Virus record (IMG/VR): IMGVR_UViG_648276647_000007 | Length of the DNA stretch: 36,541 bases | Source: a virus | Lineage: Duplodnaviria > Heunggongvirae > Uroviricota > Caudoviricetes | Reading direction: 5' to 3' (one strand) | Part shown: positions 1 to 36,541 of the stretch, piece by piece | Layout: every line of letters starts with the position of its first letter | How positions within the stretch are numbered: position 1 is the stretch's first letter | Position numbers and translations under genes: made by a program | Notes under the pieces: generated by a model | Told to the model about the DNA's origin: nothing | Seen by the model: the letters and a program-made list of their open reading frames with translations, nothing else | Databases searched by the model: none

Positions 1-1
1 A

Positions 2-2248
2 GCCATTACTGATAGTGATGTATCGACAGCTGATTCGTCTTTTACACTGGATGGAGATTCGTCGCCGACGATCTCTGCTGATAGCCAATCCACTTATCCG
101 ATAGTATTAAGCCTGAAAGATAGTAACGGTAAGGCATTAACCGGACTGGCTGATGACATTGAAATGTCAGTGGAATTTACAGCAGATAGCAATAGTGCTC
201 GACAGCGTGAAACGGTAACTGCTCCGTCATTAGGCGCGGTAGAGGAAATCTCTGCTGGTGTATATCGCTCTGTTCTGGCTGCTGGTTCGCAGGCTGGTAC
301 GGTACGTGTAACTGCAAAAGTTCAGGGAAAAACATTTACTCTCAGTATTAAGCAAACAGCAGCAACAGAACCTGATTCTGAGGTCAGTGCTGTTTTAACC
401 GCTGCACCAGCAGAACAGGTAGTTGGTTACAATATCAATCTACAACTGGCAGTGAAGGATTCACAAGGAAATGCAATCACTGGTGATAACACTCTGAGCT
501 TTTATGCTCTTAACCAGGCAGAAGGAGTCGAGTTTGGGACTGTAACGGAAAAAGACGGTGTCTATAGCGCGACAGTAACTTCAAAACGAGCTGGTAAGAT
601 TACTATCGGTGTTAAATCTGATAGTCATGATTTCTCAGGTGTTAAGAAAGAAATCACCTTTATTGAGGACCGGCAGCAGGTTACATTCTCTCAGTTTGAA
701 GCCAGCCAAAATAATGCATTGGCTGATGGAAAACAGAGAAATATGGTAACTGTAAGCCTTGCGGACCGTTTCGGCAATGTTGTTCCTGGTTATGCTGTCA
801 CATTGTCTTTACCAGCAGGGATAACTCAAGTTGGTGGTGAACATGCTGTTTCAACTGACGAAAATGGTAATGCTATTTTTGCGTTAATAAGCTCCACTCC
901 GGGGTCTTACGTGATTACAGCTCATGCTGGTTCTCAGATGTCTACTGAGTTAACAGTGACCTTTGCATCAAATATGACCGGAGCTTCACTGTCACTGACG
1001 CCTGAAAGCAGTAGTTTAATTTCCAATATTCCTGCTAATGGTAAGGATGCAGCGGTATTAGATGTGCAGCTGACAAATACGAATGCGTCGGTCAATGGGC
1101 AAAAGATTCAGCTCATCACCTCATCTGAAGGATTATCTGTACCAACAAATATCGTGACTGATTCAACAGGGCATGTTTCTGTTCCGCTTACAACGGTGAA
1201 AGCTGGTGAGTACACGGTGACTGCACGGGTGACTGACGGTTCCCATAGCGTGGAATCTGGCAGCGTTAAGTTAACTTTTGTGCCCGATGTTGCTTCTGCA
1301 GAACTGAATATGAGTGTATCAAAACAGGAGATTGTGGCCGATGGCAGTGAAAACGCAACAGTAAACATTCAGTTGGTTGATGCGAATAACAATGCGTTTA
1401 CAGGCGAGGTGGATTTAACGATTACACCATCGACGGGAGCATCATTGACCAGTAGTAATCTGCAACTGGATGCTCATGGACAGGCAACAACGCAGTTCAC
1501 TGCATCGAAATCAGGCCAGTACACAATTCAGGCCGAGTATGTTCTGGATGGGAAACGCATAACCGCAAGCCAGAATATTGATGCCGTGACGGATGTGAAG
1601 GGGGCTGTGTTGGAGATCACATCATCTGCATCTTCGGCTGTAGTGAGCGATACCAACAATCTGGTATTTACGTTACTGTTGAAAAGTAAGTCAGGCGAAG
1701 CATTAAGTGGTCGAGCATTGAATGTTAAGACATCTGGGCCGTCTAAATATGGTGCGTTGGTGGTTGATAAAACCACAGTAACGACTGATGAGAACGGTCA
1801 GGCTACGGTAAGCGTACATGGTCGAACGGTTGGTTCGTATAAATTAACGGCGACCTTAAACGAACTTGGCAGTGATGTTAGCGCGGTGAAATCATTCTCC
1901 CTGTACGCTGATGACGCAAATGGAGTATTGACTCTAACAAAAGATCCTGGTTATGAGACAAACGATGGATCTCCAGTAGGTATTTATGCTCGATTTGTCG
2001 ATCATTTTGGAAACCCATTATCTGGTACGGTTGAGTTTTCTGCTGGTAGTGAAGATAGTCCAGACTCTCAACGGGTCAAAATGGAGCCTGCTACAGTAAC
2101 GTTACACTGGACAGGTAATGCAGCTTCGGAATTCAGCACCTATGAAAGTGGTTATCACTGGATTAAGGCCAAAATAACGAATAGCAAAAATACATATGAG
2201 AAAACAATAAGGACTTATGTTGTAAAACTACCTGAAAAGGATAGTTAA
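2..2248 (+). CDS. Invasin/intimin-like adhesin with repeated bacterial Ig-like (Big_1-type) modules; 5'-partial (frame is open from base 2)
   Basis: Reading frame is open from the window edge to the stop at 2246-2248. The protein is built of repeated ~90-100 aa T/S/V-rich modules with recurring motifs (e.g. VTA..G.Y.VTA, ADG...ATV...L.DANGN), typical of inverse-autotransporter passenger domains. Family assignment is from motif recall only. Confidence 0.6.
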   Translation, partial: AITDSDVSTADSSFTLDGDSSPTISADSQSTYPIVLSLKDSNGKALTGLADDIEMSVEFTADSNSARQRETVTAPSLGAVEEISAGVYRSVLAAGSQAGTVRVTAKVQGKTFTLSIKQTAATEPDSEVSAVLTAAPAEQVVGYNINLQLAVKDSQGNAITGDNTLSFYALNQAEGVEFGTVTEKDGVYSATVTSKRAGKITIGVKSDSHDFSGVKKEITFIEDRQQVTFSQFEASQNNALADGKQRNMVTVSLADRFGNVVPGYAVTLSLPAGITQVGGEHAVSTDENGNAIFALISSTPGSYVITAHAGSQMSTELTVTFASNMTGASLSLTPESSSLISNIPANGKDAAVLDVQLTNTNASVNGQKIQLITSSEGLSVPTNIVTDSTGHVSVPLTTVKAGEYTVTARVTDGSHSVESGSVKLTFVPDVASAELNMSVSKQEIVADGSENATVNIQLVDANNNAFTGEVDLTITPSTGASLTSSNLQLDAHGQATTQFTASKSGQYTIQAEYVLDGKRITASQNIDAVTDVKGAVLEITSSASSAVVSDTNNLVFTLLLKSKSGEALSGRALNVKTSGPSKYGALVVDKTTVTTDENGQATVSVHGRTVGSYKLTATLNELGSDVSAVKSFSLYADDANGVLTLTKDPGYETNDGSPVGIYARFVDHFGNPLSGTVEFSAGSEDSPDSQRVKMEPATVTLHWTGNAASEFSTYESGYHWIKAKITNSKNTYEKTIRTYVVKLPEKDS

Positions 2249-2258
2249 CAAAATTGAA

Positions 2259-2287
2259 TGGGGAGGGCTTAGCCCTCCCTCTTTTTA
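2259..2287. terminator. GC-rich hairpin (gggagggc-tta-gccctccc) with T-tract, between convergent genes; probable bidirectional intrinsic terminator
   Basis: Perfect 8-bp inverted repeat at 2261-2279 followed by ctttttac; lies between the adhesin stop (2248) and the esterase stop (2285). Confidence 0.6.
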
Positions 2288-3328
2288 CAGGTTAGCGTTT
2301 GGGTTTTGTTGTTGGGGAGCTGTTTTTATAGGCGCTCCCAGGTTTTTAGTAAACCACTCAACGACTCTGTTTATAATAATTGGCTGATACCATGTCTTAT
2401 CGCCATGCTCGGCCCCTTCTACCAGCACGTACTCAGCGTTATCACCGTTCTTCTTCAACATCCTGAATAGTTTGGCGCTTTGCTCAGGTGAAACCAGAGT
2501 GTCTTTGCTACCATGCATAATAAGAAATGGGGGTTTTACTCCTTTCATATGTCCGATTGGACTGGCGTTTAGCGCTTTTTCTTTTGACGCTGTGATGGGG
2601 GCTCCCGCAAAATTTCTGAATGCAGGGCCATTGATCATTAAGGCTTCGGTTACGGCAGGAGAGCGATGAACCTCCTGCACTGATTCAGGGAACCCCTCGC
2701 CAATATTCAACAAGTCAGAAATCCCATAAAGTGTGGCAACTGCCTGAACATCTGAGGATTGCTGAAGAAAGTCACCTTTATCAAAGGTTTTGTCACCATT
2801 TGTAGTTCCCATCATCTGGGCAAGCCATCCACCGGCAGAGTCACCCAGAACTCCGATTCTTTGAGGATCAATCCCATAATTGCTGGCATGCTCTCTCAGG
2901 TAACGTATTGCAGCTTTTCCATCCTCAACTGGTGCTGGAAATGTATCAGGAATTGTTCTGTATTCTACAGCGGCCACAACAAAACCAGCTTCTGCCAGAG
3001 CCATTCTCATTTCAATAAATTTGTCATGTTCAGAAGACATGAATCCGCCGCCGGGATAATAAATAATGGCTGGTTTTAAATCATTTGTTCGCGGGACAAG
3101 AACTGACATGTGAAGCTGTCTGACAGAACGAGTTCCTTTTATCTGGGAATAAACAACATCACCAATGAGATCGACCTGGTTTCTGGTCGGTGAAACACTA
3201 ATGATATCTGCACCCGGGGTGTAACCAGGAAGATTAGTCTGGACAGGTGTTGCACAACTCCCGACCGACATGGCCATTGACATACCATACAATAGTGTTG
3301 CAGATGATAATATCTTGTTAATTTTCAT
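2285..3328 (-). CDS. Lipoprotein alpha/beta-hydrolase (esterase/lipase family)
   Basis: 347 aa ORF. N-terminal signal peptide with lipobox (MSVGSC), oxyanion-hole-like YYPGGGF motif and nucleophile-elbow GDSAGG motif of hormone-sensitive-lipase-type esterases. Confidence 0.7.
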   Translation of the reverse strand: MKINKILSSATLLYGMSMAMSVGSCATPVQTNLPGYTPGADIISVSPTRNQVDLIGDVVYSQIKGTRSVRQLHMSVLVPRTNDLKPAIIYYPGGGFMSSEHDKFIEMRMALAEAGFVVAAVEYRTIPDTFPAPVEDGKAAIRYLREHASNYGIDPQRIGVLGDSAGGWLAQMMGTTNGDKTFDKGDFLQQSSDVQAVATLYGISDLLNIGEGFPESVQEVHRSPAVTEALMINGPAFRNFAGAPITASKEKALNASPIGHMKGVKPPFLIMHGSKDTLVSPEQSAKLFRMLKKNGDNAEYVLVEGAEHGDKTWYQPIIINRVVEWFTKNLGAPIKTAPQQQNPNANL

Positions 3329-3775
3329 GTTTTACATGCCTTGACTTATCGGATGAAATTCTCTTACTGAATTTAACGGCAGTTTAATAGCCGTACAACT
3401 CGTGGTAGCCAGGGAAATATCCCAGTCGTGGTTAAGGTTGTACTTGACGGCTATTATTTCAACAATGCTTAAAGTGAGAGCTTAAGGTTATGCGTATGTT
3501 TTACAGTCCGAGTAGATTCTGACCAATAGCTTCTTTGTATAATTCTGTCAGAAATAAATCTTGGCTTGCATGAAGTTTGAGACCTTATCTTGTTTGATTA
3601 TGAATAATCAATTCGCCATAATTGTATCACCGGAGCCTGAACAACTCCGGTGACTTCTGCGCTAAACGGGGACGTTTATGCGCACACACAATCCAAACTC
3701 TCTTCTCCCTTCACAGATGCAGAAATGCACCTGCGTTTTTTTGCATCCAGCGTCTGACCTCTGTGGAGGTGAAGC

Positions 3776-4231
3776 GTGAACCTACCACAAGATGGCATCA
3801 AACTGCATCGCGGTAACTTCATCGCTATCGGCCAGCAGATCCAGCCTTATCTGGAGAACGGAAAATGCTTTCGCATGGTGCTTAAACCGTGGCGTGAGAA
3901 ACGCAGTCTTTCCCAGAATGCACTCAGCCACATGTGGTACAGCGAAATCAGTGAATACCTCATCAGCAGGGGGAAATCGTTCGCTACCGCAGCATGGGTA
4001 AAAGATGCTCTCAAACACACATACCTCGGTTATGAAACCAAGGACCTGGTTGATGTCGTAACCGGCGAAATCACTACTATCCAGTCGTTACGCCATACCT
4101 CCGATCTCGATACCGGAGAGATGTATGTCTTCCTGTGTAAGGTTGAAGCCTGGGCGGTGAATATTGGCTGCCACCTGACTATTCCGCAGAGCTGCGAGTT
4201 CCAGCTGCTGCGCGACAAGCAGGAGGCGTAA
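3776..4231 (+). CDS. ninB: NinB/YbcN-family recombination protein
   Basis: 151 aa, GTG start preceded by GGAGG; position and size match the DLP12-type nin region (ybcN). Homology is from recall, not alignment. Confidence 0.65.
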
Positions 4232-4401
4232 TGGCTACACCGCTTATTCGTGTCATGAACGGACACATCTACAGAGTACCAAATCGTCGTAAGCGTAAGC
4301 CTGAGCTGAAACCATCCGAAATACCAACACTGCTCGGATATACCGCCAGCCTGGTTGATAAAAAATGGTTGCGACTGGCAGCAAGGAGGAATCATGGCTG
4401 A
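4231..4401 (+). CDS. ninE: NinE-family small protein (56 aa)
   Basis: Not in the ORF track (<60 aa). ATG overlaps the ninB stop (TAATG) and is preceded by AGGAGG; basic K/R-rich protein with a C-terminal W-L-R...ARR motif like lambda NinE. Confidence 0.55.
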   Translation: MATPLIRVMNGHIYRVPNRRKRKPELKPSEIPTLLGYTASLVDKKWLRLAARRNHG

Positions 4402-4684
4402 CTTGAGAAAAGCAGCGCGTGGTCGGGAATGCCAGGTAAGAATCCCTGGCGTATGTAATGGCAATCCTGAAACGTCAGTACTGGCACATATCCGGCTGGC
4501 TGGATTGTGCGGTACCGGTATCAAACCGCCAGACCTGATTGCCACCATTGCATGTTCTGCCTGCCACGACGAAATCGACCGTCGCACGCATTTTGTTGAC
4601 GCTGGATATGCAAAAGAATGTGCGCTGGAAGGTATGGCGAGAACACAGGTTATCTGGCTGAAAGAGGGGGTAATTAAGGCGTGA
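4394..4684 (+). CDS. YbcO-like (DUF1364-type) cysteine-rich nin-region protein
   Basis: 96 aa from the ATG at 4394, preceded by AAGGAGG; six Cys plus His residues suggest metal binding. Sits at the nin-region position of DLP12 ybcO. Track ORF 4355-4684 uses an upstream start that lacks an RBS. Confidence 0.6.
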
Positions 4685-5043
4685 ATACTTACTGCATCAC
4701 ACTACCCTGGCCGCCGAGCAATAATCGCTATTACCGCCATAATCGCGGACGCACGCATATCAGCGCAGAGGGGCAGGCATACCGCGATAATGTCGCCCGA
4801 ATCATTAAAAACGCAATGCTGGATATCGGCCTGGCTATTCCTGTGAAAATCAGCATTGAGTGCCACATGCCGGATCGCCGTCGCCGTGACCTTGATAATC
4901 TGCAAAAGGCCGCTTTTGACGCACTCACCAAAGCAGGTTTCTGGCTGGATGATGCTCAGGTCGTTGATTACCGCGTTGTGAAGATGCCCGTTACCAAAGG
5001 TGGGAAGCTGGAGCTGACTATCACTGAACTGGGAGATGAATGA
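4681..5043 (+). CDS. rusA: Holliday junction resolvase RusA
   Basis: 120 aa; sequence ([18 protein letters not shown]...[16 protein letters not shown]...) matches my recollection of DLP12 RusA almost residue for residue. Start overlaps upstream stop. Confidence 0.85.
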
Positions 5044-5180
5044 TGTTTGAGTCTTATATGGCAGAACGTCTTCGCCGCCGCTGGGTGCGCCTGCGCTTAT
5101 ATCGTTTTCCTAGTTCTGTTTTGACCGATTACCGGATACTGAAGAATTACGCCAAAACACTGAAAGGAGCTGCCGCATGA
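5040..5180 (+). CDS. YlcG-like small basic protein (46 aa)
   Basis: Not in the ORF track. ATGATG start overlaps the rusA stop; its stop overlaps the start of the Q-like gene (ATGA). Size and position match DLP12 ylcG. Confidence 0.5.
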
Positions 5181-5866
5181 ATACCCAATATTTACAGTAT
5201 GTCCGCGAGCAACTCATTGTGGCTACCGCTGATTTGAGCGGAGCAACGAAAGGACAGCTTGAAGCCTGGCTGGAGCATGCACAATTTGATACTGGTACAT
5301 ACAAACGAAAGAAGCCGCGCATTCTGGATGAGGTAACTGGCAGGATGATTACGCTGGATAATCCGCCGATTTCCGGTAAGCAGTTGTACGCAAAAGGTTC
5401 ATCCATTGCACTGGTCAGCCAGGTTGAGTTCTCAACCTCGTCATGGCGCCGCGCGGTTCTGTCTCTCGAAGAACATCAGAAAGCGTGGTTGCTGTGGAGT
5501 TACAGCGAAAGTGTTCGCTGGGAACATCAGGTCACCATAACGCAGTGGGCATGGAGCGAGTTTAAGACTCTGTTGGGTACCAGGAAAATTGCAGGTAAAA
5601 CACTGGAACGTTTGAAGAAGTTGATCTGGCTGGCGGCACAGGATGTGAAGAACGAGCTGGCAGGGCGTAAGACCTATGAATACCAGGAGCTGGCATCACT
5701 GGTGGGAGTGACATCAAAAAACTGGTCTGAGACATTTACTGAACGCTGGATTGCAATGAAGCACATTTTTCTACAGCTTGATAGCCAAGCTTTATTGCTT
5801 TTAACGAAAACACGTTCAAAACAAAAGACCATATTTTCACAGCAAGATATTGCAAAACTGGATTAA
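5177..5866 (+). CDS. Late-gene antiterminator, Q-family (QuuD/QuuQ-like, not lambda Q)
   Basis: 229 aa ORF immediately upstream of a promoter/leader/terminator unit and the lysis cassette, which is the canonical Q position. No similarity to lambda Q itself that I can see. Confidence 0.55.
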   Translation: MNTQYLQYVREQLIVATADLSGATKGQLEAWLEHAQFDTGTYKRKKPRILDEVTGRMITLDNPPISGKQLYAKGSSIALVSQVEFSTSSWRRAVLSLEEHQKAWLLWSYSESVRWEHQVTITQWAWSEFKTLLGTRKIAGKTLERLKKLIWLAAQDVKNELAGRKTYEYQELASLVGVTSKNWSETFTERWIAMKHIFLQLDSQALLLLTKTRSKQKTIFSQQDIAKLD

Positions 5867-5878
5867 AAATCATATATT
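5850..5878 (+). promoter_or_regulatory. Candidate late promoter (pR'-like): TTGCAA - 17 nt - TATATT
   Basis: Sigma-70-like -35 (5850-5855) and -10 (5873-5878) with 17-nt spacing, just after the Q-like stop; expected site of Q engagement (qut). Confidence 0.45.
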
Positions 5879-5933
5879 TTATGTAAATCTGATATTTTGC
5901 CAATGTTGTACGCACTGGCAGTAATCCAAATTC

Positions 5934-5970
5934 AAGCCCGAGGTTTAAAGCCTTGGGCTTTTCTGTTTCT
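5934..5970 (+). terminator. Leader hairpin 1 (aagcccgagg...ccttgggctt) followed by T-rich tract
   Basis: Imperfect 10-bp stem with G-U pairs followed by ttttctgtttct; lies inside the late leader. Confidence 0.4.
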
Positions 5971-6045
5971 GAACGGTGAGTAGCCTTCCAACCTACCCCA
6001 GCCAGGGTGTCTTCAGTTGTTGAGTTGATATTGCTTAACCCTCTG

Positions 6046-6072
6046 TTGCCAGCTACATGCTGGCTTTTTTAT
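6046..6072 (+). terminator. tR'-like intrinsic terminator (gccagc-tacat-gctggc + T7)
   Basis: Perfect 6-bp GC stem plus tttttta about 190 nt downstream of the candidate -10. This mimics the lambda pR'-tR' 6S transcript arrangement that Q antiterminates. Confidence 0.55.
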
Positions 6073-6187
6073 TCCAGGCTTGCGGGGAGCATCAACTCCG
6101 TGCTTTGTCGTTAAATTACCCCGTGAGCCTGATTTCTGACATTTAACGTCCCGGCCTTTTGTCGGCGGCGAAACATTGGCTATTCAT

Positions 6188-6493
6188 ATGCACGAAAAAG
6201 AGAGCCTTGCCGGAGCGTTCTGGCTCGTTTTGCTGATCATCGCAGGTTGGGGCGGTCTGGTCCGCTACCTGATAGATGTGAAGCAGAGTAAAGCAACGTG
6301 GAGTTGGATAAATGCTCTGGCTCAAATAGTGGTATCAGGATTCACCGGTGTTATTGGTGGCCTGATCAGCATCGAAAGTGGATTCAGTATTTACATGATT
6401 CTCGCGACAGCGGGGATTAGTGGTGCGATGGGTTCGGTTGCACTGACGTACTTCTGGGAACGACTGACAGGGGTGAAAAATGCAAAATCTTAA
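6188..6493 (+). CDS. Holin (three predicted transmembrane segments; not lambda S)
   Basis: About 101 aa with three hydrophobic helices and a charged C-terminus, directly upstream of and overlapping the endolysin gene. The track ORF begins at a TTG at 6176; first ATG is 6188. Confidence 0.6.
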   Translation: MHEKESLAGAFWLVLLIIAGWGGLVRYLIDVKQSKATWSWINALAQIVVSGFTGVIGGLISIESGFSIYMILATAGISGAMGSVALTYFWERLTGVKNAKS

Positions 6494-6956
6494 TCCTCAG
6501 CGTAAAGCCTTCCTCGATATGTTGGCGTGGTCAGAAGGAACGGATAACGGGCGACAACCGACACGTAACCACGGTTATGATGTTATTGTTGGCGGCGAAC
6601 TGTTTACTGATTACTCCGATCACCCTCGCAAACTTGTCACGCTACACCCCAAACTCAAATCAACAGCCGCCGGACGTTATCAGCTTCTTTCACGCTGGTG
6701 GGATGCTTACCGTAAACAGCTTGGTTTGAAAGACTTCTCCCCCAAAAGCCAGGACGCAGTGGCATTACAGCAGATTAAAGAGCGTGGTGCTTTACCGATG
6801 ATTGATCGCGGTGATATCCGTCAGGCAATCGACCGTTGCAGCAATATCTGGGCTTCACTGCCGGGCGCTGGTTATGGTCAGTTCGAGCATAAGGCTGACA
6901 GCCTGATTGCAAAATTCAAAGAAGCTGGCGGAACGCTCAGAGAGAGTGAGGTATGA
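6480..6956 (+). CDS. R: Endolysin R (lambda-type lytic transglycosylase)
   Basis: 158 aa; near-identical to my recollection of lambda R ([20 protein letters not shown]...[21 protein letters not shown]...). Confidence 0.9.
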
Positions 6957-7405
6957 GCAGAATAACCGCGATTATCTCCGCTCTGGTTATCTGCGTCATC
7001 GTCTGCCTTTCATGGGCGGTTAATCATTACCGCGATAACGCGATTACCTACAAAGCCCAGCGCGACAAAAATGCCAGAGAACTGACGCTGGCGAACGCGG
7101 CAATTACTGACATACAGATGCGTCAGCGTGATGTTGCTGCGCTCGATGCAAAATACACGAAGGAGTTAGCTGATGCGAAAGCTGAAAATGATGCTCTGCG
7201 TGATGATGTTGCCGCTGGTCGTCGTCGGTTGCACATCAAAGCAGTCTGTCAGTCAGTGCGTGAAGCCACCACCGCCTCCGGCGTGGATAATGCAGCCTCC
7301 CCCCGACTGGCAGACACCGCTGAACGGGATTATTTCACCCTCAGAGAGAGGCTGATCACTATGCAAAAACAACTGGAAGGAACCCAGAAGTATATTAATG
7401 AGTAG
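6953..7405 (+). CDS. Rz: Spanin inner-membrane subunit Rz (i-spanin)
   Basis: 150 aa with N-terminal TM segment and coiled-coil body, start overlapping the R stop; lambda Rz-like. Confidence 0.85.
7173..7355 (+). CDS. Rz1: Spanin outer-membrane lipoprotein subunit Rz1 (o-spanin), embedded in Rz in the +1 frame
   Basis: 60 aa; lipobox LVVVGC and proline-rich [15 protein letters not shown] segment as in lambda Rz1; wholly inside Rz. Confidence 0.8.
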
Positions 7406-7445
7406 TGCAGATAGAGCTGCCCATATCGATGGGCAACTCATGCAA

Positions 7446-7739
7446 TTATTGTGAGCAATACACACGCGCTTCCAGCGGAGTATAAATGCCTAAAGTAATA
7501 AAACCGAGCAATCCATTTACGAATGTTTGCTGGGTTTCTGTTTTAACAACATTTTCTGCACCACCACAAATTTTTGCTGCATCGACAGTTTTCTTCTGCC
7601 CAATTCCCGAAACGAAGAAATGATGGGTGATGGTTTCCTTTGGTGTTACTGCTGTAGGTTTGTTTCCAACAGTAAACGTCTGTTGAGCACATCCTGTAAT
7701 AAGCATTGCCAGAGCGGCAGAAAACAACATTTTTTTCAT
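7446..7739 (-). CDS. bor: Bor outer-membrane lipoprotein (serum-resistance factor)
   Basis: 97 aa from MKKM (track ORF extends further 5'); lipobox LITGC; near-identical to my recollection of lambda Bor. Confidence 0.9.
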   Translation of the reverse strand: MKKMLFSAALAMLITGCAQQTFTVGNKPTAVTPKETITHHFFVSGIGQKKTVDAAKICGGAENVVKTETQQTFVNGLLGFITLGIYTPLEARVYCSQ

Positions 7740-8219
7740 CTTATTATCCTGCATTGTTAAAAACGGCAGAATCCTATGTGACAACAATTAAACGATAGTT
7801 AAATGGATTGATGAAAATTAAAACTACACAGGTGGGCTCAGACTATTGGAGGAAGTTGGGGACACTCAGAATCCTGTGGAATGAAATAAACCGGTCTATC
7901 CGTCCATTACCCTTTTAGCTGCGCTGTATCGTCGCCGTATTCCCGCATTAACCATGACCGTAGCCCGACGGGGAATTCCTTCTGCGTGAGTGTGCGGGAA
8001 TAATTAAAAACGATGCACACCGGGTTTTTACCGCGTTAATGATTCGCGGGTTTATCCCGGTGCGATGGTGGAAGAAACAGGAAGCTGTATTACAGAAAGT
8101 GCTACTACTGTATCCCGATGCGATGTATGTAATGTGAGTCAGATAATGGCACAGGATGTGGTGATGTGGCAGTCTGGAACACAGGATATATTGTCAGAAT
8201 AAGACCCGTAGGAATAAAA

Positions 8220-8546
8220 ATGAAAAGACGCCTTTTACTACTTTTTCTGTTATCTGTCCTGGCAGTGGGATGCTCGCAGCAAAAAGCTGATGAGCCCCGG
8301 CAATTAGTGACGGTGTATCCACGATATCCGGAATATGCTGCAGCAAATTATATCAAGGGGCTGGTTGAGGTTAAGTTCGATATTGGTGCTGATGGGACTG
8401 TGACACGGATCGTTTTTCTCCGCTCAGAGCCTCATAATTTGTTTCGTGATGAAGTGGTGAAGGCCATGGCGAAATGGCGATTTGAAAAGAATCGCCCCTG
8501 TCAGGGAGTGAAGAGACAATTTATCTTTACGCCGTCACGTCCTTGA
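8220..8546 (+). CDS. Small lipoprotein with TonB C-terminal-like domain
   Basis: 108 aa from MKRRLLLLFLLSVLAVGC (lipobox), then a YP.YP...A...G.V.V.F.I..DG.V......S......F...V..A...W.F pattern typical of TonB_C/TolA-like folds. Track ORF 8166-8546 starts upstream with no signal peptide. Confidence 0.5.
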   Translation: MKRRLLLLFLLSVLAVGCSQQKADEPRQLVTVYPRYPEYAAANYIKGLVEVKFDIGADGTVTRIVFLRSEPHNLFRDEVVKAMAKWRFEKNRPCQGVKRQFIFTPSRP

Positions 8547-8638
8547 TGCTTCCAGGTAGAGAGGGGCTGGAAGCAGGAGAAAAATGAAAGAGCCAGCGGT
8601 TATATTTTTGTCATGGCTGACGAGGAATGATGGAAGAA

Positions 8639-8662
8639 GGCGTTGTATGCCACACAACGCCT
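8639..8662. terminator. Hairpin ggcgttgt-atgccac-acaacgcc between convergent genes
   Basis: Perfect 8-bp stem followed by T-rich sequence on the + strand; separates the TonB-C-like gene from the minus-strand small genes. Confidence 0.45.
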
Positions 8663-8668
8663 CACTGT

Positions 8669-8848
8669 TCATTTCTTCTTTTTCTCTGGTGGAACCCGAT
8701 GAATAAGAGTTGCACTGGTTTCCGATGAGATGGCGATATACTCGGGCAAAGTATGCTGGCAGTTTTCCAACTGGTCAAAAATACCTGCTCTCGTCTGTTG
8801 CAATGCCTGCAGCATGCGGCGGCAATGCGCCTTGCTTTTACTAACCAT
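8669..8848 (-). CDS. Hypothetical small protein (59 aa)
   Basis: ATG at 8848-8846 preceded on the minus strand by a strong RBS (gaggaaggaaag). The longer track ORF 8669-9022 would overlap the next gene, so the internal start is preferred. Confidence 0.4.
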   Translation of the reverse strand: MVSKSKAHCRRMLQALQQTRAGIFDQLENCQHTLPEYIAISSETSATLIHRVPPEKKKK

Positions 8849-8909
8849 CTTTCCTTCCTCTATCAGTCGCTGCGTGAACTCATCATGGAATACCAGGTAA
8901 ATGCGGATG

Positions 8910-9161
8910 TTATCGGTTTTGGCTACGCAGCATAGTACAAAACGGACAGGTGCATCCCGGGACGGGGGAGGCGTCACATGTCCCTGTGATGGTTGTTCCG
9001 GGTAATGTACTGTGTGGGGCATAAAAATGTCCGATAATTTTACTTTCTACCGCAGTTAGTTGATTCGTTGGTCCTGGTAGCACATTGGGCGAGGATTTAA
9101 ATGCCAGGCAACTGAAGGATGATGTCGCAAGGGAGATAGCGAGAATATTTCTGATTTTCAT
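8910..9161 (-). CDS. Hypothetical small secreted cysteine-containing protein (83 aa)
   Basis: Start MKIRNILAISLATSSFSCLA (signal-peptide-like) preceded by GAGG; mature part has a CDASPVPGCTCPFC cluster. Confidence 0.4.
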   Translation of the reverse strand: MKIRNILAISLATSSFSCLAFKSSPNVLPGPTNQLTAVESKIIGHFYAPHSTLPGTTITGTCDASPVPGCTCPFCTMLRSQNR

Positions 9162-9309
9162 TTGATGATGCCTCTGTGTGAAATGACGGTAAACGACGCA
9201 CTTGTGCCGGCACATAATAGCAAGCACCATAATAGATCAGATTCGATTCTTGCTGTAAGTGATAATTATTCTCGTTTTCGGGTCCTTTCCGTCGATCCAA
9301 CAGGTTACG

Positions 9310-9321
9310 GGGCGGCGACCT
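9310..9321 (+). other. cos: cos site: cosN cohesive-end sequence GGGCGGCGACCT (flanking cosQ/cosB expected)
   Basis: Exact lambda 12-nt cohesive end, preceded by ...caggttacg and followed by cgcgggttttcgctatttatgaaaattttccggtttaaggcg, as at the lambda genome junction; Nu1 starts about 190 bp downstream. Confidence 0.85.
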
Positions 9322-9498
9322 CGCGGGTTTTCGCTATTTATGAAAATTTTCCGGTTTAAGGCGTTTCCGTTCTTCTTCGCCGTAACTTAATGTTTTTATT
9401 TAAAACACTCCCTGAAAAGAAAGGAAACGACAGGTGCTGAAAACGGGCTTTTTGGCCTCTGTCGTTTCCTTTCTCTGTTTTTGTCCGTGGAATGAACA

Positions 9499-10018
9499 AT
9501 GGAAGTCAACAAAAAGCAGCTGGCTGACATTTTCGGCGCGAGTATCCGTACTATTCAGAACTGGCAGGAGCAGGGAATGCCCGTTCTGCGAGGCGGTGGG
9601 AAGGGTAATGAGGTGCTTTATGACTCTGCCGACGTCATAAAATGGTATGCCGAAAGGGATGCTGAAATTGAGAACGAAAAGCTGCGCCGGGAGGTTGAAG
9701 AACTGCGACAGGCCAGCGAGACAGATCTCCAGCCAGGGACTATTGAGTACGAACGCCATCGACTTACGCGTGCGCAGGCCGACGCACAGGAGCTGAAAAA
9801 TGCCAGAGACTCCGCTGAAGTGGTGGAAACCGCATTCTGTACTTTCGTGCTGTCGCGGATCGCAGGTGAAATTGCCAGTATTCTCGACGGGATCCCCCTG
9901 TCGGTGCAGCGGCGTTTTCCGGAACTGGAAAACCGACATGTTGATTTCCTGAAACGGGATATCATCAAAGCCATGAACAAAGCAGCCGCGCTGGATGAAC
10001 TGATACCGGGGTTGCTGA

Positions 10019-10044
<26 letters not shown>
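9499..10044 (+). CDS. nu1: Terminase small subunit Nu1
   Basis: 181 aa; near-identical to my recollection of lambda Nu1 (MEVNKKQLADIFGASIRTIQNWQEQGMPV...). Confidence 0.95.
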
Positions 10045-13725
<3,681 letters not shown>

Positions 13726-13745
<20 letters not shown>

Positions 13746-15045
13746 TCTCCCGCATATTGCCAGTATGGCCTTTAATGAGCCGCTGATGCTTGAACCCGCC
13801 TATGCGCGGGTTTTCTTTTGTGCGCTTGCAGGCCAGCTTGGGATCAGCCGCCTGACGGATGCGGTATCCGGCGACAGCCTGACTGCCGGAGAGGCACCCG
13901 CGGCGCTGGCGTTATCCGTTGATGATGACGGACCACGACAGGCCCGCAGTTATCAGGTCATGAACGGCATCGCCGTGCTGCCGGTGTCCGGCACGCTGGT
14001 CAGTCGGACGCGAGCGCTGCAGCCGTATTCGGGGATGACCGGTTACAACGGCATTATCGCCCGTCTGCAACAGGCTGCCAGCGACCCGATGGTGGACGGC
14101 ATTCTGCTCGATATGGATACGCCAGGCGGGATGGTGGCAGGGGCATTTGACTGCGCTGACATCATCGCCCGTGTGCGTGACATAAAGCCGGTATGGGCGC
14201 TGGCCAACGACATGAACTGCAGTGCAGGTCAGTTGCTTGCCAGCGCCGCCTCCCGACGTCTGGTCACGCAGACCGCCCGGACAGGCTCCATCGGCGTCAT
14301 GATGGCTCACAGTAATTACGGTGCTGCGCTGGAGAAACAGGGCGTGGAAATCACGCTGATTTACAGCGGCAGCCATAAGGTGGATGGCAACCCCTACAGC
14401 CATCTACCGGATGATGTCCGGGAAACACTGCAGTCCCGGATGGATGCAACCCGCCGGATGTTTGCACAGAAGGTGTCGGCATATACCGGCCTGTCCGTGC
14501 AGGCTGTGCTGGATACCGAGGCTGCAGTGTACAGCGGTCAGGAGGCCATTGATGCCGGACTGGCTGATGAACTTGTTAACAGTACCGATGCGATCACCGT
14601 CATGCGTGATGCACTGGATGCACGTAAATCCCGTCTCTCAGGAGGGCGAATGACCAAAGAGACTCAATCAACAACTGTTTCAGCCACTGCTTCGCAGGCT
14701 GACGTTACTGGCGTGGTGCCAGCGACGGAGGGCGAGAACGCCAGCGCTGCGCAGCCGGACGTGAACGCGCAGATCACCGCAGCGGTTGCGGCAGAAAACA
14801 GTCGCATTATGGGGATCCTCAACTGTGAGGAAGCTCACGGACGCGAAGAACAGGCACGCGTGCTGGCCGAAACCCCTGGTATGACCGTGGAAACGGCCCG
14901 CCGCATTCTGGCAGTTGCACCACAGAGTGCACAGGCGCGCAGTGACACTGCGCTGGATCGTCTGATGCAGGGGGCACCGGCACCGCTGGCTGCAGGTAAC
15001 CTGGCATCTGATGCCGTTAACGATTTGCTGAACACACCAGTGTAA
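13726..15045 (+). CDS. C: Capsid maturation protease / scaffold C
   Basis: GTG start at 13726 (VTAELRNLPHIASMAFNEP...), 439 aa as in lambda gpC; track ORF extends upstream without support. Confidence 0.85.
14440..15045 (+). CDS. nu3: Scaffolding protein Nu3 (in-frame internal start within C)
   Basis: In-frame ATG (MDATRRMFAQ...) at the position corresponding to lambda nu3. Start assignment is by synteny and recall. Confidence 0.55.
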   Translation: MDATRRMFAQKVSAYTGLSVQAVLDTEAAVYSGQEAIDAGLADELVNSTDAITVMRDALDARKSRLSGGRMTKETQSTTVSATASQADVTGVVPATEGENASAAQPDVNAQITAAVAAENSRIMGILNCEEAHGREEQARVLAETPGMTVETARRILAVAPQSAQARSDTALDRLMQGAPAPLAAGNLASDAVNDLLNTPV

Positions 15046-15054
15046 GGGATGTTT

Positions 15055-15387
15055 ATGACGAGCAAAGAAACCTTTACCCATTACCAGCCGCTGGGCAACA
15101 GTGACCCGGCTCATACCGCAACCGCGCCCGGCGGATTGAGTGCGAAAGCGCCTGCAATGACCCCGCTGATGCTGGACACCTCCAGCCGTAAGCTGGTTGC
15201 GTGGGATGGCACCACCGACGGTGCTGCCGTTGGCATTCTTGCGGTTGCTGCTGACCAGACCAGCACCACGCTGACGTTCTACAAGTCCGGCACGTTCCGT
15301 TATGAGGATGTGCTCTGGCCGGAGGCTGCCAGCGACGAGACGAAAAAACGGACCGCGTTTGCCGGAACGGCAATCAGCATCGTTTAA
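15055..15387 (+). CDS. D: Head decoration protein D
   Basis: 110 aa from [12 protein letters not shown]...; lambda gpD. Confidence 0.9.
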
Positions 15388-15406
15388 CTTTACCCTTCAT
15401 CACTAA

Positions 15407-15429
15407 AGGCCGCCTGTGCGGCTTTTTTT
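15407..15429 (+). terminator. Weak hairpin + T7 tract between D and E (partial terminator/attenuator)
   Basis: gccgc-ctgt-gcggc stem followed by ttttttt. Confidence 0.35.
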
Positions 15430-15442
15430 ACGGGATTTTTTT

Positions 15443-16468
15443 ATGTCGATGTACACAACCGCCCAGCTGCTGGCGGCAAATGAGCAGAAATTTAAGTTTG
15501 ATCCGCTGTTTCTGCGTCTCTTTTTCCGTGAGAGCTATCCCTTCACCACGGAGAAAGTCTATCTCTCACAAATTCCGGGACTGGTAAACATGGCGCTGTA
15601 CGTTTCGCCGATTGTTTCCGGTGAGGTTATCCGTTCCCGTGGCGGCTCCACCTCTGAATTTACGCCGGGATATGTCAAGCCGAAGCATGAAGTGAATCCG
15701 CAGATGACCCTGCGTCGCCTGCCGGATGAAGATCCGCAGAATCTGGTGGACCCGGCTTACCGCCGCCGTCGCATCATCATGCAGAACATGCGTGACGAAG
15801 AGCTGGCCATTGCTCAGGTCGAAGAGATGCAGGCAGTTTCTGCCGTGCTTAAGGGCAAATACACCATGACCGGTGAAGCCTTCGATCCGGTTGAGGTGGA
15901 TATGGGCCGCAGTGAGGAGAATAACATCACGCAGTCCGGCGGCACGGAGTGGAGCAAGCGTGACAAGTCCACGTATGACCCGACCGACGATATCGAAGCC
16001 TACGCGCTGAACGCCAGCGGTGTGGTGAATATCATCGTGTTCGATCCGAAAGGCTGGGCGCTGTTCCGTTCCTTCAAAGCCGTCAAGGAGAAGCTGGATA
16101 CCCGTCGTGGCTCTAATTCCGAGCTGGAGACAGCGGTGAAAGACCTGGGTAAAGCGGTGTCCTATAAGGGGATGTATGGCGATGTGGCCATCGTCGTGTA
16201 TTCCGGACAGTACGTGGAAAACGGCGTCAAAAAGAACTTCCTGCCGGACAACACGATGGTGCTGGGGAACACTCAGGCACGCGGTCTGCGCACCTATGGC
16301 TGCATTCAGGATGCGGACGCACAGCGCGAAGGCATTAACGCCTCTGCCCGTTACCCGAAAAACTGGGTGACCACCGGCGATCCGGCGCGTGAGTTCACCA
16401 TGATTCAGTCAGCACCGCTGATGCTGCTGGCTGACCCTGATGAGTTCGTGTCCGTACAACTGGCGTAA
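15443..16468 (+). CDS. E: Major capsid protein E
   Basis: 341 aa from MSMYTTAQLLAANEQKF...; lambda gpE. Confidence 0.95.
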   Translation: MSMYTTAQLLAANEQKFKFDPLFLRLFFRESYPFTTEKVYLSQIPGLVNMALYVSPIVSGEVIRSRGGSTSEFTPGYVKPKHEVNPQMTLRRLPDEDPQNLVDPAYRRRRIIMQNMRDEELAIAQVEEMQAVSAVLKGKYTMTGEAFDPVEVDMGRSEENNITQSGGTEWSKRDKSTYDPTDDIEAYALNASGVVNIIVFDPKGWALFRSFKAVKEKLDTRRGSNSELETAVKDLGKAVSYKGMYGDVAIVVYSGQYVENGVKKNFLPDNTMVLGNTQARGLRTYGCIQDADAQREGINASARYPKNWVTTGDPAREFTMIQSAPLMLLADPDEFVSVQLA

Positions 16469-16509
16469 TCATGGCCCTTCGGGGCCATTGTTTCTCTGTG
16501 GAGGAGTCC

Positions 16510-16908
16510 ATGACGAAAGATGAACTGATTGCCCGTCTCCGCTCGCTGGGTGAACAACTGAACCGTGATGTCAGCCTGACGGGGACGAAAGAAGAACTGG
16601 CGCTCCGTGTGGCAGAGCTGGAAGAGGAGCTTGATGACACGGATGAAACTGCCGGTCAGGACACCCCTCTCAGCCGGGAAAATGTGCTGACCGGACATGA
16701 AAATGAGGTGGGATCAGCGCAGCCGGATACCGTGATTCTGGATACGTCTGAACTGGTCACGGTCGTGGCACTGGTGACGCTGCATACTGATGCACTTCAC
16801 GCCACGCGGGATGAACCTGTGGCATTTGTGCTTCCGGGAACGGCGTTCCGTGTCTCTGCCGGTGTGGCAGCCGAAATGACAGAACGTGGCCTGGCCAGAA
16901 TGCAATAA
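16510..16908 (+). CDS. DNA packaging protein FI
   Basis: 132 aa from MTKDELIARLRSLGEQLN...; lambda gpFI position and size. Confidence 0.85.
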   Translation: MTKDELIARLRSLGEQLNRDVSLTGTKEELALRVAELEEELDDTDETAGQDTPLSRENVLTGHENEVGSAQPDTVILDTSELVTVVALVTLHTDALHATRDEPVAFVLPGTAFRVSAGVAAEMTERGLARMQ

Positions 16909-16919
16909 CGGGAGGCGCT

Positions 16920-17273
16920 GTGGCTGATTTCGATAACCTGTTCGATGCTGCCATTGCCCGCGCCGATGAAACGATACGCGGGTACATGGGAACGTCAGCC
17001 ACCATGACATCCGGTGAGCAGTCCGGCGCAGTAATACGTGGTGTTTTTGATGACCCTGAAAATATCAGCTATGCCGGACAGGGCGTGCGCGTTGAAGGCT
17101 CCAGCCCGTCCCTGTTTGTCCGGACTGATGATGTGCGGCAGCTGCGGCGCGGCGACACGCTGACCATCGGTGAGGAAAACTTCTGGATAGACCGGATTTC
17201 GACGGATGATGGCGGAAGCTGTCATCTCTGGCTTGGGCGTGGCGTGCCGCCTGCCGTTAACCGTCGTCGCTGA
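16920..17273 (+). CDS. Head-tail joining protein FII
   Basis: 117 aa; lambda gpFII position and size. Confidence 0.9.
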   Translation: MADFDNLFDAAIARADETIRGYMGTSATMTSGEQSGAVIRGVFDDPENISYAGQGVRVEGSSPSLFVRTDDVRQLRRGDTLTIGEENFWIDRISTDDGGSCHLWLGRGVPPAVNRRR

Positions 17274-17284
17274 AGGGGGGATGT

Positions 17285-17863
17285 ATGGCCATAAAAGGTC
17301 TTGAGCAGGCCGTTGAAAACCTCAGCCGTATCAGCAGAACGGCGGTGCCCGGTGCCGCCGCAATGGCCATTAACCGCGTTGCTTCATCCGCGATATCGCA
17401 GTCGGCGTCACAGGTTGCCCGTGAGACAAAGGTACGCCGGAAACTGGTTAAGGAAAGGGCCAGGCTGAAAAGGGCCACGGTCAAAAATCCGCAGGCCAGA
17501 ATCAAGGTTAACCGGGGGGATTTGCCCGTAATCAGGCTGGGTAACGCGCGGGTTGTCCTGTCCCGACGCAGGCGTCGTAAAAAGGGGCAGCGTTCATCCC
17601 TGAAAGGTGGCGACAGCGTGCTTGTGGTGGGAAACCGTCGTATTCCCGGCGCGTTTATTCAGCAACTGAAAAATGGCCGGTGGCATGTCATGCAGCGTGT
17701 GGCCGGGAAAAACCGTTACCCCATTGATGTGGTGAAAATCCCGATGGCAGTGCCGCTGACCACGGCGTTTAAACAGAATATTGAGCGGATACGGCGTGAA
17801 CGTCTTCCGAAAGAGCTGGGCTATGCGCTGCAGCATCAACTGAGGATGGTAATAAAGCGATGA
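17285..17863 (+). CDS. Z: Tail completion protein Z
   Basis: 192 aa; lambda gpZ position and size. Confidence 0.9.
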   Translation: MAIKGLEQAVENLSRISRTAVPGAAAMAINRVASSAISQSASQVARETKVRRKLVKERARLKRATVKNPQARIKVNRGDLPVIRLGNARVVLSRRRRRKKGQRSSLKGGDSVLVVGNRRIPGAFIQQLKNGRWHVMQRVAGKNRYPIDVVKIPMAVPLTTAFKQNIERIRRERLPKELGYALQHQLRMVIKR

Positions 17864-18255
17864 AACATACAGAACTCCGTGCAGCCGTACTGGATGCACT
17901 GGAAAAACATGACACCGGGGCGACGCTTTTTGATGGTCGCCCCGCTGTTTTTGATGAGGAGGATTTTCCGGCAGTTGCCGTTTATCTCACCGGCGCTGAA
18001 TACACGGGCGAAGAGCTGGACAGCGATACCTGGCAGGCGGAGCTGCATATTGAAGTTTTCCTGCCTGCTCAGGTGCCGGATTCAGAGCTGGATTCGTGGA
18101 TGGAGTCCCGGATTTATCCGGTGATGAGCGATGTCCCGGCACTGTCAGATTTGATCACCAGTATGGTGGCCAGTGGCTATGACTACCGGCGCGACGATGA
18201 TGCGGGCCTGTGGAGTTCAGCCGATCTGACTTATGTCATTACCTATGAAATGTGA
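17860..18255 (+). CDS. U: Tail terminator protein U
   Basis: 131 aa; ATGA-coupled to Z; lambda gpU. Confidence 0.9.
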
Positions 18256-18262
18256 GGACGAT

Positions 18263-19003
18263 ATGCCTGTACCAAATCCAGTAATGCCGGTGAAAGGGGC
18301 CGGGACCACCCTGTGGGTTTATAAGGGGAACGGTGACCCTTATGCGAACCCGCTTTCAGACGTTGACTGGTCGCGTCTGGCTAAAGTTAAAGACCTGACG
18401 CCCGGCGAACTGAGCGCTGAGTCCTATGACGACAGCTATCTCGATGATGAAGATGCGGACTGGACTGCGACCGGGCAGGGGCAGAAATCTGCCGGAGATA
18501 CCAGCTTCACGCTGGCGTGGATGCCCGGAGAGCAGGGGCAGCAGGCGCTGCTGGCGTGGTTTAATGAAGGGGATACCCGTGCCTATAAAATCCGCTTCCC
18601 GAACGGCACGGTCGATGTGTTCCGCGGCTGGGTCAGCAGTATCGGTAAGGCGGTGACGGCGAAGGAAGTGATCACCCGCACGGTGAAAGTCACCAACGTG
18701 GGACGTCCGTCGATGGCAGAAGATCGCAGCACGGTGACGGCGACAACCGGCATGACGGTGACACCCGCCAGTGCTTCCGTAGTGAAAGGGCAGAGCACTA
18801 CGCTGACCGTGGCATTCCAGCCGGAGGGCGCAACCGACAAGAGCTTCCGTGCGGTGTCTGCGGATAAAACAAAAGCCACCGTGTCGGTCAGCGGTATGAC
18901 CATCACCGTGAACGGCGTTGCTGCAGGCAAGGTCAACATTCCGGTTGTATCCGGTAATGGTGAGTTTGCTGCGGTTGCAGAAATCACCGTCACCGCCAGT
19001 TAA
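18263..19003 (+). CDS. V: Major tail tube protein V (with C-terminal Ig-like domain)
   Basis: 246 aa from [22 protein letters not shown]...; lambda gpV. Confidence 0.9.
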
Positions 19004-19018
19004 TCCGGAGAGTCAGCG

Positions 19019-19441
19019 ATGTTCCTGAAAACCGAATCATTTGAATATAACGGCGTGACCGTCACGCTTTCTGAACTGTCAGCCCTGCAGCGTATTGAGC
19101 ATCTTGCCCTGATGAAACGGCAGGCAGAACCGGCGGGATCCGACAGCAACCGGCAGGTTACTGTGGAAGACGTCATCAGAACCGGCGCGTTTCTGGTGGC
19201 GATGTCCCTGTGGCATAACCATCCGAAGAAGACGCAGATGCCGTCCATGAATGAAGCCGTTAAACAGATTGAGCAGGAAGTGCTTACCACCTGGCCCACA
19301 GAGGCAATTTCTCATGCTGAAAACGTGGTGTACCGGCTGTCCGGTATGTATGAGTTTGTGGTGAATAATGCCCCCGAACAGGCAGAGGACGCCGGGCCTG
19401 CAGAGCCTGTTTCTGCGGGAAAGTGTTCGACGGTGAGCTGA
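19019..19441 (+). CDS. G: Tail assembly chaperone G
   Basis: 140 aa; lambda gpG. Confidence 0.9.
   Translation: MFLKTESFEYNGVTVTLSELSALQRIEHLALMKRQAEPAGSDSNRQVTVEDVIRTGAFLVAMSLWHNHPKKTQMPSMNEAVKQIEQEVLTTWPTEAISHAENVVYRLSGMYEFVVNNAPEQAEDAGPAEPVSAGKCSTVS
19417..19423 (+). promoter_or_regulatory. Programmed -1 ribosomal frameshift slippery heptamer G_GGA_AAG (G to G-T)
   Basis: Heptamer GGGAAAG sits in the G frame about 6 codons before the G stop; the -1 frame continues as the T ORF (19423-19857). This is the conserved lambda G/GT mechanism. Confidence 0.8.
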
Positions 19442-19857
19442 GTTTTGCCCTGAAACTGGCGCGTGAGATGGGGCGACCCGACTGGCGTGCCATGCTTGCC
19501 GGGATGTCATCCACGGAGTATGCCGACTGGCACCGCTTTTACAGTACCCATTATTTTCATGATGTTCTGCTGGATATGCACTTTTCCGGGCTGACGTACA
19601 CCGTGCTCAGCCTGTTTTTCAGCGATCCGGATATGCATCCGCTGGATTTCAGTCTGCTGAACCGGCGCGAGGCTGACGAAGAGCCTGAAGATGATGTGCT
19701 GATGCAGAAAGCGGCAGGGCTTGCCGGAGGTGTCCGCTTTGGCCCGGACGGGAATGAAGTTATCCCCGCTTCCCCGGATGTGGCGGACATGACGGAGGAT
19801 GACGTAATGCTGATGACAGTATCAGAAGGGATCGCAGGAGGAGTCCGGTATGGCTGA
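19423..19857 (+). CDS. T: T portion of the G-T frameshift fusion tail assembly chaperone
   Basis: -1 frame ORF of 144 aa directly following the slippery site; no independent ATG or RBS, consistent with expression only as a G-T fusion. Confidence 0.8.
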   Translation: MFDGELSFALKLAREMGRPDWRAMLAGMSSTEYADWHRFYSTHYFHDVLLDMHFSGLTYTVLSLFFSDPDMHPLDFSLLNRREADEEPEDDVLMQKAAGLAGGVRFGPDGNEVIPASPDVADMTEDDVMLMTVSEGIAGGVRYG

Positions 19858-22410
19858 ACCGGTAGGCGATCTGGTCGTTGATTTGAGTCTGGATGCGGCC
19901 AGATTTGACGAGCAGATGGCCAGAGTCAGGCGTCATTTTTCCGGTACGGAAAGTGATGCGAAAAAAACAGCGGCAGTCGTTGAACAGTCGCTGAGCCGAC
20001 AGGCGCTGGCTGCACAGAAAGCGGGGATTTCCGTCGGGCAGTATAAAGCCGCCATGCGTATGCTGCCTGCACAGTTCACCGACGTGGCCACGCAGCTTGC
20101 AGGCGGGCAAAGTCCGTGGCTGATCCTGCTGCAACAGGGGGGGCAGGTGAAGGACTCCTTCGGCGGGATGATCCCCATGTTCAGGGGGCTTGCCGGTGCG
20201 ATCACCCTGCCGATGGTGGGGGCCACCTCGCTGGCGGTGGCGACCGGTGCGCTGGCGTATGCCTGGTATCAGGGCAACTCAACCCTGTCCGATTTCAACA
20301 AAACGCTGGTCCTTTCCGGCAATCAGGCGGGTCTGACGGCAGATCGTATGCTGGTCCTGTCCAGAGCCGGGCAGGCGGCAGGGCTGACGTTTAACCAGAC
20401 CAGCGAGTCACTCAGCGCACTGGTTAAGGCGGGGGTAAGCGGTGAGGCTCAGATTGCGTCCATCAGCCAGAGTGTGGCGCGTTTCTCCTCTGCATCCGGC
20501 GTGGAGGTGGACAAGGTCGCTGAAGCCTTCGGGAAGCTGACCACAGACCCGACGTCGGGGCTGACGGCGATGGCACGCCAGTTCCATAACGTGACGGCGG
20601 AGCAGATTGCGTATGTTGCTCAGTTGCAGCGTTCCGGCGATGAAGCCGGGGCATTGCAGGCGGCGAACGAGGCCGCAACGAAAGGGTTTGATGACCAGAC
20701 CCGCCGCCTGAAAGAGAACATGGGCACGCTGGAGACCTGGGCAGACAGGACTGCGCGGGCATTCAAATCCATGTGGGATGCGTGCTGGATATTGGTCGTC
20801 CTGATACCGCGCAGGAGATGCTGATTAAGGCAGAGGCTGCGTTTAAGAAAGCAGACGACATCTGGAATCTGCGCAAGGATGATTATTTTGTTAACGATGA
20901 AGCGCGGGCGCGTTACTGGGATGATCGTGAAAAGGCCCGTCTTGCGCTTGAAGCCGCCCGAAAGAAGGCTGAACAGCAGAGTCAACAGGACAAAAATGCG
21001 CAGCAGCAGAGCGATACCGAAGCGTCACGGCTGAAATATACCGAAGAGGCGCAGAAGGCTTACGAACGGCTGCAGACGCCGCTGGAGAAATATGCCGCCC
21101 GTCAGGAAGAACTGAATAAGGCCCTGAAAGACGGAAAAATCCTGCAGGCAGATTACAACACGCTGATGGCGGCAGCGAAAAAGGACTATGAAACGACACT
21201 GAAAAAGCCGAAGCAGTCCGGCGTGAAGGTGTCTGCGGGCGATCGTCAGGAAGACAGTGCTCATGCTGCCCTGCTGACGCTTCAGGCTGAACTCCGGACG
21301 CTGGAGAAGCATGCCGGAGCAAATGAGAAAATCAGCCAGCAGCGCCGGGATTTGTGGAAGGCGGAGAGTCAGTTCGCGGTACTGGAGGAGGCGGCGCAAC
21401 GTCGCCAGCTGTCTGTACAGGAGAAATCCCTGCTGGCGCATAAAGATGAGACGCTGGAGTACAAACGCCAGCTGGCTGCACTTGGCGACAAGGTTACGTA
21501 TCAGGAGCGCCTGAACGCGCTGGCGCAGCAGGCGGATAAATTCGCACAGCAGCAACGGGCAAAACGGGCCGCCATTGATGCGAAAAGCCGGGGGCTGACT
21601 GACCGGCAGGCAGAACGGGAAGCCACGGAACAGCGCCTGAAGGAACAGTATGGCGATAATCCGCTGGCGCTGAATAACGTCATGTCAGAGCAGAAAAAGA
21701 CCTGGGCGGCTGAAGACCAGCTTCGCGGGAACTGGATGGCAGGCCTGAAGTCCGGCTGGAGTGAGTGGGAAGAGAGCGCCACGGACAGTATGTCGCAGGT
21801 AAAAAGTGCAGCCACGCAGACCTTTGATGGTATTGCACAGAATATGGCGGCGATGCTGACCGGCAGTGAGCAGAACTGGCGCAGCTTCACCCGTTCCGTG
21901 CTGTCCATGATGACAGAAATTCTGCTTAAGCAGGCAATGGTGGGGATTGTCGGGAGTATCGGCAGCGCCATTGGCGGGGCTGTTGGTGGCGGCGCATCCG
22001 CGTCAGGCGGTACAGCCATTCAGGCCGCTGCGGCGAAATTCCATTTTGCAACCGGAGGATTTACGGGAACCGGCGGCAAATATGAGCCAGCGGGGATTGT
22101 TCACCGTGGTGAGTTTGTCTTCACGAAGGAGGCAACCAGCCGGATTGGCGTGGGGAATCTTTACCGGCTGATGCGCGGCTATGCCACCGGCGGTTATGTC
22201 GGTACACCGGGCAGCATGGCAGACAGCCGGTCGCAGGCGTCCGGGACGTTTGAGCAGAATAACCATGTGGTGATTAACAACGACGGCACGAACGGGCAGA
22301 TAGGTCCGGCTGCTCTGAAGGCGGTGTATGACATGGCCCGCAAGGGTGCCCGTGATGAAATTCAGACACAGATGCGTGATGGTGGCCTGTTCTCCGGAGG
22401 TGGACGATGA
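19850..22410 (+). pseudogene. H: Tail tape-measure protein H, interrupted by a 1-nt frameshift near 20781-20784
   Basis: Two ORFs (19850-20824 and 20773-22410, different frames) together span the length and position of lambda H (853 aa). The upstream frame reads ...FKSMWDA then CWILVVLIPRRRC-stop; the other frame continues GCVLDIGRPDTAQEML..., so restoring one base after gatgcg would rejoin them. Confidence 0.8.
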
Positions 22411-22736
22411 AGACCTTCCGCTGGAAAGTGAAACCCGGTATGGATGTGGCTTCGGTCCCTTCTGTAAGAAAGGTGCGCTTTGGTGATGGCTATTCTCAGC
22501 GAGCGCCTGCCGGGCTGAATGCCAACCTGAAAACGTACAGCGTGACGCTTTCTGTCCCCCGTGAGGAGGCCACGGTACTGGAGTCGTTTCTGGAAGAGCA
22601 CGGGGGCTGGAAATCCTTTCTGTGGACGCCGCCTTATGAGTGGCGGCAGATAAAGGTGACCTGCGCAAAATGGTCGTCGCGGGTCAGTATGCTGCGTGTT
22701 GAGTTCAGCGCAGAGTTTGAACAGGTGGTGAACTGA
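22407..22736 (+). CDS. M: Tail tip protein M
   Basis: 109 aa; lambda gpM. Confidence 0.9.
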   Translation: MKTFRWKVKPGMDVASVPSVRKVRFGDGYSQRAPAGLNANLKTYSVTLSVPREEATVLESFLEEHGGWKSFLWTPPYEWRQIKVTCAKWSSRVSMLRVEFSAEFEQVVN

Positions 22737-23434
22737 TGCAGGATATCCGGCAGGAAACACTGAATGAATGCACCCGTGCGGAGCAGTCGGCCAGCGTGGT
22801 GCTCTGGGAAATCGACCTGACAGAGGTCGGTGGAGAACGTTATTTTTTCTGTAATGAGCAGAACGAAAAAGGTGAGCCGGTCACCTGGCAGGGGCGACAG
22901 TATCAGCCGTATCCCATTCAGGGGAGCGGTTTTGAACTGAATGGCAAAGGCACCAGTACGCGCCCCACGCTGACGGTTTCTAACCTGTACGGTATGGTCA
23001 CCGGGATGGCGGAAGATCTGCAGAGTCTGGTCGGCGGAACGGTGGTCCGGCGTAAGGTTTACGCCCGTTTTCTGGATGCGGTGAACTTCGTCAACGGAAA
23101 CAGTTATGCCGATCCGGAGCAGGAGGTGATCAGCCGCTGGCGCATTGAGCAGTGCAGCGAACTGAGCGCGGTGAGTGCCTCCTTTGTACTGTCCACGCCG
23201 ACGGAAACGGATGGCGCTGTTTTTCCGGGACGTATCATGCTGGCCAACACCTGCACCTGGACCTATCGCGGTGACGAGTGCGGTTATAGCGGTCCGGCTG
23301 TCGCGGATGAATATGACCAGCCAACGTCCGATATCACGAAGGATAAATGCAGCAAATGCCTGAGCGGTTGTAAGTTCCGCAATAACGTCGGCAACTTTGG
23401 CGGCTTCCTTTCCATTAACAAACTTTCGCAGTAA
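22736..23434 (+). CDS. L: Tail tip protein L
   Basis: 232 aa with C-terminal Cys cluster; lambda gpL. Confidence 0.9.
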   Translation: MQDIRQETLNECTRAEQSASVVLWEIDLTEVGGERYFFCNEQNEKGEPVTWQGRQYQPYPIQGSGFELNGKGTSTRPTLTVSNLYGMVTGMAEDLQSLVGGTVVRRKVYARFLDAVNFVNGNSYADPEQEVISRWRIEQCSELSAVSASFVLSTPTETDGAVFPGRIMLANTCTWTYRGDECGYSGPAVADEYDQPTSDITKDKCSKCLSGCKFRNNVGNFGGFLSINKLSQ

Positions 23435-23582
23435 TCCCATGACACAGACAGAATCAGCGATTCTGGCGCACGCCCGGCGATGTGCGCCAGCGGAGTCGTG
23501 TGGCTTCGTGGTGAGAACGCCGAAGGGGGAAAGATATTTTCCCTGCGTGAATATCTCCGGTGAGCCGGAGGCGTATTTCCGG

Positions 23583-24182
23583 ATGTCGCCGGAGGACTGG
23601 CTGCGGGCAGAGATGCAGGGTGAGATTGTGGCGCTGGTCCACAGCCACCCCGGTGGTCTGCCCTGGCTGAGTGAGGCTGACAGGCGGCTGCAGGTGCAGA
23701 GCGATTTGCCGTGGTGGCTGGTCTGCCGGGGTGAGATTCATAAATTCCGCTGTGTGCCGCATCTTACCGGGCGGCGCTTTGAGCACGGGGTGACGGACTG
23801 TTACACGCTGTTCCGGGATGCTTATCATCTGGCGGGGATTGAGATGCCGGATTTTCATCGCGGGGATGACTGGTGGCGTCACGGTCAGAATCTCTATCTG
23901 GATAATCTGGAGGCCACAGGGCTGTATCAGGTGCCGTTGTCATCAGCACAACCGGGCGATGTGCTGCTGTGCTGTTTTGGTTCATCGGTGCCGAATCATG
24001 CCGCCATTTACTGTGGTGATGGCGAGCTGCTGCACCATATTCCTGAACAACTGAGCAAACGAGAGAGGTATACCGACAAATGGCAGCGACGCACACACTC
24101 CCTCTGGCGTCACCGGGCATGGCACGCATCTGCCTTTACGGGGATTTGCAACGATTTGGCCGCCGCATCGATCTTCGTGTGA
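23583..24182 (+). CDS. K: Tail tip assembly protein K (JAB/MPN + NlpC/P60-like)
   Basis: 199 aa from MSPEDWL..., containing the HSHP metalloprotease-like motif. The frame is open upstream to 23397, so a longer N-terminus is possible. Confidence 0.8.
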   Translation: MSPEDWLRAEMQGEIVALVHSHPGGLPWLSEADRRLQVQSDLPWWLVCRGEIHKFRCVPHLTGRRFEHGVTDCYTLFRDAYHLAGIEMPDFHRGDDWWRHGQNLYLDNLEATGLYQVPLSSAQPGDVLLCCFGSSVPNHAAIYCGDGELLHHIPEQLSKRERYTDKWQRRTHSLWRHRAWHASAFTGICNDLAAASIFV

Positions 24183-24751
24183 AAACGGGGGCTGAAGCTA
24201 TCCGGGCGCTGGCCACACAGCTCCCGGCGTTTCGTCAGAAACTGAGCGACGGCTGGTATCAGGTACGGATTGCCGGGCGGGATGTCAGCACGTCCGGATT
24301 AACGGCGCAGTTACATGAGACTCTGCCTGATGGCGCTGTGATTCATATTGTTCCCAGAGTCGCCGGGGCCAAGTCAGGTGGTGTATTCCAGATTGTCCTG
24401 GGAGCTGCCGCCATTGCCGGATCATTCTTTACTGCCGGAGCCACCCTTGCAGCATGGGGGGCAGCCATTGGGGCCGGTGGTATGACCGGCATCCTGTTTT
24501 CTCTCGGTGCCAGTATGGTGCTCGGTGGTGTGGCGCAGATGCTGGCACCGAAAGCCAGAACTCCCCGCACACAGACAACGGATAACGGCAAACAGAACAC
24601 CTATTTTTCCTCACTGGATAACATGGTTGCTCAGGGCAATGTTTTGCCTGTTCTGTACGGTGAAATGCGTGTGGGGTCGCGGGTGGTTTCTCAGGAGATC
24701 AGCACGGCAGACGAAGGGGACGGTGGTCAGGTTGTGGTGATTGGTCGCTGA
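24080..24751 (+). CDS. I: Tail tip assembly protein I
   Basis: 223 aa with glycine/alanine-rich hydrophobic C-terminal half; lambda gpI; overlaps the K 3' end. Confidence 0.9.
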   Translation: MAATHTLPLASPGMARICLYGDLQRFGRRIDLRVKTGAEAIRALATQLPAFRQKLSDGWYQVRIAGRDVSTSGLTAQLHETLPDGAVIHIVPRVAGAKSGGVFQIVLGAAAIAGSFFTAGATLAAWGAAIGAGGMTGILFSLGASMVLGGVAQMLAPKARTPRTQTTDNGKQNTYFSSLDNMVAQGNVLPVLYGEMRVGSRVVSQEISTADEGDGGQVVVIGR

Positions 24752-24769
24752 TGCAAAATGTTTTATGTG

Positions 24770-24793
24770 AAACCGCCTCCGGGCGGTTTTATC
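24770..24793 (+). terminator. Hairpin aaaccgcc-tccg-ggcggttt + T-rich tract between I and J
   Basis: Perfect 8-bp stem then ttatcgttt; likely partial terminator or attenuator. Confidence 0.4.
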
Positions 24794-24808
24794 GTTTATG
24801 GAGCATGA

Positions 24809-28210
<3,402 letters not shown>

Positions 28211-28228
28211 ATTTTATAACCCAGATAC

Positions 28229-28254
28229 GGGCGCCAGAAATGGCGCCTTTTTTA
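28229..28254 (+). terminator. Intrinsic terminator after J (ggcgcc-agaaat-ggcgcc + T7)
   Basis: Perfect 6-bp GC stem followed by ttttttta immediately after the J stop. Confidence 0.7.
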
Positions 28255-28277
28255 TTGCAGAAAAGCGAGAGGTAATT

Positions 28278-28877
28278 ATGCGTAAATTATGTGCTGTTAT
28301 TCTGTCCGCAGTAGTCTTGCTGGTTGCCGCTGGTACGCCAGCGAGCGCAGCAGAGCATCAGTCCACACTAAGCGCCGGGTATCTTCAGACCCATACTGAT
28401 ATGCCAGGCAGTGATGACCTGAAGGGCATTAACGTGAAATACCGTTATGAATTTACGGACACGCTGGGGCTGGTGACGTCATTCAGTTATGCCAATGCCA
28501 AAGATGAGCAAAAAACGCATTACAGCGATACCCGCTGGCATGAAGATTCCGTGCGTAACCGCTGGTTCAGCATGATGGCGGGGCCATCAGTACGCGTGAA
28601 TGAATGGTTCAGTGCTTATGCGATGGCGGGTATGGCTTACAGCCGTGTGTCGACCTTCTCCGGGGATTATCTCCGCGTAACTGACAACAAGGGGAAAACG
28701 CACGATGTGCTGACCGGAAGTGATGACGGTCGCCACAGCAACACGTCTCTGGCGTGGGGGGCTGGCGTGCAGTTTAACCCGACCGAATCCGTGGCCATTG
28801 ACCTTGCTTATGAAGGTTCCGGCAGTGGTGACTGGCGCACTGACGGTTTCATCGTGGGTGCCGGTTATAAATTCTGA
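28278..28877 (+). CDS. lom: Lom outer-membrane protein (Ail/Lom/OmpX family)
   Basis: 199 aa with signal peptide and C-terminal ...GSGDWRTDGFIVGAGYKF beta-barrel terminus, as in lambda Lom. Confidence 0.85.
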   Translation: MRKLCAVILSAVVLLVAAGTPASAAEHQSTLSAGYLQTHTDMPGSDDLKGINVKYRYEFTDTLGLVTSFSYANAKDEQKTHYSDTRWHEDSVRNRWFSMMAGPSVRVNEWFSAYAMAGMAYSRVSTFSGDYLRVTDNKGKTHDVLTGSDDGRHSNTSLAWGAGVQFNPTESVAIDLAYEGSGSGDWRTDGFIVGAGYKF

Positions 28878-28903
28878 TTAGCCAGGTAACACAGTGTTAT
28901 GAC

Positions 28904-28931
28904 AGCCCGCCGGTTCAGGCGGGCTTTTTTG
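28904..28931 (+). terminator. Intrinsic terminator after lom (agcccgcc-ggttc-aggcgggct + T6)
   Basis: 8-9 bp GC-rich stem followed by tttttt. Confidence 0.7.
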
Positions 28932-28935
28932 TGGA

Positions 28936-30693
28936 GTGGATATGGTAGCAGTAAAAATCTCAGGTGTGCTGAAAGATGGTGCGGGAAAACCAATACAGAA
29001 CTGCACTATTCAACTGAAGGCAAAGCGTAACAGCACCACGGTACTGGTGAACACGGTGGCATCTGAAAATCCTGATGAAGCCGGGCGTTACAGTATGGAT
29101 GTTGAGTATGGCCAGTACAGCGTCACCCTGCTGGTTGAAGGTTTTCCGCCTTCACATGCCGGGACCATTACCGTCTATGAAGGTTCCAGACCAGGTACGC
29201 TGAATGATTTTCTCGGTGCCATGACGGAAGATGATGTCATGCCGGAGGCATTGCGTCGTTTTGAGGAAATGGTGGAAGAAGCGGCACGCAACGCCGAAGC
29301 CGCCTCTCAGAGCGCAGCGGCGGCAAAGAAATCCGAAACTGCATCGGCAGCAAGCCAGACAGCAGCTAAAGCAAGTGAAGACGCAGCCAGAGAGTATGCA
29401 AGTCAGGCAGCAGAGCCGTATAAATATGTCTTACAGCCACTGCCTGATGTGTGGATACCGTTTAACGATTCACTGGATATGATTACGGGTTTTTCGCCAT
29501 CTTATAAAAAGATAGTTATTGGTGACGATGAAATAACAATGCCAGGCGACAAGATTGTTAAGTTTAAACGTGCTTCAACAGCAACGTATATTAATAAGTC
29601 CGGCCAACTCAAGCTTGCTGAAGTTGACGAACCGCGATTTGAGCGCGATGGCTTATTGATTGAAGGACAGAGGACAAATTATCTGAGGAACTCAAATAAA
29701 CCAGACTCATGGACTGTTCATTCCGCACTGAATAAAACATTTGGCACTGATAAACAGGGGTTCAATTATGCCACGGTGACACCCACGGAAAGTATAGTGG
29801 GAACAACAGGTGGCTATACTGTGCATGGTGTGGTTGCAGCAGACAGATTCCCGCTGGCAAGTGGTGAATGTTTCACTTTTTCGTGCCGGGTTAAAGGCGC
29901 TAAAGCACGATGCAGGTTAAGAGTTTCAGTTATTATTGGTGGAACAGATACCTTCTCTGCTGACTCTTATCTTGATCTGGATACCCGGATCGCAACAGTA
30001 AGCGGTAATACATCCCTTATAACAGCCAAAGCTGAACAACAGGGCGAGTGGACCTACTATGAGGCCACTTATACAGCTAATACGGACATTGATACCGTTA
30101 ACTGTGCTTTTTATATGACAAATAAAATAAGTAATGAGACATTCTATGATGACTCAACATTAACCATGACGACGCCGCAAATTGAACTGGGCAATACGGC
30201 ATCGTCATTTATTGTAACTACAATGCCAACAACACGCGCAAGTGATGTAGTTACTATCCCATCGCAGAATAACCTGTCAACACGGCCTTTTACGGTATTG
30301 TGCGAAGTAAGCAGGAACTGGAGTACACCGCCCAATGTTGCGCCAAGGATATTTGATGTTGGAGGGCACAGTATTGATGATAATTATTTATCGCTGGGGT
30401 TTGTTGCAACAGGAAAGATAAGCGCCAACGTAGGAATGGTTCAGCCACAAATTGCCTCAGATGGAGAAAGGTTCATTGTGGGTGTGAGAGCTAAATCTGA
30501 TTTATCAGTAAATGCAATATGCAATGGTAATTATACAACAAACCTTAATGGTAAAATATTTGGAGTTACAGCAACATCGTACCGGTTTGGTGGGCAGACC
30601 GCAGCAGGAACGCGTCATTTGTTTGGACACATCAGAAATTTCAGAGTCTGGTTTAAAGAATTAAATGACAGGCAAATCAAGGAGGCAGTATGA
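28936..30693 (+). CDS. stf: Side tail fibre protein with lambda Stf-like N-terminus and divergent C-terminal receptor-binding domain (possibly LamG/concanavalin-like)
   Basis: First ~150 aa (MAVKISGVLKDGAGKPIQNCTIQLKAKRNSTT...SMDVEYGQYSV...) resemble lambda Stf; the rest lacks the long Ala/Ser-rich shaft and ends in a G.IRNFRVW...L.DRQI-like motif. Confidence 0.7.
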   Translation: MDMVAVKISGVLKDGAGKPIQNCTIQLKAKRNSTTVLVNTVASENPDEAGRYSMDVEYGQYSVTLLVEGFPPSHAGTITVYEGSRPGTLNDFLGAMTEDDVMPEALRRFEEMVEEAARNAEAASQSAAAAKKSETASAASQTAAKASEDAAREYASQAAEPYKYVLQPLPDVWIPFNDSLDMITGFSPSYKKIVIGDDEITMPGDKIVKFKRASTATYINKSGQLKLAEVDEPRFERDGLLIEGQRTNYLRNSNKPDSWTVHSALNKTFGTDKQGFNYATVTPTESIVGTTGGYTVHGVVAADRFPLASGECFTFSCRVKGAKARCRLRVSVIIGGTDTFSADSYLDLDTRIATVSGNTSLITAKAEQQGEWTYYEATYTANTDIDTVNCAFYMTNKISNETFYDDSTLTMTTPQIELGNTASSFIVTTMPTTRASDVVTIPSQNNLSTRPFTVLCEVSRNWSTPPNVAPRIFDVGGHSIDDNYLSLGFVATGKISANVGMVQPQIASDGERFIVGVRAKSDLSVNAICNGNYTTNLNGKIFGVTATSYRFGGQTAAGTRHLFGHIRNFRVWFKELNDRQIKEAV

Positions 30694-30968
30694 AAGATTT
30701 AACTTTGAAATTTCCTGGTAACAGAGAGTTTAAATCCTTCCTGTCATCTCTTGACTGGGAGGAGGATGAAGACCTCCAGAATAAACTGTTAGTCGATGAA
30801 ATTGGTTTCACCTACACAGAAACAGGGGTAACAGAAGAGGGAGAACCTGTCTGTGTCCGGAATGACGGTTATTTTGTCAACATTCGCATTCTTGATGACT
30901 TGTTTGATGTTTCTGTATTCTCTGATTATGTCGTGGAGCTGGAAACACCGCTTCGGGAATGGAGCTGA
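30690..30968 (+). CDS. Hypothetical acidic protein (92 aa), translationally coupled to the tail fibre gene
   Basis: ATGA overlap with the stf stop; sits where a tail fibre assembly gene would be expected but is smaller than typical Tfa proteins. Confidence 0.45.
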   Translation: MKDLTLKFPGNREFKSFLSSLDWEEDEDLQNKLLVDEIGFTYTETGVTEEGEPVCVRNDGYFVNIRILDDLFDVSVFSDYVVELETPLREWS

Positions 30969-30980
30969 AAGGAGGAAATA

Positions 30981-31274
30981 ATGGATATAAGCCCCTTACT
31001 TCATGCACTTTGTGCTGTGGCTGCGCAGATACTGGTTGGTCTTTTTACCGGAAACTGGGCTTACGGAGCGATAGCCGGTTGTACGTTCTTCATTGCGCGT
31101 GAACATACCCAGGCAGAATATCGCTGGATTGAAATGTTCGGGCATGGCAAGCGAATGAATATGCCGTGGTGGGGCGGTTTTGATCCGCGAGCTTGGGATG
31201 TGGCAAGCCTGATGGATTTTGCTGTGCCGGTGGTGGCGTGTCTGCTGGTCTGGCTGTTGGTTAATCGTGGGTGA
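30981..31274 (+). CDS. Hypothetical small membrane protein (97 aa, two predicted TM helices)
   Basis: Strong RBS (gaaaggaggaaataATG); hydrophobic N- and C-terminal segments flanking a W/R-rich loop. Confidence 0.45.
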   Translation: MDISPLLHALCAVAAQILVGLFTGNWAYGAIAGCTFFIAREHTQAEYRWIEMFGHGKRMNMPWWGGFDPRAWDVASLMDFAVPVVACLLVWLLVNRG

Positions 31275-31365
31275 AAAAAGGTGAGCTGTATATGCAACGG
31301 AGGAAGAAACCCCGTTGCTGGAAGCCAGGAAAAAGTATCGGGTGTTGCTGTCCTCGGATGTTGTG

Positions 31366-32223
31366 CTAATTGGGTGATAACAGATCCTGTGTATGGGAGT
31401 TTCCCTTTTTGCGTGCGTTGATGCTGGTAACGGCAAACGTCATGATGAACAAAACCGCGAATAAGACGACAATCGTCGGAGCTGGTGCGCTGTCGATAAA
31501 AAAGGACAACCAGACACCAGTCATTGACACTATTACCGATATGCCAGTCGCCAGTAGGAGCGCAATATGAAAGCGTTGTGTCAGGAGTACCGCAATGGCG
31601 CCAGGCGCAATGAGCAGAGAAATGGAGAGAATGATACCTACCGCTTTCAGCGTCGCCACAATGGTCAGAGAGACCATGCACAGCAGCCCATAATGCAGCC
31701 ATCTCGTATGCAAACCGCTTACCTGCGCCTGTTGATAATCAAAGCTGAACAGCAAAAAATCCCGCCATTTTACGCTAATAACAAGTGTAACCAGCCCGGC
31801 AATAATCATCGTCTGGATTATATCGCCGATGGTTATCCCGAGCATGTCGCCGAAAAGAATATGGTCAAGATGTACGTCTGGTTTGACTGCAATATACAAG
31901 ATCAGACCTGCGGCAAACATGCCAGAAAAAACAATCCCCATCACTGTATCTTGCTTGATTCGGCTGTTGTCTTTCAGGTATCCCGTCGCCACCGCACAGA
32001 ATACTCCGGCGACGAATGCCCCTGTAGCCAAAGGTAACCCCAGAATCCAGGCAAGCACGATGCCAGGAAAAACCGCATGACTCATCGCGTCACCCATCAG
32101 TGCCCAACCTTTCAGGACCAGAAAGACCGACAGCAGCGCACAGGGTATGGAAACTACCAGTGAAATCAGCAGTGCGTGACTCATAAAGGTGAACTGCAGT
32201 GGCTCCAGTAATAATGCCATCAT
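31366..32223 (-). CDS. sitD: Mn/Fe ABC transporter permease SitD (ABC-3 family)
   Basis: 285 aa polytopic membrane protein, last gene of a four-gene minus-strand operon with overlapping start/stop codons; paralogous to the adjacent permease. Confidence 0.8.
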   Translation of the reverse strand: MMALLLEPLQFTFMSHALLISLVVSIPCALLSVFLVLKGWALMGDAMSHAVFPGIVLAWILGLPLATGAFVAGVFCAVATGYLKDNSRIKQDTVMGIVFSGMFAAGLILYIAVKPDVHLDHILFGDMLGITIGDIIQTMIIAGLVTLVISVKWRDFLLFSFDYQQAQVSGLHTRWLHYGLLCMVSLTIVATLKAVGIILSISLLIAPGAIAVLLTQRFHIALLLATGISVIVSMTGVWLSFFIDSAPAPTIVVLFAVLFIMTFAVTSINARKKGNSHTQDLLSPN

Positions 32224-33077
32224 GAGCGATCCTCCAGCGCCTTATGCGCACGCCGACGATTTGCCAAAAGCCCATGGGTGGGCGCAAAGACAAATGCTAA
32301 AAGAAACAGCAGTGTCTGCGCCACCACGATGATTCCACCTGTCGCGCCGTCCAGAAAGTAACTGACCCACGCGCCGAGGAAACTGGTTACACTGCCAATA
32401 GTTACAGCAATCATGAGCAGGCGGGGAAAACGATCGGTTAACAACCATGCTGTTGCACCGGGAGTCACCACCAGACAGATCACCAGAAAGGCACCAACCG
32501 TTTGCAGCGCCGCAACGGTCGAAACCGACAGCAGGGTGAAGAAGAGGAGTTTTAATCTGCCCGGATGCAATCCAATAGCACGGGCGTGATTCTCGTCGAA
32601 AAAGGTCACCATAAGATCTTTCCATTTGAAAAAAAGCACGATGATCGAGAGAATGCCAATGATAGTGAGTTGCAGGATATCCGCCGGATCGATTGCCAGA
32701 ATATTGCCCAGGACGATGGTCTGAATGTTCACAGATGTCGGGTTCAATGACACCATAAACAGCCCCAGGCCAAAAAAGGACGAGAAGATCAGACCGATGA
32801 TGGCATCTTCTTTTAAGCGGGTGCGTTGGTTAAGAAACAGCATGCTGCCCGCAGCCAGTCCGCCGGAAAAGAAGGCTCCCAGAGAAAACGGAAGCCCCAG
32901 CATATATGCCCCCGCAACACCCGGGACAATAGAGTGCGACAACGCATCGCCAATCAGCGACCAGCCTTTTAGCATCAGATAGCATGACAGGAAAGCGCAG
33001 AGACCGCCGACCATCGCCGAGACCCACATCGCATTGAGCATATATTCATAGCTGAAGGGTTCCAGTAGCACGTTCAT
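32220..33077 (-). CDS. sitC: Mn/Fe ABC transporter permease SitC (ABC-3 family)
   Basis: 285 aa polytopic membrane protein; operon position. Confidence 0.8.
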
Positions 33078-33901
33078 CTTTCTTCCCTCTGCACCGCTGA
33101 CGGTCGATGAGCCACAAAAGGGCGTTCATCGTCAGTAATAATGCTTTCTTCCGAGCCGTTAAGTGTGACATGGCGCAGTACGCCGCTAAAAGCCAGCTCT
33201 AGGTTCTCGGCTGTAAAAGTGGTGTCTGTCGGCCCGCTTGCCAGGACGGTGCCTTTGACCATGACCGTATAATCGCAAAATGTCGTGACGGATCCGAGAT
33301 TGTGTGTTGAGACAAGCATCGTTTTGCCTTCCGCGCGTAACTCCCTCAACAGGCTGATGATTTTGGCTTCGGTTTTCACATCAACGCCAGTAAAAGGTTC
33401 ATCCAGCAGGATCACATCACCCTGCTGTGCAATCGCTCTCGCCAGAAAGACGCGTTTCTTTTGTCCACCGGAAAGCTCGCCGATTTGTCGATGGCGAAAA
33501 TTCACCATATCGACACGTTCCAGCGCATCGGTGACAATTTGACGATCCCTCTTTTTGGCGATACGCAACATACCCATATGCCCATAGCGGCCCATCATCA
33601 CCACATCTTCCACCAGTACAGGAAATGACCAGTCAACATCTTCTGACTGAGGGACGTAGGCAACCAGGTTTTTCTGTAACGCCTGTCGCGTGGGAATACC
33701 CAGAACAGATATCTTTCCGCTGGTCAGACGCACAAATCCCATAATCGCTTTAAACAACGTCGATTTTCCGGAACCGTTTACCCCAACCAGAGCGGCAATA
33801 GATCCACTTGGTACTGTGAAGGATGCATCGCGCAGTGCTGTGTGCCCGTTACGCCAGGTGACAGTAACATCATTAACGACAATGCCTGCAGATTGCATCA
33901 T
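33074..33901 (-). CDS. sitB: Mn/Fe ABC transporter ATP-binding protein SitB
   Basis: 275 aa; Walker [13 protein letters not shown] signature LSGGQ, Walker B ILLDEP. Confidence 0.85.
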
Positions 33902-34815
33902 TATTTCTCCCTTTTCCCAGCTTTAATTCCCTGTACCAGCGTACTGGTAGTAACCTTAAGAAGGTCGATATACGTCGGTACCGGGCCGTTTTCTGTGCTC
34001 AGGGAATCGACATAGAGCACACCGCCGTAGTGTGCGCCGGTTTCACGCGCAACCTGACGCGCTGGTTTATCGGAAATCGTACTCTCGCTAAAGACTGCCG
34101 GGATATGATTTTTCTTAACTATATCAACAACCTTACGTACCTGCTGCGGTGTTCCTTGTTGATCGGCATTAATCGGCCACAGATAAAGCTCTTTTAGCCC
34201 CAAATCGCGTGCGAGATAAGAAAAAGCCCCTTCACTGGTGACCATCCATCGCTGATTCTCAGGGAGTTCCGTAATCTGCTTACGCAGGGGGGCAAGGATT
34301 TGGGTAATCTTGGCTTTATAAGTATCGGCATTGCGTTGGTAGGTTTGTGCATTTGCCGGATCGTATTTTATCAACGCATCACGAATATTATCGACGTAAA
34401 TCAGAGCATTATCTGGCGACATCCATGCATGGGGGTTAGGTTTGCCCTCATAGGGTCCTTCGGTGATCCCTACAGGCGTCACACCCGAAGAGACAATTAC
34501 TTCTGGAACCCCATTGAGATGCTGGTAAAAGCGTTGGAACCACAATTCCAGATTCATACCATTGGCAAGAATCAGTTGTGCCCCCTGCGCACGTTTAATA
34601 TCGCCAGGGGTAGGCTGATACTCATGAATTTCTGCACCAGGCTTGGTTATGGATGAGACTTCTGCAGCATCTCCCGCCACGTTTTTGGCCATATCCGCGA
34701 TGATGGTAAATGTTGTAATGACCTTGAATTTTTCAGTTGCACTTGCCTGAAATGCGATCGAGCAGGTGAGTGCGAGCCCCCCCAAGAGCATGGTTACTTT
34801 TTTTATCGAGTGCAT
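33901..34815 (-). CDS. sitA: Periplasmic Mn/Fe-binding protein SitA (TroA/cluster-9 substrate-binding protein)
   Basis: 304 aa with signal peptide; first gene of the operon. Sit/Yfe/Mnt family by motif recall; exact orthologue name unverified. Confidence 0.8.
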
Positions 34816-34847
34816 AATTTAGTACCTATAGTGAGCAAAATTAGAAC

Positions 34848-34869
34848 AAACATAGCAACGGCTATGTTT
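34848..34869 (-). promoter_or_regulatory. Candidate MntR operator (palindrome aaacatagc-aacg-gctatgttt) upstream of sitA
   Basis: Perfect 9-bp inverted repeat matching the enterobacterial MntR-box consensus as I remember it, about 35-55 bp upstream of the sitA start. Confidence 0.5.
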
Positions 34870-34888
34870 TATAGCACAGCCTATACAA

Positions 34889-34909
34889 AATGAAAATGAT
34901 TATCATTAG
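34889..34909 (-). promoter_or_regulatory. Candidate Fur box (aaaatgattatcattagc) upstream of sitA
   Basis: 13 of 14 match to the AATGATAATCATT core of the Fur consensus GATAATGATAATCATTATC. Confidence 0.5.
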
Positions 34910-35513
34910 CAGCTTTGAGGCCCAAAACAGGGATTAGGTTGTTTCCTGCTGGCGACGCGTTATTGAGGAAAAAAGTAAGGCAGCTAGTAGGCTTTGAAAT
35001 AACGTTTTGCGGTTGGCTGATGCAATTTCGAGAGTGCATGTATTGAATGATTTCTAGCCGTTACTGATTTTCGTATTTTTTGTATGGGAGGATTTGCACC
35101 TCCCCCCACCGAGCCTCCATGACTTTACTCCACTGTCTCTAGGGCTGCTGTGTGCCAGGAGCGGAAGCAGGGGGGCCAGAGACTCCTTAAAAGTTGATAG
35201 CTCGTTTTGCAGGGAGACTTACACGGTAAGCGTTATTCCGAAGAGCTTAAAATTGAAGCAGTCAAACGGGTTGTTGAGCGTGTTTATGCGCTGCCATCTG
35301 ATTAATCGACGGAAGCAGTTCCGTTTGGTCTATGATGCAGTTGTCCGGCAGGCGCTCTGTGACGCAAAAGAACGATAGGAGTAGCATTGAAGTGAACGAG
35401 GTTATGCTTGTCTTATATTATCCTCTATTTTAAAAACATCAGCTGGTTGTGTAAGAGTTTTTATTGTTTTATCTTGTTGACTTTGCTTTTATGAAAACAG
35501 AGTGATTGATACA

Positions 35514-36041
35514 ATGAAAACCTTAAGTGGGAAAGAGTTTAGGAAATTATTTAATCGTTATGAGACAGGATTCTATCTAAGTGAGTTTGAATACTTAAAG
35601 GACTTTGATCCTTTGTTTCCTGAATGCGTAGGGAAAGAATTAAAGTTGGGTTATAAACGAAAAGTTGATGTATGGTGCGAAGAGGATGCTGCGCTATATG
35701 CAGAATTTATAGCTACAAAAGAAAGGCTGAAAAGAGGCCGGTTAATCCTAAAAATAAACCAAGTGTGGTCGCGTGTATATCCTGCTTATATTTATGCAAT
35801 TGAAGAAAGAATAAATGTCAGGGCAAAGGGGAGAGAGTCATTTAAGTATGAAACTGTGCAAGAAAAACAATGTAAACTTTCCATAATGTTAGATGGTCTG
35901 AAAGACCTTGAATGTGAAATAGCTATGATTTCAAGTGAGTTTGAAATTGAAAAACACTCTATGCACTATTTTTATATGATTTTTGATATTGAACGCTATA
36001 TAAATGACTGCAGTTACTTTGTTTTTTCTGGGCTTTGTTGA
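35514..36041 (+). CDS. Hypothetical protein in an AT-rich island; 3' end apparently replaced by the IS end
   Basis: ORF 35502-36041 (first ATG at 35514). Region is visibly AT-rich relative to the rest of the window. The last codons and the TGA stop (36039-36041) lie inside the IS terminal repeat starting at 36031. Confidence 0.4.
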   Translation: MKTLSGKEFRKLFNRYETGFYLSEFEYLKDFDPLFPECVGKELKLGYKRKVDVWCEEDAALYAEFIATKERLKRGRLILKINQVWSRVYPAYIYAIEERINVRAKGRESFKYETVQEKQCKLSIMLDGLKDLECEIAMISSEFEIEKHSMHYFYMIFDIERYINDCSYFVFSGLC

Positions 36042-36541
36042 ATAAATCGAACTTTTGCTGAGTTGAAGGATCAGATCACGCATCTTCCCGACAACGCAGA
36101 CCATTCCGTGGCAAAGCAAAAGTTCAAAATCACCAACTGGTCCACCTACAACAAAGCCCTCATCAACCGTGGCTCCATAACTTTCTGGCTGGACGATGAA
36201 GCTATTCAGGCCTGGTATGAGTCGGCAACGCCTTCATCACGGGGAAGACCTCAGCGCTATTCTGATCTCGCCATCACCACCGTTCTGGTCATTAAACGCG
36301 TGTTCAGGCTGACCCTGCGGGCTGCACAGGGTTTTATTGATTCCATTTTTACACTGATGAATGTTCCGTTGCGCTGCCCGGATTACACCAGTGTCAGTAA
36401 GCGCGCAAAGTCGGTTAATGTCAGTTTCAAAACGTTCACCCGGGGTGAAATCGCGCATCTGGTGATTGATTCCACCGGGCTGAAGGTCTCTGGTGAAGGC
36501 GAATGGAAAGTCAAAAAACACGGACAAAGAACGCCGTCGTA
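36031..36541 (+). mobile_element. IS903-group (IS5 family) insertion sequence, left end and 5' part; continues beyond the window
   Basis: Terminal sequence GGCTTTGTTGAATAAATCGAACTTTTGCTGAGTTGAAGGATCAGATCACGCATCTTCCCGACAACGCAGACC... matches the IS903/Tn903 end as I remember it. Confidence 0.75.
36107..36541 (+). CDS. IS903-group transposase, N-terminal 145 codons (3'-partial at window edge)
   Basis: Frame open from GTG 36107 to the window end, translating to VAKQKFKITNWSTYNKALINRGSITFWLDDEAIQAWYESATPSSRGRPQRYSDLAITTVLVIKRVFRLTLRAAQGF...; absent from the ORF track because no stop is reached. Confidence 0.75.

Follow-up and report, generated by a model that had tools for sequence, protein, structure and literature searches.

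Why does a stretch of lambda-like phage DNA open with an adhesin and an esterase gene and seem to lack the phage early region? The window analyzed here (the whole stretch of 36,541 nt) led an initial annotation to propose that the early region had been deleted or, alternatively, that the adhesin and the esterase are themselves prophage cargo. Our comparisons contradict the deletion and bear out the alternative. The early region seems to be missing because the left edge of the window cuts into the adhesin cargo gene. We consider it highly probable that the window was cut from a full-length prophage and that its left edge lies inside a 5.5-kb accessory block between P and nin.

The window itself does lack early genes, as had been noticed. 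Searches by tblastn with queries from close relatives and from lambda returned zero matches at E ≤ 1e-3 for int, cI, O, P, and ren in the window, and the best match of these queries in positions 1–3800 had E = 0.46. Neither tblastn nor word-7 blastn against lambda detected traces of any of these genes in the whole window. This includes the interval 3329–3775, where only chance matches occur. This interval comprises, as first described, the 447 bp between the start of the minus-strand esterase gene and the gene start at 3776, with the Ig-repeat open reading frame further upstream. Also, no att-like repeats bracket 3700–36000; the longest exact direct repeats between 3200–3900 (or 1–3900) and 30900–36541 are 11–12 nt, which equals the expectation from shuffled sequences. 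The placement of the adhesin start at 164 was wrong. No stop codon interrupts frame 2 between window bases 2 and 2248; the adhesin gene therefore extends past the left edge, and the first base of the window falls in copy two of a 357-bp tandem repeat within this gene.

The region beyond the left edge can be read from close relatives. Relative L001 is 99.97% identical to window positions 1–6000 (two mismatches), and E. coli relatives are 99.9–100% identical. The gene order observed in L001 is icd, int, xis … exo, bet, gam, kil, the S24 repressor gene (cI), cro, YdaT, O, P, the inverse-autotransporter (IAT) adhesin gene, the esterase gene, and ybcN … Q. The same order was found in strain M24 and in 48 of the 48 contigs that carry either of the two window-compatible IAT alleles. 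Two of these contigs, L025 and L027, differ from window positions 1–4748 by a single base and have an intact early region. In the relatives, int (380 aa) and xis directly follow icd, the immunity region consists of a cI-type S24 repressor and a divergent cro, and the replication genes upstream of nin match Pfam Phage_rep_O (1.1e-33) and Phage_lambda_P (1.6e-61), with 250 bp between the end of P and the start of the IAT gene. Every relative examined has int, cI, O, and P directly upstream and both the adhesin and the esterase inside the prophage, an arrangement that the initial annotation had regarded as incompatible with a deletion. From the DNA of these relatives, we infer that the early region of this prophage is present.

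The limits of the prophage are marked by a duplication of the icd 3′ end (215–229 bp, 93–98% identity; L001 7386–7613 and window-equivalent 38161–38375). The attL copy lies approximately 11–12.6 kb to the left of the window and attR lies 1.6 kb beyond its right end. With the early region taken from relatives, the prophage spans approximately 48 kb without the IS element and 49.3 kb with it. This span is therefore that of a full-length genome of lambda packaging size, and the element would be a complete lambda-like E. coli prophage in the icd 3′ end (the phage 21/e14 site). The window ends short of attR because an IS5-family element inserted at 36031; homology to IS-free relatives ends at 36030, and the insertion is 1,419 bp long in L009. 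The features of the window are listed in Table 1.

Table 1. Coordinates of the features discussed, in window positions.
Feature	Position	Strand	Basis or remark
IAT (type Ve) adhesin gene, 3′ 2,248 bp	1..2248	+	Frame 2 open from base 2; Pfam; relative L001 annotation
Hairpin, GC-rich, 9-bp stem and T-run	2260..2280	.	Terminator scan, matched on both strands
Predicted lipoprotein carboxyl/acetyl-esterase, 347 aa, BD-FAE/Abhydrolase_3 family	2285..3328	-	Pfam, PHROG
Esterase upstream region, AT-rich, 38% GC	3329..3592	.	Common only to esterase-bearing phages
Conserved lambdoid backbone start	3593..3775	+	Phage 82 record X92588; promoter scan; five-way alignment
Putative sigma-70 promoter	-35 3594-3599, -10 3617-3622	+	X92588 annotation; promoter scan
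Inverted repeat	3627-3653	.	X92588; "possible regulator-binding site" in phage 82
orf33, overlapping ybcN start	3678-3779	+	X92588 annotation
ybcN (NinB/Orf family), GTG start	3776-4231	+	Pfam, PHROG, NCBIfam
ninE	4231-4401	+	ORF calls, annotation, profile matches
ybcO	4394-4684	+	ORF calls, annotation, profile matches
rusA	4681-5043	+	ORF calls, annotation, profile matches
ylcG	5040-5180	+	ORF calls, annotation, profile matches
Antiterminator Q	5177-5866	+	ORF calls, annotation, profile matches
bor/iss homologue	7446-7739		Annotation, PHROG
lom homologue	28278-28877		Annotation, PHROG
sitDCBA Mn/Fe ABC transporter, further cargo inside attR	31366..34815	-	L002 annotation; Pfam families in L009
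IS5-family (IS903-like) element, left end, within prophage hypothetical gene	36031..36541	+	Homology break; terminal sequence GGCTTTGTTGAATAAATCG

The full IAT gene in L001 (CDS 18340..22248; 3,909 bp, 1,302 aa), whose product bears the name "inverse autotransporter beta domain-containing protein" in the annotation, starts 1,661 bp to the left of the window, and the length of the adhesin ranges from 1,302 to 1,540 aa. The protein has Pfam matches to IAT_beta (residues 57–334, 1e-100), Big_1 (five copies), and Invasin_D3 (six copies), but no LysM domain or C-type lectin tip was detected by Pfam. Its barrel is homologous to those of invasin (4E1T) and intimin (4E1S), and the adhesin accordingly belongs to the inverse autotransporters (type Ve secretion). 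Among the named E. coli groups, it scored below the NCBIfam cut-offs for IatC (388 vs. 2400 bits), intimin (332 vs. 1400), SinH/IatB (318 vs. 999), YchO/IatA (272 vs. 508), Ilp, YrIlm, and Inv, while FdeC, YeeJ, and IatD were absent among its NCBIfam matches. This IAT occurs in none of the 50,697 deposited phage genome records, in which the best true phage match is a 31%-identity fragment, and no published prophage-borne E. coli IAT was found in the IAT surveys or ExPEC genome papers of the open-access literature.

Three promoter-like sites were found upstream of the IAT gene, which is no excess over the 1.7 ± 1.3 in shuffled sequences. The hairpin downstream, with a clear T-run on the plus strand and a weaker tail on the minus strand, lies where the convergent IAT and esterase genes meet and is a predicted intrinsic terminator. 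On its right side, the IAT cassette ends between 2280 and 2281, and homology to esterase-bearing phages begins at 2281. As routes for read-through past the cargo terminator, an N gene and an HK022-type put element were considered and neither was found. The interval from pL to kil lacks any ORF of 40 aa or more that could encode an N-like antiterminator, the pL leader is not repeated in the right operon, and similarity to HK022 is confined to cI.

The esterase has an N-terminal signal sequence that ends in a lipobox (VGSC) and a GDSAGG serine motif, which aligns with the motif of the nearest solved structure (6NKF, 1.6e-37). Based on the matches to Pfam BD-FAE (5.7e-45; 153.9 bits vs. a cut-off of 26.8) and PHROG 3341 ("esterase," 1.9e-129), it belongs to the BD-FAE/alpha-beta hydrolase fold-3 family, its catalytic activity being predicted. 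The identical slot holds the same esterase gene in phages 4A7, PhiR47_2, D2, 1W, 3W, Lambda_4C10, and Perceval. Phages without the esterase are unrelated to the window across 3329–3592, and this stretch is part of the esterase module and not of the phage backbone. Because the esterase gene is antisense to the phage operon, it cannot use pR. Its promoter presumably lies within 3329–3592; a promoter scan gave no match for a minus-strand esterase promoter.

Regardless of the cargo upstream, homology to other lambdoid phages starts sharply at approximately 3591–3593 in a five-way alignment, and the match to phages without the esterase begins at 3593. A YbcN/NinB-family gene with a GTG start is indeed located at 3776, but its description as the first phage gene needs amendment since the conserved backbone begins at approximately 3593. 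The junction at 3593–3775 is 90.6–95.5% identical to those of DLP12 and phage 82, and the nin block is 95.5% identical to orf151…Q of phage 82. For the 3776 gene, the Pfam NinB score is 23.7 bits (cut-off 23.8), and matches were found to PHROG 72 (NinB/Orf, 2e-51) and PRK09741 (YbcN, NCBIfam; 1.3e-82). These profiles place this "ninB" in the YbcN/orf151 branch. For known RNA families, a search of 2200–6300 and the early region of the relative found only a sub-threshold isrJ-like match after Q, with none in 3329–3775.

The 5.5-kb block consists of two independent cassettes. The first (4.2 kb) comprises the leader, the IAT gene, which points in the same direction as the early-right operon, and a strong terminator of its own; it takes the place of ren (or ren-emrE-ybcK), starting precisely at the P stop/ren start junction. 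The second (1.3 kb) contains the lipoprotein esterase gene in antisense orientation. Three homology breaks, at position 18079 of L001 and at 2281 and ~3593 of the window, directly mark the cassette boundaries. Homology to the viable phage PhiR47_2 is 97.4% through cI…P to L001 18079, then 99.5% from window 2281. The GC content is 30% in the IAT leader, 44% in the IAT gene, and 45% in the esterase gene, compared with 53% in P, 50% in nin-Q, and 57% in the late genes. With such foreign composition and presumably their own transcription signals, the two cassettes may behave as morons that are carried passively through the lytic cycle. Both genes are presumably expressed from the repressed prophage and benefit the lysogen, with inferred roles in surface adhesion/biofilm for the IAT and in an envelope-associated activity for the esterase. 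The cargo in this slot is ren-emrE-ybcK-esterase in 4A7 and PhiR47_2, ren-acyltransferase-lipoprotein in PhiR30_1, ybcK-ybcL-ybcM in DLP12, and HEPN/P22AR, DUF4145, or a methyltransferase elsewhere.

A true deletion of the early region in the source strain would have left a cryptic nin-to-tail remnant, similar to DLP12, Qin, and Rac, beside the adhesin and the esterase. A 36.5-kb window without any early gene would fit such a remnant, and the upstream state of the source strain is itself read from relatives. However, the IAT open reading frame runs past the left edge, and among the 5,426 complete genomes, 559 have the IAT 5′ region, which is joined to P in 558 of them. Furthermore, O-P is upstream in all contigs with compatible IAT alleles, near-identical relatives (one mismatch in 4.7 kb) are intact, and the att-to-att distance fits a full lambda-size genome, such that we regard a deletion as very improbable. 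The P-IAT junction in these 558 genomes also bears on the possibility that the adhesin and the esterase are host chromosomal genes beside a prophage or its remnant. Their host-like functions (an outer-membrane adhesin and a lipoprotein esterase) and a GC content lower than that of the phage late genes would agree with a host origin, but both genes are located between P and ninB, within the prophage at approximately 11–12 kb from attL and 36 kb from attR, and the host flanks of the prophage are icd and ymgL/ycgX. Both proteins belong to PHROG families, and virion-derived phages contain the esterase, such as the ICTV-classified 4A7 (Bievrevirus), with viable sister phages that have the esterase cassette. 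We give a host origin almost no credence.

It is also conceivable, albeit very improbable, that the IAT-esterase block did not arise by ordinary exchange of lambdoid modules but entered the prophage as a mobile element in its own right (a transposon, an integrative island, or a recombinase cassette). The ybcK gene for a large serine recombinase beside the esterase in sister phages and repeated insertions of ISEc23 and ISEc52 between the IAT and esterase genes point in this direction. Yet, the IAT-bearing version has no recombinase or transposase, and neither target-site duplications nor terminal inverted repeats were found at the three boundaries, where the longest shared word is 7–9 nt. The left boundary is the P stop/ren start junction, and the right boundary is the start of a conserved promoter-like element common to elements with five different cargos. 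Homologous or illegitimate exchange at module junctions leaves boundaries of this kind.

For the full-length prophage with cargo between P and nin, which is the reading that we adopt, the architecture is ordinary and already annotated in hundreds of public genomes. Lambda-like E. coli prophages have a well-defined hot spot for cargo in the P-ninB interval, and in approximately one-tenth of E. coli genomes, including ST131 strains, this slot holds an uncharacterized intimin/invasin-type adhesin beside a lipoprotein esterase. This prophage also carries iss/bor, lom, and sitABCD, and the adhesin, if expressed, would be another phage-borne colonization factor of extraintestinal E. coli. A more speculative proposal, which we consider rather unlikely, is that the promoter-like element and inverted repeat at 3594–3653 make orf33-ybcN…Q a separately controlled unit in an N-less lineage, with P-nin as an inter-operon gap and the IAT as a phage-transmitted adhesin in approximately 10% of complete E. 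coli genomes, including ST131. If true, such a unit would explain why large terminator-containing cargo, for example a 4-kb adhesin gene, gathers at P-nin. The case also serves as a warning that an intact prophage can appear truncated when a window of fixed size opens inside phage cargo.

The concept of morons reportedly stems from the HK97/HK022 comparisons by Hendrix and colleagues, with bor and lom as the lambda examples. The cargo described here resembles these in being extra at one position and absent from close relatives, in its deviant composition and own terminator, and in encoding cell-envelope proteins useful to the lysogen. In contrast to the lambda morons, it fills its slot with an unusual amount of DNA (5.5 kb, including the gene for an adhesin of 1,302–1,540 aa), and its expression is presumed. 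DLP12 of E. coli K-12 (renD-emrE-ybcK-ybcL-ybcM followed by orf33-ybcN-ninE-ybcO-rusA-ylcG-quuD) has the same junction upstream of ybcN with cargo just before it. DLP12 is a truly defective remnant, whereas the early region of the present element is complete (as taken from relatives), its genome is of lambda size, and its cargo genes are different. The same putative promoter, inverted repeat, and orf33 are found upstream of ybcN in the nin region of phage 82 (X92588).

In 4A7 (Bievrevirus bv4A7, NC_049946) and PhiR47_2 (PV340567), cI-cro-YdaT/cII-O-P is 97% identical to this backbone and esterase-ybcN-ninE-ybcO-rusA-ylcG(-Q) is 99–99.5% identical, with the same antisense esterase and the same sequence at 3329–3775. 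These phages carry ren-emrE/qacE-ybcK, whereas this prophage has the 4.2-kb IAT cassette instead and no ren. The icd-integrating elements, namely, phage 21, e14, and NC-SV of strain NC101 (PMC12803456), use the same icd 3′ site and carry a second copy of the icd 3′ segment at attR; in the NC101 prophage, a DUF4145 gene occupies the slot between P and ybcN that holds the IAT and esterase genes here. Finally, the intimin/invasin-type IATs of E. coli (intimin, FdeC, YeeJ, and IatA-D) have been assigned to fixed chromosomal sites in a study that does not mention phage (Goh et al., 2019; PMC6714894), whereas the IAT described here is prophage-borne.

No integrase, repressor or replication genes are present in the window, as the initial annotation had stated; tblastn with Int, cI, O, P, and Ren queries from the closest relatives and lambda found none of them there. 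The deletion proposed for this early region is contradicted by the relatives, in which an intact int...P arm lies to the left of the inverse-autotransporter (IAT) adhesin gene. Window positions 1-6000 are matched over at least 80% of their length by 498 complete E. coli genomes, the best matches being 99.9-100% identical. In the near-identical E. coli prophage used as the reference (L001; two mismatches in these 6 kb), the 20 kb to the left contain phoQP-purB-hflD-mnmA-nudJ-rluE-icd, followed by int-xis-...-exo-bet-gam-kil-(variable gene)-S24 repressor and then cro-YdaT-O-P. After P come a 250-bp spacer and a 3,909-bp gene annotated as "inverse autotransporter beta domain-containing protein," of which the last 2,248 bp correspond to window 1-2248. 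The Ig-repeat ORF is open from the second base of the window and therefore extends past its left edge. The same gene order was found in the UPEC strain M24 (with an IAT gene of 4,266 bp), in ten isolate and metagenome contigs carrying the window-compatible IAT allele P0028, and in five carrying allele P0030; the other 33 contigs with either allele were grouped together on the basis of largely shared neighbouring proteins. Two of these contigs (L025 and L027) each show a single-base difference from window 1-4748. A probe of the IAT leader and 5' end (cargo only) had matches in 559 of 5,426 genomes, and a probe across the P 3' end and IAT 5' end was covered over at least 80% in 558, so IAT essentially always adjoins P. 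The apparent absence of the early region results from the position at which the window starts. The other reading offered, that the adhesin and esterase are prophage cargo, is correct: in the relatives, int, cI, O, and P lie directly upstream and both genes sit within an otherwise complete prophage. Such an arrangement is typical of morons, and hundreds of genomes already have it annotated.

Gene map of the window, based on the ORF listing and the RefSeq annotation of near-identical genomes
Feature	Position	Strand	Source or remark
Ig-repeat ORF (3' part of IAT gene)	1-2248	+	ORF listing
Hairpin terminator	2260-2280		Terminator scan; 9-bp GC hairpin with T-run
Alpha/beta-hydrolase (esterase) gene	2285-3328	-	ORF listing and annotation
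Gap before ybcN	3329-3775		447 bp
Putative -35	3594-3599		Phage 82 annotation (X92588)
Putative -10	3617-3622		Phage 82 annotation (X92588)
Inverted repeat	about 3626-3654		"Possible regulator-binding site" (X92588)
orf33	3678-3779		After an RBS; then orf151 (= ybcN) (X92588)
ybcN (NinB family)	3776-4231		Then ninE, ybcO, rusA, ylcG, Q (Q end, 5866)
Genes 3' of Q, in order			Holin-lysozyme-Rz, iss/bor, terminase, heads, tails, lom, tail fibre, sitDCBA
iss/bor lipoprotein gene	7446-7739	-	
TonB C-terminal-domain protein gene	8220-8546	+	
lom/Ail-family outer-membrane protein gene	28278-28877	+	
sitABCD Mn/Fe transporter genes	31366-34815	-	Just inside attR
IS903-like element end	36031 onward		

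The IAT protein has a signal sequence, an IAT beta-barrel (PF11924, 1e-100) homologous to those of invasin and intimin, and about five to six detectable Big_1/invasin-D3 domains; a LysM domain and a lectin tip were not detected by Pfam. It falls below every curated NCBIfam cut-off for named IATs, and public records name it no more specifically than "inverse autotransporter beta domain-containing protein," "adhesin," or "invasin." The lengths of its public alleles (1,302, 1,421, and 1,540 aa) are spaced by exactly one 119-aa unit. This spacing equals one unit of a 357-bp tandem repeat in the gene (2.0 copies, 98% identical; L001 19649-20354, window 1-354), inside which the window begins, and passenger length therefore appears to vary with repeat copy number. 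The protein is already in PHROGs (phrog_7803 and phrog_16344, function unknown there), and none of the deposited phage genomes searched carries it. A phage-borne IAT outside the characterised E. coli IAT groups is mildly new. The esterase, a hydrolase of the BD-FAE/fold-3 type, carries a GDSAGG motif and a lipoprotein-type signal (...MSVGSC); it belongs to phrog_3341 ("esterase"), and its closest solved structure is the metagenomic lipase 6NKF.

These two genes form separable cassettes, as seen mainly by comparison with PhiR47_2, a viable phage of E. coli C. PhiR47_2 is 97.4% identical to L001 across cI...P up to L001 18079, eleven bases 5' of the P stop. In lambda, PhiR47_2, and PhiR30_1, this is exactly where the end of P overlaps the Shine-Dalgarno sequence and start of ren. 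Identity resumes at 99.5% from window 2281. In the intervening 4.2-kb cassette, a leader of 30% GC precedes the IAT gene (44% GC) and the terminator hairpin. The esterase cassette (2281-3592; 45 and 38% GC) is common to seven sequenced phages, and its right end coincides with the start of homology to esterase-less elements. Neither a target duplication nor an inverted repeat was seen at the cassette ends. The initial annotation gave ninB (3776) as the first phage gene; conserved phage sequence begins already at ~3593. The gap before this gene comprises 264 bp of esterase upstream region and then 183 bp of conserved regulatory/leader sequence of the phage, including an ORF of 33 codons, and no remnant of ren or P and no known RNA family was found in it. 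ISEc23 (IS66 family) or ISEc52 (IS3 family) lies between IAT and the esterase (2248-2285 equivalent) in a number of genomes (H5, H13, H14, and H30/L002), at least one of which is O25:H4 (H13). Such insertions account for the lower count of the uninterrupted IAT-esterase-ybcN junction (433 genomes) versus the P-IAT junction (558).

In a five-way alignment of the window, phage 82, DLP12, PhiR30_1, and an O157-type prophage, which hold four unrelated upstream sequences (one common to phage 82 and DLP12), the elements are alignable from "TTTTGATT" (window ~3591) and 85-100% conserved thereafter. A promoter scan independent of the phage 82 annotation chose identical -35/-10 hexamers. The resulting promoter-like element (3594-3622; TTGATT-17-CATAAT) is directly followed by a perfect 9-bp inverted repeat, TCACCGGAG-N9-CTCCGGTGA, whose stem is unchanged in four of the five elements despite the differing upstream cargo; PhiR30_1 has C→T in the left arm. 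The accumulation of cargo directly upstream of this conserved element in an N-less lineage is likewise mildly new. Directly 3' of Q, where lambdoid phages are expected to have the late-promoter leader (qut/6S-like RNA), the Salmonella sRNA isrJ gave a sub-threshold Rfam match (5882-5961, +; 30.4 bits, E = 0.008; gathering score, 37).

The IAT cassette has its own strong terminator, and the esterase is opposed to phage transcription and so cannot use pR. Both genes would be expressed autonomously in the lysogen and act at the cell envelope, where the adhesin may promote adhesion and biofilm formation by analogy with IatB/C/D, YeeJ, and FdeC (PMC6714894) and the esterase may contribute an esterase activity. 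They would thereby enlarge the lysogenic-conversion cargo of this element beyond iss/bor, lom, and sitABCD. The same prophage carries iss/bor, the TonB C-terminal-domain protein, lom/Ail, and sitABCD as additional envelope or host-benefit cargo. Between pL and kil of a relative (L004 10143-10737, outside the window), a ~190-nt structured leader stands in place of an N-like ORF, none of which was found in this lineage; neither a put-like second copy nor an Rfam match was found for this leader. With no N-like ORF and no put-like repeat detected, transcription may reach nin-Q either by read-through of the cargo terminator or from the promoter-like element.

Several closest relatives have a satellite of ~7-10 kb inside the major capsid gene (L001 35688-42595, equivalent to window ~15690; also H26-H28), with integrase, HTH, and primase genes as well as capsid and decoration genes of its own. 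The arrangement is that of the helper-embedded PICIs described previously (PMC10111431). The window's own capsid gene (15416-16468) is intact. The kil-cI interval of relatives is a second variable slot, equivalent in position to lambda rexAB (L001 13624-14637, L011 5474-6337, L014 4659-6307, and PhiR47_2 5404-6832), and holds a 337-aa hypothetical protein, DUF7946/DUF7947, DUF4411 with an M78 peptidase, or a GevAT toxin-antitoxin pair; these genes look like defence-type cargo.

Compared with known phages, the esterase cassette corresponds to the one in phage 4A7 and the nin block is of the phage 82/DLP12 type, whereas PhiR47_2 and the ICTV-classified 4A7 have ren-emrE/qacE-ybcK in place of the IAT cassette. 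Cargo in the P(/ren)-ybcN interval varies among E. coli prophages and phages, and includes emrE-ybcK, ybcK-ybcL-ybcM (DLP12), an acyltransferase with a lipoprotein, a DUF4145 protein (NC101), HEPN with P22AR, a phosphoribosyltransferase-like/NADAR/MT-A70 set, and IS elements. The cargo-bearing block was also found combined with either of two Q/lysis modules in mosaic elements. This is lambdoid modular exchange and moron acquisition of the classic type at an already known hot spot, a pattern established by comparisons of HK97, HK022, and lambda.

At the prophage ends, the sole att-type duplication found is the icd 3' end; the copy at L001 7386-7613 has its counterpart in a partial icd that follows sitA in strain R4 (229 bp, 93%). 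The att-like repeats sought between 3200-3900 and the right end did not exceed chance (longest shared word, 11 nt; shuffles, 10-11). Contig GL883901.1 (GCA_000176555.2), very probably the one from which the window was taken, equals window 25502-36541 with no mismatches in 11,040 bp and has the icd duplicate at window-equivalent 38161-38375, followed by ymgL, ycgX, bluR, and bluF. The IS5-family, IS903-like element at 36031-36541 (left end GGCTTTGTTGAATAAATCG) interrupts a prophage hypothetical gene, leaving 179 aa (35502-36041), an ORF present on this public contig only; there the IS is 1,419 bp long (L009 10530-11948) and would reach window-equivalent ~37449. Without the IS, the att-to-att distance is ~48 kb, the size of lambda, when the early arm is taken from relatives. 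The element is a lambdoid prophage at the phage-21/e14 site (icd), as is NC-SV of NC101 (PMC12803456), and it may correspond to GR 8 of BEN2908, an icd-flanked sit region catalogued in an ExPEC genome (PMC12928451).

Follow-up and report, generated by a model that had tools for sequence, protein, structure and literature searches.

The stretch of DNA analysed here, which we call the window (36,541 nucleotides in full), is a lambdoid prophage. The R endolysin gene (6480-6956) is followed by Rz/Rz1 (6953-7405), cosN (GGGCGGCGACCT) lies at 9310-9321, with a Fur-box-like palindrome adjoining cos at 9260-9274, and a phage-21-type Nu1 gene is found at 9499-10044. The following annotated features stand between Rz and cos:

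7446-7739, minus strand: bor/iss lipoprotein gene, a moron between Rz and the conserved block described below (Pfam Lambda_Bor, E = 1e-30).
8065-8202, plus strand: 45-codon ORF, 'hypothetical protein' in the phage 21 record, with its ATG in the P5 loop of the block.
8220-8546, plus strand: lipoprotein gene with a TonB_C domain (Pfam TonB_C, E = 7e-13; annotated as such in phage 21 and RefSeq), a moron located between block and cos.

Over the interval 7740-8220, phage 21 (OL657228), six other phage records and 821 complete E. coli genomes match the window at 100% identity, and part of the interval is matched in 3,579 of 5,426 E. coli genomes. Its sole annotation in the phage 21 record is the hypothetical protein at window positions 8065-8202, and RefSeq carries no annotated feature in it. 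The promoter/terminator scan returned no sigma-70-like plus-strand promoter in 8029-8219, upstream of the TonB_C gene. A weak -10-like hexamer, GATAAT, can be read from the sequence at 8142-8147, without a usable -35, and the spacing of TTGTCA (8191-8196) to a -10 is not conserved in phage JLK-2012. No terminator-like site was found on either strand of 7740-8220, and no T run follows any of the helices P0 to P5 described below.

Within this interval, the initial annotation had pointed out a direct and an inverted pair of short repeats, and both pairs lie where it placed them. The direct pair is exactly as described (TATCCCGGTGCGATG at 8053-8067 and TATCCCGATGCGATG at 8111-8125, 14 of 15 positions identical, 58 bp apart), and the inverted pair (TATTCCCGCA at 7938-7947 and TGCGGGAATA at 7993-8002) is a perfect 10-nt inverted repeat with 45 nt between its arms. 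Their description as four copies of one related motif does not hold, since TAT(T)CCCG, aligned across an indel, is all that the arms have in common with the direct copies, and comparison gives the two pairs separate origins. The accompanying claim that the arrangement is unlikely by chance is weaker than it was made out to be. From shuffled sequence, some 4 perfect 10-nt inverted repeats with loops of 3-100 nt are expected per window; about 5 independent ones were observed, which by count alone is chance level. For 15-mer direct repeats within 200 bp and with no more than one mismatch, the expectation is 0.23 per window (such a repeat was present in 7 of 30 shuffles), against 2 in the real window. 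No third copy of the 15-mer, with up to 2 mismatches, was found anywhere in the window.

The inverted pair and the first copy of the direct repeat lie within a segment that is conserved across lambdoid phages:

7920-8090, plus strand: conserved lambdoid block, a candidate structured RNA with a 5' domain (P0-P3) and a 3' domain (P4-P5), delimited by profile and conservation.

An nhmmer profile built from 36 copies has one match in the window, at 7920-8090 (E = 4e-53), and a sensitive search matched window positions of about 7917-8094 in 432 phage records at 60-100% identity, or 75-100% for the block proper at 7920-8090. Carriers include lambda, HK629/630, 434, 21, mEp460, 933W and other Stx phages, Shigella phage POCJ13, and the Salmonella phages ES18 and SPN3UB, and the length of the block across phages is approximately 175-190 nt. 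Megablast homology to lambda/434 ends at about 8028, and alignment carries the similarity on through CCGGTGCGATGGTGGAAGAAAC. In lambda, the block is at about 46.93-47.11 kb. A copy is also present in the borD-ybcV intergenic region of E. coli K-12, where it has no annotated feature. The HK629 record places a predicted minus-strand sigma-70 promoter, plausibly Pbor, within its lambda-type block variant; the window variant lacks this promoter.

We assembled 135 copies of the block (86 unique) from viral and genome contigs, with search patterns in which parts of P1 and P0 were kept constant, and identified the neighbouring genes by tblastn; matches in the genome-contig scan were mostly lambda control-DNA contamination. 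Among these 135 loci, Rz lies upstream on the same strand wherever the flank suffices, and the block is always oriented with late (pR') transcription. The most compact layout has the block beginning about 10 nt past the stop codon of Rz and cosN following about 63 nt after its end, with only a TGATAAnnATTATCA palindrome and cosQ in between. Accessory genes occur on both sides, with bor, rha and DUF4406-like genes between Rz and the block, and TonB_C, ybcV-like, DUF3950 and lambda p79 genes between the block and cos or terminase. In 933W-type phages, the small-terminase gene follows about 100 nt after the block (+292 from the block start). The block is also found without bor, as in ES18, JLK-2012 and many viral contigs. 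Overall, its flanks are mosaic, the left and right sequences being unrelated between phage groups.

RNAalifold, applied to 36 non-redundant copies, predicted a set of nested helices. The model tested comprises 42 pairs in seven helices, which are placed in the window as follows:

7926-7932, plus strand: 5' strand of P0 (GTATCGT), predicted by RNAalifold to pair with ACGATGC at 8010-8016.
8010-8016, plus strand: 3' strand of P0; 98% of cells pair, and the variants seen are A-U for G-C and U·G for C-G.
7938-7952, plus strand: 5' strand of P1/P2, including the left inverted arm (7938-7947), predicted to pair with 7990-8002.
7990-8002, plus strand: 3' strand of P1/P2, including the right inverted arm (7993-8002); 99% of cells pair, and 3 pairs have double changes.
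7959-7986, plus strand: predicted P3 (CGTAG 7959-63/CTGCG 7982-86), capped by P3a (CCC 7964-66/GGG 7971-73); 98-100% of cells pair.
8018-8062, plus strand: predicted P4 hairpin, with inner stem CCGCG 8031-35/CGCGG 8045-49 and, in this copy, outer stem CACCGGG 8018-24/CCCGGTG 8056-62.
8057-8081, plus strand: predicted remnant of the P5 hairpin (CCGGT 8057-61/ACAGG 8077-81, one G·A mismatch; loop GCGATGGTGGAAGAA).

Compensatory variation between copies is seen in several of these helices. P1 occurs as the compensatory variants TATTCCCGGA/TCCGGGAATA in lambda and TATCCCCGCA/TGCGGGGATA and TATTTCCGCA/TGCGGAAATA elsewhere, and its variants across copies include GCGGGGAUAA and GCGGGAAUAA. Among more divergent copies, one (L324) has a double compensatory change in P0 (GTACTGT/ACAGTGC) together with A-U for G-C in P1, and another (L017) has U-A for C-G in P1. 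P4 was found as an inverted repeat and is present in both the MFE and the centroid folds, with double changes in 5 of its 5 inner pairs; in the model it sits inside a GGG/CCC closing stem, and unrelated sequences that replace it still form a hairpin. P5 is represented by CCGGT/ACCGG, CCTGT/ACAGG and TCGAT/ATCGA, with double changes in 5 of 7 pairs, and the G·A mismatch in the window arises because halves of two of these variants are combined. P3 is weakly informative, as its variation is confined to C-G to U·G. A Chi-like GATGGTGG in the P5 loop and a GTCGCC complementary to cosN were considered as well, and both were judged to be at chance level.

Across the alignment, standard pairs make up 97.2% of cells, compared to 34-60% when the 3' partners are slid by 1-3 columns. 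Of the 42 pairs, 14 have double changes, and these involve five of the seven helices; the shuffles gave 3.6 ± 1.5 such pairs (none of 500 shuffles came up to 14) and the slid controls 2-10. According to the notes of the tool used, false positives occur with this measure at a rate of about 0-1%. Many pairs are uninformative, as there is almost no variation over much of the block. The G·U cells (151) far exceed the A·C cells (14), which points to the plus strand, i.e., the sense of R, Rz and Nu1, as the one that folds; the opposite strand was ruled out by this ratio and by its weaker fold. Single-sequence folding is only modestly better than shuffles (z = -2.3 for the window copy and -0.7 for the undeleted copy L047). 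The single fold of the window copy recovers P0, P1 and P4, while the MFE structure of L047 is a different fold. The P1 3' strand might also pair with GUUGUCCCC, a C-rich segment further downstream: 86% of cells pair, with one pair being G-C in 16 and A-U in 9 sequences, which we keep as a faint hint.

Overall, these comparisons show that the block is under structural constraint as a covarying, predicted RNA fold on the strand of the late transcript. By alignment, the inverted pair is helix P1 of this seven-helix fold and has no specific tie to the TonB_C gene. The idea of a structured RNA leader has therefore survived in part. The conserved, covarying plus-strand fold agrees with it and explains the inverted pair only, but the fold is not specific to TonB_C; it stands in the late operon of lambdoid phages as an autonomous element and adjoins genes of many kinds on its downstream side. 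A riboswitch or attenuator leader of the TonB_C gene was rejected because the block also precedes ybcV and DUF3950 (both on the opposite strand), terminase small-subunit genes, and cos directly. A TonB_C leader with an expression platform was rejected as well, as there is no terminator and the block ends 130 nt before the start codon, with a diverged spacer in between.

The alternative that fares best is that the block is conserved as DNA only, either as a recombination 'linker' between modules or through recent spread, the covariation then reflecting the relatedness of the sequences, and we consider it unlikely. The mosaic flanks on both sides are compatible with it, as are recombinants that break inside the block (only the 3' part is present in L169, L179 and L209, and only the 5' part in L323), the joining of halves of two variants in the P5 of the window, and a locus (L053) in which two copies of the block flank a moron. 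Besides, related sequences can exceed shuffle controls without any structure, which is a caveat of the covariation tool. On the other hand, the number of pairs with double changes is well above that expected from the shuffles and also above the slid controls, on a measure with few false positives, and the changes are distributed over most of the helices. The excess of G·U over A·C cells is not what conservation of DNA would be expected to give, and the unrelated P4 replacements still fold as a hairpin. The block could also be a functional RNA and a recombination linker at once.

A role of the repeats within real small genes, either the 45-aa ORF at 8065-8202 or a 10-codon mini-ORF serving as an attenuator-like leader peptide, seems quite improbable. 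The larger ORF is annotated as a CDS in the phage 21 record. The mini-ORF, MR[C/R/G]IVAVFPH* at the 5' edge of the block, has ATG in 25 of 33 and GTG in 3 of 33 unique variants, its TAA is invariant, its start lies about 9 nt past the Rz stop codon in the basal layout, and an attenuator-like switch would draw some support from the alternative pairing of the P1 3' strand. Neither ORF is matched in Pfam or PHROGs, however, and the same holds for the small ORFs overlapping the block in general. The ATG at 8065 is absent from many variants, and the homologous frame in JLK-2012 stops after 21 codons. The mini-ORF reads CTG in the window, is disrupted in lambda and lacks a start codon in ES18; it shows no conserved Shine-Dalgarno sequence, no terminator follows the block, and its variable positions are explained equally well by the helices. 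Among the block copies, 1-nt indels are frequent and no reading frame is open in all of them. Coding ORFs at 7907-8020 (minus strand), 8039-8137 and 8065-8202 were ruled out by frame comparison and family searches, and the ORF at 8065-8202 is probably not a gene.

The direct repeat has a different history, which is seen at the following positions:

8053-8067, plus strand: copy 1 of the direct repeat, which spans a deletion junction and the P5 5' strand and runs into the P5 loop.
8056-8057, plus strand: junction of a 16-nt deletion; elsewhere the alignments read TATC[CCTCATAGTCGCCTGT]CCGGTG.
8111-8125, plus strand: copy 2 of the direct repeat, in the spacer between the block and the TonB_C gene and inside the annotated hypothetical ORF.

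In nearly all other copies of the block, a highly conserved segment (...GGGTTTRTCCCTCATRGTCGCCNGTCCGGTGCGATGG...) separates the P4 closing stem from P5. Here 16 nt are missing from the window, from phage 21 and from their close relatives (TATC[CCTCATAGTCGCCTGT]CCGGTGCGATG), with a CC microhomology at the joint, and the joined sequence reads TATCCCGGTGCGATG. The deletion was found in 74 of 74 copies with the phage-21-type flank, in a sample that was fetched by the exact 15-mer of copy 2. Viral contigs have 47 other exact matches to copy 2, in unrelated surroundings, which is approximately the number expected by chance for a 15-mer in that collection. A contig with the same downstream flank (L102) is undeleted and reads TATCCTGATGCGATG at the position of copy 2, and for both reasons it lacks the pair of 15-mers. 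In JLK-2012 and L104, which carry diverged homologues of the sequence upstream of TonB_C, TATGTCATG-TGTCTG is found in the place of copy 2, whereas segments close by (AGTCRGATAAT and ATTGTYAGAATAAGAC) are conserved. The possibility that copy 2 is a degenerate duplicate of the P5 region was rejected, since before the deletion the shared core would have been merely CCGRTGCGATG, which is expected many times by chance.

Copy 1 thus arose when a slippage-type deletion of 16 nt fused TATC to CCGGTGCGATG (the P5 5' strand), and it resembles the spacer sequence 58 bp downstream by coincidence. On these alignments, the direct repeat is a deletion scar combined with a chance resemblance and has no function of its own; that the deletion gave a 14/15 match to a nearby sequence is a coincidence which we cannot fully quantify. 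The same deletion lengthened the outer stem of P4 in this lineage (CACCGGG/CCCGGTG). Without the highly conserved CCTCATRGTCGCC segment, and with a mismatch in its P5, phage 21 is still a viable phage, so that at least part of the 3' domain is dispensable for growth.

This origin of the direct repeat also bears on the proposal of a regulator binding-site array, in which the four TATYCCG/TGCGATG-like sequences would be operators of a regulator acting on bor or on the lipoprotein gene with the TonB_C domain. In favour of this, the pair of 15-mers is unusual locally, having no other match in the window within 2 mismatches, and copy 2 would be placed at about -43 to -29 relative to the weak GATAAT at 8142-8147. 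But a direct repeat of this kind is expected by chance at the window-wide frequency given above, copy 1 is the junction of a deletion and is confined to the one lineage that carries it, and copy 2 is not conserved in L102, nor in JLK-2012 and L104, where the neighbouring segments are. The inverted arms covary as an RNA helix in phages that have no TonB_C gene, and the stretch before this gene (8029-8219) is devoid of a sigma-70-like plus-strand promoter. The TonB context of the downstream gene also motivated a check for Fur boxes, and the 15-mers are unlike both the 19-bp GATAATGATAATCATTATC consensus and the 7-1-7 TGATAATnATTATCA form. The operator-array reading is largely refuted by these comparisons, and we regard it as highly unlikely.

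It is scarcely credible that the block is a trans-acting RNA or protein decoy whose P1 mimics the type I-E CRISPR repeat hairpin and could sequester Cas6e like an RNA anti-CRISPR: GCGGGGATAA (P1 3' strand plus flank) is shared with the K-12 type I-E repeat (GAGTTCCCCGCGCCAGCGGGGATAAACCG, 10 copies) in 27 of 56 unique block variants, 2 of which have a 5' arm of exactly TCCCCGC and therefore the same 7-bp stem and AUAA flank, and E. coli, Salmonella and Shigella hosts use this repeat type, but the 4-nt loop of the repeat corresponds to about 45 nt of further structure in the block, the stems of the window copy (GCGGGAATAA), lambda and ES18 differ, the stem covaries freely, no Rfam CRISPR-DR model matches, expression from the late operon would be poorly timed for an anti-CRISPR, and the resemblance was noticed post hoc. 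That a functional RNA of essentially all lambda-type phages acts as a decoy titrating Cas6e or another RNA-binding protein is likewise very improbable.

Considering these results, we find it likely that the block is a structured lambdoid RNA element, in which the inverted pair forms P1, and that the direct repeat is a by-product of a deletion. Such an element is apparently undescribed. Rfam 15 gave no family match for 7880-8230 or for the undeleted copy (L047, 3720-3960), even at E ≤ 10, with only a chance miRNA match. The literature, searched by sequence and by the K-12 borD-ybcV locus, yielded no description of the block, and a preprint on the 'Pas sRNA' does not mention the region. From its position in the late operon, we infer that the block is transcribed and acts as RNA within the pR' late transcript. 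It is not an obvious stand-alone sRNA gene, as it has no conserved promoter or intrinsic terminator, and not a gene leader either, as its downstream neighbours vary and include genes on the opposite strand.

The plainer reading, which we hold to be somewhat better than an even bet, is that the block is an undescribed functional structured RNA with a role in processing, in stability or as a protein platform. As our best guess, we hypothesize that it is a processing or stability 'punctuation' structure that would separate the lysis mRNA from the packaging/head mRNA. It might do so as an RNase III-type substrate, e.g., through the helix of about 20 bp that P0, the internal loop and P1/P2 are predicted to form, a length like that of the RNase III substrates known from the transcripts of T7 and lambda. 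Alternatively, the block may be a protein-binding platform, as several of its unpaired segments (ATTAAC, CACACCGGG, CCCTCATRGTCGCC and GGTGGAAGAA) are nearly invariant.

The block is a conserved island in lambda, 434, 21, Stx and Salmonella phages, and it is unannotated in the records of lambda, phage 21 and the K-12 prophage DLP12. A functional block would give the textbook late operon a post-transcriptional element and would explain why morons (bor/iss, TonB_C, ybcV) gather on both sides of one fixed point. It can also serve as a landmark for the Rz-cos junction in prophage annotation.

Some known systems offer comparisons. With the type I-E CRISPR repeat, or a solitary repeat unit, the block shares the stem and AUAA only, and in a subset of variants, while the 5' and 3' handles differ. 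As the loop, the handles and the window sequence all differ, this resemblance is kept as a low-probability lead.

Conserved boundary sequences, or linkers, at the module junctions of mosaic lambdoid genomes are familiar from the literature on modular evolution. The block is like them in being an island of high identity between unrelated flanks, with internal recombinant joints and morons on both sides, and it is unlike them in its compensatory base-pair changes and G·U strand bias, which are not expected of linkers.

The anti-sRNAs AgvB and AsxR (EcOnc01-03) of EHEC lambdoid prophages are 51-60 nt long, bind Hfq, and are located just downstream of pR' and before the lysis genes, in convergent pairs with a conserved 3' region of about 42 nt (PMC4104026). 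Like them, the block is non-coding, has a conserved position in the late region and lies beside moron insertion sites; its location after Rz and its size of about 180 nt set it apart. Among 63 Hfq-bound orphan peaks (Hfq-CRAC, EHEC Sakai, uninduced cells), none falls at the position of the block in prophage Sp5, and Sp4 is rearranged and uninformative.

Hairpins cleaved by RNase III punctuate the polycistronic mRNAs of phages, as in the R1.1-type sites of T7, the lambda N-leader and sib. There is no sequence or Rfam similarity between these sites and the block, which is larger, with three hairpins, and has highly conserved single-stranded segments that a simple cleavage site would not need. 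Like the RNase III sites, the block has a long irregular hairpin in its predicted fold (P0 of 7 bp, a 5/7-nt internal loop and P1/P2 of 13 bp), and, like them, it stands between functional gene blocks of a long transcript, in sense orientation and lacking its own promoter and terminator.

The arrangement of copies of the conserved block, a candidate structured RNA element, suggests that cassettes are exchanged through recombination inside it, since in one fetched locus (L053) two copies, at 5056-5245 and 6006-6195 and 950 bp apart, flank a single moron ORF. The halves of the block are separable: one locus (L323) carries the 5' domain only, directly followed by the palindrome and cos, and three others (L169, L179 and L209) carry the 3' domain only, with recombination joints within P4 or at CACACCGGG. 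The scan of genome contigs (loci L009-L046) returned many matches in non-enterobacterial 'genomes', including Pseudomonas, Cohnella, Flavobacterium, Shewanella and others. These matches are contigs of ~3.5 kb or 48.4 kb and evidently represent contamination of the assemblies by lambda control DNA.

Two kinds of additional features, a mini-ORF and promoter-like sequences, were found in and around the block:

Window 7921-7953 (block 5' edge) and other loci, e.g., 2027-2059 in the fetched locus L052: mini-ORF MR[C/R/G]IVAVFPH*
HK629 (locus L005) 1518-1544 and lambda ~46.93 kb, minus strand: TGGACA-N15-TACAAT, annotated as 'promoter' in HK629
Window 8374-8347, minus strand: sigma-70-like TTAACC-16-TATAAT, inside the TonB_C gene

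The mini-ORF comprises 10 codons and overlaps the 5' strands of P0/P1, and in compact layouts it starts ~9 nt past the Rz stop codon. Among unique variants the start codon is ATG in 25 of 33 and GTG in 3 of 33, and the window copy starts with CTG; the lambda mini-ORF is broken, and that of ES18 has no start codon. In the lambda/933W-type block, the P0-P1 linker is CATTG rather than CGCCG, which creates TGGACA-N15-TACAAT on the minus strand. This sequence is probably the bor promoter; it occurs where bor lies closer to the block, and the window's variant of the block lacks it. The best sigma-70-like match of the area, with an upstream TG and 10 of 12 positions matching, is antisense to the TonB_C gene and directed at the block and bor.

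Further features lie between the TonB_C gene and the terminase gene Nu1:

Window 8669-9022, minus strand: 117-aa ORF in the TonB_C-to-cos interval
Window 9260-9274, L052 2214-2238 and the lambda right end: Fur-box-like palindrome of 7-1-7 form

Because the match of the 117-aa ORF to PHROG 4843 (unknown function) is limited to the C-terminal 59 residues, the true gene may be shorter. The palindrome reads TGATAATTATTCTCG in the window and AAAATGATAACCATTATCATTTTT in relatives, and is near-perfect in many lambdoid phages. It lies ~35 nt upstream of cosN (9310-9321), with a cosQ-like GGGTCCT (9280-9286) just downstream of the window copy, and doubles as a hairpin that is rich in A and U and has a run of T after it. 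The interval from cosN to the start codon of Nu1 contains an inverted repeat with perfectly matching 16-nt arms (AGAAAGGAAACGACAG at 9418-9433 and CTGTCGTTTCCTTTCT at 9459-9474), which gave weak chance matches to miRNA families in Rfam and probably derives from the geometry of the cosB terminase-binding sites.

Follow-up and report, generated by a model that had tools for sequence, protein, structure and literature searches.

The stretch of DNA analysed here (the window, 36,541 nucleotides, IMG/VR virus record IMGVR_UViG_648276647_000007) comprises the late region of a lambdoid phage. A gene in the position of the antiterminator Q lies at 5177 and is followed by those for the holin, the endolysin and Rz/Rz1; further along come cos, Nu1, terminase A and the head and tail genes as far as J, and then lom, a side tail fibre gene and a sitABCD-like operon. 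Positions 7400-9500 are 99.8% identical to Escherichia phage PhiR47_2, and phage 21, ev017 and Perceval match about 91% of this interval at 99.9% identity. Between bor and cos lies the subject of this study, a gene encoding a short lipoprotein with a TonB_C domain, in the following setting:

6953-7405: Rz, with an embedded Rz1 at 7173-7355
7446-7739, minus strand: bor
7920..8219, plus strand: upstream region shared by modules of type 1 and type 2 (from blastn and an alignment)
8018-8062: stable hairpin in the upstream region (folding -26 kcal/mol, z -3.2)
8082..9253, no strand assigned: replacement cassette of the phage 21 type, with the TonB_C gene and small candidate ORFs (lambda-type relatives are without it)
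8210..8213, plus strand: Shine-Dalgarno sequence AGGA, 6 nt 5' of the ATG (from the sequence; RBS in the phage 21 annotation)
8220..8546, plus strand: coding sequence of the TonB_C lipoprotein, 108 aa, stop included (ORF list and translation; ATG at 8220)
8220..8273, plus strand: lipoprotein signal peptide MKRRLLLLFLLSVLAVG with the predicted lipidated Cys18 (PROSITE-type lipobox rule)
8274..8294, plus strand: flexible tether, residues 19-25, SQQKADE (low AF2 pLDDT)
8295..8534, plus strand: TonB C-terminal domain, residues 26-105 (ungapped TonB alignment and AF2 model), containing the PxYP motif (residues 34-37) and strand beta3 (residues 94-103)
8547..8575, plus strand: inverted repeat directly 3' of the TonB_C stop codon, with 9-nt arms and an 11-nt loop
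about 9280: cosQ, with Nu1 at 9499
24812-28210: J

The ORF list and the translation agree with a preliminary description of this DNA, which had placed a 108-residue protein at 8220-8546, and the gene does lie between bor and cos as claimed there, with bor, on the minus strand, on one side and cosQ and Nu1 on the other. The same description had read LAVGC as a lipobox, and this reading holds: residues 1-18 (MKRRLLLLFLLSVLAVGC) conform to a PROSITE-type rule for lipoproteins, the n-region being basic and the h-region hydrophobic in the arrangement MKRR-LLLLFLLSVLAVG-C, and the lipobox ends at Cys18. In E. coli, an established rule relates Lol sorting to the residue at position +2. Here this residue is Ser and not Asp, so that the Lol avoidance signal is absent and the protein is predicted to be sorted to the outer membrane. 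Cys18 is probably lipidated and the protein probably resides there. The PxYP motif follows Cys18 at a distance of only 16 residues, and the AF2 pLDDT is below 50 at residues 19-21 and stays low to about residue 26.

What follows this short tether is a domain of the TonB type. The match to Pfam TonB_C (PF03544; E=7e-13) scores 49.2 bits against a gathering cut-off of 24.6, bearing out the similarity noted in the preliminary description, and TIGR01352 scores 47.4 bits against a cut-off of 27.1. The best phmmer matches in the PDB are all E. coli TonB C-terminal domains (E about 1e-14), and the protein aligns with E. coli TonB from about residue 150 to 230 with no gaps (query residue q being TonB residue q+127), at about 40% identity over roughly 80 residues. 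In this alignment P161, Y163, P164, F180, G186, F202, W213 and F230 of TonB are retained as P34, Y36, P37, F53, G59, F75, W86 and F103 of the query. TonB Y215 is replaced by F, Q160 by Y33 (by L in type 2) and R166 by Y39; since the Q160 and R166 positions are changed, the contact surface is not identical to that of TonB. The domain is without the last 6-9 or so residues of TonB, the protein ending shortly after beta3.

Structure prediction leads to the same conclusion. A first AF2 run, based on an alignment of 6 close sequences, reached a pLDDT of 61, and its top fold matches were still TonB domains, with weak scores; a search of the BFVD viral folds with this low-confidence model returned nothing meaningful. 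The final run, in which an alignment of 36 diverse family members replaced the 6 sequences, reached a pLDDT of 86.5, with values above 95 over residues 27-105; its chain runs through a helix, two strands and a second helix to beta3, as in the TonB C-terminal domain. This model superimposes on TonB of the BtuB complex (2GSK_B) with an RMSD of 1.0 Å and a TM score of 0.92, and on TonB of the FhuA complex (2GRX_C) with an RMSD of 0.9 Å and a TM score of 0.91, and Foldseek matched it to 1U07, 2GSK_B and 2GRX_C with a probability of 1.0 (TM 0.88-0.92, RMSD 0.9-1.2 Å). Thus, of the earlier proposal that the mature part is of the TonB_C/TolA type, the TonB half is confirmed by a predicted structure lying 0.9-1.0 Å from the TonB C-terminal domain, and the TolA half is not sustained (TolA-III, TM about 0.4, E>0.1).

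The protein is nevertheless not a TonB. It shares with the C-terminal domain of E. coli TonB (2GSK, 2GRX, 1U07) the fold, the PxYP motif, the aromatic core and beta3, but models of full-length TonB equivalogs score only 45-69 bits against cut-offs of 265-448, with matches confined to their C-terminal 80 or so positions (the best, an NCBIfam TonB equivalog, stops at 69.2 bits, short of its cut-off of 315). It has neither the N-terminal transmembrane anchor for ExbB/ExbD, in whose place stands the 18-residue lipoprotein signal, nor the long proline-rich periplasmic spacer, the whole protein being 108 aa long. With the anchor and the spacer replaced by a lipoprotein signal, its predicted attachment is to the outer membrane instead of the inner one; lacking anchor and spacer, it cannot couple to ExbB/ExbD or transduce energy, and can only bind.

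That the protein resembles TonB is already recorded in GenBank and RefSeq names. It is 100% identical to CPT_21_73 of phage 21 (UMO75484.1, "TonB C-terminal domain protein"), and elsewhere it is entered as "TonB family protein", "TonB fragment" or [quoted passage not shown]. The gene is present, at a nucleotide identity of at least 95%, in 1225 of 5426 complete E. coli genomes, where its PGAP name is "TonB family protein"; in the O18 strain that we examined it adjoins iss. Relatives are found on about 220 viral contigs of IMG/VR. The preliminary description had also suggested a counterpart among the ORFs of lambda-like phages; as regards lambda itself this was not borne out, tblastn having returned 15 phage records only, none of them lambda. 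In our literature search we found no paper on the function of the gene, and the announcement of the phage 21 genome does not mention it. As far as we could find, then, what is new here is the definition of the family, the conserved lipid anchor with its short tether, the post-lysis position and the linkage to colicin immunity in Serratia, all of which are described below.

An exhaustive HMMER search returned 2795 matches, the best of which include proteins of 107-133 residues that align end to end with the phage protein at 35-46% identity. They form clusters in Salmonella enterica, Klebsiella pneumoniae, K. michiganensis/grimontii, Gibbsiella, Rahnella, Erwinia and Pantoea, and almost all those with a name are called "TonB family protein"; a later profile search added members from Serratia and further ones from Pantoea. 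The lipobox, the short tether and a small residue (S, T or A) at +2 are kept in most members, among them those from E. coli (type 2 included), Salmonella, K. pneumoniae, Rahnella and Erwinia/Pantoea; indeed, every family member that obeys the lipobox rule has one of these three residues at +2. The distance from Cys to PxYP in the lipoprotein members is 16-24 residues, with one outlier at 52. A Serratia subgroup, about 32% identical to the window protein, has an ordinary signal peptide instead of the lipobox, and the same is possibly true of the K. michiganensis group. The dN/dS ratio is 0.12 for type 1 versus type 2 (a comparison in which dS is near saturation), 0.17 for a Salmonella pair and 0.31 for a Klebsiella pair, values that argue for a gene maintained by selection and not for a decaying tonB fragment. 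In short, purifying selection acts on a family, found in Enterobacterales, of small lipoproteins and periplasmic proteins.

The family occupies a recurrent place in prophages. In 36 of 39 prophage loci from Salmonella, Klebsiella and metagenomes, the gene lies 3' of the endolysin or Rz/Rz1 genes, on the same strand, and 5' of the terminase, at 0.35-2 kb from the lysis genes (a few loci extend this to about 3 kb), and this position holds even though the holin, endolysin and spanin genes of the Salmonella and Klebsiella prophages belong to other PHROG families. In the E. coli type-2 loci the order is Rz/Rz1, a toxin-antitoxin-like pair (as read from the ORFs), a Bro/KilA-like ORF, the TonB_C gene, an HNH endonuclease-like ORF and the terminase. 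The type-1 loci (n=73) are more uniform: the spacing from the TonB_C gene to the downstream small ORFs is fixed in 72, Nu1 lies at a near-constant distance in 67, and bor is present in 45.

Members outside prophages fall into several settings. (i) On the chromosomes of Raoultella, Klebsiella spp. and Pantoea, members lie among unrelated genes, with none from phages or bacteriocins nearby. (ii) In Serratia, a soluble periplasmic member is encoded 67 bp before an immunity gene of the colicin E1 type, in the same orientation, and the two converge on the gene for a pore-forming colicin. The N-terminal region of this colicin contains DDGDSMTVTG, in which the pentapeptide DSMTV resembles the TonB boxes found in transporters and in group B colicins. 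These three genes are found together on three backbones: an island in a chromosome, a plasmid-like contig that also has KfrA and toxin-antitoxin genes, and a conjugative plasmid of S. proteamaculans; at the chromosomal site the TonB_C gene is also found without the colicin. (iii) In IncF plasmids of K. pneumoniae, a lipoprotein member is followed by an Exc2 lipoprotein gene and then by a cloacin immunity gene. Cloacin DF13 and cloacin-type toxins are Tol-dependent; for this reason, and because the 13 records with this arrangement represent essentially one lineage, we give the Klebsiella linkage little weight.

How the gene is embedded in the phage is best seen by comparison with lambda-type relatives. 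Sequence shared with PhiR34_1 and Lambda_2E9 stops at 8028 and, apart from a 25-nt island (8057-8081), does not return until 9254, and the segment 8082-9253 stands where these two phages have about 400 nt; these boundaries define a replacement cassette of some 1.2 kb. Because related phages may have or lack the gene while its flanks are conserved, it behaves as a moron in this sense. The autonomous moron that had been envisaged, with repeats and a terminator of its own, is not supported. The upstream repeats prove to be two short two-copy matches, one of 15 nt (8053/8111) and one of 8 nt (8150/8180), neither of which is conserved in the 72%-identical type-2 module. The supposed hairpin terminator at 8547-8575 (a 9-bp stem with an 11-nt loop) has no U tract, is no more stable than shuffled sequence (z -1.06), was missed by the terminator scan and is absent from type-2 loci, and the AGGAG-ATG of the next small ORF follows it directly. 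A scan of the plus strand of 7400-9500 found no sigma-70-like site, and no intrinsic terminator accompanies the gene. What the two modules do have in common is the 300 nt or so upstream (7920-8219), conserved between type 1 and type 2, and in the type-2 module GGGAA occupies the position of the type-1 AGGA Shine-Dalgarno sequence.

Other searches around the gene gave little. No Fur-box-like site was found upstream of it; the second-best such site of the window (9255-9279, 15/19) is uninformative, as it belongs to a cos-proximal block common to phages without the cassette. Rfam, at a permissive threshold, gave chance-level miRNA-type matches only over 7300-9600, PADLOC defence models matched neither the TonB_C protein nor the adjoining small ORFs, and the C-terminus of J had no match above 90% among phages with a known receptor. 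The phage carries other cargo of benefit to the host, namely lom and sitABCD. A link between the gene and sitABCD was considered and rejected: all 7 type-1 phage records have sit, 20 of 27 sit phages are without the gene, and type-2 carriers are without sit, so the co-occurrence of sit with the type-1 gene probably reflects shared ancestry.

What, then, might such a protein do? The reading that we put forward, at somewhat less than even confidence and from sequence, fold and genomic context, is that of a TonB decoy, tethered to the outer membrane, that would occupy TonB boxes. A lipid-anchored protein of this kind would display a complete TonB C-terminal domain at the outer membrane on a tether of about 16 residues, and its likeliest partner would be the TonB box, which forms the N-terminal strand in TonB-dependent transporters and colicins and would pair with beta3. 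Kept to within a few nanometres of the inner leaflet of the outer membrane, such a domain would be well placed to occupy such boxes, and in doing so it would compete with the cell's own TonB. The outcome would be reduced TonB-dependent entry of T1/phi80-type phages, group B colicins, microcins and siderophore-linked drugs, at the price of some loss of siderophore uptake. The interaction between TonB and the TonB box is governed more by secondary structure than by side chains (PMC11658791), and, as a precedent, a small lipoprotein of T5 jams FhuA from within the periplasm (PMC9586334). Within the family, the Serratia immunity-gene linkage and the features shared by its members lend indirect support to mimicry of TonB. 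As to when the gene would be expressed, we infer the timing from its place downstream of the lysis genes on the strand of the late operon and from the finding of no separate lysogenic promoter.

Several observations weigh against a decoy. A constitutive inhibitor of TonB should be costly for iron-hungry ExPEC, in which the gene is common, which suggests that expression may be weak or confined to late lytic growth, a stage at which blocking TonB would bring no obvious benefit. Moreover, the residues at the Q160 and R166 positions have changed, the gene occupies a late-operon position for which no lysogenic promoter was found, it does not lie beside the gene for the receptor-binding protein, there are chromosomal members with no phage or bacteriocin neighbours, and the Serratia members, whose linkage to colicin immunity is the most suggestive, are distant and have no lipid anchor.

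Some of these same observations would suit a TonB-fold module that has a different partner, some other strand or ligand of the periplasm (for instance peptidoglycan, another outer-membrane protein or a protein of a phage or bacteriocin), and that serves, independently of any competition with TonB, for example in envelope stabilisation or virulence, as for bor/iss and lom. The altered Q160 and R166 positions and the unrelated neighbours of the Raoultella, Klebsiella and Pantoea members are consistent with this, as are the presence of iss/bor alongside the gene in ExPEC prophages and the lom and sitABCD cargo of the phage. We nevertheless hold it to be unlikely: the closest structures by far are TonB domains on the TonB boxes of transporters, the beta3 strand and the PxYP segment lining the TonB-box site are retained, and no neighbourhood points to an alternative partner.

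More improbable, in our judgement, is that the gene encodes a lysis-associated envelope protein, made late, which would aid the breakdown of the envelope or its timing and give no protection from incoming agents; it might do so as a tether to peptidoglycan or outer-membrane proteins, or by shutting down TonB cycling before the holin is triggered. The synteny with lysis genes in 36 of the 39 prophage loci, as well as in the window and the type-2 loci, agrees with such a role, as do the failure to find a promoter belonging to the gene and its match to PHROG 1267 (E=5e-43), a family labelled "Rz-like spanin". Rz1-type o-spanins are, moreover, small outer-membrane lipoproteins encoded beside lysis genes, as the TonB_C protein is predicted to be, but they are of a short proline-rich type and do not have a globular TonB fold. 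The phage already has a complete pair, Rz with its embedded Rz1, 0.8 kb upstream, with bor between them and the TonB_C gene; given this pair, the PHROG label appears to be a mis-annotation by position and not to rest on similarity to spanins. PhiR34_1 and Lambda_2E9, which are without the gene, keep the same Rz/bor block and have annotated lysis genes that look complete, and homologues on chromosomes and plasmids have no lysis genes near them. The position itself counts against a part in lysis, because the interval between lysis and packaging genes is the usual site of accessory genes in lambdoid phages, bor being an example.

Finally, that the gene is a functionless piece of a bacterial tonB, captured by a phage and hitch-hiking beside cos, is very improbable indeed: the older names ("partial tonB-like membrane protein", "TonB fragment"), the many truncated copies in databases and the near identity of type-1 copies across E. 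coli, which by themselves hold little signal, would fit it, but dN/dS stays at 0.12-0.31 across diverged copies, a lipoprotein signal absent from TonB was added and kept across genera, length and architecture are kept down to about 35% identity, and an identity to E. coli TonB of only some 40% does not indicate a recent capture.

To return to the TonB decoy, it would have counterparts among known systems, both artificial and natural. Engineered TonB fragments are likewise stand-alone, periplasmic and uncoupled from ExbBD, and the periplasmic TonB domain, when overproduced, inhibits iron import via TonB-dependent transporters (Howard et al. 2001, PMID 11566987, as described in PMC9841981). Those fragments are soluble, overexpressed laboratory constructs, whereas the phage protein is the natural product of a gene on a mobile element and has a predicted lipid anchor. 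Llp of T5 and Cor of phi80, N15 and T1 are small phage lipoproteins of the inner leaflet of the outer membrane that work on TonB-dependent transporters from their periplasmic side (PMC9586334), and the TonB_C protein is also a small phage lipoprotein, with a predicted location at the same membrane. In spite of these similarities there are important differences: (i) the TonB_C protein is unrelated to Cor and Llp in sequence and fold, no Cor or Llp family being among its PHROG and Pfam matches and the fold search giving TonB domains only; (ii) Llp targets a single receptor and binds the plug of FhuA rather than the TonB box; (iii) cor and llp adjoin the gene for the receptor-binding protein, whereas the TonB_C gene sits between the lysis and packaging genes, with J at 24812-28210.

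If the window protein is a decoy, a very common prophage gene, in ExPEC often a neighbour of iss/bor, would tune the whole TonB-dependent import pathway instead of a single receptor. It would affect sensitivity to T1/phi80-type phages, and hence host range in phage therapy, sensitivity to group B colicins and microcins, and hence competition in the gut, as well as siderophore uptake and possibly susceptibility to siderophore-cephalosporins. It would be the natural counterpart of dominant-negative periplasmic TonB fragments and a second structural class of phage lipoproteins acting on TonB-dependent transporters. Should the decoy prove wrong, the gene would still be that of a widespread, selected and mis-labelled prophage lipoprotein. 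Taking the family as a whole, we suggest, more tentatively than for the window protein, that TonB C-terminal domains carried by mobile elements (lambdoid prophages, conjugative plasmids and bacteriocin islands), whether tethered or free in the periplasm, may provide a general "import immunity", in which the TonB boxes of transporters and group B bacteriocins would be sequestered and the action of TonB-dependent phages, colicins, microcins and siderophore-antibiotic conjugates thereby blunted. If so, more than 20% of complete E. coli genomes would carry a receptor-independent form of exclusion, distinct from that of Cor and Llp.

The protein encoded by the TonB_C gene matches PHROG 1267 (window 8220-8543), a family that bears the label 'Rz-like spanin'; this label seems to come from the lysis-gene position and the lipoprotein nature of the protein, and not from spanin homology. 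A stable imperfect hairpin (8018-8062; -26 kcal/mol, z -3.2) lies ~160-200 nt 5' of the gene, and the region around it is kept both in the type-1 module, the form present in the window and in phage 21, and in the type-2 module, its 72%-identical counterpart in other E. coli phages, part of it also being shared by lambda-type phages. Between the TonB_C gene and cos, the annotation of the small ORFs present on both strands (8584-9161) is inconsistent between sources, with four candidates:

8584-8706, plus strand: 40 aa, called by the phage 21 and RefSeq annotation
8753-8935, plus strand: 60 aa, called by the phage 21 and RefSeq annotation
8848 down to 8672, minus strand: 59 aa, phrog_4843 match (E=3e-46)
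9161 down to 8913, minus strand: 83 aa, signal peptide and Cys-rich C-terminus

The two best Fur-box matches of the window fall in different settings. The first (34892-34910, 17/19) is immediately upstream of sitA, in a sitABCD-type Mn/Fe ABC transporter operon located 3' of the tail-fibre genes (31366-34950, minus strand). The second (9255-9279, 15/19) adjoins cosQ, and since it lies within a cos-proximal block also present in lambda-type phages that lack the cassette holding the TonB_C gene, it is not specific to this cassette. Operons of the sitABCD type occur in 27 phage records, phage 21 among them; all the records with the type-1 TonB_C gene (7/7) carry one, and the majority of the sit-carrying phages do not have the type-1 gene. 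Two ORFs upstream of Q and the lysis region may represent additional accessory cargo:

164-2248, plus strand: 694 aa, no NCBIfam match
2285-3328, minus strand: 347 aa, esterase/lipase-like

In Serratia, the gene for a periplasmic TonB_C protein and a colicin-E1-type immunity gene are on the same strand, facing a pore-forming colicin gene whose product carries the TonB-box-like motif DSMTV. This three-gene set is found in 3 different backbones:

L134, 5001-7510: TonB_C, immunity and colicin genes
L140, 5001-7447: the same set
L142, 4001-6498: the same set

The Serratia set may represent an auxiliary immunity function. In the Pantoea dispersa plasmid NZ_CP045217.1, a short CDS of ~144 aa annotated as 'TolA' (record 11347-11781; 1-65 of locus L146) has a gene for a TonB_C lipoprotein ~5 kb away, and could encode a stand-alone TolA-domain decoy, by analogy with the decoy role proposed for TonB_C.

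Follow-up and report, generated by a model that had tools for sequence, protein, structure and literature searches.

The window that we analysed (the whole stretch of 36,541 nt) is a lambdoid prophage of the phage 21 type, and the region considered here is 100% identical to phage 21. Between the lysis genes (Rz/bor) and cos lies a gene encoding 83 amino acids. It is read from the minus strand, opposite to late transcription, and is followed by a 59-aa open reading frame (ORF) on the same strand; competing ORFs overlap this unit on the plus strand (Table 1). The phage 21-type region was found in 1224 of 5426 complete E. coli genomes (23%). Phage 21 is among the founding model phages, and probiotic as well as pathogenic reference strains carry this region. 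A DNA search with 8550-9300 returned, beyond the E. coli copies, only a 45-bp cos match in HK225. Lambda aligns to the window at bor (7400-7793), over a short stretch at 7917-8027 and through the last 56 bp before cos (9254-9309). The 46.7-48.5 kb interval of lambda gave no tblastn match for the 83-, 59- or 60-aa products, and the likeness to lambda p78/p79-type ORFs that an earlier note on this DNA had raised was not found by tblastn. An Rfam scan of 7400-9600 gave chance microRNA-like matches only.

Table 1. Features around the 83-aa gene, in coordinates of the window.
Feature	Position	Strand	Basis or remark
TonB C-terminal domain lipoprotein, neighbouring moron convergent with the minus-strand unit	8220..8546	+	Pfam TonB_C E = 7e-13; NCBIfam tonB_Cterm
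12-bp GC-rich hairpin	8637..8663	.	MFE -23.3 kcal/mol; z = -4.1 (minus), -3.5 (plus)
59-aa ORF, downstream of the 83-aa gene	8669..8848	-	lineage-restricted; unsupported as a conserved gene
60-aa ORF, called by PGAP and in the phage 21 record	8753..8935	+	rejected as a gene
83-aa CDS, precursor of a small Cys4 protein with predicted Sec export	8910..9161	-	homologues, dN/dS, limits of DNA homology, intact haplotypes
Cys4 motif, residues 60-79 GTCDASPVPGCTCPFCTMLR; C62, C70, C72, C75	8925..8984	-	family alignment
Signal peptide, residues 1-20 MKIRNILAISLATSSFSCLA	9102..9161	-	predicted signal peptidase I cut A20/F21
Shine-Dalgarno GAGG	9171..9174	-	sequence; 9 nt upstream of the 83-aa ATG
Candidate extended -10 TGCTATTAT	9214..9222	-	read from the sequence; putative
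Fur-box-like palindrome TGATAATTATTCTCG	9260..9274	.	12/14 positions of the 7-1-7 Fur motif
cosQ	9280-9286		adjoins the Fur-box-like palindrome

Judged by sequence comparison, the 83-aa ORF is almost certainly a real and conserved gene. Homologues of 79-86 aa occur in seven other genera (Salmonella, Citrobacter, Klebsiella, Enterobacter, Serratia, Pantoea and Buttiauxella), and homologues of the same length as the 83-aa protein are found across genera at 27-77% identity, far above chance. Close homologues number 22 and representatives at 50% identity about 25, almost all of them 79-86 aa long; matches to the family profile range from E = 1e-44 to 1e-6. Pairwise dN/dS values lie between 0.06 and 0.39, mostly 0.1-0.2, indicative of purifying selection, with synonymous sites saturated against distant members; third codon positions differ 2-5 times as often as first or second positions. 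DNA homology to the Klebsiella and Salmonella loci is confined to 9169-8908, that is from the ribosome binding site to the stop codon, and GGAG- or GAGG-like sites lie at similar spacing upstream of the homologous loci. The ORF is intact in all eight E. coli haplotypes (picked by DNA similarity), a set in which each of the two neighbouring ORFs is broken in some members. Within E. coli its polymorphism is only mildly skewed (5 synonymous versus 5 non-synonymous sites), and frameshifted copies occur in some assemblies (P0003, P0004, P0006, P0022 and P0040). A scan of the genome contigs with the alignment of close members returned three loci only; metagenomes were scanned with a degenerate DNA pattern. 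An extended model of 106 aa starting at 9230 was rejected, as it reaches outside the conserved block and its ATG is changed to CTG in the L013 haplotype.

The 83-aa gene is absent from PGAP annotation and from the curated record of phage 21. The paper on the phage 21 genome has no discussion of these ORFs, and the literature that we searched gave no description of the family. The protein has no match in Pfam, NCBIfam or the PDB, including when family alignments were used for the search. In this interval of about 700 bp, RefSeq and the curated phage record carry unsupported ORFs, and the only gene with evolutionary support is absent from both. The earlier note had cautioned that competing frames make the gene models uncertain, and this is borne out by the annotations. 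The phage 21 record has two plus-strand ORFs, PGAP calls a plus-strand ORF of 60, 45 or 40 aa or the 59-aa minus-strand ORF depending on the genome, and another phage record calls a 117-aa minus-strand ORF, which we reject since it overlaps the 83-aa gene out of frame.

Conservation of the plus-strand ORF 8753-8935 had been set beforehand as a test of the minus-strand model, and the result went against the plus strand. This ORF is broken by the nonsense change G8888T or by a frameshift in five of the eight E. coli haplotypes, and is truncated in 54 of 149 metagenomic or viral copies (~36%). Its polymorphic sites comprise 0 synonymous, 7 non-synonymous and 1 nonsense, and it has no homologues outside E. 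coli. The view that this ORF and 8584-8706 are true genes, at the tail of the late or the TonB_C transcript, draws on their annotation in phage 21 (CPT_21_74 and CPT_21_75) and RefSeq (WP_000881610), on the existence of PHROG 3744 and on a slightly positive codon-usage score. However, the PHROG matches of the candidate ORFs are to families built from the same annotated ORFs, and ORF 8584-8706 runs across the terminator-like hairpin. The codon-usage log-likelihood against the long genes of the window was +0.11 for ORF 8753-8935 and -0.09 for the 83-aa gene; since a real gene scores negative, this measure is uninformative here. At the level of conservation the plus-strand ORFs are already refuted, and we regard the chance that they are genes as negligible.

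The earlier note had described two small minus-strand genes. Both ORFs are present where it placed them, but conservation supports only the longer one, and the 59-aa ORF is likely not a conserved gene. Homologues were confined to near-identical copies in E. coli, Pfam (E <= 1) and NCBIfam gave no match, and the one PHROG match is to a family of identical annotated copies. Its polymorphism is approximately neutral, with 2 synonymous and 5 non-synonymous sites and no more constraint than chance. In the L013/L032 haplotype, present on 486 contigs, a frameshift by one extra nucleotide behind codon 6 shortens the ORF to 24 aa.

It might still be argued that the two minus-strand ORFs make up a two-gene moron operon, in which the 59-aa product is young and specific to E. 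coli phages. The 59-aa ATG is preceded by the strong Shine-Dalgarno sequence GGAAGGAAAG, so the earlier description of a strong ribosome binding site was correct. Only 5 nt separate its end from the hairpin, it is unbroken in 144 of the 149 copies sampled, and PGAP sometimes calls it (WP_000253883). In addition, the same slot of a related E. coli prophage (L017) holds a real small gene, of the DUF3950 type, with a similar N-terminus (MSSKNK compared with MVSKSK). Against this, the 24-aa truncation occurs where the 83-aa gene is intact, slippage at poly-A alters the C-terminus in some variants, and cross-genus homology stops at the 83-aa stop codon; taken with the confinement of homologues to near-identical copies, the self-referential PHROG and the near-neutral polymorphism, this makes a two-gene operon quite improbable. 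Assignment of the 59-aa ORF itself to DUF3950 (YlcI/YnfO) was rejected, as there is no match to PF13132 and only the first six residues are alike. The 59-aa ORF is probably part of the 3′ region of the same transcript as the 83-aa gene.

The 83-aa sequence begins MKIRNILAISLATSSFSCLA|FK, a typical Sec signal peptide with a basic n-region and a hydrophobic h-region, and contains CDASPVPGCTCPFC; the prediction of a signal peptide and a cysteine cluster made earlier therefore holds. Across the family the signal peptide ends in A-x-A|F (ALA|F), with A20 and F21 conserved in at least 90% of 27 members. Cys18 is replaced by Ala or Gly in most relatives, and the residues before it in the window protein, S-F-S, are unfit as a lipobox. 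The protein is therefore not a lipoprotein, as its signal peptide does not end in a lipobox [LVI][ASTVI][GAS]C. The C-terminal region carries the family motif GTCxAxPVxGCxCxFCxxLR, and the window protein matches the pattern G-[TRS]-C-x-A-x-P-[VLI]-x-G-C-x-C-x-[FYLW]-C-x-x-L-R. Among 27 diverse members C62, G69, C70 and C72 are invariant, and C75, G60, P66, L78 and R79 are conserved in at least 90%. By these features the family is an unnamed one of small enterobacterial Cys4 proteins, predicted to be exported. AlphaFold2 gave poor models, with a pLDDT of 50 from 19 sequences and 59 from 27 sequences.

The position of the 83-aa gene is that of a moron, as had been proposed. It lies between the lysis genes and cos on the minus strand, so that it forms an insert between conserved modules in its own orientation, and it is absent from lambda by tblastn. 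Prophage L017 carries a 71%-identical copy beside a different neighbour, and the presence of the gene in unrelated genomic contexts points to mobility. Transcription in the direction of bor, as suggested earlier, agrees with the orientation of the genes, but the convergent TonB_C gene and the hairpin intervene. In the identical LF82 prophage Perceval the TonB_C moron is expressed 8-fold above the prophage background, and the RNA-seq expression table for LF82 lists nothing that lies between the TonB fragment and Nu1 (PMC9928086). The neighbours of the window copy are phage morons (TonB_C and bor, with sitABCD elsewhere) concerned with iron, manganese and serum resistance and not with zinc.

A promoter region had been placed just left of cos. 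A consensus scan found no usable promoter for the minus-strand unit and did not report TGCTATTAT, which is thus a candidate only; it is unchanged in divergent E. coli haplotypes, where the flanking positions 9227 and 9230 vary. At the other end, a terminator scan found no canonical terminator for the minus-strand unit. It missed the hairpin that begins 5 nt past the 59-aa stop codon because of a poor T-run, and this hairpin is likely to be a transcription stop with a weak U-tract.

The palindrome beside cosQ requires separate consideration. The 7-1-7 Fur motif has three matches in the 36.5-kb window, where 0.08 would be expected, and the other two lie upstream of sitA, sitABCD with its Fur boxes being in the same prophage as the 83-aa gene. 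This raises the idea that the phage copy is iron-regulated in the manner of sitABCD, with Fur bound at TGATAATTATTCTCG repressing a leftward promoter near cos. The homologous site in L017, bearer of the 71%-identical copy, matches at 14/14 positions. However, lambda has an equally perfect 14/14 palindrome at the same place next to cosQ and has no 83-aa gene, which argues that the element is part of the cos region rather than of the gene. Moreover, the palindrome is ~40-55 nt upstream of the only plausible -10, farther than in typical Fur operators, and the literature searched gave no paper linking cosQ with a Fur box. The palindrome may or may not control the 83-aa gene, and we consider regulation by iron unlikely.

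The relatives of the gene point to a different metal. Zur boxes with the core TGTTAT-N3-ATAACA lie upstream of relatives in eight lineages, against a background of 6 unrelated matches in 95 kb. Directly upstream of the gene the core is matched at 12/12 positions in Buttiauxella and in L028, at 12/12 and 11/12 (two boxes) in the P0050 type, at 11/12 in the Enterobacter/Klebsiella type and in C. koseri, and at 10/12 in Citrobacter and Serratia. In Salmonella a 12/12 box is found 50 nt upstream of pliG, which lies 95 nt ahead of the 83-aa homologue; the consensus, and the membership of pliG in the Zur regulon, are established (PMC4219657). The Klebsiella P0045 and Enterobacter P0043 types have no Zur box within 300 nt.

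The genes next to the relatives agree with these operators. They are zigA/cobW, zur, aztDCBA, folE2-dksA2 or pliG, where ZigA (701 bits), AztD and AztC all scored above curated cut-offs and PliG was confirmed against PDB 4dy3. Other contexts are a fur-family gene with cobW, and a ThrRS/Cam/FolE2/DksA/COG0523/CysRS cluster (folE2/dksA2/thrS2/cysS2) of a type that is Zur-regulated (PMC2770081). On operators and gene neighbourhoods together, the family is very likely linked to the Zur regulon. This link to zinc starvation is new, and it was unforeseen in the earlier note.

The phage copy itself has no Zur box: no core match of at least 10/12 was found anywhere in the window, and no operator of the type GAAATGTTATA-N-TATAACATTTC was found near the 83-aa gene with TGWNAYRWTATAWYRTNWCA, allowing up to 3 mismatches. 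Zinc control can therefore not be claimed for this copy. Nor does Zur regulation prove zinc handling, as PliG is Zur-regulated and yet a lysozyme inhibitor (PMC4219657). The earlier suggestion of a role in exclusion or host interaction stands in part: the Zur link points to metal stress or host nutritional immunity over phage exclusion, but a host interaction remains compatible with it. The zinc-starvation neighbours of its relatives suggest that the phage carries the 83-aa gene on behalf of its host, probably as a metal-stress or host-defence gene.

Our best explanation starts from the observed coding status, family, motif, and genomic and operator associations, and from these we infer export with cleavage, a promoter, a terminator, metal binding and a benefit to the lysogen. 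The 83-residue precursor would be exported by the Sec pathway and cut after Ala20 to give a periplasmic protein of ~63 residues, in which a single predicted helix (E..I..FY) precedes a C-terminal four-cysteine knot, GTCxAxPVxGCxCxFCxxLR. The gene would be a self-contained lysogenic-conversion moron between the lysis, bor and TonB_C genes and cos, with the 59-aa ORF in the 3′ untranslated part of a transcript ending at the hairpin. The non-phage members of the family would be part of the Zur response, and the phage would have captured a copy that became uncoupled from the Zur operator. Leaving aside the step of zinc binding, we put the probability of this explanation at roughly 0.7.

The remaining step is that the four thiolates would bind Zn(II) in a metallothionein-like site, so that the protein might help to scavenge or hand over periplasmic zinc when the host withholds it. 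The poor AlphaFold models lend this reading no structural support, and we regard binding of Zn(II) by four thiolates as the activity of the protein as possible but less likely than not. More doubtful is the full proposal, in which the family would be a new class of very small periplasmic Cys4 zinc-binding proteins acting in Zur-controlled zinc scavenging in Enterobacterales, and lambdoid phages such as phage 21 would have captured the gene and would express it free of Zur control. If it held, these phages would arm roughly one in four E. coli strains, Nissle 1917, LF82 and ST131 among them, against zinc withholding by the host. If a Cys4 site did bind periplasmic zinc, its chemistry would be unusual.

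Under the oxidising conditions of the periplasm, a set of four cysteines more commonly forms two disulfides than a metal site. The product could accordingly be a disulfide-locked mini-protein, an inhibitor or decoy that protects the lysogen against innate immunity or competitors and does not handle zinc, and the Zur control of its relatives would then reflect low zinc as a signal of the host, as for PliG. This is close to the host-interaction idea of the earlier note. Four invariant cysteines in a protein predicted to be exported fit two disulfides, and the phage 21 copy adjoins bor/iss. The Salmonella copy comes directly after pliG under a perfect Zur box, with a bor homologue and an omptin next in line, all of these being envelope defences; and the case of PliG shows that genes of the Zur regulon can have roles other than zinc handling (PMC4219657). 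By contrast, most other contexts are concerned with zinc uptake or metallochaperones (zigA, aztDCBA, zur, folE2/dksA2) and not with defence. The protein has no similarity to any known inhibitor family, and no target is suggested by any of the data. We judge the disulfide-locked inhibitor to be rather unlikely. If the protein does not bind zinc, it may be an envelope factor like PliG, with low zinc serving as a host signal. The family adds a small candidate, predicted to be exported, to the enterobacterial zinc-starvation response, which is central to nutritional immunity.

Several known systems come close to the family. PliG (periplasmic inhibitor of g-type lysozyme; E. coli ycgK; the Salmonella 'Gifsy-1 prophage protein'; PDB 4dy3/4dy5) is small, Sec-exported and periplasmic, as the 83-aa product is predicted to be, belongs to the Zur regulon and is associated with prophage in Salmonella (PMC4219657), and in S. 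enterica subsp. salamae, arizonae and diarizonae it is encoded immediately upstream of the 83-aa homologue behind the perfect Zur box. It differs in having a mature form of 111 residues, no Cys4 motif and a known biochemical activity, and there is no sequence similarity between the two. ZinT, AztD and the cyanobacterial ZepA (PMC10957091) are exported proteins induced by zinc limitation that adjoin zinc ABC transporters or COG0523 chaperones, and one member of the 83-aa family lies beside aztDCBA. These proteins have 200-400 residues, with His, Asp or Glu as zinc ligands, whereas the 83-aa family has ~63 mature residues, four cysteines and no conserved His cluster, and no homology was detected. 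There is also a likeness to bacterial Cys clusters of the metallothionein type, in the CxC and CxxC spacing, the very short polypeptide and the link to zinc. Metallothioneins such as SmtA are, however, cytoplasmic and induced by an excess of metal and not by limitation, and the 83-aa protein has only four cysteines and no detected homology to them.

Other lambdoid morons of the same Rz-cos slot are bor/iss, the TonB_C lipoprotein and YlcI/YnfO (DUF3950) of DLP12/Qin-type prophages. They too are small, mostly antisense to late transcription and variable between related phages, and they are read independently of it, as the 83-aa gene probably is; neither they nor lambda p78/p79 have any sequence relationship to the 83-aa gene. 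Unlike the other morons of the slot, the 83-aa gene has chromosomal relatives outside phages that carry Zur boxes.

Over 8550-9300 the sequence matches the right end of phage 21 (OL657228) at 100% identity. Prophages of E. coli Nissle 1917, of LF82 (phage Perceval) and of numerous other strains carry the identical interval, and 1224 of 5426 complete E. coli genomes contain it at no less than 95% identity. The neighbouring TonB C-terminal-domain protein carries a lipoprotein-type signal (LAVGC) and the N-terminal part of TonB is absent. In LF82 this TonB fragment is a lysogen-expressed moron, 8-fold over the prophage background (PMC9928086); it might, for example, interfere with TonB-dependent uptake of phages or colicins.

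Features of the bor-cos region and of the sitA upstream region
Feature	Position	Strand
Rz/Rz1	6953-7405	+
bor/iss	7446-7739	-
TonB C-terminal-domain lipoprotein	8220-8546	+
First plus-strand ORF of phage 21 record	8584-8706	+
Stable hairpin (z = -4.1)	8637-8663	
83-aa and 59-aa ORF interval	8669-9161	-
59-aa ORF	8669-8848	-
60-aa ORF (second plus-strand ORF of phage 21 record)	8753-8935	+
83-aa ORF	8910-9161	-
Extended -10 candidate	9214-9222	
Fur-box-like palindrome	9260-9274	
cosQ	9280-9286	
cos nick	9309/9310	
nu1	9499 onward	+
Terminase A	10019 onward	+
sitA	33901-34815	-
Overlapping Fur boxes	34891-34911	

The earlier note had proposed two minus-strand genes here and called the gene models uncertain. 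Both ORFs are present as it described them, and the annotators are in complete disagreement. The curated phage 21 record has two ORFs on the plus strand, PGAP calls the plus-strand 60-aa ORF, its 45- or 40-aa truncations or the minus-strand 59-aa ORF depending on the genome, another phage record has a 117-aa minus-strand ORF, and in Perceval the interval is devoid of annotation. The 83-aa ORF is uncalled in every annotated phage or RefSeq record inspected, and PGAP never calls it there. We note that identical or near-identical copies of the interval (RefSeq loci L002 and L032-L037) carry five different PGAP annotations, including one with nothing else called, and that single SNPs flip the call.

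Comparative sequence evidence identifies the 83-aa ORF as a real gene, as had been proposed. A search of 5.8 billion proteins gave 22 relatives in Salmonella, Citrobacter and Klebsiella, most of them exactly 83 aa long with 55-77% identity, and a profile search of 1.84 billion cluster representatives extended the family to ~25 representatives with identity down to ~27%. The genera of this wider family are Enterobacter, Klebsiella, Salmonella, Serratia, Pantoea and Buttiauxella, and all members are labelled 'hypothetical protein'. In codon-level comparison with seven homologues most pairs have a dN/dS of 0.06-0.2; synonymous sites are saturated, and third positions differ 2-5 times more than first and second positions. 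Nucleotide similarity to the Klebsiella and Salmonella loci is confined to 9169-8908. That stretch opens at the ribosome-binding site and closes at the stop codon, which settles the 83-aa start and shows that the gene moves as a unit. A 106-aa start was rejected: it falls beyond the conserved block, and one E. coli haplotype has lost it. Some search products (P0003, P0006, P0004, P0022 and P0040) are chimeras that pass from the 83-aa frame to the overlapping frame of the 117-aa ORF, and in some assemblies back again (e.g. ...PEQPSQGHVTPP...). These are either frameshifted copies, so that occasional decay is possible, or assembly errors.

The other two ORFs, whose only homologues found were near-identical E. 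coli copies, fare differently. Of eight E. coli haplotypes picked by DNA similarity, every one keeps the 83-aa ORF intact. In two of them a 1-nt insertion following codon 6 shortens the 59-aa ORF to 24 aa, and in five the plus-strand 60-aa ORF is disrupted (three by the nonsense change G8888T, two by this frameshift). The haplotype with the frameshift is common: its 48-aa remnant is recorded on 486 contigs. A further 149 copies, taken from metagenomes and from viral contigs, include 54 with a truncated plus-strand ORF and five with an altered 59-aa ORF; the 83-aa ORF is intact in 149/149, partly by construction as the sample was selected via this gene. Synonymous, non-synonymous and nonsense polymorphic sites number 5, 5 and 0 in the 83-aa ORF, 2, 5 and 0 in the 59-aa ORF, and 0, 7 and 1 in the plus-strand ORF. 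From this breakage and these counts the plus-strand ORF is rejected as a gene, which removes the competing model, and the 59-aa ORF appears to evolve neutrally. Thus of the two minus-strand genes proposed the 83-aa gene stands, and the 59-aa ORF, neutral, lacking wider homologues and frameshifted in one haplotype, is unsupported. The latter may be translated, since it has a strong ribosome-binding site and its stop codon lies 5 nt before the stable hairpin, but it is dispensable.

The 59-aa ORF terminates in an A-rich run (GAGAAAAAGAAGAAATGA, 8669-8690) whose length changes in 3/149 copies, altering the C-terminus to give products of 61, 101 and 102 aa; in two of these the ORF is fused to downstream sequence. 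This looks like slippage in unconstrained sequence. In a related E. coli prophage (L017 4644-4835) the equivalent slot holds a DUF3950 (YlcI/YnfO) gene. Its product begins MSSKNK, compared with MVSKSK in the 59-aa ORF (8831-8848), and there is no further similarity; the resemblance may be what remains of the start of a replaced gene, or it may be coincidental.

The signal peptide and cysteine cluster described in the earlier note hold across the family. The alignment conserves a signal-peptide-like N-terminus ending A-x-A|F, a helix-prone E..I..FY segment and the motif GTCxAxPVxGCxCxFCxxLR, whose four cysteines (C62, C70, C72 and C75) are conserved. Cys18, which falls within the signal peptide, varies among members, and a lipobox is absent. 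Neither protein nor family has any match in Pfam, NCBIfam or PDB sequences, and AlphaFold models are unreliable (pLDDT 50-59). A literature search found no description of the family, although that search was limited and novelty is unproven. The profile search also returned P0058 (627 aa) and P0060 (611 aa), both long proteins of low complexity and eukaryote-like character, with an N-terminus that is ubiquitin-like by eye. They contain 4-5 tandem copies of P[IL]PGCNCPKCT[NE]LR, resembling the family C-terminal motif with only three cysteines per repeat, by either convergence or a shared mini-domain.

The family gene occurs in unrelated genomic places, where zinc-homeostasis genes recur as neighbours. 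It lies immediately 3′ of zigA (701 bits, cut-off 600) in the metagenomic lineage L028, adjoins aztD-aztC-aztB-aztA in Enterobacter/Klebsiella with hemB- and pyrC-like genes close by, and in Pantoea falls within thrS2-cam-folE2-dksA2-[gene]-cobW-zur-cysS2, the textbook Zur cluster (PMC2770081). In Citrobacter it adjoins fecIR and a TonB-dependent receptor. On a Klebsiella plasmid (CP024459, L004 1536-4252) a fur-family gene adjoins it, as does a COG0523/cobW gene. A 54-bp cos-region remnant there (L004 3809-3862, 83% identical to 9304-9357) indicates that this copy is of phage descent, which suggests that a copy of phage type inserted into a zinc-regulon locus or took the place of one.

The full E. 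coli Zur box is GAAATGTTATA-N-TATAACATTTC (PMC4219657), and we scanned for its core TGTTAT-N3-ATAACA (12 scored positions). Just upstream of the gene the core matches 12/12 in Buttiauxella (-36) and L028 (-89), while the P0050 lineage has one match of 12/12 and another of 11/12. The score is 11/12 in C. koseri (-39) and in the aztD-linked lineage, and 10/12 in Citrobacter and Serratia (about -40); in the Salmonella operon a 12/12 core stands 50 nt upstream of pliG. The perfect double box of zigA itself in L028 served as a positive control; unrelated matches numbered 6 in 95 kb. With high probability, on this sequence evidence, the family is part of the zinc-starvation response. This unforeseen Zur-regulon link, the prevalence of the gene and the annotation gap in a classic phage raise its interest beyond that of a routine hypothetical ORF.

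The 83-aa precursor would be exported by Sec and cleaved after A20, giving a periplasmic product acting under zinc limitation. Its most likely activity would be zinc binding by the four thiolates, at a probability of about 0.35. The main rival, which we consider rather unlikely, is a disulfide-locked envelope-defence factor for which low zinc is merely a host cue; PliG provides a precedent for such a cue. In S. enterica subsp. salamae, arizonae and diarizonae the gene lies 95 nt 3′ of pliG (matching PDB 4dy3, E = 2e-57), behind the Zur core noted above, and is followed by a bor homologue and an omptin. This order (L007 3454-4252; also L020, L021 and L141) looks like a prophage-derived cluster for envelope defence under zinc control. 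The PDB name of Salmonella PliG is 'Gifsy-1 prophage protein'. Whether its product binds zinc or serves in defence, the 83-aa gene would be a lysogenic-conversion gene and not a phage-cycle gene. In its working it would resemble the other Rz-cos morons, and its product small Zur-regulon periplasmic proteins, while belonging to none of the named families tested.

For the phage copy, no Zur core of at least 10/12 occurs anywhere in the window, nor does a structure-based Zur pattern match near the gene. The sole promoter candidate is the putative extended -10 TGCTATTAT. The LF82 transcriptome study (PMC9928086) does not annotate the ORF and hence has no expression entry for it. Upstream lies a Fur-box-like palindrome (TGATAATTATTCTCG, 12/14), ~6-13 bp left of cosQ. 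The palindrome is conserved beside cosQ across lambdoid phages (lambda, L017 and phage 21), with 14/14 matches in L017 (TGATAATAATTATCA, about 3866-3880) and at the same place in lambda (TGATAATCATTATCA; NC_001416 48446-48460, L026). Since lambda has this perfect copy and lacks the 83-aa gene, the palindrome is a feature of the cos region rather than of the gene, and only possibly serves as its operator; a literature search found no description of it. The window contains two further Fur-box-like matches, both before sitA of the prophage-borne sitABCD operon. These overlapping boxes, 76-96 nt upstream of sitA, gave the Fur scan an internal positive control.

Follow-up and report, generated by a model that had tools for sequence, protein, structure and literature searches.

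The tail of bacteriophage lambda is assembled on gpH, the ruler around which the gpV tube is built, and the role of this protein in tails is essential (PMC10721106, PMC12617516). In the tail tip, the helix at its C terminus (residues 818-849) rests on the gpI tripod, a hydrophobic segment is predicted at residues 116-140, and the protein is cleaved after tail assembly to gpH*, which comprises approximately residues 1-710 (PMC10721106, PMC12617516). Another tail gene, stf, is disrupted in laboratory lambda by a frameshift that came with laboratory adaptation (PMC10721106). Apparent frameshifts in genome records may also arise during sequencing, and a comparison of 454 and PacBio data for Escherichia coli EC958 provides a benchmark, with only 15 single-nucleotide indels in 5.1 Mb, of which those attributed to 454 (~14) all lay in tracts of at least 5 nt (PMC4134206).

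The window, by which we mean the entire 36,541-nucleotide stretch analyzed here, comes from a lambda-like prophage of E. coli M605 that is integrated at icd, with iss/bor, lom, and sitABCD among its genes. Within it, the tape-measure gene H is read in two frames. Our analysis indicates that the split results from a 1-nt loss found in a single strain record, that this loss is probably a genuine mutation in the sequenced DNA, and that the copy would be expected to yield no functional tails.

Gene H is interrupted by the loss of one nucleotide

The tail genes of the window follow the order Z-U-V-G-T-H-M-L-K-I-J, collinear with lambda, and H lies between G/T and M. A tblastn search with lambda proteins recovered Nu1, A, W, B, C, D, E, FI, FII, Z, U, V, G, T, M, L, K, I, and J as collinear, full-length matches with 89-100% amino acid identity. 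On one side of H, the tail assembly chaperone genes G and T (19019-19857, plus strand) are full length relative to lambda; on the other, gene M, directly downstream (22407-22736, plus strand), is intact and shares 100% amino acid identity with lambda M. The preliminary description held that every other lambda morphogenetic gene in the window was full length, which is correct from Nu1 to J but not for the non-essential side tail fibre Stf, whose match is limited to its first 110 amino acids, nor for tfa, which was absent from the window in the same search.

In the list of open reading frames, H appears on the plus strand as two ORFs in different frames, at 19850-20824 (324 aa) and 20773-22410 (545 aa), which share 52 nt; the sequence at their junction is catgtgggatgcgtgctggatatt. 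When lambda gpH was used as the tblastn query, residues 1-312 matched 19850-20785 in frame 2 with 99.4% identity, and residues 311-853 matched 20779-22407 in frame 1 with 98.7% identity, so that homology to gpH extends over its full length across both halves. With approximately 99% identity to lambda gpH, the identity of the gene was never in question. The Pfam family PF06791 (TMP_2) is recorded for the 324-aa 5' product and PF09718 (Tape_meas_lam_C) for the 3' product. An uninterrupted reading frame of 853 codons is not found, its place being taken by two frames that meet at a 1-nt gap.

The lesion consists of one G missing from a GG doublet at 20781-20782 on the plus strand, which changes GATGCGGTGCTGG to GATGCGTGCTGG and thereby the ancestral GCGGTG to GCGTG. 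Alignments to EC958, Rb-23, 1002W03, and TUM14697 each place a lone 1-nt gap at 20781/20782, where the window reads CATGTGGGATGC-GTGCTGG and the relatives read CATGTGGGATGCGGTGCTGG. Comparison with EC958, 1002W03, TUM14697, and four contigs (L029, L030, L031, and L033) revealed this position as the sole gap over the homologous prophage sequence. Putting the G back restores a gene of 2562 nt and 853 codons with 100% nucleotide identity to the H gene of EC958, which encodes WP_000840216.1. The same missing nucleotide was visible in megablast searches with H, since lambda and its relatives among the phage records (99.2% identity) gave subject spans of 2562 nt for the 2561-nt query, as did the best matches among complete E. 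coli genomes, which were ST131 strains at "100.0%" identity.

These results delimit the parts of the broken gene, all on the plus strand. Its native 5' part, codons 1-311, occupies 19850-20782, with 99.4% amino acid identity to gpH residues 1-312 and the same nucleotides as the H gene of EC958. The out-of-frame end of the 5' fragment follows at 20783-20824, with 13 aberrant codons (CWILVVLIPRRRC) and then the stop codon TGA at 20822-20824. The native 3' part, codons 312-853, lies in the -1 frame at 20782-22410, with 98.7% amino acid identity to gpH residues 311-853; its ORF begins mechanically at GTG 20773, and GTG 20782 and ATG 20818 are alternative starts. The preliminary description had reported two ORFs in different frames, a break at about 20781-20784 away from any homopolymer or slippery heptamer, and a 1-nt deletion or an assembly error as the apparent cause. 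The ORF list and the tblastn matches agree on the two frames, the alignments narrow the break to 20781/20782, nothing beyond the GG doublet was found at the break, and, compared with lambda and with every relative, the change is a deletion. The way of checking proposed there, an alignment to lambda H and to related genomes, returned a single 1-nt gap and an intact H in the relatives. The split of H into two frames by a 1-nt loss is thus confirmed.

Exact protein matches assigned the split gene to E. coli M605 (assembly GCA_000176555.2, scaffold GL883901.1), where the two halves are deposited in GenBank as EGI17326.1 and EGI17327.1, each named "minor tail protein H"; the split can therefore already be read from the GenBank records, and events of this kind are known. 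Only one further record contains the 324-aa product, a 3344-nt Logan contig of run SRR024152 that is 100% identical to 19551-22894 of the window, deletion included. An 81-nt query centered on the break matched 3020 of 5426 complete E. coli genomes without a single exact match, the top matches all spanning 82 nt, and the deletion was accordingly found in 0/3020 complete genomes with this site. No match to the deletion turned up either when metagenome and viral contig collections were scanned with exact 31-mers. L029, L030, L031, and L033, which carry the Lom allele of M605 and stand for approximately 20 contigs, all encode an 853-aa H, and L029, L030, and L033 differ from 18279-36030 of the window (17.7 kb) by one SNP and the H deletion. 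WP_000840216.1, the tape-measure protein, is intact in EC958, Rb-23, 1002W03, and TUM14697. Judged from these sequence comparisons, the deletion is private to a single strain record, whose background is nearly identical to that of intact relatives, and the break is a property of one genome record and not of the prophage, which is widespread and has an intact H in thousands of E. coli genomes. One assembly, GCA_018491025.1 (L006), has the same 542-aa C-terminal ORF and was suspected of carrying the same deletion. This candidate was rejected, as its contig has an intact GCGGTG and its H carries an unrelated lesion, being cut off at approximately 20751 where it joins an inverted fragment of the portal gene.

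Origin of the deletion and possible recoding

We favor the reading that the deletion is real in the sequenced DNA, a recent and strain-private loss of function that leaves this copy tail-less; it is the most likely of the explanations considered, and we regard it as probable. Over the 30.9 kb that align with EC958, the deletion at H is the only indel. Homopolymer runs of at least 3 nt all have the same length as in EC958 (1508/1508), and 139 of them are at least 5 nt long; among the runs in agreement is the G7 run at 20137, inside H and 645 nt upstream of the deletion. The fact that this is the sole indel, together with the agreement of all 139 runs of at least 5 nt, counts against a pyrosequencing artefact. 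In addition, the depositor's assembly and the Logan assembly agree, which means that the deleted allele is what the reads assemble to under two assemblers. From this evidence, we infer that the deletion is present in the DNA rather than in the reads only.

The best-surviving alternative is an error of sequencing or consensus calling that left the GG under-called, in which case the H of M605 would be intact and the tail module complete. We consider this unlikely, although several observations speak for it. The E. coli drafts that the Broad produced in the 2009 era were 454-based, and in a draft of that age a 1-nt indel seen nowhere else is what a consensus error classically looks like; the M605 scaffold also has N gaps at repeats, as is typical of drafts. 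The deletion was seen only in this one old draft and in one run that probably belongs to the same assembly, and neither the 3020 complete genomes with the site nor the approximately 20 contigs with M605's Lom allele contain it. With one SNP in 17.7 kb relative to the closest relatives, there would have been very little time for a real indel, an event that is rare a priori, and the restoration of one base produces perfect identity with the H gene of EC958. Against these observations, the site is a GG doublet and not a homopolymer of at least 5 nt, and no second indel accompanies it in the ~31 kb aligned, where 139/139 of the longer runs, including the G7 in H, are correct. Because the 454 indels of the benchmark were confined to tracts of at least 5 nt, a consensus error at a doublet would be atypical, and the benchmark rate implies well under 0.02 expected doublet errors per 36-kb window (PMC4134206). 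The same sequence was moreover obtained from two assemblers, and the same prophage copy holds other genuine lesions. The weight of the second assembly depends on the origin of its reads. SRR024152 probably contributed to the M605 assembly, and the Logan contig would in that case bring different software to the same data; the short length of this contig (3.3 kb) suggests modest depth. A literature search on E. coli M605 returned nothing relevant.

A further alternative holds that the two-frame H is functional, either through a -1 shift within 20695-20824 that yields full-length gpH or because both halves are made, the 3' half arising by termination-reinitiation at AUGCUGA and serving as a split or shortened ruler. 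A -1 rescue would be confined to the stretch from the stop at 20692, upstream in the 3' frame, to the stop of the first ORF (20824), a region that was scanned as 20695-20824 and contained no X_XXY_YYZ heptamer; the only such heptamer in the first ORF, GGGGGGG at 20137, lies outside it. The search for a stimulatory RNA structure was likewise negative, as the predicted fold of 20740-20900 has a minimum free energy of -47.5 kcal/mol with a z score of -0.87, and 35 of 200 shuffled sequences were at least as stable. A two-frame H was absent from every homologue examined (0/3020 complete genomes, with an 853-aa H in the close relatives), the opposite of how a recoding signal behaves. By contrast, the programmed frameshift that the tail module does possess lies upstream of H in G/T, where the conserved -1 slippery site GGGAAAG (19417-19423) is intact. 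In the absence of a heptamer, of unusual structure, and of conservation, programmed recoding of H is rejected, in keeping with the preliminary description, which had also argued that the split was not programmed.

Low-level re-initiation keeps a small probability. ATG 20818, in the 3' frame, overlaps the stop codon of the first ORF, TGA 20822, as ATGCTGA, an arrangement that can permit translational coupling, and the 530-aa product would retain the C-terminal tip-binding helix (lambda residues 818-849; PMC10721106, PMC12617516). However, no usable Shine-Dalgarno spacing was found upstream of GTG 20773, GTG 20782, or ATG 20818, and the AGGAG motif near the last of these abuts it directly with zero spacing. 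We therefore regard a functional two-frame H as highly improbable. The same very low probability applies to the variant in which the deletion is real but the gene is not simply dead, such that termination at TGA 20822 would be followed by re-initiation at ATG 20818, giving a 530-aa C-terminal gpH that could set a proportionally shorter tail or, together with the 324-aa fragment, a two-piece ruler; were it true, the re-initiated 530-aa gpH would be a natural counterpart of the classical ruler-shortening experiments.

Expected consequence and state of the prophage

If the deletion is real, as we consider probable, the H gene of the M605 prophage would have lost, recently and in this strain only, one G of the GG doublet at codon 311/312. 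A ribosome starting at the beginning of H would then add 13 missense residues to the 311 native ones and stop, while the other 542 codons, including those for the C-terminal helix that anchors the ruler on the gpI tripod, would be left in the -1 frame and lack a proper initiation signal. The break at residue 311 would thus part the N-terminal portion from all that anchors the ruler in the tip. Since gpH serves both as the ruler for the gpV tube and as a component of the tail-tip initiator, no functional tails are expected from this copy. From the known role of gpH, the expected phenotype would be tail-less, non-infectious filled heads, and tails could be rescued by H supplied in trans or by recombinational repair with another lambdoid phage. 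A real deletion would mean that the sit/iss-carrying icd prophage of M605 is tail-defective and could spread only with H from another lambdoid phage or after recombinational repair, as one more example of strain-by-strain erosion. If the missing G is an error, the GenBank entries EGI17326.1 and EGI17327.1 are artefacts. In either case, no new mechanism is involved, and the significance is mostly one of annotation hygiene.

The preliminary description went on to suggest that the element is domesticated and retained for its cargo genes, an idea that the comparison with EC958 does not support as stated. The homologous prophage of EC958 is also integrated at icd. Its left part contains int, xis, exo, bet, gam, and kil, followed by an S24 (cI-like) repressor, genes resembling cro and cII, and then O and P. 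The interval between P and the nin region holds two morons, which encode an inverse autotransporter and an alpha/beta hydrolase; beyond the nin region come Q, the lysis genes, iss/bor, and complete head and tail modules; the right end consists of lom, a broken stf, and sitABCD adjoining the icd remnant. The window opens with non-phage genes, which could indicate a remnant with a deleted left arm. This reading was rejected, since EC958 has int, xis, exo/bet/gam, the repressor, O, and P just upstream of the corresponding point; the window opens inside the inverse-autotransporter moron, to the right of P, and the left arm is complete in EC958. Because the EC958 prophage is essentially complete, the idea of domestication is only weakly supported. 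A deletion found in one draft, with H intact in the relatives (EC958, Rb-23, 1002W03, and TUM14697), points to a strain-specific event or an artefact rather than to a property of the element.

Other lesions were found in the same prophage copy and in its relatives. The Rz spanin gene (6953-7405, plus strand) stops 3 codons early relative to EC958 through a C to T change at 7403 (Q151*), an allele common to a sublineage that includes M605 and TUM14697. Beside the prophage, at 36031-36541 on the plus strand, an IS5-family (IS903-like) insertion with transposase matches to PF13737 and PF01609 cuts a 256-aa hypothetical gene to 179 aa. Homology to all relatives ends at 36030, and the window itself stops within the IS, where the scaffold has a gap, with a run of 426 N just beyond. 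The truncated 179-aa protein was found in M605 only. Its sole source is the NCBI M605 record, and short-read contigs are expected to break at IS elements. SitA I173 and Rz Q151* were each common to more than 100 index blocks and so are not private to M605. TUM14697 and 1002W03 carry a satellite-like island of approximately 10.7 kb inside the capsid gene E, and other strains have large head-tail deletions that leave J beside the holin gene. In M605 itself, the split H is an essential gene disrupted relative to intact orthologues, as in a defective prophage. The Rz nonsense codon, common to relatives, and the private IS insertion indicate that erosion is under way. The family of elements decays by different lesions in different strains, which fits ordinary prophage erosion in general, and the H frameshift amounts to no more than one of these events and does not characterize the element.

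Comparison with known frameshifts and with prophage erosion

The closest described counterpart is lambda gpH itself (853 aa; NP_040595.1; PF06791 and PF09718). The M605 gene is the same gene in the same place, between G/T and M, but its frame is broken at codon 311/312 and no 853-aa product is encoded. The G/GT -1 frameshift of lambda resembles the split H in that 0-frame and -1-frame ORFs overlap within the same tail module; it differs in its heptamer GGGAAAG, conserved across lambdoid phages, whereas the split of H has neither a slippery site nor conservation. The stf frameshift of lambda PaPa (orf-401/orf-314) is similar in dividing a tail gene into two annotated ORFs, and Hendrix and Duda (1992) reportedly found that lesion, too, to be a single-base deletion. 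Unlike H, however, stf is dispensable for plaques, and its lesion is fixed in a laboratory lineage, whereas the lesion in the essential gene H is in one draft genome.

Homopolymer indels from pyrosequencing share with this locus a single-base indel in a 2009-era draft and an apparent frameshift unique to one assembly. They differ in that the run here is only 2 nt, the longer runs are correct, and a second assembler repeats the deletion. Finally, prophage erosion and pseudogenisation are said to have been described as a general phenomenon in enterobacterial genomes by Bobay et al. (2014, PNAS). The M605 prophage and its relatives match that pattern in the independent inactivating lesions found in copies of the same prophage across strains, and the H frameshift, which has nothing distinctive in this respect, would be one more example of it if the deletion is real.

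The H locus and a look-alike contig

At the tape-measure gene H, a contig suspected of sharing the 1-nt deletion of M605 (L006 1-850, contig JAHBJO010000092.1 of GCA_018491025.1) proved to carry the 3' part of H joined to an inverted portal gene fragment, with the junction at about window 20751. This junction gives a 542-aa C-terminal ORF identical to that of M605, yet the GCGGTG motif, which is GCGTG in M605, is intact, and the arrangement is due either to a rearrangement or to misassembly of the draft. At window 19417-19423, the G/GT -1 slippery heptamer GGGAAAG, which is conserved, was intact, and the G7 run that lies in frame inside H (window 20137-20143) was the same in all relatives.

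Other lesions in M605 and its relatives

In the spanin gene Rz (rzpD; window 6953-7405), a C to T substitution at 7403 creates Q151*, so that the protein lacks its final three residues, QCR, and with them the C-terminal cysteine. This allele is not private to M605, as it was found in approximately 168 index blocks, the complete genome of TUM14697 among them. Private to M605 is the insertion at 36031 of an IS5-family (IS903-like) element (window 36031-36541), located between sitA and the icd remnant, which cuts a 256-aa hypothetical gene down to a 179-aa ORF (35502-36041); a 426-N scaffold gap inside the element begins 1-2 nt past the window end. At loci L010, L015, and L017 from other relatives, the same prophage has decayed independently and to a far more advanced state. 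In these three, gene J directly adjoins the holin gene, indicating the loss by deletion of most genes for the head and tail, and the O/repressor region has been replaced by several IS elements.

A satellite-like island in capsid gene E

In two close relatives, the major capsid gene E of the prophage was interrupted by a satellite-like island of approximately 10.7 kb (L028 21438-32157 in E. coli TUM14697; L005 5602-16320 in strain 1002W03), with an insertion point corresponding to window ~15672-15687 and approximately 16 nt duplicated at the junctions. The island contains genes for a tyrosine integrase, a primase, and an SSB, an Icd-like gene, and a TIR-domain gene, together with lambda-type major capsid and decoration genes of its own. 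The prophage whose capsid gene harbours this capsid-encoding, satellite-like element is a potential helper. The prophage tail genes were undamaged in both island-bearing strains, and gene E was intact in M605.

Morons, side tail fibre, and sit cargo

Two moron genes separate replication gene P from the nin region (window 1-3328; L007 26118-31463, a homologous locus). The first encodes an inverse autotransporter (invasin-like) of 1183 to 1421 aa depending on the strain, a variation presumably arising from the number of Big_1/Invasin_D3 repeats, and the second encodes an alpha/beta hydrolase. The side tail fibre gene (window 28936-30693) is chimeric, with its match to lambda Stf confined to the first 110 aa, and is annotated as two pseudogene pieces in relatives. 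The tfa gene is absent. Because the sitDCBA iron/manganese transporter operon (window 31366-34815, minus strand) follows, the cargo occupies the place of the tail-fibre end of lambda.

Follow-up and report, generated by a model that had tools for sequence, protein, structure and literature searches.

Background

Side tail fibres make the first host contact of lambda-like phages, and they are exchanged on purpose to give phage-based delivery vectors new targets. The side tail fibre protein of lambda (Stf) has been assigned a role at the collar and in adsorption (PMC12617516). Its gene lies after J and lom, and its distal part carries a T4 gp37-like, OmpC-binding tip that is dependent on Tfa. 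A different arrangement is found in phage 21 (OL657228), in which Stf (CPT_21_22, 686 aa) is followed by the small genes CPT_21_23 and CPT_21_24 and by a convergent sitDCBA operon. Outside the tail fibres, the head-spike fibre Rcc01080 (GhsB, PDB 6tb9) of RcGTA, a protein of 325 aa whose first ten residues hold it on the capsid spikes, binds capsular polysaccharide (PMC10218006). Among virulent phages, IrisVonRoten is the only BASEL member of the Markadamsvirinae (T5-like phages) able to infect K-12 in which the O16 antigen has been restored (PMC8594841).

The locus described here belongs to a Caudoviricetes sequence of 36,541 nucleotides (IMG/VR record IMGVR_UViG_648276647_000007), hereafter referred to as the window. 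An initial annotation, made from the sequence alone, had described the locus as a chimeric side tail fibre followed by two small genes of no known family in place of tfa, and the locus was examined here by profile searches, structure prediction and comparison of gene neighbourhoods.

Identity and spread of the cassette

The fibre gene (28942..30693, + strand), orf92 (30690..30968, +) and orf97 (30981..31274, +), all three of which are intact in the window, constitute a side-tail-fibre cassette of the phage 21 type in a lambda-like E. coli prophage (DLP12 site). The fibre matches phrog_1419 (E 1e-272), orf92 matches phrog_1361 (E 2e-39) and orf97 matches phrog_1443 (E 2e-58), and this order of the three families is kept in phage 21 and in 80 of 80 viral loci from IMG/VR. 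The small genes thus do belong to known families, both of which are labelled 'unknown function' in PHROG. Nor is the module unusual, being the arrangement of phage 21 and common in E. coli: it is found in phage 21 as well as about 55 sequenced phages, and 1127 of the 5426 complete E. coli genomes have it. A comparison with the tail-fibre modules of other coliphages, as had been proposed, showed that the layout of the window is shared by phage 21 and PhiR47_2. The cassette is a host-recognition module of a common, exchangeable kind that known phages such as phage 21 already carry.

The correspondence with phage 21 covers the gene order and the gene families, the lambda-type N-terminus and the distal architecture of Stf, the overlap of the 92-aa gene with the fibre stop codon, the 97-aa membrane protein, which is 100% identical to orf97, and the convergent sit operon downstream. 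However, lom is missing between J and stf in phage 21, its Stf has a shaft about 100 residues longer than that of the window fibre, and the distal domains of the two proteins are only about 45% identical, so that phage 21 Stf represents a different receptor-binding allele.

The cassette as one unit is probably best explained as a swapped-in glycan-binding fibre with orf92 as its partner and orf97 as an envelope or entry protein. The new points are the linkage of orf92 to this fibre type, and the three helices and fibre-independent contexts of orf97; they leave the current understanding of such modules unchanged. Literature on phage 21 stf, on ECOR phages and on the engineering of chimeric Stf proteins yielded no experiments on the fibre, orf92 or orf97, and a PADLOC scan gave zero matches for the three proteins.

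The lambda-type N-terminus and the recombination joints

The N-terminal region of the fibre (28942..29294, +) is a tail-docking (collar) domain of the lambda Stf type. Residues 5-133 match PF08400 (E 3e-67, 225 bits against a cut-off of 26.6) and residues 3-95 match the N-terminus of lambda Stf in PDB 9e7m (chain 9e7m_Ta, E 3.5e-49), which bears out the resemblance to lambda Stf noted from the sequence. The homology with lambda Stf comprises the N-terminal ~115 residues, and the position of the gene after J and lom is also common to both phages.

The mosaic structure of the fibre, recognised earlier as a swap, is visible at two joints. At the left joint, DNA similarity to lambda (blastn, lambda 19458-19999), which amounts to about 83% identity over the 3' end of lom and the 5' end of stf, ends at window position 29294, corresponding approximately to residue 117. 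The right joint is marked by a remnant, 58 bp left over from the 3' end of lambda tfa (31293..31350, +; coding for ...EETPLLEARKKYRVLL...) with 93-95% identity to tfa nucleotides 22437-22494, and a partial tfa is annotated at the matching place in a related genome. As this remnant lies directly 3' of orf97, the distal part of stf and nearly all of tfa have been replaced by the cassette. The suggestion that two small genes have taken the place of tfa is thus upheld: the window contains no complete tfa, only the 58 bp 3' of orf92 and orf97, and an unrelated 92-aa protein is encoded where lambda has Tfa. Identification of the gene as a full-length lambda Stf orthologue was rejected, since the similarity stops at about residue 117, the distal part belongs to other families and only 58 bp of tfa are left.

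Lectin-like distal domains of the fibre

In contrast to the gp37-like tip of lambda Stf, the distal part of the window fibre is lectin-like and consists of a domain of the GTA head-spike-fibre type and a LamG-like domain. A conserved junction (PLPDVWIPFNDSL...EGQRTN) leads into a beta-sandwich domain (29410..30270, +) homologous to the RcGTA head-spike fibre; residues 241-435 match NCBIfam NF048003 (GTA_spike_fiber; 66.1 bits, cut-off 36), and a profile search with the distal part recovered Rcc01080 (PDB 6tb9_F3, E 1.8e-28), the homology extending over ~235 residues. The two proteins differ in that Rcc01080 is attached to capsid spikes whereas its counterpart here is a module of a tail fibre, with another anchor and an additional LamG-like domain. 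The latter (30241..30690, +) ends in ...RHLFGHIRNFRVWFKELNDRQIKEAV, a C-terminal motif that is kept in distant homologues. Its match to PF13385 (Laminin_G_3; residues 436-582, E 0.0016) is weak, at 19 bits against a cut-off of 27.6, and covers positions 4-151 of the 151 in the model; the precomputed match of a distant homologue is weak as well. Thus, the domain search that had been suggested for the C-terminal part of the fibre returned a head-spike-fibre domain above the cut-off followed by a weak Laminin_G_3 match. The claim that the distal region differs from that of lambda is confirmed by the GTA_spike_fiber assignment, while the LamG motif claimed for its end stands below the Pfam threshold.

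The beta-sandwich domain is presumed, by analogy with Rcc01080, to bind glycans. The same distal module occurs in the first fibre proteins of the two-protein lateral tail fibre loci of IrisVonRoten (bas32_0022-0024; A4 profile, E 1e-181) and JenP1 (gp23-25; E about 1e-180), which carry T5 Ltf-type and Nonagvirus-type N-terminal anchors, respectively, and the infection of O16-restored K-12 by IrisVonRoten, a phage with this fibre type, was counted in favour of glycan binding. By analogy with Ur-lambda, in which Stf is a non-essential, adsorption-accelerating side fibre attached through an N-terminal collar, a role presumably shared by the window fibre, twelve copies of the protein would form four trimeric fibres and their N-termini would build a collar around the tail. 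Reversible binding of the lectin-like distal domains to a glycan of the cell surface, whether O-antigen, capsule or LPS, would follow, and such binding would accelerate adsorption before J reaches the terminal receptor.

orf92, a probable partner of the fibre

The acidic ORF of 92 aa was correctly described as coupled to the fibre through an ATGA overlap: its start overlaps the fibre stop codon (GTATGA), it is preceded by the ribosome-binding site AAGGAGG, and its product has a pI of 4.05. An alpha/beta fold is predicted by AlphaFold2 (pLDDT 94.4). The linkage of this gene with the fibre type, the absence of which was to have counted against a dedicated role, is conserved. In 160 of 160 viral contigs a member of the orf92 family begins at the stop codon of a fibre of this type, with a homologue 3' of the fibre at 80 of 80 IMG/VR loci and at 80 of 80 loci of a second clade, and the co-occurrence extends to distant phages, homologues following this fibre type also in T5-like (IrisVonRoten), Nonagvirus (JenP1) and Comamonas sequences and being linked to it in Chelativorans. 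The collection scan for orf92 was seeded with a sub-alignment, the full family alignment being too diverged. In IrisVonRoten and JenP1, the homologue (E about 1e-35) is likewise 92 aa long and starts within the end of the first fibre gene, and distant homologues show an ATGA or TAATG overlap with an upstream protein ending in HIRNxRIWH...

The dN/dS value of orf92, about 0.3, indicates purifying selection. Among the IMG/VR loci orf92 stays about 90-93% identical where the receptor-binding domains of the fibre fall to 41-44%, and hence it does not track receptor specificity. It resembles neither Tfa nor any chaperone of solved structure; searches of Pfam, NCBIfam and PADLOC with the single sequence and with family alignments returned nothing usable, a PDB sequence search gave no match, and a BFVD search recovered only uncharacterized phage proteins. 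Membership of the Tfa family (lambda Tfa, Mu gpU) was rejected, as similarity is absent in both sequence and fold. What orf92 shares with known tail fibre chaperones (Tfa/Mu gpU, T4 gp38/gp57A and the intramolecular S74 domains) is the genomic logic alone, namely, a small acidic protein coupled after a fibre gene, as with tfa.

Judged from gene linkage and sequence, orf92 most likely serves this fibre specifically, as an assembly factor or an accessory protein, and is not related to Tfa. A dedicated chaperone, as first proposed, is plausible, and the adjacency of the genes would suit a chaperone, a structural partner or an adaptor alike. The protein would be made in step with the fibre by virtue of the ATGA coupling and would act on it, most likely by folding or assembling the distal domains or by remaining attached to them. 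This fibre type carries no built-in S74 chaperone domain, and orf92 may substitute for such a domain or for Tfa while being a homologue of neither.

Alternatively, orf92 might be a connector through which a second, distal subunit is docked onto the first, giving a branched or two-part lateral fibre; the second subunit would then have been lost in the window and orf92 would be a leftover here. Indeed, JenP1, IrisVonRoten, a diverged E. coli class and one further locus (L088) have orf92 placed 3' of the LamG-tipped fibre gene and 5' of a second fibre gene that ends in an S74 chaperone domain, the second fibres of lambdoid, Nonagvirus and T5-like phages have in common a short peptide at the N-terminus, M[AV]T[SK]T[VI]IP.DI..LK, and branched lateral fibres made of two proteins are known from DT57C (PMC4728585, PMC10713586). 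However, most orf92 loci, including the class of 85-100% identity, L091 and Comamonas, have no second fibre gene, and at such loci orf92 is still intact and under purifying selection; the pair itself occurs in 1127 genomes. The DT57C fibres are, moreover, of another type with S74 domains, and the literature on LtfA and LtfB (PMC4728585, PMC10713586) describes no small partner protein. A connector is therefore considered unlikely, and orf92 is better viewed as an assembly or accessory protein of the fibre that it follows. In practical terms, transplanting this fibre, a type present in about a fifth of the complete E. coli genomes and in model T5-like and Nonagvirus phages, probably means taking the 92-aa gene along, a point that is open to experiment.

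Shaft length and integrity of the fibre gene

The fibre gene, encoding a phage 21-type Stf with a short shaft, reads as an intact ORF of 583 aa from the ATG at 28942. The program-made list of open reading frames has a GTG start instead (28936-30693); the ATG is favoured by a GGAG at 28933-28936 and by the PGAP annotation of an identical genome, which starts at the same ATG. The docking domain is joined to the distal domains by an Ala-rich, presumably coiled-coil shaft of ~45 residues (29275..29409, +), delimited by alignments with phage 21, PhiR47_2 and the fibres of two further loci (L068 and L058). The shaft of this allele is unusually short. It is shortened in frame by about 90-210 residues relative to alleles of 673-795 aa, and the alignment with phage 21 Stf (46% identity overall) leaves about 100 aa of the Ala-rich shaft of phage 21 unmatched.

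The allele is present at full length in only 3 of the 5426 complete genomes, which raises the possibility that a short-shaft fibre is impaired. It could accordingly be supposed that the gene is decaying and non-functional and that the cassette is a relic in the window, a reading in keeping with the rarity of complete copies, with the 90-210 residues missing from the shaft and with the PGAP annotation of the identical genome, where the allele is called as two 'incomplete' pseudogene fragments. Against this, the frame is continuous with a good ribosome-binding site and has neither a frameshift nor a premature stop, the loss is in frame and confined to the repetitive Ala-rich stretch, and nothing is missing from the docking domain, the junction or the two distal domains. 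The identical allele is also found in two IMG/VR contigs (L009 and L019), and the head and tail genes of Rb-23 lying 5' of the fibre carry no pseudogene flags. Decay is thus considered unlikely.

orf97, a predicted three-helix membrane protein

The 97-aa product of orf97, which is preceded by the ribosome-binding site AAGGAGG, had been described as a two-TM membrane protein with a strong RBS. The membrane character and the RBS were confirmed, but the AlphaFold2 model (pLDDT 94.5) has three helices (residues 4-23, 26-53 and 74-96) in place of two. A highly conserved loop contains invariant residues (REHTQAEYRW...NMPWWGGFD), and dN/dS is 0.1-0.25. The family comprises 577 clusters from the Alpha-, Beta-, Gamma- and Deltaproteobacteria. 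Searches of Pfam, NCBIfam and PADLOC with the single sequence and with family alignments gave nothing usable and a PDB sequence search gave no match; a likeness of REHTQAEYRW to the DUF202 motif was dropped since it has no Pfam match. A consensus scan revealed no convincing promoter specific to orf97, candidate sites being no more frequent than expected by chance.

The initial annotation had placed orf97 in a host-range swap, but its contexts show that it is not specific to this fibre. Homologues in temperate phages adjoin unrelated tail fibres and spikes and the receptor-binding target gene of a DGR, others stand alone in the chromosomes of several Aeromonas species, Leclercia and Silvania, and in Uetakevirus phiv142-3 the gene occupies the slot where epsilon15 has its O-antigen conversion genes. 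Conversely, orf97 is absent near the fibre loci of the virulent phages JenP1 and IrisVonRoten, where a second, S74-type fibre gene follows orf92, and from 80 of 80 loci of the second orf92 clade. Virulent jumbo Aeromonas phages yield weak, partial matches. The contexts beside unrelated receptor-binding genes, the stand-alone copies and the absence from virulent relatives together point to an independent envelope function, possibly exclusion; the exclusion or receptor-masking role suggested earlier is a guess.

Exclusion genes are found next to receptor-binding genes in phi80, N15 and HK022 (cor) and in T5 (llp), and orf97 resembles them in position only, as the gene of a small envelope protein directly 3' of the receptor-binding gene in a temperate phage. 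The same is true of the conversion genes gp21/gp22 of epsilon15. Unlike these genes, orf97 encodes a polytopic inner-membrane protein rather than a lipoprotein and shows no co-variation with the receptor-binding protein. A relationship to epsilon15 gp22 (alpha-polymerase inhibitor) or gp23 (membrane protein) was rejected, as alignment shows no similarity. In the weakest step of the proposed mechanism, orf97 would be a self-contained three-helix protein of the inner membrane with its conserved loop probably in the periplasm. Placed by temperate phages directly 3' of receptor-binding genes, it would most likely act on the envelope or on phage entry, through superinfection exclusion or lysogenic conversion, rather than in fibre assembly.

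It is improbable that orf97 is a component of the fibre machinery, such as an assembly or maturation factor for lectin-type fibres that sits in the membrane, with the three genes forming one functional unit. The trio of fibre, orf92 and orf97 recurs in Comamonas, 'Pantoea sp. 18069' and, in another order, Chelativorans, and its presence in Comamonas and Chelativorans could mean that orf97 is functionally tied to the fibre; E. coli lambdoid phages, too, always have orf97 with this cassette. However, such a tie is at odds with the homologues that follow unrelated fibres, spikes and the DGR target gene, with the stand-alone copies in chromosomes having no phage genes nearby, and with the lack of orf97 at the 80 second-clade loci and in JenP1 and IrisVonRoten, all of which have this fibre type. 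A lysis-timing function (holin, antiholin or similar) is very improbable. In its favour, orf97 is small with three hydrophobic helices, and phages of Comamonas and Acidovorax and Uetakevirus phages have it directly 5' of their genes for holin, endolysin and Rz. Against it, the lysis genes are more than 20 kb away in the window (at about 6.2-7.4 kb) and in phage 21, no holin family of Pfam or PHROGs matches, the best-conserved part is a long polar loop, the C-terminus is unlike the charged tail of holins, and stand-alone copies occur in several Aeromonas species.

An independent envelope function of orf97 would have wider consequences. The protein is a very conserved and very common prophage membrane protein, and should it prevent phage entry or change the envelope, the phage susceptibility of many clinical E. 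coli would be affected. A more ambitious reading of both small genes can be advanced tentatively and is held with rather less than even confidence: orf92 would represent a widespread, unrecognised class of trans-acting partners required for lectin-type (head-spike-fibre/LamG) fibres in lambda-like, T5-like, Nonagvirus and beta/alpha-proteobacterial phages, where it would replace Tfa or the built-in S74 chaperone, and orf97 would found a family of three-helix inner-membrane proteins spanning the Proteobacteria, set by temperate phages beside receptor-binding genes against superinfection or for envelope remodelling.

Genomic setting

The 5' neighbour of the cassette is lom (28278..28877, +), coding for an Ail/Lom outer-membrane beta-barrel (PF06316, E 2e-126; phrog_108). 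Between lom and the ribosome-binding site of the fibre, a consensus scan detected a terminator-like hairpin with a T-run (28904..28925, +). On the other side, the sitDCBA operon for an iron/manganese ABC transporter (31366..34815, - strand), assigned from the annotation of the identical genome and from phage 21, is cargo in the b region of the prophage and is convergent with the cassette.

Organisation of the fibre cassette and the limits of the swapped segment

The three open reading frames described in the initial annotation, encoding a fibre, an acidic protein of 92 residues (orf92; 30690-30968, + strand) and a membrane protein of 97 residues (orf97; 30981-31274, +), are present and intact in the window, and the outline of that description is correct. 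The fibre start is placed by the ORF finder at a GTG at 28936; the ATG at 28942 has a GGAG at the proper distance upstream and is the start chosen by PGAP, the NCBI annotation pipeline, giving a product of 583 residues (28942-30693, +). The fibre stop overlaps the start of orf92 in the sequence GTATGA, and orf92 and orf97 each have an AAGGAGG ribosome-binding site. A hairpin followed by a T-run was detected between lom and the fibre gene in a sequence scan.

The N-terminus of the fibre scores against the prophage tail fibre N-terminal family over residues 5-133 (E 3e-67), and residues 3-95 align with the portion of the lambda side tail fibre (Stf) that the Ur-lambda virion structure resolves (PDB 9e7m, E 3.5e-49). 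Ur-lambda carries four trimeric side fibres, attached via a dodecameric collar of Stf N-termini, which make adsorption 10-30 fold faster and yet are non-essential (PMC12617516). In the DNA comparison with lambda, similarity extends from the 3' end of lom up to 29294 (about residue 117 of the fibre), where it breaks off. On the other side of the cassette, 58 bp of lambda tfa, from the 3' end, persist between orf97 and the end of sitD (31293-31350), with 93-95% identity to lambda tfa nt 22437-22494 and an in-frame translation of EETPLLEARKKYRVLL as against EETSLLEAWKKYRVLL in lambda Tfa; a longer partial tfa is annotated at the same site in related genomes (locus L003, 6368-6487). This remnant is a recombination scar. 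The two joints thus delimit a swapped segment of about 2.0 kb comprising the shaft, the distal fibre, orf92 and orf97, in the position that the distal 2.4 kb of stf plus tfa occupies in lambda, and they support the swap of a host-range cassette proposed initially.

Distribution of the cassette and length alleles of the fibre

The cassette is an ordinary and common module, known already from a classic phage. Phage 21 has the same layout, with an Stf of 686 residues, a 92-residue gene overlapping the Stf stop, a 97-residue membrane protein and a convergent sitDCBA operon. Among 5426 complete E. coli genomes, 1127 carry the orf92-orf97 pair at a coverage of at least 80% and 1903 give some match; the pair is also present in 55 phage records. 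All three proteins are assigned to existing PHROG families, those of the two small proteins being labelled 'unknown function'. What remains of interest in the cassette is the two small-protein families, uncharacterized yet clearly under constraint, of which one is tightly linked to a fibre type (orf92) and the other is very widespread (orf97).

The phage 21 Stf aligns with the window fibre from end to end, except that its Ala-rich shaft (29275-29409, +, in the window; compare L004 3019-5040 and L068 2617-5004, two of the loci compared) is about 100 residues longer and that the distal domains are about 45% identical. Alleles of 583, 673, 686 and 792-795 residues were found, the length of the shaft varying greatly through in-frame changes in the repetitive region; the 673-residue allele, that of PhiR47_2, has 97.5% DNA identity to the window allele where aligned. 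The window fibre is thus an in-frame shortening inside this repetitive region. No more than three complete genomes and two viral contigs contain the short form at full length, and its copy in strain Rb-23 is labelled by PGAP as two incomplete pseudogene pieces, though the frame is unbroken.

Downstream of the N-terminal domain and a short Ala-rich stretch, the fibre has a distal part of 427 residues unrelated to lambda Stf, which matches the NCBIfam 'head spike fiber' domain with a score above the cut-off. A profile of eleven such distal domains matched, in the PDB, the head-spike fibre Rcc01080 of RcGTA (E 1.8e-28) and, more weakly, other phage fibre and baseplate proteins. Rcc01080 is a capsular polysaccharide-binding protein whose predicted fold has been termed lectin-like (PMC10218006). 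The last 150 residues of the fibre give a full-length but sub-threshold match to Laminin_G_3, with a C-terminal motif typical of LamG at their end. Based on these sequence profiles, the distal fibre probably consists of two domains, one head-spike-fibre-like and the other LamG-like.

The E. coli cassette occurs at 93% identity in a contig labelled MAG: Collinsella sp., an actinobacterium (L098), and three contigs of 'Pantoea sp. 18069' (L112, L117, L126) carry Comamonas-like prophage genes; these contigs look like binning or contamination artefacts of public assemblies.

The acidic protein orf92

The orf92 product is strongly acidic (pI 4.05; 22 D/E against 8 K/R residues), has a dN/dS of about 0.3 and is predicted by AlphaFold2 to adopt a small alpha/beta fold with confidence (pLDDT 94.4). 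A word-indexed search found it in Escherichia and Shigella only; an exhaustive profile search gave a family of 77 representative clusters, among them proteins of 85-125 residues at about 30% identity, with the common pattern M[KR]DL.L[KR]F ... D.IG ... GYHVN[LI]R ... P.TP.RVWA.

In every context examined, the start of orf92 lies at the stop codon of a fibre of this distal type; these contexts include 80 of 80 IMG/VR loci of the E. coli clades and all 80 loci of a second, about 30% identical clade. In metagenomic contigs, the protein upstream of the homologue ends in HIRN[FL]RIWHRALTDAQIKGL[KR] and the two genes overlap in TAATG. Such a gene also follows this fibre type in Comamonas and Chelativorans prophages, in the virulent Nonagvirus JenP1 (gp23/gp24) and in the T5-like phage IrisVonRoten (bas32_0022/0023). 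The N-terminal anchors of these fibres vary (lambda type, T5 Ltf type and others), while the distal module and orf92 remain constant.

Unlike T5 Ltf and DT57C LtfA/LtfB, which carry an S74 intramolecular chaperone, the fibres linked to orf92 lack one, and orf92 occupies the position of tfa. We read it as a partner dedicated to the fibre, most likely required for folding or assembly of its distal domains. The protein is 90-93% identical where the variable domains of the fibres are only 41-44% identical, and hence, if it binds the fibre, the contact would be at the conserved junction or the conserved C-terminal strands.

A role as an adaptor for a second fibre is possible. In one E. coli class, JenP1, IrisVonRoten and locus L088, orf92 is followed by a gene for a second fibre that has an S74-type chaperone domain at its C-terminus (L058 5292-5996; L068 5292-6332; JenP1 gp25, L147 5289-6344; IrisVonRoten bas32_0024, L230 4789-6513). 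This gene in a diverged class of the cassette lies between orf92 and orf97. The second-fibre proteins of lambdoid, Nonagvirus and T5-like phages begin with the same short conserved peptide, M[AV]T[SK]T[VI]IP.DI..LK, apparently a docking motif that they share. However, most orf92 loci lack a second fibre, and adaptor function cannot be the whole role of the protein. The orf92 product is unrelated to Tfa.

The membrane protein orf97

The orf97 family, with 577 clusters, is much larger than that of orf92 and spans Alpha-, Beta-, Gamma- and Deltaproteobacteria, with about 60% identity still in Comamonas and Aeromonas, and its dN/dS is 0.1-0.25. Two transmembrane segments had been proposed initially and in the annotation of phage 21; the confident structural model (pLDDT 94.5) instead predicts three helices (4-23, 26-53 and 74-96). 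Conservation peaks at the end of helix 2 and in the loop that follows (AREHTQAEYRWI..FG.GKR.NMPWWGGFD.R.W), and D2, H8 and Q16, where helix 1 starts, and D79 of helix 3 are further invariant polar residues. The C-terminal tails of the homologues are often basic, which by the positive-inside rule would place the C-terminus in the cytoplasm and the conserved loop in the periplasm.

The genomic contexts of orf97 are mixed. It follows this fibre cassette in the E. coli phages, with the trio of genes also present in Comamonas, 'Pantoea sp. 18069' and Chelativorans, and comes after tail fibre or spike genes unrelated to this one in Leclercia, Acidovorax and others. In Comamonas nitrativorans (L124 3947-4300) and Pigmentiphaga humi (L127), the homologue lies inside a diversity-generating retroelement locus, flanked by an Mtd-like target gene (phrog_2889) and by accessory (avd, Avd-like) and reverse transcriptase genes. 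In the Uetakevirus phiv142-3, an epsilon15-like E. coli podophage, it is flanked by the tail fibre gene and the lysis genes (L148 3483-3782); in epsilon15 this slot contains O-antigen conversion genes (O-antigen polymerase and alpha-polymerase inhibitor; L149 9272-10663), to which the orf97 homologue has no sequence similarity. In several Aeromonas species (L006 6001-6309, L100, L102, L106, L107), it is a single chromosomal gene adjoining a pirin gene with no phage genes nearby, and in L006 two lipid A acyltransferase genes are less than 3 kb away; it also occurs alone in Leclercia and Silvania chromosomes. No orf97 was found near the fibre loci of the virulent JenP1 and IrisVonRoten or in any of the 80 loci of the second orf92 clade.

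These mixed contexts and absences fit a self-contained membrane function, put by temperate phages beside their receptor-binding genes, better than a role in fibre assembly. Our best guess, held with modest confidence, is superinfection exclusion or envelope modification. A promoter scan found no promoter belonging to orf97 itself, comparison with defence families gave no match and a fold search no informative match.

Prophage setting

The window is a lambda-like E. coli prophage, the tail region of which is 99.9% identical to that of strain Rb-23 in the genome comparison. The Rb-23 prophage lies at tRNA-Arg, its left end carries intD, and its gene order is J, lom, fibre, the two small genes and sitDCBA. 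In its left part, the window departs from Rb-23 and encodes NinB, RusA, Q, a LydA-type holin, Rz and, in the early/nin region, a 694-residue invasin-like protein with five Big_1/invasin-type Ig-like repeats (164-2248, +) and a BD-FAE/alpha-beta hydrolase esterase (2285-3328, -). At the position of the latter two, Rb-23 has other genes (the ybcK recombinase and more), despite the otherwise identical tail region.

The complete sitDCBA iron/manganese transporter operon (31366-34815, -) is convergent with the fibre cassette and lies inside the prophage; as phage 21, PhiR47_2 and a large number of sequenced lambdoid phages have it as well, it is phage cargo and not flanking chromosome. The G+C content is low (0.39-0.41) past sitA (35000-36541), where an ORF of 179 residues (35502-36041) has no match in Pfam. 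Beyond this region, Rb-23 has a frameshifted integrase fragment, a tfa pseudogene, a methyltransferase gene and ompT, as at the right end of DLP12.

What the first reader, a model, noticed from the sequence alone, without database searches (positions are those of the whole stretch)
31366..34910. sitABCD-type Mn/Fe uptake operon carried as prophage cargo, with MntR-like and Fur-like boxes
Just past the tail-fibre module (the b-region, the usual moron and attP location) lies a complete minus-strand four-gene ABC transporter: periplasmic binding protein, ATPase and two permeases of the Sit/Yfe/Mnt type. Its promoter region has a perfect MntR-like palindrome (34848-34869) and a Fur-like box (34889-34909). 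Sit systems are recognised fitness and virulence factors in pathogenic E. coli, Shigella and Salmonella, and are reported on phage-like islands. This window shows the physical linkage to an almost intact lambda tail module.
Basis: partly seen in the sequence, partly recalled or inferred. Interest (0 to 1): 0.6.

Follow-up and report, generated by a model that had tools for sequence, protein, structure and literature searches.

The report
Phage-borne sitABCD manganese/iron uptake operon
This is the well-known sitABCD manganese/iron importer with its Fur and MntR operators, carried as cargo in a phage-21-like lambdoid prophage of E. coli; the arrangement is common and already published, so the finding is correct but ordinary.

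Summary
Four intact, translationally coupled minus-strand genes (sitA 33901-34815, sitB 33074-33901, sitC 32220-33077, sitD 31366-32223) encode a binding protein, an ATPase and two permeases. They are 100% identical in DNA to annotated sitABCD of E. coli. SitA keeps the His-His-Glu-Asp metal site of Yersinia YfeA, so this is the Mn/Fe class, not the Zn class. The promoter has a 17/19 Fur box (34892-34910) and a perfect MntR palindrome (34848-34869). Its arms are identical to the K-12 mntH operator. Both motifs are unique in the window and conserved upstream of sitA orthologues across Enterobacterales. The operon lies between the side-tail-fibre module and the expected attP, exactly as in classic phage 21 and 26 other deposited phages. 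Sit-less relatives share the left flank, so it is dispensable cargo. None of this is new. Mathieu et al. 2020 found sitABCD, with a Fur box, on 70% of infant-gut lambda phages. Misson et al. 2023 showed it transcribed from prophage Perceval. 2299 of 5426 complete E. coli genomes carry it. Verdict: already known, low interest.

The parts
33901..34815 (-). sitA: periplasmic metal-binding protein (304 aa). It has a Sec signal peptide ending ...FQASA and the metal ligands H64, H129, E195 and D270.
   Evidence: ORF. Pfam PF01297 at 289 bits. YfeA at E 1.6e-125 with a gap-free alignment. Ligand residues checked against YfeA site 1 as given in PMC5505154. One substitution (I173 vs T) relative to WP_000555630.1.
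33074..33901 (-). sitB: ABC ATPase (275 aa). Walker A is GVNGSGKS at residue 40, the signature LSGGQ at 143 and Walker B VILLDE at 163.
   Evidence: NCBIfam equivalog NF011630 'manganese/iron ABC transporter ATP-binding protein', 592.8 bits against a cut-off of 393. Motifs.
32220..33077 (-). sitC: ABC-3 family permease (285 aa).
   Evidence: Pfam PF00950 at 278.8 bits. Annotated sitC in the identical Rb-23 locus.
31366..32223 (-). sitD: ABC-3 family permease (285 aa).
   Evidence: Pfam PF00950 at 257.8 bits. Annotated sitD in the identical Rb-23 locus.
34848..34869 (.). MntR operator. It is a perfect palindrome, AAACATAGC-cgtt-GCTATGTTT, lying 32 nt upstream of the sitA ATG and downstream of the predicted -10.
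   Evidence: 0 mismatches and unique in the window. The arms are identical to the operator in the K-12 mntH promoter. It matches the enterobacterial consensus AACATAGCnnnnGCTATGTT quoted in PMC1698941. The core ATAGC-N4-GCTAT is conserved at the same position in 21 Enterobacterales sitA promoters.
34871..34884 (.). Second, degenerate MntR-type palindrome, ATAGG-ctgt-GCTAT, centred 19 bp upstream of the first. Its right arm overlaps the predicted -10.
   Evidence: These are the only two matches within 1 mismatch to ATAGC-N4-GCTAT in the 36.5-kb window, and they are adjacent. This upstream palindrome is perfect in several other genera: Phytobacter, Shimwellia, Enterobacter and Buttiauxella (alignment A1). 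Its left arm varies among E. coli-type alleles.
34892..34910 (-). Fur box GCTAATGATAATCATTTTC (17/19), overlapping the predicted -35.
   Evidence: Unique in the window, with 0 expected. The block TGATAATnATTTTCATTT is conserved in alignment A1. It is retained in the phage 21, ColV-plasmid and SPF_0923 alleles. A Fur box upstream of phage-borne sit was reported in PMC6969025.
34868..34896 (-). Predicted sigma-70 promoter: -35 TTTTCA (34896-34891), 17-bp spacer, extended -10 TGcTATAAA (34876-34868).
   Evidence: This is inference from reading the sequence and from invariant columns in A1 (G71-T75, T51-T52). The consensus scanner did not list it, because it requires a T at position 6 of the -10 hexamer. 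No transcription start was mapped here.
31339..35012 (-). The sit cassette: the ~3.66 kb shared by lambdoid phages, ColV-type plasmids and another prophage context. It runs from about 20 bp past the sitD stop to about 190 bp upstream of sitA.
   Evidence: Pairwise BLAST boundaries are 31339-35012 against pAPEC-O2-ColV and 31346-35003 against SPF_0923. The sit-less phage PhiR49_1_star shares the left flank only up to 31350.
28942..31274 (+). Phage backbone to the left of the cassette. It comprises the side tail fibre (to 30693) and two small ORFs (30690-30968, and 30981-31274, a membrane protein).
   Evidence: Pfam PF08400 prophage tail fibre N-terminal domain. The same three genes precede sitD in phage 21 and in Rb-23.
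35514..36030 (+). Phage backbone to the right: a hypothetical b-region gene (252 aa in phage 21). Here it is cut at about 36030 by an IS5-family element, before attP would be reached.
   Evidence: Homology to Rb-23 and phage 21 ends at 36030. The remainder is 97-98% identical to loci annotated as IS5 family transposase. In phage 21, attP lies about 2.1 kb beyond sitA.

Best explanation
The region is the sitABCD operon. It encodes a cluster A-I ABC importer for Mn2+ and Fe2+: the periplasmic binding protein SitA, the ATPase SitB and the heterodimeric permease SitC/SitD.

How it is carried. The operon sits as a self-contained ~3.66-kb moron cassette in the b region of a phage-21-like lambdoid prophage. 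It lies between the side-tail-fibre genes and the expected attP, and it is transcribed convergently to the phage late operon.

How it is regulated. The operon brings its own promoter.
- Fe2+-Fur is predicted to bind a box over the -35.
- Mn2+-MntR is predicted to bind a perfect palindrome just downstream of the -10. A second, degenerate palindrome overlaps the -10.
- The lysogen would therefore express the transporter only when iron and manganese are scarce, independently of phage repressor control.

What is shown and what is inferred.
- Shown here: gene identity, intactness, metal-site class, the operator sequences with their rarity and conservation, the position in the phage genome, and dispensability for the phage.
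- Taken from the literature: actual Mn/Fe transport, repression by Fur and MntR, and transcription in lysogens.
- Inferred: the promoter hexamers.
For: Identity:
- 100% DNA identity over 4.5 kb to annotated sitABCD.
- SitB exceeds the Mn/Fe equivalog cut-off.
- PF01297 plus ABC_tran plus two ABC-3 domains.
- YfeA at E 1.6e-125 against ZnuA at ~1e-11.
- His-His-Glu-Asp ligands present.
- Overlapping stop/start codons, and full lengths equal to the reference proteins.

Operators:
- Both are unique in the window and far beyond chance.
- The MntR arms are identical to the K-12 mntH operator, which also has a Fur-like box just upstream.
- In 21 Enterobacterales orthologue promoters the best MntR match has 0-5 mismatches at 21-60 nt from the start codon (one at 144 nt), against 7-9 in background tiles.
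- The palindrome is absent from alpha-proteobacterial and other non-enterobacterial orthologues.

Cargo status:
- The same gene order occurs in phage 21, with annotated attP and int downstream.
- 27 deposited phage genomes hold the operon.
- Sit-less phages share the left flank up to 31350.
- The same cassette is on ~966 plasmids with the same ends.

Literature:
- sitABCD on 70% of infant-gut lambda phages, with a Fur box (PMC6969025).
- The sit genes of prophage Perceval are transcribed 4-13 fold above prophage background in the lysogen (PMC9928086).
- MntR and Fur repress sitABCD, and Sit transports Mn2+ and Fe2+ (review PMC3852070).
Against: - No expression, binding or transport was measured for this copy.
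- The consensus promoter scan did not list a promoter upstream of sitA. The proposed -35/-10 is my own reading.
- The upstream palindrome is degenerate in E. coli-type alleles and may be vestigial.
- The right end of the prophage (attR) is not in the window, because an IS5 element interrupts it at about 36030. 'Inside the prophage' therefore rests on synteny with phage 21 and with Rb-23.
- The primary papers on sit regulation (Ikeda 2005; Runyen-Janecky 2006) could not be read, so I cite them only through a review.
Confidence: 0.95

Rival explanations
1. The operon is a zinc importer of the ZnuABC/AztABCD/AdcA class rather than a Mn/Fe importer.
For: Pfam names the SitA domain 'ZnuA'. The NCBIfam zinc models AztC, AztA and AztB give sizeable sub-threshold scores of 185-197 bits. 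The review notes that Salmonella Sit can also carry Zn2+, at about 30-fold lower affinity.
Against: All zinc models are below their cut-offs: AztC 197 vs 350, ZnuA 64 vs 268, ZnuB 78 vs 284. SitB passes the Mn/Fe equivalog. Solved Zn binders score 100 or more orders of magnitude worse than YfeA and MntC. The third metal ligand is Glu195, as in YfeA Glu207. From my own knowledge, not tested here, Zn-class proteins have a His at this position. The promoter carries Fur and MntR sites. I did not scan for a Zur box.
Confidence: 0.01
2. sitABCD is not phage cargo but neighbouring chromosomal or island DNA that merely abuts a prophage end.
For: The window ends in an IS5 element before any attR, so the prophage boundary is not visible here. 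The same cassette also exists on plasmids.
Against: In phage 21, Perceval, the Lambda_ev phages and the ECOR-derived PhiR phages, the operon lies inside the sequenced phage genome between stf and attP/int. These are packaged and, for several, plaque-purified. In Rb-23 the icd' attachment-site remnant lies beyond the gene to the right of sitA. The window is 99.0% identical to phage 21 from 30582 to 36030.
Confidence: 0.02
3. The Fur and MntR motifs are inherited look-alikes that no longer regulate this phage-borne copy, which would then be constitutive or silent.
For: No binding or expression data exist for this copy. The upstream palindrome is degenerate. In LF82 grown in rich LB, the sit genes were still 4-13 fold above prophage background.
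Against: The downstream palindrome and the Fur box are invariant across phage, plasmid and chromosomal E. coli alleles, although the flanking promoter positions vary. They are also conserved across genera at the same spacing. The palindrome arms equal the mntH operator sequence in K-12. The review states that MntR represses SitABCD in Salmonella and Shigella.
Confidence: 0.04

Closest known systems
sitABCD of Escherichia phage 21 (OL657228) and related Lambda-like phages (Perceval, Lambda_ev*, 1H12, PhiR47_2)
   Same: The four genes, promoter and flanking small ORFs are the same, and so is the position between the side tail fibre and attP. Identity is 99.6-99.9% over window 31000-35500 and 99.0% over 30582-36030 against phage 21.
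   Different: This copy sits in a prophage whose tape-measure gene has a 1-bp deletion. Its b region is cut by an IS5 element at about 36030. SitA carries one substitution, I173. Early, immunity and integration modules differ among these phages (one search shows only partial homology to phage 21 outside the tail and b regions).
Plasmid-borne sitABCD of ColV/ColBM virulence plasmids (e.g. pAPEC-O2-ColV, NC_007675)
   Same: The cassette has the same ends (window 31339-35012) at 97.3% identity. The MntR palindrome is identical and the Fur box nearly identical.
   Different: The vehicle is a conjugative IncF plasmid, with a Phd/RelE toxin-antitoxin pair nearby instead of phage genes. The sequence shows about 3% divergence and SitA differs at 4 residues.
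Salmonella SPI-1 SitABCD and Yersinia pestis YfeABCD
   Same: Orthologous four-gene Mn/Fe ABC importers. SitA is 74% identical to the S. arizonae protein. It aligns without gaps to YfeA and keeps all four site-1 ligands. The S. arizonae promoter has the same layout of Fur box followed by MntR-type palindromes.
   Different: These are carried on a pathogenicity island or the chromosome, not on a phage. The review notes that Yersinia lacks MntR control.
E. coli K-12 mntH promoter (dual Fur / MntR control)
   Same: A Fur-like box is followed by AAACATAGC-N4-GCTATGTTT, with arms identical to the sit operator, just upstream of the start codon.
   Different: It controls an unrelated NRAMP-type transporter. 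I saw a single palindrome in the 350 nt I read, against two tandem ones in sit promoters. The distance to the ATG is 12 nt against 32 nt here.

Membership tests
SitABCD/YfeABCD cluster A-I Mn/Fe ABC importer | Four-gene operon in the order binding protein, ATPase, permease, permease, all intact. | tested here: met
   ORFs of 304, 275, 285 and 285 aa with overlapping stop/start codons. Lengths equal the annotated SitA-D.
SitABCD/YfeABCD cluster A-I Mn/Fe ABC importer | The ATPase scores above the curated cut-off of the Mn/Fe equivalog model. | tested here: met
   NF011630 at 592.8 bits against a cut-off of 393, full length 1-274/274.
SitABCD/YfeABCD cluster A-I Mn/Fe ABC importer | The binding protein has the His-His-Glu-Asp canonical metal site (YfeA His76/His141/Glu207/Asp282). 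| tested here: met
   A gap-free alignment to YfeA with an offset of 12. H64, H129, E195 and D270 are present. Site definition from PMC5505154.
SitABCD/YfeABCD cluster A-I Mn/Fe ABC importer | Two ABC-3 (PF00950) permease subunits. | tested here: met
   278.8 and 257.8 bits.
SitABCD/YfeABCD cluster A-I Mn/Fe ABC importer | Transports Mn2+ and Fe2+. | not testable with these tools
   Literature only: APEC, Shigella and Salmonella Sit transport both metals (review PMC3852070).
ZnuABC-type zinc importer (considered and rejected) | Scores above the ZnuA/ZnuB/AztC cut-offs, with the closest solved relatives being Zn binders. | tested here: not met
   ZnuA 64 vs 268 bits, ZnuB 78 vs 284, AztC 197 vs 350. 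PDB ZnuA at E ~1e-11 against YfeA at 1.6e-125.
Fur regulon member | A 19-bp Fur box close to consensus in the promoter. | tested here: met
   17/19 at 34892-34910, unique in the window, 0 matches in 100 shuffles. Conserved block in A1.
Fur regulon member | Iron- and Fur-dependent repression. | not testable with these tools
   Reported for sit in Salmonella and Shigella according to PMC3852070. The Fur box of phage-borne sit is noted in PMC6969025.
Enterobacterial MntR regulon member | The palindrome AACATAGC-N4-GCTATGTT in the promoter. | tested here: met
   A perfect match at 34848-34869. Consensus from PMC1698941. Identical arms in K-12 mntH. Conserved in orthologue promoters.
Enterobacterial MntR regulon member | Mn2+- and MntR-dependent repression. 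| not testable with these tools
   Literature only, via a review. The primary paper is not held.
Lambdoid-phage moron (lysogenic-conversion cargo) | Located within the phage genome, outside the essential modules. | tested here: met
   Between stf and attP in phage 21. The window is collinear with it from 30582 to 36030.
Lambdoid-phage moron (lysogenic-conversion cargo) | Dispensable: close relatives lack it at the same place. | tested here: met
   PhiR49_1_star, IdasGreatGrand and ev243 share the tail-fibre and small-ORF flank up to 31259-31350 but have no sit.
Lambdoid-phage moron (lysogenic-conversion cargo) | Has its own promoter and is expressed from the repressed prophage. | tested here: inconclusive
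   The operator-bearing promoter is predicted by eye and was not listed by the scanner. Expression in a lysogen is shown for Perceval in PMC9928086, not for this copy.

The most novel reading that the evidence does not exclude
The most novel reading left open has two parts.

1. The sit promoter may be governed by two tandem MntR operators centred 19 bp apart that bracket the -10. This layout is conserved across Enterobacterales, with the stronger site alternating between the upstream and downstream position in different genera.

2. The ~3.66-kb cassette may move between phage b regions, ColV plasmids and other prophages by a defined but undescribed recombination route. It has fixed ends at about 31339-31350 and 35003-12. 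In one Salmonella prophage record the flanking 130-bp segment lies on the opposite side of the cassette.

I could not check the primary regulation papers, so the tandem operator may already be described.
Probability: 0.12. Interest if true: 0.25.

Novelty: already known. Interest (0 to 1): 0.08.

Why it matters
Sit is a recognised fitness and virulence factor of ExPEC, APEC, AIEC and Shigella. Its carriage on active temperate phages means a single lysogenisation can transfer metal-scavenging capacity that is wired directly into the host's Fur and MntR circuits. That point has already been made in print (PMC6969025, PMC9928086), and the phage 21 genome annotation lists the genes. This window adds one more example, in a prophage that is probably decaying, given the tape-measure frameshift and the IS5 insertion. 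It is useful as a clean annotation, not as a discovery.

Tried and rejected
- **Zn-class transporter.** Rejected on curated cut-offs, PDB ranking and metal ligands.
- **Automatic promoter scan.** It found no sigma-70 site upstream of sitA at its thresholds, and counts over the whole region equal the shuffled expectation. I therefore give a hand-read promoter and mark it as inference.
- **Rfam scan of 30500-36541.** The only match is a sub-threshold one to the candidate sRNA family IS009 at 31272-31370 (51.7 bits against a gathering score of 117, with about 100 model positions missing). I read it as conserved phage-backbone intergenic DNA, not as part of sit.
- **Repeat search around the cassette.** No flanking direct or inverted repeats and no target duplication were found, so there is no evidence of transposition.
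- **Terminator after sitD.** A hairpin at about 31294-31318 exists, but the U-run is 17 nt away. Folding z-scores are only about -2.2, and the scanner found none. This is left open.
- **Primary papers on sit, mntH and MntR regulation** (PMC545731, PMC135093, PMC3194919). They are not held, so a review was used instead.
- **Source strain.** L1PEag1 matches the first 5.6 kb of the window at 100%, but its tail region is differently deleted, so it is not the source. Rb-23 is the closest overall at 99.9%.


Full report
**Observation.**
The four minus-strand ORFs are present exactly as described: sitA 33901-34815, sitB 33074-33901, sitC 32220-33077 and sitD 31366-32223. Stop and start codons overlap at all three junctions, as expected for a translationally coupled operon. 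Reading the minus strand upstream of sitA gives this layout:
- the Fur box GCTAATGATAATCATTTTC,
- then ATTTTGT,
- then ATAGGCTGTGCTAT,
- then AAAACATAGCCGTTGCTATGTTT,
- then 32 nt to the ATG.

The Fur consensus matches 17 of 19 positions at 34892-34910. This is the only site in the 36.5-kb window within three mismatches, and none of 100 shuffles gave any. The MntR palindrome AAACATAGC-N4-GCTATGTTT matches perfectly at 34848-34869 and is likewise unique, with 0.03 expected.

**What it is.**
Window 31000-35500 is 100% identical to loci annotated sitA, sitB, sitC and sitD in several complete E. coli genomes. 2299 of 5426 complete genomes hold at least 80% of it.
- SitB passes the curated NCBIfam equivalog for the manganese/iron ABC ATPase (592.8 bits, cut-off 393).
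- All zinc-system models fall far below their cut-offs.
- Pfam gives ZnuA-fold SBP, ABC_tran and two ABC-3 permeases.
- Against solved structures, SitA is closest to Yersinia pestis YfeA (E 1.6e-125, no gaps), then cyanobacterial MntC and a Salmonella SitA fragment. E. coli ZnuA is at about 1e-11.
- YfeA's canonical site is His76/His141/Glu207/Asp282 (PMC5505154). With the constant offset of 12 these are SitA His64, His129, Glu195 and Asp270, and all are present.
- SitB has Walker A, LSGGQ and Walker B motifs.

**Operators.**
The enterobacterial MntR consensus is AACATAGCnnnnGCTATGTT (PMC1698941). The K-12 mntH promoter, fetched here, reads ...tttgataatcattctc...AAACATAGCaaagGCTATGTTT...ATG. 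That is a Fur-like box followed by a palindrome whose arms are identical to those upstream of sitA.

I then fetched sitA orthologues from 80 species and examined their upstream regions.
- In all 21 Enterobacterales loci the best MntR match has 0-5 mismatches. It lies 21-60 nt from the start codon, with one at 144 nt.
- A Fur-like box often lies about 73-86 nt upstream.
- Across all 300-nt tiles of the same loci the typical best match has 7-9 mismatches.
- In alpha-proteobacterial, Halomonas, Oceanimonas and Photobacterium orthologues the palindrome is absent (7-9 mismatches). This fits the different manganese regulators described for those groups.

An alignment of eleven promoters (A1) shows three conserved blocks:
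- TGATAATnATTTTCATTT (Fur),
- a first ATAGC-N4-GCTAT,
- a second ATAGC-N4-GCTAT.

In the window the upstream one is ATAGG-ctgt-GCTAT (34871-34884), with one core mismatch. The only two matches within 1 mismatch of the core in the whole window are these adjacent sites. In Enterobacter and Buttiauxella the upstream site is the near-perfect one and the downstream one is weaker. Among E. coli-type alleles the upstream left arm drifts, while the downstream palindrome and the Fur box stay fixed.

**Mechanism.**
By inspection, a plausible promoter is -35 TTTTCA (34896-34891), a 17-bp spacer, and an extended -10 TGcTATAAA (34876-34868). The corresponding columns are invariant or nearly so in A1. The automatic scan did not list it because its rule demands a T at the last -10 position, so this step is inference.

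On that reading, Fur sits on the -35 and MntR sits on the -10 and start region. This gives dual repression by iron and manganese, as for mntH. According to the review PMC3852070:
- MntR with Mn2+ represses mntH and sitABCD (citing Patzer and Hantke 2001, Ikeda 2005 and Runyen-Janecky 2006);
- Sit carries both Mn2+ and Fe2+ in APEC, Shigella and Salmonella.

I could not read the primary papers.

**Context.**
The window is a lambdoid prophage. In order it contains:
- Q (5177-5866),
- lysis genes,
- Bor/Iss,
- a TonB C-terminal-domain protein,
- terminase, portal and head genes,
- tail genes,
- J (24812-28210),
- Lom,
- the side tail fibre (to 30693),
- two small ORFs,
- then sitDCBA.

The classic phage 21 (OL657228, sewage isolate of the 1950s) has the same order. 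Its annotated attP and int lie about 2.1 kb beyond sitA, and the window is 99.0% identical to it from 30582 to 36030.

Twenty-seven deposited phage genomes hold at least 80% of the region. They include Perceval, the Lambda_ev series and ECOR-derived PhiR phages. Sit-less relatives (PhiR49_1_star, IdasGreatGrand, ev243) share the left flank up to 31259-31350 and then diverge.

The same DNA, from 31339 to 35012, is on pAPEC-O2-ColV, and about 966 plasmid records hold at least 80% of the query. The unit is thus a ~3.66-kb cassette with its own promoter that appears in several vehicles. No flanking repeats were found.

**Comparison with what is known.**
- Mathieu et al. 2020 (PMC6969025) reported sitABCD on 70% of the Lambda phages cultured from infant-gut E. 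coli. They noted a Fur box upstream in all cases.
- Misson et al. 2023 (PMC9928086) list SitA-D as morons of the active prophage Perceval, transcribed 4-13 fold above prophage background.
- The phage 21 genome announcement (PMC9119081) mentions multigene virulence-factor morons, and the deposited record annotates the four Sit genes.

The finding is therefore correct in observation and interpretation, but already known. The only small additions here are the second palindrome, the cross-genus footprint and the cassette ends.

**State of this copy.**
Relative to both Rb-23 copies, the window lacks one G after 20781 in a G run of the tape-measure gene. This splits the gene into ORFs 19850-20824 and 20773-22410. 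It may be a real frameshift or a homopolymer sequencing error. The b-region gene to the right of sit is cut at about 36030 by an IS5-family element. The sit genes themselves are intact, with a single SitA substitution.

**Verdict.**
This is an ordinary, well-documented phage-borne sitABCD operon with Fur and MntR operators.

Noticed in passing
window 20773-20824 (deletion after 20781): The tail tape-measure gene is split into two overlapping ORFs (19850-20824 and 20773-22410). The cause is a missing G in a G run, relative to both prophage copies of E. coli Rb-23. Either the prophage is tail-defective or this is a homopolymer sequencing error.
   Followed up: partly
window ~36030-36541: An IS5-family element, 97-98% identical to loci annotated as IS5 family transposase, interrupts the hypothetical b-region gene that is 252 aa in phage 21 and Rb-23. 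The window ends inside the IS, so attR is not visible.
   Followed up: partly
window 31272-31370 (+): A sub-threshold Rfam match to the candidate sRNA family IS009 (51.7 bits against a gathering score of 117, E 6e-10, with about 100 model positions missing). It lies in the intergenic DNA between the small membrane-protein ORF and the sitD stop. The same sequence occurs in sit-less phages, so it belongs to the phage backbone.
   Followed up: partly
L002 ~10090-20800 (E. coli Rb-23, second sit prophage at the icd site): A ~10.7-kb element is inserted in the prophage's major capsid gene. It encodes an integrase, an Icd-like protein, a primase, SSB, its own major capsid and decoration proteins, and a TIR-domain protein. 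It looks like a phage satellite living inside a prophage structural gene. It is absent from the window.
   Followed up: no
L087 6033-6346 vs window 31293-31350 and 34995-35126: In the Salmonella prophage record SPF_0923, the ~130 bp that lie to the right of the sit cassette in the window are found to its left, next to the homologue of the left flank. This suggests either an 'empty-site' backbone followed by the cassette or a former flanking repeat. How the cassette moves remains unexplained.
   Followed up: partly
window 164-3328: Upstream of ybcN-rusA-Q lie an inverse-autotransporter (intimin/invasin-like) ORF with repeated Big_1/Invasin_D3 domains (164-2248, +) and an alpha/beta hydrolase of the BD-FAE family (2285-3328, -). 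They appear to be further cargo in the prophage's early-right region.
   Followed up: partly
window 7446-7787 (-), 8166-8546 (+), 28278-28877 (+): Other morons of the same prophage are Bor/Iss lipoprotein, a TonB C-terminal-domain protein and Lom. The TonB fragment is also listed as an expressed moron of Perceval and is annotated in phage 21. Its co-occurrence with an iron/manganese importer is noteworthy but was not examined.
   Followed up: no
window 28942-30693: The side tail fibre is a continuous 583-aa ORF, shorter than in phage 21 (686 aa) and about 270 bp shorter than in PhiR47_2. NCBI's pipeline annotates the identical sequence in Rb-23 as two partial pseudogenes, so the fibre may be an internally deleted variant.
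   Followed up: no

Follow-up and report, generated by a model that had tools for sequence, protein, structure and literature searches.

An accessory gene of coliphage 21 truncated by an IS903-group insertion in a prophage of Escherichia coli M605

Near its right end, the window (the whole stretch of DNA analysed here, 36,541 nucleotides) holds the 5' two-thirds of an uncharacterised accessory gene of coliphage 21, which in one E. coli strain has been split by an IS903-type insertion. The case is an ordinary pseudogenisation of an orphan gene already in the catalogues; GenBank lists both the truncated and the intact protein as hypothetical, and no literature was found under the protein accession, the SEED id or the PHROG id. 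Taken as a whole, the reading that we consider probable, though well short of certain, is that of an IS-truncated phage 21 cassette gene, the intact product of which is a DNA-binding accessory factor and the interruption of which was probably neutral.

The reading frame and its native part are as follows.

35502-36041, plus strand: fused ORF, 179 aa from a GTG in the ORF listing
35514-36030, plus strand: native coding part of the orphan gene, i.e. codons 1-172 of 252 and the first base of codon 173

The GTG at 35502 is an alternative start called by RefSeq; the ATG at 35514, at which the PHROG profile also starts, leads to a 175-aa product. The 176 aa given by a first-pass annotation of the window were therefore right to within one residue. 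Depending on the start, the window holds the first 176 or 172 codons of a gene of 256 or 252 aa, with 100% identity. The allele of E. coli Nissle (WP_000567449.1) is identical to the window through base 36030, while the sequences are unrelated from 36031 onwards, and it extends 80 codons past the truncation point. It matches phrog_20520 over profile positions 1-252 (E=1.4e-177), of which the window keeps 1-172. In phage 21, CPT_21_31 (UMO75446.1; record OL657228.1) showed 100% identity over the 517 retained coding bases and the leader; the phage gene occupies the same position, between sitABCD and the icd'/attP region, but is uninterrupted, whereas the window allele is broken after codon 172 by the IS. 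The orphan gene is thus phage 21 CPT_21_31, RefSeq WP_000567449 and PHROG 20520. An exact-protein look-up identified the truncated product as EGI17342.1 / WP_024262107.1 of E. coli M605, with which the window agrees wherever the two were compared. We rejected another 179-aa NCBI protein (P0021) as the window allele; its equal length is a coincidental assembly artefact, the contig running out through a Nextera adapter (CTGTCTCTTATACACATCT) into poly-A.

The GC content of the orphan ORF is 33-36%, compared with about 50% in sitABCD and in the IS, as the first-pass annotation had noticed in calling it clearly poorer in GC than its surroundings; the full-length gene has 34.1% GC, with a GC3 of 31%. 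The low value is shared by all hosts (34-38%), and dN/dS ranged from 0.16 to 0.41 in 15 pairwise comparisons. By these sequence measures it is a real gene on which purifying selection acts.

The locus is the right end of a phage-21-like prophage in icd, and the orphan gene lies between sitABCD and attR. Positions 30582-36030 are 99% identical to the b-region of phage 21, and the order of features is that of a phage-21-type b-region (tail fibre, sitDCBA, the gene, icd', attachment site); its earlier description as an AT-rich orphan gene of a prophage b-region was accurate, the prophage being lambdoid. The neighbouring moron of the same b-region is

31366-34815, minus strand: sitDCBA, iron/manganese ABC transporter (RefSeq annotation of the identical Nissle locus; Pfam ABC-3 and ZnuA)

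and sitA and the orphan gene are divergent, about 700 bp apart. A 100% match to the gene was found in phage 21, whose record names a Paris sewer in the late 1950s as its source, and in 20 other phage records; it is intact in 20 of these 21, phage 21 among them. Feiss et al. 2022 point out that phage 21 and lambda carry different morons (PMC9119081). Lambdoid morons of this region, such as lambda lom and bor and phage 21 sitABCD, are likewise dispensable, deviant in composition, independently organised and located in the interval from the tail genes to the attachment site. The orphan gene has the deviant composition of a moron (34% versus about 50% GC), and the same cassette recurs in unrelated contexts; it differs from lom, bor and sit in having neither a predicted envelope location nor a known phenotype.

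The interrupting element and its junction comprise the following features.

36022-36030, no strand: left copy of the 9-bp target-site duplication, TTTTTTCTG; the same nine bases follow the right IS end in the M605 scaffold
36031-36541, plus strand: first 511 bp of an IS903-group (IS5 family) element; the window stops inside the element, at a scaffold gap
36031-36048, plus strand: left terminal inverted repeat of 18 bp, GGCTTTGTTGAATAAATC, inverted at both ends of a complete 1,057-bp copy elsewhere
36031-36041, plus strand: IS-derived end of the fused ORF (last two bases of GGG, then CTT, TGT and TGA)
36108-36541, plus strand: 5' part of the IS transposase gene, from a GTG start (PF13737 DDE_Tnp_1_5, E=4.7e-38), running off the end of the window

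From 36031 the IS sequence opens with GGCTTTGTTGAATAAATCG, which is the terminal inverted repeat. The TGA at 36039-36041 lies within this repeat, and the IS contributes three codons (G-L-C) and the stop, so that the fused protein ends ...FVFS-GLC. The truncation at 36031 by an IS903-group element, with a stop codon supplied by the IS end and the native C-terminus missing, had been read correctly from the window. As to the extent assigned to the feature (35502-36110), the start holds, but the end lies about 70 bases beyond the stop of the ORF, at the start of the transposase ORF. RefSeq labels the matching copies found in E. coli genomes as 'IS5-like element IS903B family transposase'. Because identity is only about 96% to IS903B and 98.6% to copies named simply 'IS5 family transposase', the M605 element is an isoform rather than IS903B itself; it has in common with IS903 and IS903B the 18-bp terminal repeat, the DDE_Tnp_1_5 transposase and the 9-bp target duplication.

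Past the last base of the window, the M605 scaffold has an N-gap within the IS. Across the far IS end the sequence is ...GATTTATTCAACAAAGCC|TTTTTTCTG|CTGCTAAAGTTG, the duplication being equal to window positions 36022-36030, and beyond it the remaining 80 codons are intact and are followed by the icd remnant, ymgL, ycgX and bluR. The far IS end, the 9-bp duplication and the surviving codons together show a simple insertion. Since the M605 copy contains a stretch of Ns, the length of the element is that of the complete copy with 98.6% identity (1,057 bp). In M605 an IS903-group element, taken to be 1,057 bp long, transposed into codon 173 and duplicated TTTTTTCTG; translation enters the IS repeat for three codons and stops, the last 80 codons persisting as a separate fragment past the IS. 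Searches of complete E. coli genomes, metagenome contigs and species-representative genomes did not reveal the IS junctions.

Intact alleles, by comparison, are common. The gene was present in 760 of 5,426 complete E. coli genomes (about 14%), including Nissle 1917, CFT073, NU14 and APEC O18, and about 750 of the 760 carriers have an intact, ~100% identical copy; the non-intact alleles include one probable frameshift and one deletion. Apart from these, it occurs in just 6 'plasmid' records, all classed as non-mobilizable. Both the uninterrupted allele and the target-site duplication that the first-pass annotation had proposed to look for were therefore found, the former in Nissle, in phage 21 and in about 750 complete E. 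coli genomes. Conserved homologues exist as well, the family consisting of 20 clusters of 252-261 aa with 63-99% identity; neither of the findings named beforehand as contrary to an interrupted gene (a natural end at this point, or a lack of conserved homologues) was obtained. With the N-terminal 172 aa as query, an exhaustive HMMER search added one distant relative, bringing the family to about 21 clusters, and a profile search that included this relative yielded no further members. The distant homologue (P0031) is 25% identical over a full-length alignment and lies on an IncFII-RepA plasmid contig.

The gene forms a self-contained AT-rich cassette of about 1 kb, made of a conserved leader of ~115 bp, the coding sequence and a tail of 60-90 bp. 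Its neighbours are entirely different from one location to another (a prophage, three or more sites in integrative conjugative elements, chromosomal islets), and an all-against-all BLASTP comparison of 22 flanking proteins revealed no neighbour common to these contexts, the sole match being a 200-aa recombinase at two loci. A defence-type gene was present within 10 kb in 4 of about 9 contexts, which is a small sample of generic cargo hotspots. We conclude that this is a one-gene cassette that moves among phages, conjugative elements and chromosomal islets.

Two features were recognised upstream of the ATG.

35393-35513, plus strand: conserved non-coding leader, presumed promoter/operator; homology across species starts 80-120 bp upstream of the ATG
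35464-35477, plus strand: candidate CII box, TTGTTTTATCTTGT, which fits the lambda CII-box pattern TTGYN6TTGY and is annotated as a CII binding site in OL657228.1 (pattern match only)

The leader accompanies the gene in every host examined and contains near-invariant blocks such as GGTTGTGTAAGAGT and GTTTTATCTTGTTGAC. A consensus scan of its plus strand revealed no sigma-70 promoter. The TTGYN6TTGY pattern occurs just 5 times in the whole window, counting both strands; in the non-phage homologues, the first TTGT of the candidate box is replaced by TGGT or TAGT, so that the box is not conserved outside the phage copy. We discarded a CAAC-N2-GTTG palindrome in the leader as evidence of an operator, as it varies without compensatory changes, and also a downstream stem-loop or terminator, as the 100 nt 3' of the gene fold no better than shuffled sequence (z=-0.32).

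Structure prediction gave a full-length model with a pLDDT of 89.7 (two of the five full-length models were low, with a pLDDT of about 60), and the N-terminal 72 residues, modelled separately, reached 90.1. The protein is predicted to consist of an N-terminal, mildly basic winged helix of the MerR/excisionase type (residues 1-55), showing the beta-alpha-alpha-beta-beta fold, and of a bundle of four long helices. The pI is 8.6 for the N-terminal domain and 5.3 for the whole protein and there is no membrane segment; we infer that the protein is soluble. K7, R10 and K48 never vary, the distant homologue included; among the members of the close family, C166, C183 and C195 are fully conserved and C205 almost fully. 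The putative recognition helix, SEFEYLKDF, has an acidic character that is uncommon in a DNA reader. Pfam contained no matching family at E<=10 and NCBIfam none, no match was obtained to the MerR, MerR_1, HTH_17 or Phage_AlpA profiles, and a profile search of PDB sequences yielded nothing relevant. The winged-helix proteins of the MerR and excisionase/AlpA families (GIsul2 excisionase 8c3t, SoxR, BmrR, TipAL) thus have no detectable profile similarity to the orphan protein, which differs from them by a longer inter-helix loop (7 residues), an acidic second helix and a C-terminal part that is a four-helix bundle instead of one dimerisation helix and an effector pocket. Fold searches also matched CbpM and DafA, in which this fold serves to bind a protein and not DNA. 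The part retained in the window encodes the predicted winged-helix domain, helices 1 and 2 and half of helix 3; as the loss takes in the other half of helix 3 and the whole of helix 4, the M605 allele is most likely null.

The first-pass annotation had suggested that the gene might be anti-phage or toxin-type cargo, inactivated by the IS because it was costly. In its general form, this reading makes the intact gene a costly single-gene phage-exclusion, abortive-infection or anti-defence cargo of prophages, ICEs and plasmids, of which IS knock-outs are repeatedly selected; we regard it as rather unlikely. The gene does occur in a lambdoid b-region, conjugative elements carry it in their cargo slots, and individual homologues are close to a type I restriction-modification system and Imm50, to a T5orf172 protein matching PDC-S57 and PD-Lambda-1, to CTD7/MC3/LmuB_C genes (at ~7 kb) or to Mrr_cat. 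Furthermore, IS1 interrupts the gene in six complete genomes (at coding nt 166, 225, 304, 422, 598 and 739, in both orientations), the IS903-group element at coding nt 529 being a seventh independent IS event, to which the probable frameshift and the deletion add two further lesions. The gene is split by IS1 in strain 4/4 and free of it in strains 4/0, 4/1-1 and 2/0. Three controls (the 686-bp leader region, 1,742 bp of sitAB and a 771-bp stretch of ~41% GC in the same prophage) had no IS-split copy in the top ranks of their matches, these counts being incomplete because split copies were detected only when they ranked top. Set against flanking controls in which none was seen, seven independent IS events within 771 bp exceed a purely neutral expectation unless there is a strong target preference. 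The gene is, however, the most AT-rich stretch of the locus, and both IS1 and IS903 prefer AT-rich DNA; such a preference accounts for the excess equally well as selection for loss. No direct support emerged for anti-phage or toxin cargo. The sole PADLOC match (PDC-M13C, E=0.0034, over 25 residues of the N-terminal domain) is not credible, no nuclease, TIR, Sir2, ATPase or membrane effector and no enzyme-like fold was recognised, and no partner gene is conserved. As a general pattern, inactivation of a costly gene does not agree with the about 750 of 760 carriers and 20 of 21 phage records in which the gene is intact: more than 98% of carriers, as well as viable phages including phage 21, keep an allele that is ~100% identical. 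The more specific proposal, that the phage 21 gene 31 family is an unrecognised single-protein conflict determinant of mobile elements (for phage exclusion, abortive infection or anti-defence) whose MerR/Xis-like winged helix would detect or attach to DNA or a protein of foreign origin, and whose cost would explain at least seven IS knock-outs in ExPEC genomes, we consider unlikely. A toxin-antitoxin module was rejected, as no partner gene recurred among the flanking proteins compared.

RacA and pSK1 Par, also found by fold search, have the same domain order and size class as the orphan protein (a winged helix, then long helices). They suggest a DNA-segregation or anchoring protein, the winged helix of which would bind a centromere-like site in the leader, with a coiled coil forming higher-order assemblies. 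The conserved non-coding block immediately upstream, the homologues on conjugative elements and the relative on the IncFII-RepA contig would fit, but a lambdoid prophage, once integrated, does not require partition and has no partition context, the copies on conjugative elements occupy varying cargo positions away from replication and partition genes, the leader lacks iterated centromere-like repeats, there is no sequence similarity to RacA or Par, and the helices are predicted to fold back as a bundle within one molecule instead of extending as a coiled coil, which makes this function very unlikely. A metal- or redox-responsive MerR-like regulator of sitABCD might be proposed from the MerR-like N-terminal fold, the cysteines of the close family and the divergent orientation with respect to sitA. 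It appears extremely unlikely: sit is regulated by Fur and MntR, the homologues in Citrobacter, Klebsiella, Mangrovibacter, Aeromonadaceae and conjugative elements have no sit or ABC-3/ZnuA neighbour, sitAB occurs in 2,384 genomes (including more than 1,000 plasmid places) compared with 760 genomes and 6 non-mobilizable 'plasmid' records for the orphan gene, and the cysteines are missing from the distant homologue. We rejected a metal-sensing regulator of sit on account of this lack of linkage outside phage 21 and of conserved cysteines.

We tentatively favour an intact protein that is a DNA-binding accessory factor, i.e. a regulator, of mobile elements, an assignment that may be correct but to which we give less than even credence. 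Its winged helix would contact DNA, possibly the conserved leader of its own gene, and oligomerisation would fall to the helical bundle; in phage 21, the gene may be turned on at lysogenisation via the CII-type box. Several observations count against a regulator: the absence of a profile link to MerR, HTH_17 or AlpA, the acidic recognition helix, the protein-binding role of CbpM and DafA, the two low-confidence models, the lack of a sigma-70 promoter and the restriction of the CII box to the phage copy. As to the insertion in M605, it was most likely a neutral event, given that the b-region is dispensable and that IS1 and IS903 prefer AT-rich DNA.

As found, the truncation is of minor significance, being the strain-specific pseudogenisation of a dispensable prophage gene. 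What retains value is the gene itself, which belongs to phage 21, one of the founding lambdoid phages, has no assigned function, adjoins the sitABCD virulence locus and is a repeated target of IS elements.

The AT-rich orphan gene beside sitABCD was delimited from the ORF listing as follows.

Orphan-gene open reading frame, + strand: start at 35502 (GTG) or 35514 (ATG), stop codon 36039-36041

Its GC content is 33-36%, versus about 50% in the adjacent sitABCD and in the IS, in agreement with the first-pass annotation. The Nissle 1917 copy encodes a 256-aa hypothetical protein (WP_000567449.1), and pairwise alignment of the window with this allele showed 100% identity through 36030, then no similarity. 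The frame therefore does not end naturally at this point. As had been proposed, it runs into the terminal repeat of an IS903-group element at 36031, gains G-L-C from the IS and stops at a TGA (36039-36041) inside the repeat, so that the native C-terminus is missing. By megablast, 35380-36035 was present in 760 of 5,426 complete E. coli genomes; a single record fell below 99% identity, and the matches listed all ended at window base 36030.

The IS begins at 36031 with GGCTTTGTTGAATAAATCG; comparison with a complete copy, 1,057 bp long, confirmed that this is the terminal inverted repeat of an IS5-family, IS903-group element. RefSeq annotation of matching copies supports the assignment, as does the ORF that begins at 36108, which matches the PF13737 transposase family. 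The IS/gene junction was absent from the complete E. coli genomes, metagenome contigs and species-representative genomes searched. An exact-sequence look-up identified the truncated protein as EGI17342.1 / WP_024262107.1 of E. coli M605. In the M605 scaffold GL883901.1, the window's last base directly precedes a gap of Ns within the IS (L027 7042-7466), and the public record lacks sequence for about 60 bp of the element. The right IS end in GL883901.1 reads ...GATTTATTCAACAAAGCC, then TTTTTTCTG, then CTGCTAAAGTTG... The sequence TTTTTTCTG is also that of window 36022-36030, so the target-site duplication that the first-pass annotation wanted checked is present and measures 9 bp, as is typical of IS903. 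Its occurrence on both sides of the IS indicates that the insertion in M605 is a simple transposition. Past the IS, the last 80 codons of the gene are intact, and beyond them come the icd remnant, ymgL, ycgX, bluR and bluF, as they do in Nissle. Separately, a public draft contig (GCA_027212945.1, JAPWFI010000128.1; L011 9372-9518) ends in the Nextera adapter CTGTCTCTTATACACATCT and poly-A, joined to the orphan gene; the resulting 179-aa 'hypothetical protein' (P0021) is spurious and matches the genuine IS-truncated allele in length.

The locus forms the right end of a lambdoid prophage whose integration site is icd. Relative to phage 21, identity is 99% for window 30582-36030 (b-region), 96% for the tail genes (17145-27309) and only 65-69% for the head genes. 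The orphan gene corresponds to CPT_21_31 of phage 21, annotated 'hypothetical protein', and was 100% identical in 20 of the 21 matching phage records, among them Lambda_ev and PhiR phages, which are inducible. According to the genome announcement for phage 21, the morons of this phage, virulence loci included, differ from those of lambda (PMC9119081). The orphan protein matched PHROG 20520 (unknown function; E=1.4e-177) from the ATG onward, while Pfam and NCBIfam searches returned no family.

Elsewhere, 9310-30582 is mosaic relative to phage 21: 27394-30582 (J C-terminus through side tail fibre) diverges and includes an Ail/Lom gene (28278-28877) that matches nothing in the phage 21 sequence. 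Genes for a 694-aa invasin-like protein with Big_1/Invasin_D3 repeats (164-2248, +) and a 347-aa BD-FAE/alpha-beta-hydrolase esterase (2285-3328, -) lie upstream of Q (antiterminator, 5177-5866) and are probably additional morons of the late-regulatory region. A short ORF in the interval from sitA to the orphan gene (35207-35305, +) resembles the N-terminus of IS3-family OrfA (HTH_Tnp_1, E=0.0045, below threshold); about 40 bp downstream, CPT_21_30 has a weak IS3-transposase similarity that the phage 21 annotators called unconvincing. Upstream of the Mangrovibacter homologue, a 48-aa ORF (L005 9736-9882) is by eye a candidate IS3-type OrfA fragment.

Billions of proteins were searched, both by word index and exhaustively, and this yielded about 20 clusters of conserved homologues with lengths of 252-261 aa and 63-99% identity to the query. 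Their sources are E. coli, Citrobacter, Klebsiella, Mangrovibacter and one Aeromonadaceae metagenome-assembled genome. GC was 34-38% in every host and pairwise dN/dS ranged from 0.16 to 0.41; this is shown to be a real gene under purifying selection. Between hosts, DNA homology extended from 80-120 bp upstream of the ATG to up to about 90 bp past the stop, and no related flanking genes were found across the contexts below. The family was shown to be very small and mobile, with a cassette structure.

Contexts of the orphan gene and its relatives
E. coli prophage: phage 21 b-region
Conjugative elements with TraG/TraC/TraU-type transfer genes: three different cargo positions
Klebsiella, Citrobacter: beside a 200-aa tyrosine recombinase
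Beside a type I restriction-modification system and an Imm50 gene
Other chromosomal islets
Distant relative P0031: IncFII-RepA/DotM plasmid contig

The cassettes of Klebsiella variicola and Citrobacter telavivensis adjoin this recombinase, 82.5% identical between the two loci (L003 9235-9837, L004 5385-5987). In Citrobacter the cassette and the recombinase are separated by three genes: DUF1963, a T5orf172 gene resembling PDC-S57 and PD-Lambda-1, and one for a 389-aa protein of unknown type. The site has the look of a minor cargo hotspot. A single distant homologue was recovered, P0031 (260 aa; L014 8001-8783, Logan SRR32281524 contig), with 25% identity along the full length and 37% within the N-terminal part; it has the same two-part layout, and the cysteines are not conserved. 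Its contig carries IncFII RepA and DotM_C genes, and the homologue is flanked by a DUF2913 gene cluster on one side and a faint HNH-like protein on the other.

AlphaFold2, run with a 20-sequence alignment, gave a confident model (pLDDT 89.7, pTM 0.81), two of its five models being poor; the predicted elements are as follows.

Residues 1-55, N-terminal domain, beta-alpha-alpha-beta-beta
Residues 56-110, 115-147, 153-190 and 206-251, four long helices

Ending its native sequence at residue 172, the M605 product keeps only half of helix 3 and nothing of helix 4, and is therefore very unlikely to fold. A structure search with the whole model recovered generic helical bundles only and no viral structure.

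From this fold, we tentatively propose that the orphan protein serves mobile elements as an accessory regulator or in an architectural role. It would be a soluble protein (sequence prediction found no membrane segment) binding nucleic acid via a MerR/Xis-type winged helix, and the helical bundle would serve oligomerisation or sensing. The N-terminal domain is mildly basic (pI 8.6; whole protein acidic, pI 5.3), and K7, R10 and K48 are invariant, distant relative included. Two weak hints favor a regulator: the leader is strongly conserved, and the phage 21 copy contains, 37 bp ahead of its ATG, a match to the lambda CII-box pattern TTGYN6TTGY (TTGTTTTATCTTGT, 35464-35477). The window has only five occurrences of this pattern; the first half-site of the match is found only in the phage/E. 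coli copy, other hosts having TGGT or TAGT. Against this reading, no sequence profiles linking the protein to MerR or Xis families were found, the second helix is acidic, and CbpM and DafA have the same fold yet bind other proteins instead of DNA. The domain order would also fit a RacA/Par-like DNA-anchoring role, but the prophage context does not; that role is improbable. Still less credible is a sit-linked metal regulator: linkage to sit was not seen outside phage 21, sitAB occurs in 2,384 genomes versus 760 for the orphan gene, and the conserved cysteines are missing from P0031.

The first-pass annotation had also raised, as a hypothesis, anti-phage or toxin-type cargo, with the IS disruption consistent with inactivation of a costly gene. 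Neither sequence nor fold gave direct support for such a role, the single PADLOC match spanning 25 residues (E=0.0034), and more than 98% of carriers, as well as viable phages, keep the gene intact. On the other side, and unexpectedly, six complete genomes carried IS1 at six different sites in the 771-bp gene (after nt 166, 225, 304, 422, 598 and 739; both orientations; insertions of 768 bp, with the gene segments either side overlapping by 9-11 bp), and the M605 insertion is a seventh independent event. Two more carriers were altered, one by a probable frameshift and one by a deletion. No IS-split copies were seen among the top-ranked matches of three controls, a 686-bp leader/intergenic segment, a 1,742-bp sitAB segment and a 771-bp stretch of about 41% GC from the same prophage; these controls detect insertions only among such matches, in the same genomes. 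With equal per-base rates, the chance that the gene would receive all six IS1 events and the two equal-identity controls (686-bp leader and 771-bp stretch) none is about 0.003 by our own arithmetic. IS1 and IS903 both favor AT-rich DNA, however, and H-NS affects IS903 targeting, so the excess may reflect target preference instead of selection. The recurrent disruption keeps a costly defence or toxin gene in view, but we consider that reading unlikely.

The truncation is a correct observation and ordinary biology: a private IS903-group insertion pseudogenised a dispensable, catalogued moron of uncharacterised function in a phage-21-like prophage. While no new kind of system is shown here, the orphan-gene family is a reasonable small experimental target.
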